Source of the DNA: Synechococcus sp. A15-28
Lineage (GTDB): Bacteria; Cyanobacteriota; Cyanobacteriia; PCC-6307; Cyanobiaceae
Direction of reading: 5' to 3'
DNA length: 32,000 nucleotides
Assembly: GCF_014280175.1 (NCBI RefSeq)
Contig: NZ_CP047931.1
Coordinates: forward strand, 960,001-992,000
The stretch's first letter is position 1, and the number at the start of each line of letters is the position of its first letter. A program made the translations under genes and the position numbers. Positions 1-32,000 of this stretch are shown piece by piece. The notes beneath the pieces are model-generated. The model made no database searches. It had not been told where the DNA came from and worked only from the letters and a program-made list of their open reading frames with translations.

Positions 1-303
1 CAAGAGAGTTCAACCTATTCCTTTCATGGGTGGTCTGGTCTCCCAACCCTTATCACATCACATGTTTAAAGATGCGTAAGCTAGCGACATAGGCCTTCTT
101 TTCACCAGGAAGAGCGGCCTTCCTCTTTAGGGAGTTACGAAAAATAGGGCCATCCTCCTGCAAGTTAGTCTTATTAAACCTGGGTTGTTTGGCAAAAAGT
201 CCGCCGTAAAGCCTTGGTACGGTTAGTACGAAAAACTTTTGCGACAAAAACCAACGGGCTGCTGTCTTCTGCTTACTAGTTTTAATGTATCTACTGTTGT
301 TTG

Positions 304-573
304 ATGGCCTTCCGAGTGCGCCTAAGAAGCATGTCCGACTATGGGTATGCAGTTCTCTGGGAGAAAGTTCGAATTGAATATTTCACCAGTGTTGGTGATC
401 AACAACGCGCTGACCAATGCAAAAAATACCTGCAGGAGCTGGAGTGGCGCTTGGCCATGTTGCCTTCGACTGATCATCTTGAGCAGCTAGAGCAAAGCTC
501 AGGTGATCCATTGGCAGATGCCGGCTGGATTCCCTCTGAGGAAAAACATCAATTCCATGCAAAAAATAGTTAG
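304..573 (+). CDS. hypothetical small protein (89 aa)
   Basis: Track ORF 301..573; the first ATG is at 304 (TTGATGGCC). It lies in the AT-rich island. No family recognised. Confidence 0.3.
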   Translation: MAFRVRLRSMSDYGYAVLWEKVRIEYFTSVGDQQRADQCKKYLQELEWRLAMLPSTDHLEQLEQSSGDPLADAGWIPSEEKHQFHAKNS

Positions 574-615
574 CGTCATATTTTTCGTGGCAACTCACCG
601 AATGAAACCAATAAA

Positions 616-831
616 TTAGTACTCACCTGGTATACCGAATTCAGCTCTGCAGTTATTGACATCGACTCTGTACTGAGTCCACTTTGTATTCTTTTCAGAA
701 GCGGCCAGCACACATCTTTCATATGTTTTTGGTTCTTGCTTTTGTTGGTCATCTTCTTCAGCAGCTTTAGCTACTGGACATGCAACAGTGATTATCGCGC
801 CAACAATAATCAGAAAGGATTTAATCTCCAC
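616..831 (-). CDS. small secreted protein candidate (71 aa) with signal-peptide-like N-terminus
   Basis: Lies inside track ORF 616..945. A GTG at 831 gives (M)EIKSFLIIVGAIITVACPVAKA/AEEDDQQKQ, a hydrophobic core followed by an AxA-like site. The upstream part of the long ORF looks non-coding. The SD is poorly spaced, so the start is uncertain. Confidence 0.35.
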   Translation of the reverse strand: MEIKSFLIIVGAIITVACPVAKAAEEDDQQKQEPKTYERCVLAASEKNTKWTQYRVDVNNCRAEFGIPGEY

Positions 832-868
832 TCCCTCATCCCATTGACTTATTATTTTAAACCGATGT

Positions 869-1282
869 TTACCTGCAGTGCGTTTGGTGCGTGAAGCGTC
901 CACGGAAGTGAGCAGCAAACTGCGCATCCAGTTGTGGCTGCACAACCATTGCTCGCAATGCGTTCAACGCACCAACAGCTGAGGCGTACTGACCATCGCG
1001 TTCAGCCTTGGCCGCCAGGCGTTGATACTGCGTTGCCAACCAACCCACCATCTGCTGAAGCTCAACCAAGTCCAAGGCGTTCGCTAGTTCACTCTGAGCG
1101 ATTTCTAGGTCACGCAGACTCGTTCGCCTGCTGCACCCCCACTTCACAGTCAGCTGAGACGCAGCATCAGTTGGTGGAACACAACTGCTGATCAGCTGTA
1201 GAGCCTCGTTACGACGCTGCTGGCGTTGTTGTCTAGTAGTTATTGCCATGTTAGGGAGCGGCAAATTTTTGAGTTGGGGCAC
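869..1282 (-). CDS. hypothetical protein with HTH-like segment (126-137 aa)
   Basis: Track ORF with a GTG start at 1282 and an alternative ATG at 1249 (MAITTRQQRQQRRNEAL). The segment ASQLTVKWGCSRRTSLRDLEIAQSEL resembles a helix-turn-helix, followed by a helical tail. No family assigned. Confidence 0.45.
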   Translation of the reverse strand: MPQLKNLPLPNMAITTRQQRQQRRNEALQLISSCVPPTDAASQLTVKWGCSRRTSLRDLEIAQSELANALDLVELQQMVGWLATQYQRLAAKAERDGQYASAVGALNALRAMVVQPQLDAQFAAHFRGRFTHQTHCR

Positions 1283-1383
1283 TGATAATAATAATCATTC
1301 TTTGTTCCAATAATGATTCTCTTTCTTATGCTTAGGTCACATTACTGTTCTAGTATTGAAATGAAATTACGAGGTCAACTCAA

Positions 1384-1554
1384 ATGTCAACAGCCGTCAA
1401 CTGTGCATGTCCTAAATGTACTTGCGAGGTCAGCGAGGAGAGCGCAATTGTTCTTCAGGGTAAGTTCTTCTGTTCGACAGCCTGTTCAACAGGGCATCCC
1501 AACAATGAGCCCTGTCATGGTGAAGGTTCTTGTGGGTGTAAATGCGGTGAGTGA
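1384..1554 (+). CDS. smtA: bacterial metallothionein, SmtA/BmtA family (56 aa)
   Basis: Hand translation: MSTAVNCACPKCTCEVSEESAIVLQGKFFCSTACSTGHPNNEPCHGEGSCGCKCGE, with TGA at 1552-1554. It has 10 Cys and 2 His in the CxCxxCxC ... C..AC..GH ... C.H...C.C.C spacing typical of Synechococcus SmtA. It is absent from the ORF track because it is under 60 aa. Confidence 0.8.
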   Translation: MSTAVNCACPKCTCEVSEESAIVLQGKFFCSTACSTGHPNNEPCHGEGSCGCKCGE

Positions 1555-1627
1555 TCAGGGTCACTGATGACGTTGGTGTGGCTTGAGGCGTTCGTTTGGT
1601 GAAGGCCATGTCAATCAGATCAGCTTC

Positions 1628-1642
1628 GGGGGGGGGGGGGGG
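1628..1642. repeat. G15 homopolymer tract
   Basis: Counted directly: G at every position 1628-1642 (cttc G15 aggattt). A second T7G6 tract lies at 1685-1697. Confidence 0.95.
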
Positions 1643-1656
1643 AGGATTTGGCGGTT

Positions 1657-1735
1657 TTTAGCTGAGAAGCATTGGTGTTACTGGTTTTTTTGGGGGGTGC
1701 CGTGTATAGGTTGTGTCCGCGGCCCTTGCCCGGAG
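1657..1735 (+). repeat. diverged third copy of the 70-nt repeat unit
   Basis: gctgagaagcattgg (1661-1675) matches unit 2 gctgagatgcattgc at 13/15 positions. The 17-mer ccgcggcccttgcccgg at 1707-1723 is identical to 2073-2089. This copy carries about 13 extra nt between the two blocks. Confidence 0.7.
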
Positions 1736-2035
1736 ATTTATTGGGCCAGCTGCATTGTCGTTACCTAGCTTCATGATCGTGTGTACGTAAATGACGCTTC
1801 TGAAAGATCCGCCGGCATTGTATTTAGCTTTTCAGCAATTAATTTTCTCTCATGTTTCATGGCCCATTTAAATGCTGGCGAACAAGCGATGTGTAAAGCG
1901 CAACTACTCCAATTGGCGCGTGAAATTGAAATAGAAACAAACATACGACGAATGGAAATTGCTAGAGAGCGTTTCTCTTCAAAGACTGATTCAGTTGTCG
2001 TAGTAGCAGGTAATGGCGGGGGCTTTAAGGGCATA

Positions 2036-2175
2036 AATCGCTGAGATTAACTGCGCTGCAATGGATTTACCCCCGCGGCCCTTGCCCGGCGCTTTTGGGG
2101 GTGTGAATCGCTGAGATGCATTGCGCTGCAGTGGATCTACCCCTGCCGGTCTTGCTGGCCGGTTTTCACTCCATT
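2036..2175 (+). repeat. two tandem 70-nt repeat units (candidate small-RNA genes with terminator-like 3' ends)
   Basis: Unit 1 is 2036-2105 and unit 2 is 2106-2175. They are 49/70 identical overall and 48/61 over the first 61 nt. Each ends in a GC hairpin followed by TTTT. In unit 2, CCGGTC (2146-2151) pairs with GGCCGG (2157-2162), then TTTT at 2163-2166. In unit 1, GCG(G)CC (2075-2080) pairs with GGCGC (2088-2092), then TTTT at 2093-2096. Confidence 0.85.
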
Positions 2176-2245
2176 CAGGCTTGTAACAAGAGCTACAAGT
2201 GCTGACTATTTGTCTTAGACCAAGGACAGAGAAGAGGAGGAAAAG

Positions 2246-2347
2246 ATGCTCAACGAAATGCTTCTCACCACCACCCTGTGCGTTGCCATCGTTGGCGCTA
2301 TGGCTCTCTTCTATAGAGAGCTTCAGCTGCTGCAACAAGATCACTAG
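2246..2347 (+). CDS. 33-aa hydrophobic single-TM peptide
   Basis: ATG at 2246 is preceded by GAGGAGG (2234-2240) with a 5-nt spacer. Translation: MLNEMLLTTTLCVAIVGAMALFYRELQLLQQDH, with TAG at 2345-2347. Below the track cutoff. The antisense 117-aa track ORF (1991..2344) looks spurious. Confidence 0.45.
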   Translation: MLNEMLLTTTLCVAIVGAMALFYRELQLLQQDH

Positions 2348-2366
2348 TTAGTCAGCTCCCAATCAT

Positions 2367-2558
2367 TCACAACAGCCCTGCACCTTTGAAGGCTTCGATC
2401 ACTTCTGCTTCCGCAGCGGGATCGAGGTTCATGTCAGCGATGGTGTCCTGAATGATGCGCCTGGTGATGGCGAACCATTCCTTGCGCGTTGCTGAGCGTG
2501 GCCAGACGTCTATTTCAAGGACTGGTGTTGGAGAGACATGATCAAGGATGATCGGCAT
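2367..2558 (-). CDS. hypothetical small protein (63 aa)
   Basis: Track ORF with an ATG start. The composition looks coding-like (MPIILDHVSPTPVLEIDVWPRSATRKEWFAITRRIIQDTIADMNLDPAAEAEVIEAF). No family recognised. Confidence 0.45.
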   Translation of the reverse strand: MPIILDHVSPTPVLEIDVWPRSATRKEWFAITRRIIQDTIADMNLDPAAEAEVIEAFKGAGLL

Positions 2559-2647
2559 CGGTATCGGGCGCGTCTCTGAACGACTTGCGGTCTAGATCCA
2601 CATTTTTGACGGTACTTAGCCATTATAGTGTTAGGTATTGCATTCTC

Positions 2648-3202
2648 ATGAAAGAACCTTCACTCAACAATGACGACAATTTCCAGATCTTTCTTCAAGG
2701 TCGCAACAAAAAAGCTAAATATTTAAAATATAATCTGTCACTCTTTTCGAAGGGTACGAATAAAATTGAATTAATCAGTTATAGCTTTGATGGTGATACA
2801 ACAATTCACTTTGCTAAAAACAGAAAAGACGCAAGAAAGGTTCATTCAACACATGATGTTGATTTAATTTTTGATCAAAAGAAGGGTTTTCTCTATAGGA
2901 ATCGCAATGGAGCTGGCAAAGGGTTTGGAAAGAAAGGTGGCGTAATTGCTCGTCTTAGCAATTTGTCAAATATTGATTCAAGTGACTTCCTATTTTCTAA
3001 TTCCAGTGATAGAGATTTAGGAGAATCATATCAAGGTTCAGATGAATCTACGTCATCTGATTCTTCTAGTACCAGCTATGGCGATTATAACTATGGATAT
3101 CGCGGGCAAAGTTATTCTAGATTGTTTGATCCCGAGAATAGCTTTGATTGCGGGCTTGATGCATTGTGGGATATGCAGACTAGTCCCTTCTGCACATTCT
3201 AA
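2648..3202 (+). CDS. AT-rich hypothetical protein (184 aa) with RTX-tail-like motif and Ser/Asp/Tyr-rich low-complexity C-terminal half
   Basis: Track ORF 2585..3202 starts at TTG; the first ATG is at 2648 (MKEPSLNNDD). This is the lowest-GC stretch in the window. The motif GFLYRNRNGAGKGFGKKGGVIARLSNLSNIDSSDFLF resembles the L.Y..NG.G......IA.L....L...DF tails of secreted Ca-binding repeat proteins (from memory, unverified). Confidence 0.55.
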   Translation: MKEPSLNNDDNFQIFLQGRNKKAKYLKYNLSLFSKGTNKIELISYSFDGDTTIHFAKNRKDARKVHSTHDVDLIFDQKKGFLYRNRNGAGKGFGKKGGVIARLSNLSNIDSSDFLFSNSSDRDLGESYQGSDESTSSDSSSTSYGDYNYGYRGQSYSRLFDPENSFDCGLDALWDMQTSPFCTF

Positions 3203-3410
3203 ATAATAAGATCTTGTGGAAGGCGATTCACGATCAGGTCAGCCTGAATAGGAAGCTGACGTTTGGGCACTAAAACGCGTATTTGGGATACATACAGCTT
3301 GGCTTTTAAGAGTATTATAAAACAGCCAGTTTTACAGTAAACTGTAGTCACCGCAGCGATGGTCCTAGCTTTCGTTCAGACCCTTAGGTGAGCCTCGATC
3401 AGCTTGTCAT

Positions 3411-3539
3411 TCAAAGTGCTGGATAAGCATTCGAAACACCCCATAGGGCGAGAGCTGTGATGCAAGCAAAGACGACAGCAGTTGAAGCTGCCAAATCAGC
3501 TTTCTTCGACTTCTGAACAAATTGAAGTAATCGAGCCAT
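3411..3539 (-). CDS. 42-aa single-TM peptide candidate
   Basis: Hand translation: MARLLQFVQKSKKADLAASTAVVFACITALALWGVSNAYPAL, with the stop at 3411-3413. Its ATG at 3539 lies 4 nt after the stop of the upstream 48-aa ORF. Confidence 0.3.
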   Translation of the reverse strand: MARLLQFVQKSKKADLAASTAVVFACITALALWGVSNAYPAL

Positions 3540-3543
3540 GGTT

Positions 3544-3690
3544 TTAATGCTTAACCCCCCTGTCATGGCTCAGCAGGTCTGTTTGTTCCATCAATGTGAG
3601 TGAGCCCGCATCAATAGTCGGCACATGATGTCGTTGTAGCCGCAGCTGCACAGGCAATTTGAAGCTCACTTCCGTGGGAGCCACTCGCAT
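3544..3690 (-). CDS. 48-aa hypothetical ORF candidate
   Basis: Hand translation: MRVAPTEVSFKLPVQLRLQRHHVPTIDAGSLTLMEQTDLLSHDRGVKH, with TAA at 3544-3546. It is tightly followed by the 42-aa TM ORF. An ORF this short could be open by chance at ~50% GC. Confidence 0.25.
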   Translation of the reverse strand: MRVAPTEVSFKLPVQLRLQRHHVPTIDAGSLTLMEQTDLLSHDRGVKH

Positions 3691-3740
3691 AAGCCGTTCC
3701 GGCGCTGACATTCCATTGTCACGATCTAATCAACTGAACA

Positions 3741-4112
3741 GTGGCAAAACCTTGGGATGCCTATCAAATGGCTGACTCCTTCTTTGTACTTCCCATGCAG
3801 ATGTATCTCGCGGATTGCGTTTTTCCTGAGATTGAAGGTCAACTGGCTGCTTACAAATGCTTCTGTGAGCTGTGGGATTCAGGAGAAATAGCGAAGCTAG
3901 ACAACTTTGATGGCTTTGAAATGTTGTTCCGCGTCCACGCACCTGGCGCAGGCCGAGTAACAATTTTGTTTAAGGCAGAGAGTGATGCTCAGATCTTTGA
4001 AGCCTTCGCGCCATGGCGTCCTCAATTCGGCATTGAGATGGACTTCACTCCTGTAATCCGGTGTCAGGATGTGGTCGGTTACCACAAAAAGCTTTTCGCG
4101 AAGATGTCCTGA
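3741..4112 (+). CDS. small cyanobacterial protein, DUF3303-like (114-123 aa)
   Basis: Track ORF with a GTG at 3741 and an alternative ATG at 3768. The C-terminal pattern ...VTILFKAESDAQIFEAFAPWRPQFGIEMDFTPVI resembles the DUF3303 family as I recall it. The family call is unverified. Confidence 0.5.
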   Translation: MAKPWDAYQMADSFFVLPMQMYLADCVFPEIEGQLAAYKCFCELWDSGEIAKLDNFDGFEMLFRVHAPGAGRVTILFKAESDAQIFEAFAPWRPQFGIEMDFTPVIRCQDVVGYHKKLFAKMS

Positions 4113-4324
4113 GCAGTGCGTAGGTAAGGCAGTACTGGAAAGCCGTACGGGAGAACAGTGTCCAGACCATTCCACCGTGCTATCATCTTCAAATGACCAC
4201 TAATATGATTAGTTTCGCTAATAGATAGTGCTAAGCAATTTAGGCCCAACTTATCTGGCGCTAAATAATGAAGGCGATCTGAAGAAACCTACGCTGTACT
4301 ACACAAGAAGGACCCGTATTCGTC

Positions 4325-4555
4325 TTAATTACGTGATCTAACCGTGCTGCTGTCGATATAAATTCCATGCATCTTCTTGTCCATGCAGTCATAGAACTTT
4401 TGAGAGAAGTCAAGGTCAACGCTCGCGCAGAAGGCATGTGCCCTGTCAGCCACCTGCTCAAACTTCTTCATTGACAGGAAGACTTGCTTGTCGCTGAAAG
4501 AGAGCGCAGGTTCTGCCATGAACAGCATTGAGAAGGGCAAGACGAGAAATTTCAT
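4325..4555 (-). CDS. small secreted protein candidate (76 aa)
   Basis: Track ORF with an ATG start. It has a signal-peptide-like N-terminus (MKFLVLPFSMLFMAEPALS/FSDKQ). Confidence 0.45.
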   Translation of the reverse strand: MKFLVLPFSMLFMAEPALSFSDKQVFLSMKKFEQVADRAHAFCASVDLDFSQKFYDCMDKKMHGIYIDSSTVRSRN

Positions 4556-4759
4556 GACGTCAGTCTGGCGCGGGATATCCGTAGATTAGTAGCAATGGGA
4601 AGCGTACATTGCTGTTTGGCGTGACTGTTTTACATCACCTAAGCCGTTAGAGGAAAATTACACGTTACGTTGATGTGGCTGAAAACTTTCGTTTGGTGAG
4701 ATGTGATACGACATCCTCCGAATGAGCAGGCTTAGACCAAAGGAAATAAGGTTTTACTC

Positions 4760-4960
4760 ATGACAATCCACATCACCAACGCCCAATCGCTTGGAAATCT
4801 CATCGTTGAAGGTACACACAGGCCGTTTCGTGCTTTGGCCTGCCCTCTAGGAAATATCTCTCGTAAAGTTGACTTTGTGGAAGTTTTCGCTGAGAAAACT
4901 TTCAGCGCACCGGATCTGCCACGGACACTTGCTGTGAGGCATGCGTTACCGGTGGGCTGA
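4760..4960 (+). CDS. small orphan protein A (66 aa), paralogue of 13276..13452
   Basis: ATG is preceded by AAGGAAATAAGG. The N-terminal 28 aa, MTIHITNAQSLGNLIVEGTHRPFRALAC, align with ORF B at 15/28 identity, and 10 of the 15 identical residues use different synonymous codons. This argues for selection on the protein. Confidence 0.6.
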   Translation: MTIHITNAQSLGNLIVEGTHRPFRALACPLGNISRKVDFVEVFAEKTFSAPDLPRTLAVRHALPVG

Positions 4961-5055
4961 AGCGCATCCCGAAGGAGCTGGTGCTTGCTGTTGATCAGAT
5001 GACAGCAGAACTGGAATAACTCTCTCTCCTCCCAACACACACACCACTACACACA

Positions 5056-5161
5056 GCCCATATCAAGGGAAACACCAGTCAGTGACAACGATTATGCGCG
5101 GCCCATATCTCATAACCCGAATGGCCCACATCCAAAATTTATGGGCCGTTTTTTATGGGCC
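5056..5161. repeat. cluster of five TATGGGCC-type motif copies downstream of the 200-aa ORF
   Basis: The copies are gcccatat at 5056-5063, ggcccatat at 5100-5108, atggcccacat at 5121-5131, tttatgggcc at 5138-5147 and tttatgggcc at 5152-5161. Two are in + orientation and three in - orientation. Confidence 0.8.
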
Positions 5162-5190
5162 ATGCCCCTTTTACAGGGGGGAGGGGGTGT

Positions 5191-5793
5191 CTAAAAAAAC
5201 TTTGGCGCCACTTCCAGCAGGCACGATCTCAGGTCCTTTGGATCTGGCTTACCCAGCAGCCACTCCTTGCCTCTTAGCCGCTTGATGCTGGACTTGATCG
5301 CTTCAGCAGAGTGCTGAGGAAGCCCTTCTGTCACGGTCCTGATGCTGGGCTTGATGCCGTGCTGGTTTTGCTTCCTGACGTACTCCATGACGTCGCTGTT
5401 GACCTTGCTGATGTCTGACGTCTTCTTCTGCTCCATCAGCTCAGGCCACAGGAAATCGCCCTGCAGTTGGTACTGACGACGGATGCCTTCACTGCCACGG
5501 CACTTGATCGGCTTCAGGCTCACCAGTTCGTTCTGCTCTTTCTCCAGCAGGTAGACCATGTCTGGTGCTTCCTGTAGTGCCTTGTTGTCTGCGATCTTTC
5601 CAACCTTGTTGGCGTGATGGATCCACAGCAATGCAGCATTGCGCAGAACGATGTCATGCACCGCATCCATGTGATGCCGAATGATCGGTCTTGAGATGTC
5701 ATCAAGCAATGGCCCAAGGGCGCCCTTCAGTTCGGCATTGCGGGCTTCAAGGGCTGTCTCCAGCGCTCTTTCGTGGCGTGTTGAGGCGACCAA
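5191..5793 (-). CDS. hypothetical protein (200 aa) with winged-helix-like C-terminal segment
   Basis: Track ORF with a TTG start at 5793 and no in-frame ATG near the N-terminus. The segment VMEYVRKQNQHGIKPSIRTVTEGLPQHSAEAIKSSIKRLRGKEWL looks HTH/wHTH-like. The ORF is flanked on both sides by related short repeats. No family recognised. Confidence 0.55.
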   Translation of the reverse strand: MVASTRHERALETALEARNAELKGALGPLLDDISRPIIRHHMDAVHDIVLRNAALLWIHHANKVGKIADNKALQEAPDMVYLLEKEQNELVSLKPIKCRGSEGIRRQYQLQGDFLWPELMEQKKTSDISKVNSDVMEYVRKQNQHGIKPSIRTVTEGLPQHSAEAIKSSIKRLRGKEWLLGKPDPKDLRSCLLEVAPKFF

Positions 5794-5840
5794 GCTGTGG
5801 CCATAACTGTGGCCATAACTGTGGCCATTATGTGCCCATT
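5793..5840. repeat. 12-bp tandem repeat, three near-perfect units plus one degenerate unit, overlapping the ORF start
   Basis: The units are agctgtggccat (5793-5804), aactgtggccat (5805-5816), aactgtggccat (5817-5828) and the degenerate tatgtgcccatt (5829-5840). On the minus strand the unit reads ATGGCCACAGTT. Confidence 0.9.
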
Positions 5841-5943
5841 GGACTGCTTTGCAACGCTCTATAAGGCTGAGAACACCCTTGTGAACTCAGTCGTGGCGGG
5901 AATCTCCCTTGGTTGCTGTGGCTTGCATTAGGAGCGCCGTTCC

Positions 5944-6126
5944 ATGGCCTGGGGGGCATGGTCAGTGGACCCCGCCAAGCTTCGGCGGCTTGGGCGTGCC
6001 TTCAATTGCTGGCGCGCGGAGCATCCCGAGCAGGGGGATTGGCTGCTGCAGCTTGCCGTCGCCGTGGTGCCGTTGCCGCCGGCCCGTGGTGCCGTGCGCT
6101 GGTTCGGACTGGATCAGCTGTGCTGA
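5944..6126 (+). CDS. hypothetical small protein (60 aa) in a GC-rich patch
   Basis: Several frames on both strands are open across 5909-6209. This frame has the most host-like GC3-rich codon usage (GCC, GAC, CCC, AAG, CTG, GTG). Translation: MAWGAWSVDPAKLRRLGRAFNCWRAEHPEQGDWLLQL... Confidence 0.35.
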   Translation: MAWGAWSVDPAKLRRLGRAFNCWRAEHPEQGDWLLQLAVAVVPLPPARGAVRWFGLDQLC

Positions 6127-6172
6127 TGCGCAGGTGTTCCTCACCCTTTGGCGTGCGGTCCGGACTCCTTGA

Positions 6173-6451
6173 TCAAGCCAGCCATCGGGTGATCACCGTG
6201 CCGTCGTAAACGTGGCCTGAAGCTTCAACAACTGGCTTCGTTTGGGGATTCGTGAAGATGTCGTAAAGAACATTTTCGGGGCCTTGAAACATCACTGTTG
6301 CCCGTGTGGGATCGCCCTTACAGACTCCGATGTAAAAGGTTTGAACTCCCATCTCTGCGAACATCGCTTGCTGCTCGGGAGCATTCATCCAGGCACGGTA
6401 TTCGTCAAAGGTGTTGCTGATCTTGAAATCCAGAACAGTGGTTTCCGTCAT
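6173..6451 (-). CDS. small cyanobacterial protein, DUF3764-like (92 aa)
   Basis: Track ORF with an ATG start. MTETTVLDFKISNTFDEYRAWMNAPEQQAMFAEMGVQTFYIGVCKGDPTRATVMFQGPE resembles small picocyanobacterial island proteins. The family name is from memory and unverified. Confidence 0.55.
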   Translation of the reverse strand: MTETTVLDFKISNTFDEYRAWMNAPEQQAMFAEMGVQTFYIGVCKGDPTRATVMFQGPENVLYDIFTNPQTKPVVEASGHVYDGTVITRWLA

Positions 6452-6462
6452 GACTGATCAAA

Positions 6463-6573
6463 TCAGATAATTTCCTTCCGGCCTGCTTTGATCTGATCTC
6501 GGGCGGAGACCAGTCCTACAACAAGCAGGACCAGCAGTCCGGCATTGATGCTGATGAAGAACATCGTGTCCAT
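6463..6573 (-). CDS. 36-aa single-TM peptide candidate
   Basis: Hand translation: MDTMFFISINAGLLVLLVVGLVSARDQIKAGRKEII, with TGA at 6463-6465. It ends 11 nt upstream of the ATG of the DUF3764-like gene on the same strand. Confidence 0.3.
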   Translation of the reverse strand: MDTMFFISINAGLLVLLVVGLVSARDQIKAGRKEII

Positions 6574-6755
6574 GACTGTGAAGCGGTTCGTCCCTTGATA
6601 AGGAGATGCGGCAAGACAGCCCATCCGTCAGAAGACTCATTTAGTTAGGGGAGAGCGCTGCCCTGTTCGATCCCTCAGTTGAGGGAGGTGGTCTGTGTTG
6701 CGACACGCTGGTGTGAGATCGACCGTTCGCTGTGGGCAACCACGAGCGTTAATCC

Positions 6756-7661
6756 ATGGGGTTTCAAGGTCACCAGGCCCGCAAACGCTTCGGTCAACAC
6801 TGGCTGAAGGACCAGATGGTGCTCGATCGCATCGTGGCGGCGGCTGACCTGCAGTCGTCGGATCGCGTTCTTGAGGTGGGACCGGGGCGCGGTGCTCTCA
6901 CCGAGCTACTGCTGGCCTCCCCGGCTGCTGCCGTCCATGCCGTGGAACTGGATCGCGATCTGGTGGATGGCCTGCGGGATCGCTTTGGCGGAGATCCGCG
7001 CTTCAGCCTGTGTCAGGGGGATGTGCTGGAGCTGCCGCTGCAGCTGGAGGACGGCGTTGCGGCAAAAGTGGTGGCCAACATCCCTTACAACATCACAGGC
7101 CCGCTGCTGGATCGGCTGGTGGGGCGCCTCGATCGACCTGTGGATCCGCCCTACCAGCGTCTGGTGCTCTTGGTGCAAAAAGAAGTGGCTGAGCGGATCA
7201 GGGCCCGTCCCGGTCACAGCAGCTTCAGTGCCCTGAGCGTGCGGATGCAGTTGATGGCCCGGTGCACGACGGTCTGTCCTGTCCCTCCCCGCTGCTTTCA
7301 GCCACCTCCGAAGGTTCAGTCGGAGGTGATTCAGATCGACCCTCTGCCGTCGGCTCAGCGCCTGTCGCCTGCGTTGGCCCGACGGGTGGAGTCGTTGCTC
7401 AAGCAGGCCTTTCTGGCCCGCCGGAAGATGTTGCGCAACACCCTGGCATCGCTGGCTCCGGAGCCACAGCTGCAGGAGCTGGCCGCCGCTGCGGGGTTCC
7501 ACCTTCAACAACGGCCGCAGGAGTTGGCTCCGCAGACCTGGGTGGCTCTGGCCAGGGGTTTGAATCAGGGCACTGATGCGGCCTCAGCCGATGGGCACGA
7601 TCACGGTGACGGCACCGGCCAAGGTGAATCTTCATCTGGAGGTGCTGGGGGTCAGGCCTGA
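6756..7661 (+). CDS. rsmA: 16S rRNA (adenine1518/1519-N6)-dimethyltransferase RsmA/KsgA
   Basis: Shows GQHWLKD, the SAM motif [12 protein letters not shown], and [11 protein letters not shown]. The Gly/Asp/Ser-rich C-terminal tail runs into ispE. Confidence 0.9.
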
Positions 7662-8520
7662 CGGCTTTCACGAGCTGGCGATGGTGATGCAGAGCATCGA
7701 CCTCGCTGATCGCCTCAGCTTTCGAACGACGGCCGATGCTGAACTGACCCTCAGCTGTGACGATCCGAGTCTCAGCCTCGCGGACGACAACCTGGTGATC
7801 AAAGCGGCCCAGTTGCTGCGTCGTCGCTCCGGTTTGAGTGAACTGGGTGCCGCCATTCATCTGGAGAAACGCATCCCCATCGGTGCCGGGCTGGCCGGAG
7901 GTTCAAGCGACGGTGCTGCTGCCCTGGTGGGACTCAATGCCCTCTGGGGTCTGGGCCACAGCTCGGCAGACCTGGAGCGGCTTGCGGCCGAACTCGGTTC
8001 CGACATGCCGTTCTGCGTGGCGGGGGGCAGTCAGCTCTGTTTTGGTCGCGGCGAGCTGCTGGAGCCACTGCCTGCTGTGCAGGACCCCCTGGCAGTGCTC
8101 CTGGTGAAAGATCCAGACGTGAGCGTGTCGACTCCCTGGGCCTATCGCCGCTGCCGGGAGTTGCAGGGGGATCGCTATCTGCAGGGAGAAGACTCCTTCG
8201 AGCAACGTCGCCAGGTGTTGCGGGGGATGGCCTGGACCCAACCGATCCGTGCTGCGGAGCCGCCACCGCTGCGCAATGACCTGCAGTCGGTGGTGGCCCC
8301 TGAGACGCCCGCGGTTCAGGCTGCGCTTCGCCTGCTCTCCTCGCTTGAAGGCACCCTTGCCGTGGCCATGAGTGGATCCGGCCCCAGTTGTTTTGCGCTG
8401 TTTGCTGATCCAGCCAGCTGCGCGGCAGCCCAGACCAAACTGGATCATCAACTGGCTGCAGAGGGATTGCGAAGCTGGTGCTGCCCCTTGCAACCGCACG
8501 GCGTCAGGATCGAAGCATGA
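7576..8520 (+). CDS. ispE: 4-diphosphocytidyl-2-C-methyl-D-erythritol kinase IspE
   Basis: N-terminal [17 protein letters not shown] and the GHMP kinase motif [17 protein letters not shown]. There is an alternative ATG at 7591. Confidence 0.9.
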
Positions 8521-8834
8521 GCTCCTCCGACCCCAAGTCAACGCCAGCAGCGGAAGTACCTCGCAAGGGACCCCTGAGTTTTTTCTCCGGTGCCGTGACC
8601 GCGGGGGTCCTGGCCTGGCTGGCGCTGGGGCTCAGCCGGCGGATGGTGGTTTACTTCGCGGTCCATCCGCCCCACTACAGCTCCCCGATCGCCCAGAACA
8701 TCGCGGTGACCCTGAAGACGCTGCTGGTGGGGCTGTCGTTTCTGGCCACCTTCAGCACAGGCTTTGTGGCGCTAGGGCTCACGCTGGTGTTTCTTCGCAG
8801 TGTCTTCACAGGTCCCTCGAACGACCCTGCCTAG
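8517..8834 (+). CDS. conserved small membrane protein (DUF3082-like, 105 aa)
   Basis: Its ATG at 8517 overlaps the ispE stop (ATGA at 8517-8520). Two predicted TM segments ([18 protein letters not shown] and [25 protein letters not shown]). The family name is from memory. Confidence 0.6.
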
Positions 8835-8858
8835 CGTCGATTTGGCAGATCTCTGTTG

Positions 8859-8954
8859 ATGACTCCCCACGACCTCGGGCAGCTGGCGCTTCTGCTCTCT
8901 CCGGCGATGCTTCTGTCCGTGCTGTTGCTGTTCACCTTCGCCGCCGGCGGGTAA
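8859..8954 (+). CDS. 31-aa hydrophobic peptide candidate
   Basis: Hand translation: MTPHDLGQLALLLSPAMLLSVLLLFTFAAGG, with TAA at 8952-8954. It lies in the gap between the membrane protein gene and pdhB. In high-GC DNA this could be a chance ORF. Confidence 0.25.
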   Translation: MTPHDLGQLALLLSPAMLLSVLLLFTFAAGG

Positions 8955-9016
8955 CGCTGCCCTGGCTGAGATAGCTTGGCCGCTCACCCCGGATTGGCCG
9001 GGATCGCAGCGACGCC

Positions 9017-10000
9017 GTGGCAGGAACCCTTCTCTTCAACGCCCTGCGGGAAGCCATCGACGAGGAGATGGCCCGCGACCCTTACGTCTGTGTGATGGGT
9101 GAGGACGTCGGTCACTACGGCGGCAGCTACAAGGTCACCAAGGATCTCTGCGAGAAGTACGGCGATCTGCGGGTGTTGGACACCCCGATTGCCGAGAACG
9201 GCTTCACCGGCATGGCAGTCGGAGCGGCCATGACCGGCCTGCGGCCGATCGTTGAGGGGATGAACATGGGTTTCCTGCTGCTCGCCTTCAACCAGATCTC
9301 CAACAATATGGGGATGTTGCGCTATACCAGCGGCGGCAACTTCACGATTCCCACGGTGGTGCGCGGTCCCGGGGGAGTCGGCCGGCAGCTTGGGGCTGAG
9401 CACAGCCAGCGCCTTGAGGCCTATTTCCATGCTGTTCCCGGCATCAAGATCGTGGCCTGCAGCACGCCGACCAACGCCAAGGGGCTGATGAAGGCGGCGA
9501 TCCGAGACAACAACCCGGTGTTGTTCTTCGAGCATGTGCTGCTCTACAACCTCAGCGAGGAACTGCCGGAGGGTGAGTTCACCTGCGCGCTCGATCAGGC
9601 GGATCTGGTGCAGGAAGGCAGCGATGTCACGATCCTCACCTACTCCCGCATGCGTCACCACTGCCTCAAGGCCGTGGAACAGCTGGAGGCTTTCGGCATC
9701 AGTGTCGAGTTGATCGACCTGATCAGTCTCAAGCCCTTCGATATGGAGACCATCGGGCGATCCATCCGCAAGACCCACCGCGTGATCGTGGTGGAGGAAT
9801 GCATGAAGACCGGCGGCATCGGTGCTGAGTTGATCGCTCTGATCACGGAGCAATGCTTCGACGATCTCGATGCCCGACCTGTGCGGCTCTCCAGTCAGGA
9901 CATTCCCACCCCTTACAACGGCTCCCTGGAGAATCTGACGATCATCCAGCCCCATCAGATCGTGGAAGCCGCCCAGCAGATGGTGCGTCAAGGGGTTTGA
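9017..10000 (+). CDS. pdhB: pyruvate dehydrogenase E1 component beta subunit
   Basis: GTG start. [39 protein letters not shown] and the rest are typical of transketolase-like E1 beta subunits. Confidence 0.92.
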
Positions 10001-10004
10001 GTTG

Positions 10005-11486
10005 ATGGCGCGTTATCAGGGCTGGTTCGCCTTTGTTCTCGCCCTGGCCATTGCGTCAGGGATGTTTCTGGTCCGCACTCCGCTCCAGCTTGGGCTGGAT
10101 CTGCGCGGCGGCAGTCAGTTGACGGTGCAGGTTCAACCGGCAGGGGACGTCAAGGTGGTGGGCGATCGCGAAATGGAAGCCGTCAAGGCGGTGCTGGATC
10201 GTCGTGTGAATGGCCTGGGGGTGGCGGAATCCACGCTCCAGACCGTCGGTACCGACCAGCTGGTGTTGCAACTTCCTGGTGAACAGGACCCCACAGCCGC
10301 GGCCCGGGTTCTTGGTGACACGGCTCTGCTGGAGTTCCGCGCCCAGCGGGAGAGCACCGAATCTGAATTTCGCAGCTTGCGTCAGCTCCAGTCCCAGGCC
10401 GGAGCCATCCTTCAACTGCGCAAGGACCAACGCCGGCGCGGCGAGACACCGGATGAGCTCAACCTGGAGGATCTGAAGGATGTGCAGTCGTCCTTGGGCT
10501 TGAAGGCCGAAGGTGGCAGCGACGATGAGCTGCTTCAGGCGCTGCTGGATCAGGTGGACGATGAACTCCTCACCCTGTTGGACCCGGCGGCGCTGACGGG
10601 AAAACAACTGGTGACGGCGGGTCGACAGCCCTTGCAGAACAACCCCAACAGCTGGGAGGTGACGCTGAATTTCGATGCTGAGGGCGCGGAAGCCTTTGCC
10701 GATCTGACCAAGTCGATCGCCGGTTCCGAGCGGCTGCTGGCCATCACGTTGGACAACAAGCTGATCAGTGCGGCCAGCGTGGGACCACAGTTCAAAAGCG
10801 CTGGAATTTCTGGCGGTGCAGCCACCATCAGCGGCAACTTTGATGCTGAAACTGCCCGGGAACTGGAGGTGAAACTGCGCGGCGGTTCTCTTCCGCTTCC
10901 GGTTGAAGTGGTGGAGGTGCGCACGATCGGGCCGACGCTCGGTGCCGAGAACATTCGCCGGAGCCTGATGGCTGCATTGTCTGGCCTCGCCCTGGTGGCG
11001 GTGTTCATGGTGGTGGCTTATCGGTTGCCAGGTGTCGTGGCCGTAGCGGCCCTGAGCCTGTATGCCCTGTTCAATCTCTCGGTCTATGCCCTGATTCCAG
11101 TGACGCTCACCCTGCCTGGGATTGCTGGATTCATCCTCTCCATCGGTATGGCGGTGGATGCCAACGTGCTGATCTTCGAGCGAATCAAGGATGAGTTACG
11201 GGGCGGCAACACCCTGATCCGTTCGATCGACACCGGTTTTTCGGAGGCCTTCAGTTCGATTCTCGATGGTCACCTCACCACGCTGATCAGTTGCGCGGCT
11301 CTGTTTTTTCTCGGCACCGGCCTGGTGAAGGGGTTTGCGGCAACCCTTGGCATCGGTGTGCTTTTGAGTCTGTTCACAGCCCTCACCTGTACCCGCACCC
11401 TGCTGCGTTTCCTGATGGGCTACGCCGGCCTGCGCCGTCCCACCTATTTCATTGCTCAGGGACAACGTCCCACCACGACTGCCTGA
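10005..11486 (+). CDS. secD: protein translocase subunit SecD
   Basis: ATG at 10005 (the track starts at TTG 10002). Shows GLDLRGGSQL and the C-terminal 6-TM SecDF domain (GIAGFILSIGMAVDANVLIFERIKDE). Confidence 0.92.
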   Translation: MARYQGWFAFVLALAIASGMFLVRTPLQLGLDLRGGSQLTVQVQPAGDVKVVGDREMEAVKAVLDRRVNGLGVAESTLQTVGTDQLVLQLPGEQDPTAAARVLGDTALLEFRAQRESTESEFRSLRQLQSQAGAILQLRKDQRRRGETPDELNLEDLKDVQSSLGLKAEGGSDDELLQALLDQVDDELLTLLDPAALTGKQLVTAGRQPLQNNPNSWEVTLNFDAEGAEAFADLTKSIAGSERLLAITLDNKLISAASVGPQFKSAGISGGAATISGNFDAETARELEVKLRGGSLPLPVEVVEVRTIGPTLGAENIRRSLMAALSGLALVAVFMVVAYRLPGVVAVAALSLYALFNLSVYALIPVTLTLPGIAGFILSIGMAVDANVLIFERIKDELRGGNTLIRSIDTGFSEAFSSILDGHLTTLISCAALFFLGTGLVKGFAATLGIGVLLSLFTALTCTRTLLRFLMGYAGLRRPTYFIAQGQRPTTTA

Positions 11487-11489
11487 TCG

Positions 11490-12467
11490 ATGGCCGCTTC
11501 CCCCAACACCACATTGGTTCTGCGCCTGCCCCTGAGCTCATCTCGACGTCGTGTCTGGCTGGTCTCGGGTCTCACTGTGCTGGTGGCTCTGGTCGGACTG
11601 ATCAGTTGCTGGCTGAATCCAGGCATCGCAGCACCCCTGCGACCGGGGCTCGATTTCACCGGGGGAACGCAGATCCAGTTGGAGCGCGACTGCGGTGAAA
11701 GCTGCCGCGACCTGAAGTCCATTGCCGTCTCTGCCCCTGTTCAATCCCTGCTCTTGCCGGCTGAGAAGGAGGACTCCGTTCCCAACCTCCGTTCGGCGCG
11801 GGTGCAGTTGCTTGACGGAGGCCAGTCGCTGGTGCTGCGTGTGCCCACGCTGACGGCTGCCCAGGGTCAGGCTCTGATTGCTGCGGTTGAACCCATTGCC
11901 GGTCCGTTTGTCGCAGGGGGACAGTCGGTCGACACCATCGGTCCGAGTCTGGGGCGTCAATTGCTGCGCAGCACGCTGATCTCCCTGGTGGTGGCTTTTG
12001 GTGGAATTGCCCTGTACATCTCCTTTCGCTACGACGGCCGTTATGCCTTTCTGGCGCTCGTGGCTCTGGCCCATGACGTCGTGATCGTCTGTGGGGTCTT
12101 CGCCTGGTTGGGTTTGTTGATGCAACTGGAAGTGGACAGCCTCTTCGCCGTGGCTCTGCTGACGATCGCCGGCTATTCCGTGAATGACACCGTTGTGGTG
12201 TTCGATCGGATCCGGGAGCGTTCCCGTGATGGTGCGGACCTGAGACTCTCGGAGCAGGTGGATCAAGCGGTGTCCGCAACCCTCACCCGCACGCTTTACA
12301 CCAGTGGCACCACTTTGCTGCCCCTTTTGGCCTTGATCTTCTTCGGCGGAGCAACCCTTTACTGGTTCGCCATTGCTCTGGCGTTGGGGGTGGTGGTGGG
12401 CAGCTGGTCCAGCATTGCCCTGGCACCTTCGTTGCTCACGTTGTGGGAACCCCGTGCTGAATCCTGA
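11490..12467 (+). CDS. secF: protein translocase subunit SecF
   Basis: Starts 3 nt after the secD stop. Shows GLDFTGGTQ and IAGYSVNDTVVVFDRIRE. Confidence 0.92.
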   Translation: MAASPNTTLVLRLPLSSSRRRVWLVSGLTVLVALVGLISCWLNPGIAAPLRPGLDFTGGTQIQLERDCGESCRDLKSIAVSAPVQSLLLPAEKEDSVPNLRSARVQLLDGGQSLVLRVPTLTAAQGQALIAAVEPIAGPFVAGGQSVDTIGPSLGRQLLRSTLISLVVAFGGIALYISFRYDGRYAFLALVALAHDVVIVCGVFAWLGLLMQLEVDSLFAVALLTIAGYSVNDTVVVFDRIRERSRDGADLRLSEQVDQAVSATLTRTLYTSGTTLLPLLALIFFGGATLYWFAIALALGVVVGSWSSIALAPSLLTLWEPRAES

Positions 12468-12672
12468 TCGCCACCAATCCTCGGCGGCACAGCGGTCGGC
12501 ACGATGGTGGCCTTTGTTGCTGGTGCTGCTGGCGTTGGGGGATCTGAGGACGGAAATTTTGCTCCTGCTTGACCACTTCACGCTGACCAGCGCTCTTTAT
12601 GCCCTGAGTCATCACGCCCTGGCTGTGGCCGTGCTGATCGGTGCACCCTCGCTCTGGCGCCGCTACGCCTGA
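12454..12672 (+). CDS. small two-TM membrane protein candidate (72 aa)
   Basis: Lies within track ORF 12373..12672. A GTG at 12454 overlaps the secF end by 14 nt. Host-like codon usage, with TM segments WWPLLLVLLALG and ALAVAVLIGAPSLW. Confidence 0.4.
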   Translation: MLNPDRHQSSAAQRSARWWPLLLVLLALGDLRTEILLLLDHFTLTSALYALSHHALAVAVLIGAPSLWRRYA

Positions 12673-13058
12673 GAGGGGCGGGCACCGAATTCACTCCAGA
12701 TGGACGACCAGATCCGCCGTTTGATGTCGTCGTTCCAATGACCGCCGGAGGCATTGGATGCCCACCACGAATCGAACAGCTCCTCCGCTTCCTCGTAAAG
12801 CAACTCTGGATCAAGGTTCTCTCGAACCAGTTGCAGCACCGCCTGTCTCAGCTCCTCGTAGCGGCTGAAATTGAAGATCACATCCACGGCAAGTTGTCCG
12901 GGCAGACACCGTCCACCGTATGGGATCACTCGGAAGACCAAATAGCGCGATAAACCGTCGGATTCGGTTAGCGTCTCAATCTCTATCTTGCCTGACGCAT
13001 GTTGAAAGCTCTGGTCTCGATGTTGTTTGCAGCCGTGCTGTGGGTTCAGGTTCCTCAA
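12663..13058 (-). CDS. hypothetical protein (up to 131 aa; start uncertain)
   Basis: Track ORF. The first ~20 codons overlap the divergent 86-aa ORF and look non-coding, so an internal TTG or GTG start is possible. The C-terminal part is acidic and Trp-rich (LDPELLYEEAEELFDSWWASNASGGHWNDDIKRRIWSSIWSEF). Confidence 0.4.
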   Translation of the reverse strand: MRNLNPQHGCKQHRDQSFQHASGKIEIETLTESDGLSRYLVFRVIPYGGRCLPGQLAVDVIFNFSRYEELRQAVLQLVRENLDPELLYEEAEELFDSWWASNASGGHWNDDIKRRIWSSIWSEFGARPSQA

Positions 13059-13259
13059 TGGGAGAACGACTGGTCAAGATGTTCTGTTGACGTTCCGGAC
13101 GTGGATTGTCATTGGTATGTGGTGGCACCAGACAACACCTTTGGTGAGGGATTCAGCTGGTCGAACGCACCGTGGTTCAGTGCTGAGGGGTTGTTGGATG
13201 TCGGCAACCTGAAGCAAACAATGGGCAACATTCACGCAACTGCTGCTGCTGATGCCTGA
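12999..13259 (+). CDS. small secreted protein candidate (86 aa)
   Basis: Track ORF with an ATG start. Hydrophobic N-terminus (MLKALVSMLFAAVLWVQVP), followed by a Trp/Asp-rich mature part. Confidence 0.4.
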   Translation: MLKALVSMLFAAVLWVQVPQWENDWSRCSVDVPDVDCHWYVVAPDNTFGEGFSWSNAPWFSAEGLLDVGNLKQTMGNIHATAAADA

Positions 13260-13275
13260 GTTCATCAACAACCAG

Positions 13276-13452
13276 TCAGGCAAATAAATCTTGCAGATCC
13301 TGTCGGCGTGCTCGACGACTCTGGGGAGAATCCAATGGTGATTCGCCCTGATGAATGACGCTCATCGAGCAGGCAAGGGCTCGAAAAGGGCTGTGAATTC
13401 CATCGTCAATCTCGCTGCCGATCGGGTAGCCATTGGACAAATGAACAGTCAT
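13276..13452 (-). CDS. small orphan protein B (58 aa), paralogue of 4760..4960
   Basis: Lies within track ORF 13276..13470 (GTG); the ATG at 13452 gives MTVHLSNGYPIGSEIDDGIHSPFRALAC, then an unrelated tail SMSVIHQGESPLDSPQSRRARRQDLQDLFA. Confidence 0.55.
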   Translation of the reverse strand: MTVHLSNGYPIGSEIDDGIHSPFRALACSMSVIHQGESPLDSPQSRRARRQDLQDLFA

Positions 13453-13519
13453 TTTGAACAATATTTCCACACATGGTCTACGGAGCTGCTGTCGAGAACT
13501 GACGACCGGTTTACCGAAC

Positions 13520-13666
13520 TCAAGTGGTCAAATGACTCAAAACAGCTCCAAGACGCATTCCTGATTTCTGATACCCAGCGATTGCCAGGGCGACCACCGA
13601 GAAATTGAGCACAAGGAAAGCGGTGATCAGCTTGAGTTCGTTTCTCATTCCCGCAATCTGATCCAT
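13520..13666 (-). CDS. 48-aa single-TM peptide candidate
   Basis: Hand translation: MDQIAGMRNELKLITAFLVLNFSVVALAIAGYQKSGMRLGAVLSHLTT, with TGA at 13520-13522. It is on the same strand as orphan protein B and 67 nt upstream of it. Confidence 0.35.
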   Translation of the reverse strand: MDQIAGMRNELKLITAFLVLNFSVVALAIAGYQKSGMRLGAVLSHLTT

Positions 13667-13791
13667 CCTTGAGGCCGGCGTGGATCAGGTCTTCATTTGG
13701 CAATCGGTCGCCTCAGCAGACCGATGTGATTCAGCCTCGCAGTGGCCGTGGAGCCGTCGTTAATGTTTTTTAACAATCCGTCTGCGCTGTC

Positions 13792-14031
13792 GTGCTTGGT
13801 GCCCTGTTCCCTCTTGCGTATGTCGTTGTTTTTGTCGGCCTGCTGCTTCAGGCCTTTCGGATGATGAGGATTTCTGCCGCATCATCGATGAAGGAGGCGA
13901 CAGATCGAACAGGGCTTCGCACGGTTCATCCTGAGTTGTTGGATGCGAAGGGCAACGTCACTGACGAGGAGCTTTGGGCTGTTCGCTTTCAGGATCTGAA
14001 CGAAAACGGCTTGGCTCCTGAAGCCAGCTGA
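13792..14031 (+). CDS. small membrane protein (79 aa), possibly DUF2973-like
   Basis: GTG start. N-terminal TM segment (LFPLAYVVVFVGLLLQAF), then a charged tail containing VHPELLDAKGNVTDEELWAVRF. The family assignment is from memory and unverified. Confidence 0.5.
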   Translation: MLGALFPLAYVVVFVGLLLQAFRMMRISAASSMKEATDRTGLRTVHPELLDAKGNVTDEELWAVRFQDLNENGLAPEAS

Positions 14032-14040
14032 CCATTGACC

Positions 14041-14096
14041 GCGGAGCCGAGAGAGAAACAAGACTCGCCTGTCACTCCCGAGCGATTCGGCTCCGC
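14041..14096. terminator. perfect 10-bp inverted repeat (long hairpin) between convergent genes
   Basis: gcggagccga (14041-14050) is the exact reverse complement of tcggctccgc (14087-14096), with a 36-nt loop. There is no U-tract, so a terminator role is inferred from position only. Confidence 0.4.
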
Positions 14097-14152
14097 TCAC
14101 GCACCCTGACCACGGGAACGTTGGCTGGGGGTAATCGATGGAATCTCTCTCG

Positions 14153-14365
14153 TCATTGGAAGACGATGTGAAGGCGCAGGAACAGTCCCTGCCGAGCCTT
14201 GTCAAGTCGGAGGGACTGTTTTCTGCCAGCTACCAAGTCGCTCTCTCGGTGCTGCTGAAGCGTCCACCCGATGGTCAGTGGAACCTCAGGTGCCCTTTTT
14301 AGAGAGTTCGGCCTGGCCACGCACGTGATGTTCCACGGATTTTTGGGATCAAGGATTTCTTCCAT
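14153..14365 (-). CDS. hypothetical small protein (70 aa)
   Basis: Track ORF. AAGGAG lies 5 nt upstream of the ATG (GGTTTCAAGGAGCTTCATG). No family recognised. Confidence 0.45.
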   Translation of the reverse strand: MEEILDPKNPWNITCVARPNSLKRAPEVPLTIGWTLQQHRESDLVAGRKQSLRLDKARQGLFLRLHIVFQ

Positions 14366-14428
14366 GAAGCTCCTTGAAACCTGTGCTCAGGACGACAGAA
14401 CGTCCGGCCGAGTCGAACTAGCCGATGA

Positions 14429-15430
14429 CTAGGACCAGTGGTCCATCACCTGGCGCACCACCACCCATTGCATGAACACCTGCAGCACCACAACGAGGGG
14501 AAGAGCCAGCAGCACTCCTGGGAGTCCCAGCAGGGCACCGAGGCTGAGTTGCGCCATCAGGGCCACCGTCGGTAGCAGGTTCACGGTTTTCCGCAGCAGG
14601 AGCGGTGTGAGCAGAAAGGCTTCAAGGTTCTGCAAAATCAAGCGGAACACCAGGACGGACACCACAAGCTGAGGGGATTGCAGCAGGGCCAGTCCTGTGG
14701 GCAAAAGCGTCGCTGCAGTTGGTCCGATGGTGGGTACAAAGGTGAGCAGTCCGCACACCAGGGCGCTGAGGAGGGCCAGGGGAGCCTTGAGCAGCAGCAG
14801 GCCACCCCAGGTGAGCAGGAACACCGTTGTGGCAGAGAGGGTCATCCCCGTCAGCCATCCGCCGAGGGCCTGACGGCTTTCATCCAGCAGCTGCACCATC
14901 AGGTCCCGTGCCGGACGCGGGCTGATGGCCACCACCATGCCCCGATGAGAGGCGGGATCCAGGGCCAGCAGGATGGCCAGCAGGACCATCAACAACACCT
15001 GGATCAGCGAGTTTGCCGCCCCTCCGGCCACCCCCAGCAACTGACGCCCCAGTGATTGCAGATTCTCAGGACTCACACCTGCGCCGAAGGCCTGATTCAG
15101 CGCAGCCAATCGGGGATCAGCTCCCAGCCATCCGGAAAGCTTGTTGAACAGCTCGGGGAGATCCTGCCCCAGTTGTTGGGTCTGGGTGATCAGTTCCGGC
15201 AGCAACAGCTGGCCTATCAACAGACCTGCCAGCAGCAGACCCGCCAGAACGGCCAGCAGGGCCTGGGGTCTGGCCAGATGGCTTCGGTCCTGCAGCTGAT
15301 GGATCAGCACATCCAGGGCGACGGCCACGACCACCGCACCGAACAGCACCAGCAGCACCCAGCGCAGCTGCCAGATCAGCAGCGCCAGCAACACGAAGGT
15401 GAGAGTCAGCAGAGCTGATTGAGCCGTCAT
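14429..15430 (-). CDS. AI-2E family transporter (PerM/UPF0118-like), copy 2
   Basis: A polytopic membrane protein with the LTFVPTIGPTAAT motif. Clearly paralogous to the upstream gene. Its ATG overlaps the upstream stop (ATGA at 15430-15427). Confidence 0.85.
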   Translation of the reverse strand: MTAQSALLTLTFVLLALLIWQLRWVLLVLFGAVVVAVALDVLIHQLQDRSHLARPQALLAVLAGLLLAGLLIGQLLLPELITQTQQLGQDLPELFNKLSGWLGADPRLAALNQAFGAGVSPENLQSLGRQLLGVAGGAANSLIQVLLMVLLAILLALDPASHRGMVVAISPRPARDLMVQLLDESRQALGGWLTGMTLSATTVFLLTWGGLLLLKAPLALLSALVCGLLTFVPTIGPTAATLLPTGLALLQSPQLVVSVLVFRLILQNLEAFLLTPLLLRKTVNLLPTVALMAQLSLGALLGLPGVLLALPLVVVLQVFMQWVVVRQVMDHWS

Positions 15431-16503
15431 GTCCGCAGTCTCAGGGTTGTCCAGCGGTTGAGGACATCCGTGATCAGGACTTCTCGAATCAACACCTGAA
15501 GCACGACGGCAAGGGGCAGGGCCAACAGCAGCCCCAACGGTCCGAAGATCACGGTGAAGAGCACCTGGGCTGCCAGGGTGAGGCCCGGCAGAAGCTTCAC
15601 CTGATGGTGCATCACCGAGGGGGTGATCACATAGCTCTCCAGGTTCTGAATCACCACATAGGCCCCGAGAACGGCGGCCGCTTTCCAGGGGGCATCCAGC
15701 AGGGCCACCGCCATGGGAAACACCGTGCTCATGGTGGGGCCAACGTTGGGAATCACGTTCAGCACTCCGGCCAGCAGGGCATTGGCCAGCACGAGCTTCA
15801 CCCCGAGAAGCGACAGGGTGATCCAGCAGAGCAGAAACACAGCCAGCGAGCTGATGCCCACACCCACCATCCAGCTGTTGAGGGCATCGCCGCAGAGGGT
15901 GAGGATCTGATTGGCCCGGCGGCGATAAAAGGAGGGCACCAGCAGGATTCCGACCTGGCGGTAAGCCTGGGGTTGAACAGCCACCATCAGGGCGGCTGCC
16001 ACAACAAACAGCAAACTCAGGCCTGCACTTCCCAGATTTCCGGCCAGTCCAAGCAGGCCGATCAGGCCGCTGCCAACCCCTGAAGCCAGCGTGGAACCGT
16101 CAGGGAGGATCGATTGGCTCTGGAGCCCCAGTTGCTCGAGGTCTGTCGTGGCATCCACCCCGTAGAGCGAATCACTCACCTGATCAAGACCACTCAGGGC
16201 AAGCTGCAGCAGCGTTCGGGCTGCCTGGGGAAGTTTTTGCAGCAGCAGGGCGAATTCATCAATGAACGGCGGCACCAGCACCGCCGCCAGCGCTGTGAGC
16301 ACCAGTCCAAGGCCACTGAGACAGACCAGCAGTGCCAAAGGGCGCCTCATCGGGTAGCGCCGTTGCAGCGCGTCCACCAGGCTGCAGAGCGCCAGTCCCA
16401 CCACGACGGCTGCAAACAACAGCAGCAACCACTGACGCAAGGTCCACAGGATGAGACCTGCAGCGATCAACGCTGCAAGGGACAGTGCCTGGGGAAAATT
16501 CAA
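15427..16503 (-). CDS. AI-2E family transporter (PerM/UPF0118-like), copy 1
   Basis: A polytopic membrane protein with [12 protein letters not shown]. Its TTG start at 16503 overlaps the psb28 stop, so the start is somewhat uncertain. Confidence 0.85.
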
Positions 16504-16883
16504 GCCTCAGCGTTGGCGTCTCCGTCAGTCTGATCAGAATTCTGGTTTTGGGTGTAGCCCAGCCCGTTCGCTTCGGCGTAGCGCTGGGCGAAACGCATGA
16601 ACCGTTCGAAGTCCTGTAGGGATTTCCATGAGTAAACGGCTTCCAGGGCACTTGCCGTGCCGTTCACGAATTTGCCGTTGACCTCTCGGGTGACCATTTC
16701 CCCTTCTTCATCCACCATCCACATTCCGGTGATGTCGCCCATCGTTTCAGGAGCGATGGCTGCGGGTTGTTCGAAGCGGAAGGTTGCTTGACCGGTGAGC
16801 CCATCACGGCTGCGGGTCAGACGGATATCGGGGACGACGGGCTCGTCGATGCCACGGAAAAATTGAATCGACGCCTTAGCCAT
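16500..16883 (-). CDS. psb28: photosystem II reaction center protein Psb28
   Basis: [40 protein letters not shown] matches the conserved Psb28 N-terminus. Confidence 0.9.
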
Positions 16884-16909
16884 GGCCGCCCCTTTAAGGA
16901 AGCGGGATC

Positions 16910-17944
16910 CTAAACGGTTTCAGTCAGTGCCCCGGATGCGAGCAGATGATCAGCAGCCTGCTCAATGCTGAGACCACTGATATCCAGGCTCCTGCGCTGC
17001 GGTGACCGTTCCAGTTCGTGGTCGTAGCAACGGTCGTAGTAATCCAGGGTGGATCTGCAGGCTGTGGCCCAATCCCCTGCAGCAATGGCATTCAGGGCCT
17101 GAGTTGTCCGCTGGGGCCCCAGCCGTCGGCTGATGCGCCGCGTCGCCTCCGCCAGTGCATCCATGCCCTGATGGCCGTACACCCCCACCAATTGATCCAC
17201 CCGTTCGTTGAGGCTGCGTTGAATCTCCAGGACAGGAGCGTTCTGCATCTGATCGAAGAAGGCCTTTGGAATCCGGCAGCGTCCCACCTGAATGCTTTCG
17301 GCTTCCAGCCAGATGGCCTCAGCCCCGGCTTGGCGATGCTGATCAAGGCATTCCGCCAGGCGGTTTTCGTAATGCTCAGTGGAGGGTTGTGGTGGCAGCC
17401 CCAGTCCGCCGAAGCTGCTGCCCCGGTGATGGGCCAAGCCTTCAAGATCAACGACTGCAACTCCCCGTTGTTGCAGGGCCAGAAGCAGATCCGTTTTGCC
17501 GGTCCCGGTGCGGCCTCCCATCAATCGCAAGGGCCAGAGCCGTTCGAACTGCTGCTGGGCCCAGCGGCGATAGGCCTTGTATCCACCGATCAGCAGCGCT
17601 GGCGTCAAGTCGATCTGACTGGCCAGCCAGGCCATGCTGGCGGAGCGCATGCCCCCTCTCCAGCAGTACAGCCTGAGAGTGCCTTGATCGCGCAACTGTT
17701 CCAGCTTTCCAGCCAGTGCCGAAAGCTTCGGACCCGTGATGGACAGTGCGAGGTGGATGGCTGGCAGACGCCCCTGCTGCTTGTAGCTGGTGCCGACTTC
17801 GGCCCGTTCTTCATCGCTGAACAGAGGGAGGTTGATGGCACCCGGCCAATGTCCTTTTTCGAATTCCGATGGGCTGCGCACATCCACCAGCGGACCCTGC
17901 CGCCGGCGCAGCTGATCAATCGTGAGGTGCTGGGGATCTCCCAT
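16910..17944 (-). CDS. selU: tRNA 2-selenouridine synthase (SelU/MnmH)
   Basis: Rhodanese domain ([21 protein letters not shown], active-site CWRGGMRS) plus the P-loop GGRTGTGKT. The track ORF extends to 18016. I prefer the ATG at 17944 ([12 protein letters not shown]) by analogy with the E. coli N-terminus and to leave a promoter gap. Confidence 0.85.
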
Positions 17945-17993
17945 GCCTGACATAGTGGGCCAACGCCGCGCCAAAAAGGGCCGGTTGCTACTC

Positions 17994-18728
17994 ATGCTCT
18001 CCGGTTCAACACCCACTTCAACGGCAACTCCTGAACAGCTGATCGACCGCCTGGCGAAGGGGTCTCCCCGTCAGCGTCGTTCACTGATCAAGTCCTTGGA
18101 ATCAAGGTCGGCCGATCTCGTCGGCCTTGGATCAGCTGCCCTCGACCAATTTGATCGCAAGGGCTCCGACTGGGCTCCCGGTTGGGTTCTCCAGGTGCTG
18201 AGACGGCACCAGCCCGACCACCTTGTCCAACTGCTGTCCTCCACCCCCGAGGGATGGTTGGATGTGGCCTCGGCCATCGGGGTGGATTACGGCCCGCTGC
18301 AGCAAGCCCTGCTTGATGAGGACTTCGAAACGGCTGATCGGACCACAAGTTCCATCCTGCGTCAGCTTGCCGGTCCTGCTGCTGAGGCCAGGGGCTACGT
18401 CTACTTCAGTGAGGTGCCAGCGATGGCCGGTCTGGATCTGGTGAGCCTTGATCGGTTGTGGACGGTGTATTCCCAAGGGCGATTCGGGTTTTCCATGCAG
18501 GCCAAGTTGCTGTCTGGATTGGATGGGCGTTATGAGCGGCTGTGGCCACGGATCGGTTGGAAGCTGGACGGCACCTGGACCCGTTATCCCAGAGCGTTCA
18601 CCTGGTCGATGGAGGCGCCTGAGGGGCACATGCCTCTGATCAACCAATTGCGGGGGGTCCGTCTCATGGATGCATTGCTCAATCATCCCGATCTCGTGAC
18701 GCATCGAAGCGCCATGGGACTGTCCTGA
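17994..18728 (+). CDS. GUN4 domain-containing protein
   Basis: YVYFSEVPAMAGLDLVSLDRLWTVYSQGRFGFSMQ...GW...W..YP..FTWSMEAPEGHMP is the GUN4 signature. The track ORF starts at 17922; the ATG at 17994 is preferred. Confidence 0.8.
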   Translation: MLSGSTPTSTATPEQLIDRLAKGSPRQRRSLIKSLESRSADLVGLGSAALDQFDRKGSDWAPGWVLQVLRRHQPDHLVQLLSSTPEGWLDVASAIGVDYGPLQQALLDEDFETADRTTSSILRQLAGPAAEARGYVYFSEVPAMAGLDLVSLDRLWTVYSQGRFGFSMQAKLLSGLDGRYERLWPRIGWKLDGTWTRYPRAFTWSMEAPEGHMPLINQLRGVRLMDALLNHPDLVTHRSAMGLS

Positions 18729-18774
18729 TCGCTGAGAACCGGTAAGTTCAAACAAGAGCTGAAGCGGCCTGGTC

Positions 18775-19248
18775 GTGATCCTGCAGCAGGCTTCCTCCAG
18801 CACCGAAACGTTTCCCGCGGCCTCGTCCAGGCGTCAGTTTCGTTGGGCGGATTTTGTTTTGCCCTCAACCTTGCAGCTCTCTCCGTTGATGGAAGTGCTG
18901 ATTGAACCGGTGGGTTGTTTGTTGACGTCCCAGCGGGTCGAGCTCGGACTGCATGAAGCTCTGGTGAATGCCGTGCGCCACGGCAATGCGGAGGATCCCT
19001 CCAAGCGGCTGCGTGTGCGGCGGATCACGACTCCGCACTGGTTGGTCTGGCAGGTGCAGGATGAGGGCAGTGGCTTACCACCGAACGCCCGCGCCGCCTC
19101 TCTTCCGGAGCAACCAGAAGCGCTCAGTGGTCGAGGTCTCTTCCTGATCCATCAGTGCTTTGACGACGTGCGCTGGAGCCGCCGTGGCAACCGACTCCAA
19201 CTCGCCTGTCGTCGGCCGCTCAATGATGCGGACAGCCCGGGTCTCTGA
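18775..19248 (+). CDS. anti-sigma regulatory factor, Ser/Thr protein kinase (RsbW/SpoIIAB-like HATPase)
   Basis: GTG start. N-box ELGLHEALVNAVRHGN and G-box DEGSGL...GRGLFLI. Confidence 0.75.
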   Translation: MILQQASSSTETFPAASSRRQFRWADFVLPSTLQLSPLMEVLIEPVGCLLTSQRVELGLHEALVNAVRHGNAEDPSKRLRVRRITTPHWLVWQVQDEGSGLPPNARAASLPEQPEALSGRGLFLIHQCFDDVRWSRRGNRLQLACRRPLNDADSPGL

Positions 19249-19474
19249 GTTCTCCGTTGATCCAGCCCAGGGCTTGCTCGGTGAGCGCCTTCACGTCGCC
19301 CCGTTCCCCTTCACTCAGCAGCGTCACCAGCGCAGCGCTCAGCAGCTCGGCTCCACGTCGATCCCAGCGACTTTTCAGACGATGCCAGCTGCGGTCATCA
19401 ATGCTCAACAGCGCGTGAAGGTCACGGCTGTTGCTCAGGGCCTGCTCGGGCCAGTCCGATTGGGTCGGATCCAT
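19220..19474 (-). CDS. conserved hypothetical small protein (84 aa)
   Basis: Lies within track ORF 19220..19642. The ATG at 19474 (MDPTQSDWPEQ...) is preferred because the upstream 56 codons look non-coding. The protein ends in GWINGELRDPGCPHH. Confidence 0.5.
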   Translation of the reverse strand: MDPTQSDWPEQALSNSRDLHALLSIDDRSWHRLKSRWDRRGAELLSAALVTLLSEGERGDVKALTEQALGWINGELRDPGCPHH

Positions 19475-19805
19475 GGGCTTCCAGCGTTGTCTGTCTAGTT
19501 TCGTGGAAGCCGACACCGGTGAATGCGAATGCAACGACAGCGCCTGCGCTGGCTCCATTCCTGCAGCCAGCTGCTGCAAGTTGGTCGTGTTCAGTCTCTT
19601 GCTGTGAAGCAGGGAAAGGGGGTGGCGGCCCGCAGGGGTCAACGGCGGCTGCTCATGGGACGCCGATTGCTTGAGCTGGAAATCGTGGGGTGGTCGATTA
19701 AACCTGCTTCAGAGGAGCGTTTCTGGCGGGGCCTCCGCTGGGGGGGAGCAGGATTCAGCCTGGCCTGGCTGTTGAACCAGTGGCTGCAGTGATCGAGCAA
19801 AAACC

Positions 19806-20129
19806 TCAGGCCGCTACTTTGGAGGAATCCTGCCCAACCACCACGAGGGAGACCAGCGTTTCGCTGGGGGATGTCTGGGCGGAAGATTGCAGTCGATCAG
19901 AAGGTTGCTGGGGTTCCTGACCGCGTAGCCAGGCGTGATGGAGAGCCCGGCGACGACGGTCCTCGGAAAGAACCAGTCGATCTGCTGCGATTTGGGGGCT
20001 TTCTCCGGGGAGAACGGCTGTGCGCAACCGAATCCCAAAACCGTTGGCTTCAACCTGGACGTGACCTTCCATCAGAACCACCTGGAAGGTCCAGCCCTGT
20101 AACCAGCGGAGTCGGAAGGGATTGGTCAT
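19806..20129 (-). CDS. conserved hypothetical protein (107 aa)
   Basis: Track ORF 19806..20150. The ATG at 20129 gives MTNPFRLRWLQGWTFQVVLMEGHVQVEANGFGIRL. No family recognised. Confidence 0.45.
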   Translation of the reverse strand: MTNPFRLRWLQGWTFQVVLMEGHVQVEANGFGIRLRTAVLPGESPQIAADRLVLSEDRRRRALHHAWLRGQEPQQPSDRLQSSAQTSPSETLVSLVVVGQDSSKVAA

Positions 20130-20210
20130 CGATGTCCCTTTCGGCAACAACCATACCCTATGTCCCTGGAGCCATCGTGCAAGGGAGGGTGTCAGGGAAT
20201 GGGAATGCGT

Positions 20211-21284
20211 TCAGGCGGATGGCTGGGAGGGCTTTCTGGCGCTCCAGACCCGAGTCATGAAGTGGGTTTCAGCGGTCACGGCCTCGAAACCGGCCTGGAT
20301 CAGACGGGCATCGATGTCGTCCGCGATGTAGTCGCGGTAGTACGGCTCGTGGAAGACCCGGCGGAAATTCTCCATGGCGACGTTGAACTGCGGAGAGTCT
20401 GCGAGTTGAACGGAATCGGCCAGCACAAAGACACCACCAGGCTCCAGCACACGCCAGGCTTCGTTGATGACGTTCTGGCGTGCCTCAGCCGGCAGCTCAT
20501 GCAGGAGAAAGACGCAGGTCGCACCCTGCAGTCCGGCATTCGCGAAGGGAAGTTTCTCTCCGTTGGCGCGAATCAGTTGCACCAGAGGGGCCTGACCGTT
20601 GTTCAGCCAGCGATTCGCTTGGCGTAAGTAGGCCTCGGAGAGGTCGGCGCCGATCAGCTCCGCATGGGGCAGGGCCCCACGGATCTGTTGGAGCGTCCGT
20701 CCTGTTCCCGTGGCGATGTCGAGCACCCGAAGGGTCGAAGGGCTTCGATCGGAGAAGTGCTTCAGGCCGCGCTTCAGCGGCGAGAGCACCCGACGCCGCA
20801 TCGCATCGGCGGTTCCATTGAACAGGATCTCGACCTGGAGGTCGTACAGACCTGCGGAGTGGTCGCTGAGGTATCCATCGGTTTGGTGATGGAAATTCTG
20901 CAGGTAGTACTCAGGGAAGAGGCTGCTGTCGGTTTCTTTGGGGAGATCGCGAACGTTGCGTTCCTTGCGGCGATTCCAGGTGGAAGGCAGATCCAACCAG
21001 ACCAAGGGATAGCGGCTTGCCCAGTCCAGCCAGGGGGCATCGAACAGCTGAGATTCCGGATAGGTGCCCTGTTGCGCCTCGTCCCAATCGCGTTCCTCCA
21101 GCTGAGCCATGGAGCTGCGCAGGTCCTTCAACAGCTCCGGGGGGACGCTCTCAGTGCTGGGAACAGCTTCGGGAGCAAGCAGCTCCATCAACTTGGTGCT
21201 CAGCTCTTTGTGGGCCAGGCCAGCGATTCCCTTGCCCTGTTGCAGGGTCTTGTAGGCCAGCTTGCTGAAGGGCGTGGACGCCAT
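20211..21284 (-). CDS. class I SAM-dependent methyltransferase
   Basis: Motif I VLDIATGTGRT, a post-I acidic residue (IGADLS), and LLHELP...LEPGGVFVLADS. The substrate cannot be assigned. Confidence 0.8.
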   Translation of the reverse strand: MASTPFSKLAYKTLQQGKGIAGLAHKELSTKLMELLAPEAVPSTESVPPELLKDLRSSMAQLEERDWDEAQQGTYPESQLFDAPWLDWASRYPLVWLDLPSTWNRRKERNVRDLPKETDSSLFPEYYLQNFHHQTDGYLSDHSAGLYDLQVEILFNGTADAMRRRVLSPLKRGLKHFSDRSPSTLRVLDIATGTGRTLQQIRGALPHAELIGADLSEAYLRQANRWLNNGQAPLVQLIRANGEKLPFANAGLQGATCVFLLHELPAEARQNVINEAWRVLEPGGVFVLADSVQLADSPQFNVAMENFRRVFHEPYYRDYIADDIDARLIQAGFEAVTAETHFMTRVWSARKPSQPSA

Positions 21285-21350
21285 TCCATCGATGCACCAA
21301 GTGGCCTATTCCAGCGAATGGATGGACAAACCGCGTTGCGCTTGATCCAC

Positions 21351-21377
21351 AAAAAAACCCGCCTCCTGGGAGGCGGG
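21351..21377 (-). terminator. intrinsic terminator of glnA
   Basis: On the minus strand, CCCGCCTCC-CA-GGAGGCGGG (9-bp GC stem, 21358-21377) is followed by T7 (A7 on the plus strand, 21351-21357). It lies 24 nt after the glnA stop. Confidence 0.85.
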
Positions 21378-21400
21378 CCGATGAACAACGATCGCGAGAT

Positions 21401-22822
21401 TCAAGCGTCGTAGTACATCGCGAACTCGTGGGGATGAGGGCGCTGGCGCAGCTGCTGGACCTCTTCGTATTTGAGATCGATCCAGTTGTCGATGAAATCG
21501 TCGCTGAATACGCCGCCGGCGGTGAGGAAGCCGCGATCGGCATTGAGCGCTTCCAGGGCGCCGTTCAGTGACGGGGGCACTGTGGCGATCTTGGCCAGCT
21601 CTTCGGCAGGCAGTTCAAACAAATCACGATCTTCACCGTCGCCGGGGTCGATCTGGTTTTTGATGCCATCCAGGCCCGCCATCACCATGGCGCTGAAGGC
21701 CAGATAAGGATTGGCCAGGGCATCACCGGAACGGAATTCGAGGCGCTTGGCCTTCGGGCTGGGGCCGGTGAGAGGGATACGAACCGCAGCGGAGCGGTTT
21801 CCTTCGGAGTAGACAAGATTGACGGGTGCTTCGAATCCGGGCACCAGGCGCTTGTAGCTGTTGGTGGTGGGGTTGGTGAAGGCCAGGAATGCCGGGGCAT
21901 GCTTCAGGATTCCACCGATGTACCAACGGGCTGTCTGGGACAGATTGGCGTAGGTGCCTTCGCCGAAGAACAGCGGCTGGCCACCTTTCCAGAGGCTCTG
22001 GTGAACGTGCATGCCGGAGCCGTTGTCGTTGAAGACCGGTTTGGGCATGAATGTGGCTGTTTTGCCGTACTTCTTCGCCACATTGCGCACGACGTATTTG
22101 TACGTCATGACGTTGTCTGCCGCTTCAATCAGTTCGGCGAATTTCATGCCGAGCTCGTGCTGTCCGGCACCGGCCACCTCGTGGTGATGCTTTTCGGTGG
22201 GGATCCCCAGCTGACCCATCAACAGGAGCATCTCCGAACGAATGTCCTGAGCGGTGTCGTTGGGAGCGACGGGGAAATAACCCTCTTTCAACTGGATTTT
22301 GTAAGCCAGGTTTCCACCCTCTTCCAGGCGCCCGGTGTTCCAGGGCGCTTCGATGGTGTCAACGCTGTAGAAAGCCCCGCCTTCGCTGGAGTTGTAGCGG
22401 ACGTCGTCGAAGAGAAAGAACTCGGGCTCGGGACCGAAGAAGGCGGTGTCCGCCAGGCCGGTGGAGCTCAGGTGGTTCAGAGCTCGTTGTGCCAGGGCAC
22501 GGGGGCAGCGGTCGTAGGCCTCACCACTGCGCGGCTCCTGAATGGAGCAGATCATGCTCAGGGTTTTGTGGCGGTAGAAGGGATCAATCCAGGCCGTGCT
22601 GGCATCGGGAACCATCGCCATGTCAGAGGCATTGATCGATTTCCAGCCGCGAATGGAGGAGCCGTCAAACGCCAGCCCTTCGGTGAAGGAGTCCTCTTCC
22701 AGCAGATCGGTGCACACCGTCAGGTGTTGCCACTTGCCATGGAGATCGGTGAATTTCAGGTCGATCAGCTCAATGCCTTCGTCCTTGATCTGTCGAAGGA
22801 CGTCCTGAGGGGTTTTGGCCAT
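21401..22822 (-). CDS. glnA: glutamine synthetase type I
   Basis: [45 protein letters not shown] and FMPKP are present. The ATG at 22822 is preferred over the track start at 22843. Confidence 0.93.
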
Positions 22823-22881
22823 GAAGCTTGAACCGAAAAGCATTTATAGGTGGACCGTAAGGAGCCGCTATGCCCTATTTT

Positions 22882-22895
22882 GTATCAATGCGCAC
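22882..22895 (-). promoter_or_regulatory. NtcA-type binding site with a correctly spaced -10 box upstream of glnA
   Basis: The minus strand reads GTGCGCATTGATAC (GTG-N8-TAC versus consensus GTA-N8-TAC). Exactly 22 nt downstream lies TACGGT (TAN3T, plus strand 22854-22859), about 30 nt before the glnA ATG. Confidence 0.5.
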
Positions 22896-23042
22896 ATTTT
22901 TTAATGTGTCTGCGGTGTTGGCAGTGCTTGTTGTCACTCTCGTAACCGTTTCTGTCAACTTCCCTGAATCACAGGCCTGAAGCGGGTTCTCAGCCTTGAA
23001 GCGGTGTTACCTTCAGCCAGGATTGTCTGGAGACTCCAGAGC

Positions 23043-23567
23043 ATGCGCGATGCCATCGGCGGATTGATTGGCCGTTATGACCAATTGGGACGGTATCTGG
23101 ACCGCTCGGCGATCGACAGCATCGAGTCGTATCTGGATGAGTCATCCCTGCGGATCCAGGCCGTTGAGCTGATCAACCGGGAAGCTGCTGAAATCGTGCG
23201 CGAGGCTAGTCAGCGGTTGTTCCGTGATGAGCCGGAACTCTTGCTGCCCGGTGGTAATGCCTACACCACACGACGTCTCGCGGCGTGTCTGCGGGATATG
23301 GACTATTTCCTGCGTTACGCCAGTTACGCCCTCGTTGCTGCTGACAGCACGATCCTGAACGAGCGTGTTCTCAATGGTCTTGACGACACTTACAAGAGCC
23401 TTGGCGTGCCCACGGGGCCCACGGTTCGCAGCATTGTTCTGCTGAGTGAAGTGATCGTGGAGCGTCTTCAAGCCACGGGAGTCGACCCAGCTCGTCTCGG
23501 AGTTGTCGTGGAACCGTTTGATTACATGGCCCGTGGTCTTGCCGAAACGAATGTGCGGCAGCGATGA
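23043..23567 (+). CDS. apcF: allophycocyanin beta-18 subunit ApcF
   Basis: MRDAIGGLIGRYDQLGRYLDRSAIDSI...GGNAYTTRRLAACLRDMDYFLRYASYALVAADSTILNERVLNGLDDTYKSLGVP is a beta-type allophycocyanin with the ApcF-like N-terminus. The track ORF starts at 23004. Confidence 0.85.
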   Translation: MRDAIGGLIGRYDQLGRYLDRSAIDSIESYLDESSLRIQAVELINREAAEIVREASQRLFRDEPELLLPGGNAYTTRRLAACLRDMDYFLRYASYALVAADSTILNERVLNGLDDTYKSLGVPTGPTVRSIVLLSEVIVERLQATGVDPARLGVVVEPFDYMARGLAETNVRQR

Positions 23568-23646
23568 GCAGCGTTTGCCGCGACCGTTGCAATCGGTCTG
23601 AAAGGCTTCAAAGCTGAGACGCGACTGCGTAGGCTCCACCTATTGA

Positions 23647-24846
23647 ATGACCACCCAGGCCTTGGCGGTAACGAATTCCTTGCTTCAAGTCAAAGACGCT
23701 CACCGCCAAGCGTTCAACGCCATCAACACGCCCGATCGCCTGTTGCTTGGGCCTGGCCCCTCCAATGCCCATCCGACGGTTCTTGAAGCTCTTTCGAGGA
23801 CGCCGATCGGTCATCTGGACCCTATCTACGTGGAGTTGATGGGTGAGGTTCAGGAATTACTGCGATACGCCTGGCAGACCGATAACCGACTCACCCTGCC
23901 GATGAGTGGCACCGGCAGCGCTGCCATGGAAGCCACCCTGGCCAACACCGTTGAGCCCGGTGACACGGTGCTGGTGGCCGTCAAGGGCTATTTCGGGCTG
24001 AGACTTGCCGATATGGCCGGTCGCTATCGAGCTACTGTGAAAACCATCGAGAAGCCCTGGGGTGAGTGGTTTTCCCTCGAAGAGTTGGAAGCAGCGCTGA
24101 TCGAGCACAAACCGGCGATCCTTGCTCTTGTCCACGCCGAAACCTCAACGGGCGTCTGCCAACCCATGGAGGGCGTCGGTGACCTCTGCCGCAAGCACAA
24201 CTGCCTGCTCCTGCTCGACACAGTCACCTCCCTCGGCGGAGTTCCCCTCTATATCGACGAGTGGAAGGTCGATCTGGCCTACAGCTGCAGTCAGAAGGGC
24301 TTGAGTTGCCCCCCTGGTCTCGGACCCTTCACGATGGGCCCCAGGGCCGAGGAGAAGATGACGTCCCGCAGCGGGAAGGTCCCGAACTGGTACCTGGATG
24401 TGTCCCTGCTGAACCGGTACTGGGGAAGTGACCGCGTGTACCACCACACAGCACCTGTGAACATGAACTTCGGCATGCGTGAGGCTCTGCGCCTGCTCGC
24501 CGAGGAGGGATTGGATGAGGCCTGGGCACGTCACCGCCGCAATGCTGAGCGCCTCTGGAGTGGCCTTGAGCGTCAAGGGCAGTCCATGCACGTTCCAGAG
24601 GAACGTCGGCTCCCCACCCTCACCACGGTTCGGATCCCGGACGGCGTTGACGGCAAAGCCTTCAGCCAGCACCTGCTCAACACCTTCGGCATTGAAGTGG
24701 GTGGTGGACTCGGCTCCCTGGCCGGGAAGATCTGGCGCATCGGTCTGATGGGCTACAACTCCACTCCTGAAAACGTGGATCGGCTGCTCAACCTGTTCGA
24801 GACCGAGCTTCCCCGCTTCAGCGGTTCCGCCGCCGCCGCTGCCTGA
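23647..24846 (+). CDS. class V PLP aminotransferase (alanine-glyoxylate / serine-pyruvate aminotransferase family)
   Basis: LLGPGPSNAHP..., HAETSTGV, and the PLP-lysine context YSCSQKGLSCPPGLGP. Confidence 0.85.
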   Translation: MTTQALAVTNSLLQVKDAHRQAFNAINTPDRLLLGPGPSNAHPTVLEALSRTPIGHLDPIYVELMGEVQELLRYAWQTDNRLTLPMSGTGSAAMEATLANTVEPGDTVLVAVKGYFGLRLADMAGRYRATVKTIEKPWGEWFSLEELEAALIEHKPAILALVHAETSTGVCQPMEGVGDLCRKHNCLLLLDTVTSLGGVPLYIDEWKVDLAYSCSQKGLSCPPGLGPFTMGPRAEEKMTSRSGKVPNWYLDVSLLNRYWGSDRVYHHTAPVNMNFGMREALRLLAEEGLDEAWARHRRNAERLWSGLERQGQSMHVPEERRLPTLTTVRIPDGVDGKAFSQHLLNTFGIEVGGGLGSLAGKIWRIGLMGYNSTPENVDRLLNLFETELPRFSGSAAAAA

Positions 24847-25291
24847 ACCAGATCTCCAGCTGATCAGCAGCTCGCTCCTGCATCAGGGGACCCACCACGC
24901 GCATGTGGTGATGGGCACTGGGGTCCGTTGCCAGATCAAGGCAACCCCCCAGCCCGCCACGTTTTCTGTCGGAGGCCCCAAACACCACAGTTCCCATTCG
25001 CGCCTGAACCAGGGCTCCAGCGCACATCGGACAGGGTTCGAGGGTGACGAGAAGGGTGCAGGGATTGAAGCGCCAGTCACCTCGAATGGTGGCGGCCTGA
25101 CTCAGGGCCACCAATTCCGCATGGCCCAGGGGGTCCTGGCACCGCTCACGTCGGTTGCGCCCGTGGCCGATGCAACGCCCTTGCTCGTCGAGAATGACGG
25201 CAGCCACTGGCACTTCACCGCTGTCTCCATTGTCGGAGGCTCGCGCCAGCAACACATTCATCCACTCGGTCCAGCGCTCTTTCTCGTTCAC
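24818..25291 (-). CDS. tadA: tRNA adenosine(34) deaminase TadA
   Basis: CDA-fold zinc motifs HAELVAL and PCPMCAGAL. It overlaps the aminotransferase gene convergently by 29 nt. Confidence 0.88.
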   Translation of the reverse strand: MNEKERWTEWMNVLLARASDNGDSGEVPVAAVILDEQGRCIGHGRNRRERCQDPLGHAELVALSQAATIRGDWRFNPCTLLVTLEPCPMCAGALVQARMGTVVFGASDRKRGGLGGCLDLATDPSAHHHMRVVGPLMQERAADQLEIWFRQRRRRNR

Positions 25292-25311
25292 CCCCTCTCT
25301 CGTCCGTCACT

Positions 25312-26763
25312 GTGAGCACCATCCCACGAGGCGCGAGGATCAACGCAGTTCCAACGCAGCCGGTGCACGCCTCCACCGATCTCCGGCCCGACCTGCACAG
25401 CCTGGACTCCTTCGCCTCTCCAGATCAAACCGATCCGGTTCTGCAGGATTTCCTGCACCGGGCCGCAGATCTGCTCTGTCATTGGATCGGTGCTGCCTCC
25501 CAGGGAGTGCCGTTGCCGACCGTGCGCCCTCAGCCCGACGTCGCTCCGATGGCGGCAGGGCTGGGAATGGAGGGGTTGCTCAAGGATCTTCAGCTGGTGA
25601 TGGATGGTGCCTACCAGCCCTCCCATCCGGGAGCTCTGGCCCATCTGGATCCACCGCCGCTCACGGCGACGATTGCAGCCGATCTGATCTGTGCCGGCCT
25701 CAACAACAATCTTCTGGCGGAGGAACTCTCCCCTGGGCTGACGGACCTCGAACATCAGCTATGCGGCTGGTTCTGTCAGCGACTGGGACTGCCGGAACAA
25801 AGCGGTGGGGTGCTGGCCAGCGGCGGCACCCTCAGCAATCTGATGGGGTTGGTGGTGGCCCGCACCGACGCGGGGGTTCGCGATGGCGTCGTGCTCTGCA
25901 GTCGCGACGCCCACGTCTCGCTTCAGAAGGCTGCCACCGTGATGGGACTGGCGGATGAGGCGCTTCTGCAGCTTCCCGTTGACAGCGACGGCGGCCTGAA
26001 CCTGGCAGCTTTGGAGTCGGCCCTGGTGGACTTACGCCGCGACGGTCGCTGCTGTCTGGCGGTTGTGGCGACCGCAGGCACCACAGTCCGGGGGGCGGTG
26101 GATCCCCTGAACGGGATCGCCAGCCTCTGCCGGCGTGAAGGGGTCTGGCTGCACGTGGATGCAGCGATCGGTGGGGTTTTTGCCCTTTGGGAGCCATTGG
26201 CATCCCTGATGAAGGGGTTGCATCAGGCGGATTCGATCACGCTCAATCCGCAGAAGCTGCTGGGGATCACCAAAACCTCCTCCATGCTGCTGTTGCGGGA
26301 CCGTTCCAAGCTGCGGCAGGCCTTCTCCACAGGGTTGCCCTACATGGAGTCCCCCTGCGGTGACGATCATGGTGGTGAGCTGGGTCTGCAGGGGACCCGG
26401 CCGGCTGAGGTGCTGAAGCTCTGGCTTGGCCTGCGGCAGCTCGGCATCGACGGCATCGGTTCCGTGCTGGAGTCCGCCCTCGAGCGCAAAGCCATGCTGA
26501 AACAGCTTTTGCCGGAGGATCGGCTGTTGCTGATGGATGGCGGCCTGCACCTGTTGGCCCTGCGACCCCGTCAGGACGATCCTGCTGTCTCCGCCCGTTG
26601 GACCGAGCAGACGCGACAGTTGCTGATGCGCCAGGGTTTCCTGCTGTCGCGCCCCCGTTACGACGATCATCACTGGTTGAAGGTGGTTCTGGGGAATCCC
26701 CACACCACCAGCTCACACCTGCAGCAGCTGGCAGGGTTGATCAGGCAGCAGCTGACCGACTGA
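25312..26763 (+). CDS. group II pyridoxal-dependent decarboxylase family protein
   Basis: GTG start (uncertain). Shows SGGTLSNLMGLVVAR, LHVDAAIGG, and the lysine context DSITLNPQKLLG. The substrate cannot be assigned. Confidence 0.8.
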   Translation: MSTIPRGARINAVPTQPVHASTDLRPDLHSLDSFASPDQTDPVLQDFLHRAADLLCHWIGAASQGVPLPTVRPQPDVAPMAAGLGMEGLLKDLQLVMDGAYQPSHPGALAHLDPPPLTATIAADLICAGLNNNLLAEELSPGLTDLEHQLCGWFCQRLGLPEQSGGVLASGGTLSNLMGLVVARTDAGVRDGVVLCSRDAHVSLQKAATVMGLADEALLQLPVDSDGGLNLAALESALVDLRRDGRCCLAVVATAGTTVRGAVDPLNGIASLCRREGVWLHVDAAIGGVFALWEPLASLMKGLHQADSITLNPQKLLGITKTSSMLLLRDRSKLRQAFSTGLPYMESPCGDDHGGELGLQGTRPAEVLKLWLGLRQLGIDGIGSVLESALERKAMLKQLLPEDRLLLMDGGLHLLALRPRQDDPAVSARWTEQTRQLLMRQGFLLSRPRYDDHHWLKVVLGNPHTTSSHLQQLAGLIRQQLTD

Positions 26764-26794
26764 TCCCGCAGAATCGGACCGCGTTGTGCGGGAT
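26763..26794 (+). terminator. 8-bp stem-loop immediately after the decarboxylase stop
   Basis: atcccgca (26763-26770) pairs with tgcgggat (26787-26794), with a 16-nt loop. No U-tract follows, so the function is inferred only. Confidence 0.35.
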
Positions 26795-26797
26795 GGA

Positions 26798-27019
26798 ATG
26801 GGCGTGAACGAGCAGCGTCCGCGCTGGGTGGCGATCGTGACCGGGGCCATTTCCATCGCGATCGCGGTGGTTTATCTCCTGTTGATCACCGTTCTCGACG
26901 CTCGGGGTCCGATGCTGCCTCCCCCTCCCGAGGCCCTGGGTGTGGTGGAAGGGTTGCCGCTGCTTTCCGCTTCAGTGGCTCCACCACCTGGCGCATCGCG
27001 GTTTCAAGAAATCGCTTGA
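26798..27019 (+). CDS. small TM protein candidate (73 aa)
   Basis: Lies within track ORF 26786..27019. The ATG at 26798 gives MGVNEQRPRWVAIVTGAISIAIAVVYLLLITVLDARGPMLPPPPEALG. Its 3' 134 nt overlap the convergent GTPase gene. Confidence 0.35.
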   Translation: MGVNEQRPRWVAIVTGAISIAIAVVYLLLITVLDARGPMLPPPPEALGVVEGLPLLSASVAPPPGASRFQEIA

Positions 27020-28481
27020 GGGACGCCTCCCGTCGGTTCAGCTCGAAGGCGTCCTGAACCACCGACTGAATGCCCTCATCCCCCCAGTCCTGGTCCTGCT
27101 CGAAATAGCGAATGAAACTGGCACCGGCGATACGGGTAAGCCAAGCGGTCACCACGCCCTGGACGCCCCGGCCGATGAGCAGCGTTGGTAGAGACAAGCT
27201 CAGTGCAGGGCTGATCAGACTCAAGGCACCTTTGACGATGCCGAGCCCTGCCAGGGTGCGCCCCACGGACACCGCCAGCTCCCTGGCGCGTTCCTTGGTC
27301 ATGTCAACGCCGTAAACGGCGGCGATTTCCAGCACCATCTGGCCATTCACCGCCGCTGTGCTCAGCAGGTCCACCCCGGGCAATGGCGTGGCGGCCACGA
27401 TCCCGGCACCGATCCAGCTGTAGCGATCAACGCATCGCTTCGCCTCGCGTCGTCGCTGGCTGTTGAGCAGGTCCCGTCCCCGTTGGTCCAGCTGTCGGCA
27501 CTGCAGAAGAATGTTGTCAGCGATCAGTTCCTCACCGTCTGCATGCAGGACGGCGGCCAGCCGCTGCAACAGTTCATTGACATCTGGAGCCGGTTGCAGG
27601 GGGCGTCCACCCGGCTGGGGAATCGATTGTGGTGCGGCGCTGCAAGCCACAACATCGGCAGCAGGCACCAGCCCAGTGCATCGGCTGCGCAGCACCTGAA
27701 GCAGGCGTTTCTCCTCCTCGGCACCCCGCAGATCCCGTTTGTTCAACACCAACAGCAACCGTTTCCCCAGTCCTGCCAGGGATTGCAGCACCGTCATCTC
27801 CGAGCTGCGCAGGTCACCATCCACCACCACCAACAGCAGGTCGGCACGAACCGCCTGTTGGCGCGCTCGGTCTTCACGACTGAGCCCAGCATCCCCCGCT
27901 TCAAGAATGCCCGGGGTATCAACCAGGCGCAGACCCCGTTCCAGTCCCTTCAAGCGCAGGCGATAGCTGGGTGTGCTGCGGGTGGATCCCATCGCGGCGG
28001 TCACATCACCCACCATGTCCTCCAGCAGGGCGCGGATCAGCGATGTTTTGCCGCTGGATCCTGTGCCGAACACCACCACCACAAGATCGCCGCGGGCCAG
28101 GTCCTGTTCCACCCGTTCGCGCTCCTGGCGCAGGCTTTCCCGCACCACACCGTCCTCCAGCCGTTCGAGCAGGCGATCAATGCTGATCAGGCTCCGGTCA
28201 GCGGCGTCACGCCGGGTTGTCGGCACCGCCTGAGGGGCTTCGGCGCGCTTGCTGCTGGATCGCTGCCGGATCTGTCTCCACCAGGGCAGTCCCACCTGCA
28301 CCACCAGGGCTGCGACCAGGGCTAATCCCAGCAACAGCAATGGCGTGATCAGCCAGCCGGGCAGGAAGTAGCTCAGATCCCAGAGAAGGGTTCGAACGGC
28401 CTGCAGCAGGCCACCCAGCACGATCAGAGCCGCCAGGGCAGCGGCCAGTCCCAGCAGCAGTCGGTGGCGTTTTGGGATCAC
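26886..28481 (-). CDS. membrane-associated GTPase with C-terminal DUF697-like domain
   Basis: N-terminal TM helices, then G1 GTGSSGKTSL, G3 DTPG and G4 NKRD. The C-terminal membrane region is YcjF/DUF697-like. Its GTG start overlaps the lspA stop (GTGA). Confidence 0.8.
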   Translation of the reverse strand: MIPKRHRLLLGLAAALAALIVLGGLLQAVRTLLWDLSYFLPGWLITPLLLLGLALVAALVVQVGLPWWRQIRQRSSSKRAEAPQAVPTTRRDAADRSLISIDRLLERLEDGVVRESLRQERERVEQDLARGDLVVVVFGTGSSGKTSLIRALLEDMVGDVTAAMGSTRSTPSYRLRLKGLERGLRLVDTPGILEAGDAGLSREDRARQQAVRADLLLVVVDGDLRSSEMTVLQSLAGLGKRLLLVLNKRDLRGAEEEKRLLQVLRSRCTGLVPAADVVACSAAPQSIPQPGGRPLQPAPDVNELLQRLAAVLHADGEELIADNILLQCRQLDQRGRDLLNSQRRREAKRCVDRYSWIGAGIVAATPLPGVDLLSTAAVNGQMVLEIAAVYGVDMTKERARELAVSVGRTLAGLGIVKGALSLISPALSLSLPTLLIGRGVQGVVTAWLTRIAGASFIRYFEQDQDWGDEGIQSVVQDAFELNRREASLKRFLETAMRQVVEPLKRKAAATLPPHPGPREGEAASDPERRER

Positions 28482-28957
28482 GACGGTGCCTTGCTGCCCC
28501 GGCTGCTCCAGAGATCAATAAAAAAACAGAGGACAGCCAGGTTGATGGCGACATCCGCTGGATTGAAGATCGGGAAGTTGATGGGCACAAGGGCGAGGAA
28601 ATCGATCACATGGCCGATGCGCCAGCGATCAATGCCGTTTCCCAGGGTGCCCCCCAGCAGAAAAGCCACGGCCATCCCCTGCCAGAACGGAGCTGCGCGA
28701 TGCCGCATCACCCAGATCAACAGGCCTGCCGTCACGGCCAGACTCAACACTCCAAGCCACTGGACTGAGCCGCGTAACAAGCTGAAAGCTGCGCCGGTGT
28801 TGTGCACGAGCTGGCCGTTGAGCAGGCCAGGAAGCAGTGGAACAATGCGTCCATCGGCCAGCTGGGACGAGGCCAGTAGTTTTGTGCCCTGATCCACGAC
28901 CACCACCAGGCCAGCGACCCCCAAAAGCGGGGTGCGTCGAAGGGTTGAGCTTGTCAT
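28478..28957 (-). CDS. lspA: lipoprotein signal peptidase II
   Basis: VVDQGTKLL, NTGAAFS and FNPADVAINL are present. The ATG at 28957 forms an ATGA overlap with the bioY stop. The track start is at 28975. Confidence 0.85.
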   Translation of the reverse strand: MTSSTLRRTPLLGVAGLVVVVDQGTKLLASSQLADGRIVPLLPGLLNGQLVHNTGAAFSLLRGSVQWLGVLSLAVTAGLLIWVMRHRAAPFWQGMAVAFLLGGTLGNGIDRWRIGHVIDFLALVPINFPIFNPADVAINLAVLCFFIDLWSSRGSKAPS

Positions 28958-29523
28958 TCCTTGATCACCAGACACCAGCGCAGGATCACAGCCATGAGGG
29001 CTGTGGCTGCGCAGAGAGCGAGTTGTGCGGGCAGGGGCCTAACCCCGTAGCTGAGAACAAGCTCCGTCAGGGGCTGATCCCAGCGTCTCAGCAGTGCGCC
29101 AACAGCCAGATTCACCAGACCGGACAGCTGCAGTGTCATCAACCCAGCCACGGCGGCGGCGGCTTGGGATGTGAGATCACCCATGCCCTGCTGCTGGGAG
29201 AGACGACCCGTCAGCCAGGCCGCGGGGATGAATCCGGCCAAATAGCCGAAGCCAGGTTCCAGCACGTAGGGGAGCCCCCCGCCGCTGTGGAACACCGGCA
29301 GATCCAGCAGACCGAGGCTGAGATAGGCCACGGCGGCCATCATCCCGGCACGGGGACCACTGACGAGGGCGCAGAGCAGAAGCGCCGGTACCTGCCAGGT
29401 CGCCGGCAGATCCACCAGCTGCAATGGCGCTGATGGAATCAGCAGGGCAGAGGGCAGCAGGCCGCCGATCACGATCAACAGCAATCCGGCCAGGGCTCCA
29501 CTCCAGGTGGCGAGAGCTTTCAC
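28954..29523 (-). CDS. bioY: biotin transporter BioY
   Basis: A six-TM small protein with a BioY-like pattern (PATWQVPALLLCALVSGPRAG...GGLPYVLEPGFGYLAGFIPAAWL). Confidence 0.75.
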   Translation of the reverse strand: MKALATWSGALAGLLLIVIGGLLPSALLIPSAPLQLVDLPATWQVPALLLCALVSGPRAGMMAAVAYLSLGLLDLPVFHSGGGLPYVLEPGFGYLAGFIPAAWLTGRLSQQQGMGDLTSQAAAAVAGLMTLQLSGLVNLAVGALLRRWDQPLTELVLSYGVRPLPAQLALCAATALMAVILRWCLVIKE

Positions 29524-29579
29524 GCCGGTCGATCAACTGAGCGCATCCTGCTTGAGAATGCAGGTCCTGCCCAGATCCC

Positions 29580-29801
29580 ATGTCCGTTTCCGTCGGCGAT
29601 CGCCTGCGACTGACCGCTGCTCAGACCTATCTCAAAACCGCTGATCCGATGCCGATGCTGCGGCCACCGGATCTGGTGTCGGTGGGTGAAATCGGGGAAG
29701 TGATTGCGCTCCATCCTCTCGAAACCGTGGCTGTCCGCTTTCGTCAGGGGGCATTCCTGATCCCCCTCACTCAACTGGAACCCGTAGCGGCTGAGGACTG
29801 A
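29580..29801 (+). CDS. DUF3148 / SipA-like small protein (73 aa)
   Basis: VGDRLRLTAAQTYLKTADPMPMLRPPDLVSVGEIGEV matches the conserved YLKTA(D/E)PMPMLRPPD core. The family name is from memory. Confidence 0.65.
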   Translation: MSVSVGDRLRLTAAQTYLKTADPMPMLRPPDLVSVGEIGEVIALHPLETVAVRFRQGAFLIPLTQLEPVAAED

Positions 29802-31039
29802 AGCTGGTGCCAGCGGCGCTCCAGCCCCTTGAGTGCATCCGCCGGACCGCAAAGACTGAGGTGGGGACGGTGGAGCCAGCGCTGGGCTGCCTCCATCAGC
29901 TGCGGAGCCTGCAGCGATTCGATGCGTTCCAGGCAGAGATGGTCGTGGTCATCGCTCAGACCGAGGCTGCGTCGGTGTGCAGCCCGTTCAGCCCGCTGGG
30001 CGCTGGTCTGGCGGCCATGGGCGATCTGGCCACGGAATTTGGCCCGCGCCAGGGTCAGGTCGTCCTCGCTGAGGGGCTGGCTGCGCAACTCCTGCCAGCT
30101 CTGGTGCAGGAGAGACAAGCTGAGCTCAGCACGTTCGGCGCTGCTGGAGGCATGCAGGACGAACGGCGAAGCTCCAGCTCGCGCCGGGTGATGCGCACCG
30201 ACGTCGTAGGCCACACCATGGTCCTCCCGCAGTCGTCGGAACAGCAGGCTCGACATGCCTGAGCCCAGATGGCACTGCAGCAGACGCAGGGCCAGGTCAT
30301 CCGGGTGGCCATGGGGGCAGCAGGGTTGGCCCAGCATCATCACCACCTGCTCGGTGTCGATGGATTGCATGATCAGATCGCCCTCTGCGCCGGGCATCCA
30401 GTGCACCGGTGGAGGCGGTGGAGCCTCGTCGGTGTCGTGCCAGCCCTCTCCGGTCCGGTTCAGCAGTGTGTCGTCCAGGCTGGAGGACCAGGTTCCGCTG
30501 AGGGCCAGTACGGAACGACCCGATGTCAGCTGTGCGGCCAGGGCCCGAAGAGCGCCCTCATCCAGTTGCTGCAGGTCATCGATCACACCGAGCGGATCAT
30601 GGCCGTAGCCCGTGTCGCCGTAGACCAGCCGCCGCCATTGATCGATCGCCAGTTGAAAGGGATCCTCCCGTTGGCGTTGCAGGGCCTGCACACTTAAGGA
30701 TCGCTCCAGTTCCAGTTGTTCCGTTGCCAGATGGGGTGCTGTGACCATCCAGTCGAGCAACGGCATCAACTCCTGGGCGTCTTCGCTGGTGCAGCGAAGG
30801 CTGATCAGCAACCCGTCTTCGTTGGCGTCGCTGCGCAGTCCGGCCCCTCTCCCTTCCACCAGATCCGCCAGCTGGCGGTGGTCGTACGGTCCGCAACCGC
30901 GGCTGAGGGTGGCCGCCAGCAGCTGATGGGCACCACGCTGGCCGACACCGTCTGTGGCGCTTCCCCAGGGCAGCAGCAGCTTTGCCGCCAACACCCCTGG
31001 GGTGGTGATTCGATCAACGATCAACTCCGGGATGGCCAT
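29771..31039 (-). CDS. M16 family peptidase (insulinase-like), second subunit
   Basis: Length and pattern are typical of M16. The ATG at 31039 shares one nt with the upstream stop (TGATG). The track ORF extends to 31081. Confidence 0.8.
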   Translation of the reverse strand: MAIPELIVDRITTPGVLAAKLLLPWGSATDGVGQRGAHQLLAATLSRGCGPYDHRQLADLVEGRGAGLRSDANEDGLLISLRCTSEDAQELMPLLDWMVTAPHLATEQLELERSLSVQALQRQREDPFQLAIDQWRRLVYGDTGYGHDPLGVIDDLQQLDEGALRALAAQLTSGRSVLALSGTWSSSLDDTLLNRTGEGWHDTDEAPPPPPVHWMPGAEGDLIMQSIDTEQVVMMLGQPCCPHGHPDDLALRLLQCHLGSGMSSLLFRRLREDHGVAYDVGAHHPARAGASPFVLHASSSAERAELSLSLLHQSWQELRSQPLSEDDLTLARAKFRGQIAHGRQTSAQRAERAAHRRSLGLSDDHDHLCLERIESLQAPQLMEAAQRWLHRPHLSLCGPADALKGLERRWHQLQSSAATGSS

Positions 31040-32000
31040 CAGCGTCGCCCCGCCGGAGTTGCGATCAGGCGGCAGGCCCAATCGGGCCGAAGGAGCGGCA
31101 CCAATTCCGTCGACAGCCGATCTTCACTCCAGGTCTGCAGATGCTGCAGGGGTTGCAGCAGCTCCTGCGGGCGATCCCACAAGGTCTGGCTGGCCGCCTG
31201 GGCTGCCACCTGCCCCACCGATTCCAGGGCGTAACGCAAACCGTTGCCGACTAGCTGGCGGCCACGCATCAGTTCCGCGGCTGAAAAGGGGGCCGCCTGC
31301 TCAAGTTGCTCATGAACCGTCGCCTCCACCTGCTCAAGGTCCTCGGGTTCACAGCTGATCTCCAGGGTCATCAGGCAGCCCTGTTCCAGAACACTAAGGT
31401 CCATGTCCACGCTTTCGGCGATCCGCAGCTCCTCCCGGAGCCTGGCCACAAGACGACTGCGTCGCCCCTCCCCCAGCAGTGATGTGGCGAGATCAGCGCC
31501 CATCACCCAGGCCTGGTCGTGGGCGGGAGGACCGCTCCAGAGCATCAGCAATCGCGCTGATTCCAGGCGCGGAAGTTCGATGCTGTGGCGACCCGGCAGG
31601 AGCTTGAGTCCTGTTGGCTCAGCCGTCGGGTGCGCGTCTGACGGCAAATCCGCCAGGGCAGAGCTCTCGATCGTGGCTTTCAGCTCCCTGGCCTTCGGCC
31701 CGCTGATGGCGATGCAGCAATTCTGACCTCGGTAGCGGCGTCGATGGAACCGGCGCATCGCTTCGGGGTCCATGGCCAGAAGACTGGAGCGTTCCCCGAG
31801 GATGGGTCGTCCATAGGGGTGGTCCGGGCAGCCCTGCTTCAGAAGCTGTTGCAGGACCAGCTCATCCGGTTGATCGGCGTACTGGGCGATCTCCTCGAGT
31901 ACCACCTCCCGCTCCAGGCGAAAGGGCTCGTGCTCCAGGGCTGGGTGCAGCACCAAATCCAGCAGCAGTTCCAGGGCCTGCTGGCTCTGAGTGGGTGGAA
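31039..32000 (-). CDS. M16 family peptidase (insulinase-like), first subunit, 5' end outside the window
   Basis: The reading frame stays open from 31956 to the window edge (..QQALELLLDLVLHPALEHEPFRLEREVVLEEI). The HxxEH motif would lie upstream of the window. Confidence 0.8.
   Translation of the reverse strand, partial: PPTQSQQALELLLDLVLHPALEHEPFRLEREVVLEEIAQYADQPDELVLQQLLKQGCPDHPYGRPILGERSSLLAMDPEAMRRFHRRRYRGQNCCIAISGPKARELKATIESSALADLPSDAHPTAEPTGLKLLPGRHSIELPRLESARLLMLWSGPPAHDQAWVMGADLATSLLGEGRRSRLVARLREELRIAESVDMDLSVLEQGCLMTLEISCEPEDLEQVEATVHEQLEQAAPFSAAELMRGRQLVGNGLRYALESVGQVAAQAASQTLWDRPQELLQPLQHLQTWSEDRLSTELVPLLRPDWACRLIATPAGRR

Follow-up and report, generated by a model that had tools for sequence, protein, structure and literature searches.

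Marine Synechococcus is a major ocean primary producer, and its variable islets are full of unannotated small genes that pipelines often miss. Among the small proteins of cyanobacteria, CP12 and the GS inactivating factor IF7 are modulators of other proteins' action. Another group, the IF17-like/DUF4278 small proteins of marine picocyanobacteria, has glutamine-II ('Downstream-peptide') riboswitches upstream of its genes (Klaehn et al. 2018, PMC6212724). The family described here resembles the IF17-like proteins in being very small, multi-copy and picocyanobacterial (in its case from marine Synechococcus only) and in occupying the same small-gene islets, but it lacks a match to Pfam DUF4278 (PF14105-type), a 5' riboswitch and any sequence resemblance to them. 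Of 40 loci scanned, 7 (L010, L011, L014, L018, L019, L023 and L037), from at least four independent contexts, have a glutamine-II riboswitch no more than 3 kb from a family member, and none of the loci scanned with Rfam has a riboswitch directly upstream of a family member. Genes of the glutamine-II riboswitches and genes of the family seem to share small-gene islets.

Two members of the family lie in the window, by which we mean the whole 32,000-nucleotide stretch of Synechococcus sp. A15-28 DNA that was analysed. The features needed to follow the comparison are these:

1-5500: island that holds ORF A
4760-4960, + strand: ORF A, 66 aa, with a long 'A-type' tail (family HMM E=1.4e-20)
4760-4849, + strand: conserved N-terminal module of A, codons 1-30, MTIHITNAQSLGNLIVEGTHRPFRALACPL, from the family profile
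between island and islet: the core genes ksgA, ispE, pdhB, secD and secF
12500-14400: islet that holds ORF B, a DUF2973 gene and a Cyano-2 RNA
13276-13452, - strand: ORF B, 58 aa, with an 'ESPLDSxQSRRARR-xELQDLFA' tail (family HMM E=1.8e-16)
13363-13452, - strand: conserved N-terminal module of B, codons 1-30, from the family profile and the AlphaFold model
rest of the window: two AI-2E transporters, a rhodanese, an anti-sigma kinase, a methyltransferase, glnA, an aminotransferase, a decarboxylase, a GTPase, lspA and two M16 peptidases

Both ORFs were found at the coordinates and with the translations given for them in a preliminary description of this DNA, and the comparison made there held codon by codon: 15 of 28 N-terminal residues are identical between A and B, and 10 of those 15 are written with different synonymous codons. 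The nucleotide identity of the two 28-residue blocks is 51/84. As a single comparison, A against B gives a BLASTP E value of 7e-12; when the 447 stop-to-stop segments of at least 40 aa in the window were compared all against all, the pair ranked third (E=8.5e-9), and only true paralogue pairs, the two AI-2E transporters and SecD/SecF, stood above it. The earlier conclusion that the similarity is kept at the protein level is borne out by the 51/84 nucleotide identity, the 10 synonymous changes and a three-base periodicity. Applied to the six-frame translation of the window, the family HMM, built from 216 trimmed members, finds exactly two copies, A and B. We considered a third, degenerate copy, a 12-codon stub starting 'MTIH' at 13112 on the - strand (MTIHVRNVNRTS*), and put it down to chance since it has no family-HMM match. 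A and B each lie in a stretch of lower GC content (~0.48-0.55) that is flanked by core genes at ~0.62.

No called protein on record has exactly the sequence of either ORF. A called TARA ORF (P0001) contains the whole of ORF B, 58 residues, after a 5-residue N-terminal extension, and B has syntenic orthologues at the loci L041-L044; orthologues of ORF A, at 77-92% identity, are present in metagenomes. A profile search started from A and B gave 37 matches, all of them short proteins; when 1.84 billion cluster representatives were searched exhaustively with HMMER, 101 matched at E<=1e-3, again all short; and a profile made from divergent members gave 159 matches. The search for further homologues that had been proposed earlier has in this way yielded a large family of more than 200 distinct sequences. 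Every named match is a 'hypothetical protein' of marine Synechococcus (e.g. WH 8016, MIT S9220, A15-127 and BIOS-U3-1), the clusters also include members from WH 8020 and ROS8604, and a few members have RefSeq accessions, such as WP_006852716.1 from WH 8016. A pattern scan of one genome per species located 33 genomic family loci, among them loci of WH7803 and MIT S9503/S9507/S1220, and even with the strict pattern HxPFRALAC[PS] 2-3 copies were counted in some genomes. Two proteins of 45 aa (P0136) and 58 aa (P0240, a cluster-mate of a WH 8020 protein) are both recorded with a longest contig of 2,662,920 bp, so that they probably come from one genome with at least two paralogues that carry different tails.

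Individual copies show some peculiarities. The WH7803 copy (L039) has a TTG start codon, and in the WH 8017 copy (L040, 2977-3147) one inserted nucleotide puts block codons 6-9 out of frame, which marks either a pseudogene or a sequencing error. Two ~53-kb contigs (L034 and L035) of a planctomycete MAG labelled Blastopirellula sp. NAT61 contain identical family genes together with a Synechococcus-type neighbour ORF, and are likely to be mis-binned picocyanobacterial DNA.

The view that the block belongs to no named family agrees with the curated libraries: Pfam and NCBIfam gave no match to A, B and 29-30 further members, even at E<=10, and PADLOC and PHROGs gave none to A, B and up to 30 members. 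No family match was found among PDB sequences, nor in phage genomes (searched with tblastn) or viral contigs. A full-text literature search returned no paper with 'PFRALAC', and nothing on the family was found in the literature on small proteins and ncRNAs of marine Synechococcus. As far as searched and as judged from sequence comparison, the family is uncurated, previously undescribed and limited to marine Synechococcus.

With mis-called upstream starts trimmed off, the family collection comprises 206 distinct sequences. Their lengths run from 39 to 66 aa, typically 39-58 with A at 66, and peak at 41, 44, 46-50, 53, 58 and 66 residues. The family signature is M-x-[IL]-[HDS]-x-A-x-A-[QE]-[PS]-[IM]-G-x-[LF]-I-x-[ED]-G-x-H-x-P-F-[RH]-A-L-A-C-[PA]-[LI]; A and B agree from Met1 with the family definition M-x-[IL]-x4-A-x-x-[IM]-G-x-[LF]-I-x-[ED]-G-x-H-x-P-F-[RH]-A-L-A-C-[PA]-[LI] at 39-66 aa, every near-invariant residue being present in both. 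G12 and H20 are invariant in the family profile, C28 is found in 203/206 and an acidic residue 17 (E/D) in 205/206, and residue 29 is Ala in 41/206. At position 4, 87 of the 206 sequences have His, 80 have Asp and 21 have Ser, and several subtypes have extra His/Cys clusters at positions 4-9 (HLHH, HTAH, SCCAH and PCCAE). Met occupies block position 1 in 201/206 sequences, and the alignment shows the start codon to be the first residue of the conserved block. From the same profile we rejected a lipoprotein or secreted peptide, as the would-be hydrophobic region holds acidic 17, His20 and Arg/Lys at 21 and 24 and its -3 residue is Ala, not Leu/Val/Ile; type I toxin and double-glycine leader readings were likewise rejected.

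Conservation of the genes follows the reading frame. In 35 distinct DNAs, the first, second and third codon positions have mean entropies of 0.85, 0.54 and 1.43, and at columns outside the search pattern the corresponding values are 0/0/1.31 (G12), 0.19/0.19/1.79 (E17) and 0.42/0.50/1.88 (G18). The dN/dS of N-block and tail, a comparison that the preliminary description had recommended, was computed by the Nei-Gojobori method for three subtypes. Block and tail values are 0.078 and 0.306 for the MEIHTAHAEP subtype, 0.19 and 0.24 for the ESPLDS subtype, which includes B, and 0.07 and 0.32 for the MEIHLHH subtype; the resulting block range of 0.07-0.19 is somewhat flattered because codons 20-29 are part of the search pattern, and the tail range is 0.24-0.32. 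These tail values mean that the tails are translated and constrained, less strongly than the block. Taken together, the substitution patterns show the family genes to be protein-coding and under purifying selection and, as had been proposed, both ORFs are almost certainly translated, to judge from codon-position entropy and dN/dS. Among close A-type genes, dN/dS is ~1 in both block and tail, at very low divergence, and constraint on the A lineage may be relaxed.

The tails had been taken to be hypervariable. They fall instead into about six classes, which are conserved among orthologues (dN/dS of 0.24-0.32) and co-diverge with the N-block subtypes:

RPxxVRIGRKx: total length 41-44 aa, the commonest class
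PIGPSCRL...K: total length 46-49 aa
PLKPAVLKDxREAKSQ: total length 45 aa
ESPLDSxQSRRARRx: 53 aa, or with an added xELQDLFA 58 aa, as in B
DYDESQMRDDDVIRHQQRSEVEYDC: total length 58 aa
A-type group: holds ORF A

The commonest tail is basic, 10-14 residues long and has no pattern of modifiable residues; over the family, tails range from strongly basic to strongly acidic, most being basic. This pattern is, on the evidence of the class-wise divergence, that of ancient whole-gene paralogues and not of cores shuffled on a constant leader. Nor are the tails of A and B wholly unrelated, as had been stated: residues 34-44 of A (SRKVDFVEVFA) align with the C-terminus of B (ARRQDLQDLFA) with a BLOSUM62 score of 23, a weak motif whose score was equalled in 24/2000 shuffles. 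Three features lie in this part of the two ORFs:

13279-13326, - strand: C-terminal helix of B, about residues 43-57, SPQSRRARRQDLQDLF, AlphaFold pLDDT 82-84
4895-4960, + strand: distal tail of A, codons 46-66, delimited by pairwise dN/dS
4929-4998, + strand: dispersed repeat of ~60-70 nt that covers the last 10 codons of A and the 3' flank

Tails of the 53-aa and 58-aa classes also carry the helix motif of B. A comparison of five A-type DNAs gave a dN/dS of ~2.1 for codons 46-66 and 0.57 for codons 31-45, both from small counts, and the A-type sister proteins P0015, P0018, P0021 and P0025 stop or frameshift within the distal tail. The last ~20 codons of ORF A are probably a fortuitous, unconstrained 3' extension and not a functional 'core'. 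Further copies of the dispersed repeat are found at 77-121 and 407-468 (- strand) of L041, both partial, and at 1455-1495 of L046; as RNA, it folds no better than shuffled sequences (z=0.05). Read in another frame, it encodes ...GGLKRIPKELVLAVDQMTAELE*. The sequence repeated at the 3' end of A may be a fragment in common with another family of small genes.

The AlphaFold models of the two proteins are both of low global confidence. For A, the model (from a 91-sequence alignment) has a mean pLDDT of 66 and a pTM of 0.23, with residues 1-30 at pLDDT ~80, and it contains almost no regular secondary structure apart from a helix at residues 39-44, the distal tail being disordered. For B, mean pLDDT is 75, pTM 0.32 and the N-module lies at pLDDT 62-86; here residues 14-15 pair with 23-24 in a beta bridge around the [ED]-G-x-H-x-P loop, and the helix at 43-57 is predicted with confidence. 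Both segments of the weak tail motif common to A and B are predicted to be helical. Foldseek found no match in the PDB to either model.

The flanking DNA of A and B, described earlier as dissimilar, has the hexamer TAGACC in common at -27 and -28. The upstream elements are:

4733-4738, + strand: TAGACC, -10-like hexamer, 27 nt before the ATG of A
13475-13480, - strand: TAGACC, -10-like hexamer, 28 nt before the ATG of B
4667-4699, + strand: upstream element of A-type genes, direct repeat D2, 82% identical to an orphan copy at 1570-1602

In 31 of 42 distinct upstream regions, TA[GC]A[AC]C starts at -26 to -30 (shuffles: mean 0.65, maximum 4), and in several subtypes TTGAC[TC] stands 17 nt 5' of the hexamer. 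We infer that the hexamer is a -10-like promoter element with a short 5' UTR, an assignment made less secure by its terminal C, which is atypical against the canonical T. The element at 4667-4699 also aligns with the upstream region at L008. Its orphan copy of ~33 nt has no family ORF after it, and a run of 15 G is present at 1628-1642.

The gene 3' of family members is usually convergent or unrelated. From its usual convergence each family gene is probably its own transcription unit, and the convergent or unrelated 3' genes mean that the family ORFs are not leaders for the gene downstream. Paralogues with different tails, several per genome, are found mostly in small-ORF-rich, lower-GC islets, and several of the loci have tRNA or tmRNA genes nearby. 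Other neighbours are small hypothetical ORFs, including DUF1651-like genes, as well as DUF2973 and cyAbrB. An unannotated ORF family of ~63-86 aa with the motif 'MYFIERRG..QWIREL..KAxIGARRKAIATL' and no Pfam match was also seen; one of its members is near a family gene in 10 loci (L003, L009-L012, L018, L019, L023, L034 and L035), adjoining members of three subtypes in convergent, co-directional and divergent arrangements.

The statement that the window holds no modification enzyme, protease or exporter was too broad as worded, given the presence of LspA, two M16 peptidases, SecD/SecF and two AI-2E transporters. All of these are core housekeeping proteins whose genes have no link to the ORFs. 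A check for RiPP maturases and exporters had also been suggested; made at 50 family loci, on stretches of DNA of up to ~12 kb, it revealed no maturase, protease, peptidase-domain exporter or immunity partner that recurs within 3-6 kb. The genes and elements close to A and B include the following:

4294-4978: two-gene module of 685 bp, made up of a 76-aa ORF (4325-4555, - strand) and ORF A, 97% identical to L045 5459-6143
13520-13666, - strand: 48-aa putative membrane ORF, 67 nt upstream of B on the same strand, …LITAFLVLNFSVVALAIAGYQKSGMRLGAVLSHLTT

The 76-aa ORF is signal-peptide-like, and the flanks of the module in L045 (infB, a tRNA and an HK97-type capsid gene) are unrelated to those in the window, which suggests that the pair formed by the 76-aa ORF and ORF A moves between islands or mobile elements. 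The 48-aa ORF, which is below the size range of most gene callers, has a translation conserved with a 68-aa gene 5' of the B-type copy in L042-L044, and is confined to the B-type locus. A Cyano-2 RNA (RF01702, 105 bits) at 14034-14256 on the - strand adjoins the DUF2973 gene (13792-14031, + strand); the RNA recurs in synteny at the B-type locus L041 and is found at L002 too, and it is the only Rfam match at E<=1 in bases 1-14500, which include both ORFs. A link between this RNA and ORF B was rejected, as the opposite-strand DUF2973 gene lies between them and the two are separate transcription units. In the island at 1-5500 there are, in addition, a 70-nt tandem duplication at 2017-2156 (74% identity) and a 55-nt inverted repeat, 888-942 with 3635-3689, whose arms are 73% complementary and 2.7 kb apart.

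We favour, at somewhat better than even odds for the two statements taken jointly, that ORF A and ORF B are anciently diverged paralogues of one small-protein family, and that they would act as stand-alone small cytoplasmic proteins, each with a conserved module of ~30 residues and a lineage-specific tail. How such proteins would work is a more tentative matter. In the mechanism that we propose, which is possible and on balance doubtful, the N-module would dock onto a conserved cellular partner or dimerise, perhaps in a metal- or thiol-dependent manner. The module would form a short beta hairpin around [ED]17-G18-x-H20-x-P22-F23, followed by [RH]-A-L-A-C28-[PA]-[LI]. Candidate metal or thiol ligands, named from residue identities only, are His20, Cys28, the acidic residue 17 and His/Asp at position 4; the proposal derives from the invariance of His20, the near-invariance of Cys28 and acidic 17, the His/Asp at position 4 and the extra His/Cys clusters at 4-9. 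The lineage-specific tail, mostly basic and with an amphipathic helix predicted in B and some other classes, would tune the action of the protein, and family members would be small modulator proteins of a kind common in cyanobacteria. The range of tails from strongly basic to strongly acidic is a poor fit to a single partner and speaks against this mechanism.

Several other explanations of the same data have to be weighed. A repeated DNA or RNA element, or mere chance similarity, might be suspected where the 3' end of ORF A falls within a dispersed repeat and a common upstream element exists, but the 51/84 nucleotide identity set against 15/28 identical residues with 10 synonymous changes, the strong three-base conservation periodicity over 35 distinct DNAs, family-HMM E values of ~1e-16 to 1e-20 and the lack of an Rfam match to either ORF at E<=1 (bases 1-14500) effectively refute any such non-protein reading. 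The ORFs might alternatively be regulatory leader peptides or ribosome-arrest uORFs, in which the nascent 30-residue block ending in Cys-Pro stalls the ribosome and controls a downstream gene. Conservation does run from Met1 and falls after residue 30-32, approximately the length of the ribosome exit tunnel, and the block does end in R-A-L-A-C-P; yet the Ala found at residue 29 in 41/206 sequences, the within-class conservation of the tails at the protein level and a 3' gene that is usually convergent or unrelated, leaving no co-directional target, make arrest peptides very improbable.

A leader-plus-core or polymorphic-effector layout had been suggested by the preliminary description, and is unsupported in view of the constrained tail classes, the absence of a cleavage motif and the absence of a recurrent maturase or exporter. 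As RiPP precursors, family members would have the N-block as leader for a maturase encoded elsewhere in the genome and the tails as cores. Their conserved N-terminus, paralogue-specific C-termini and several dispersed copies per genome would suit this, some tails are rich in Ser/Thr and Asp/Glu, and PF[RH]ALAC is faintly like PFFARFL, the leader motif of microviridins. Nif11/NHLP and all other NCBIfam and Pfam leader models fail to match, however, the 50 loci have no recurrent enzyme, protease or peptidase-domain exporter within 3-6 kb, the block/tail boundary has no GG/GA (double-glycine-type) motif, the invariant G, H, P, F and C differ from helical leaders, and purifying selection acts on the tails, which diverge together with the block and of which the commonest, RPxxVRIGRKx, lacks any pattern of modifiable residues. 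We regard RiPP precursors as improbable, and see a similarly slim chance that the N-block is what an enzyme or exporter encoded elsewhere in the genome recognises, in a new dispersed RiPP-like or secreted-peptide system; if it were, marine Synechococcus would possess a system comparable to the prochlorosins with an unrelated leader. Small proteins of a polymorphic toxin, immunity or defence-related kind, diversifying in genomic islands, would account for the island location, the several paralogues with variable tails, the A-type orthologue beside a tRNA and an HK97-type capsid gene and the dN/dS of ~1 among close A-type relatives. We think it unlikely that they do so here, as PADLOC and PHROG give no match, phage genomes and viral contigs do not contain the family, neither a transmembrane segment nor a secretion signal is present, no partner gene is conserved (the 'MYFIERRG' ORF being near in 10 loci only), and deep purifying selection acts on block and tails alike.

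To place the proposed stand-alone small proteins among known systems, we return to the precursors and small ORFs that they most resemble. Prochlorosin (ProcA) and other Nif11/NHLP-leader RiPP precursors of marine picocyanobacteria are likewise dispersed, multi-copy short genes with a conserved N-part and a differing C-part. The family differs from them in being unmatched by the leader models, in having a block of only 30 aa that starts at Met1, and in its tails, which are conserved within classes (dN/dS ~0.3), mostly lack Cys/Ser/Thr patterns and are not preceded by a GG/GA boundary. CP12 and IF7 have no homology to the family; the likeness, which we infer by analogy only, is that of stand-alone genes for proteins of less than ~80 aa that are partly disordered and contain a short structured or binding element, partner binding being what we propose for the family as well. 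Annotators can now use a model of a family that numbers over 200 distinct sequences, with several paralogues to a genome, is recognised by a clear signature and likely has its own promoter; experiments gain a target of 41-58 residues with H20 and C28 for point mutants. Close parallels are also the picocyanobacterial small ORFs DUF1651, DUF2973 and DUF3303, which share the size range, the island neighbourhoods and the taxonomic restriction of the family: DUF1651 or DUF1651-like ORFs are near a family gene in several loci, and DUF2973 and DUF3303 genes are near the copies in the window. These three are catalogued in Pfam, whereas the family is in none of Pfam, NCBIfam, PHROGs and PADLOC. The family adds to the lineage-specific families of small proteins in picocyanobacterial islets, such as DUF1651 and DUF2973, and is not a new kind of system.
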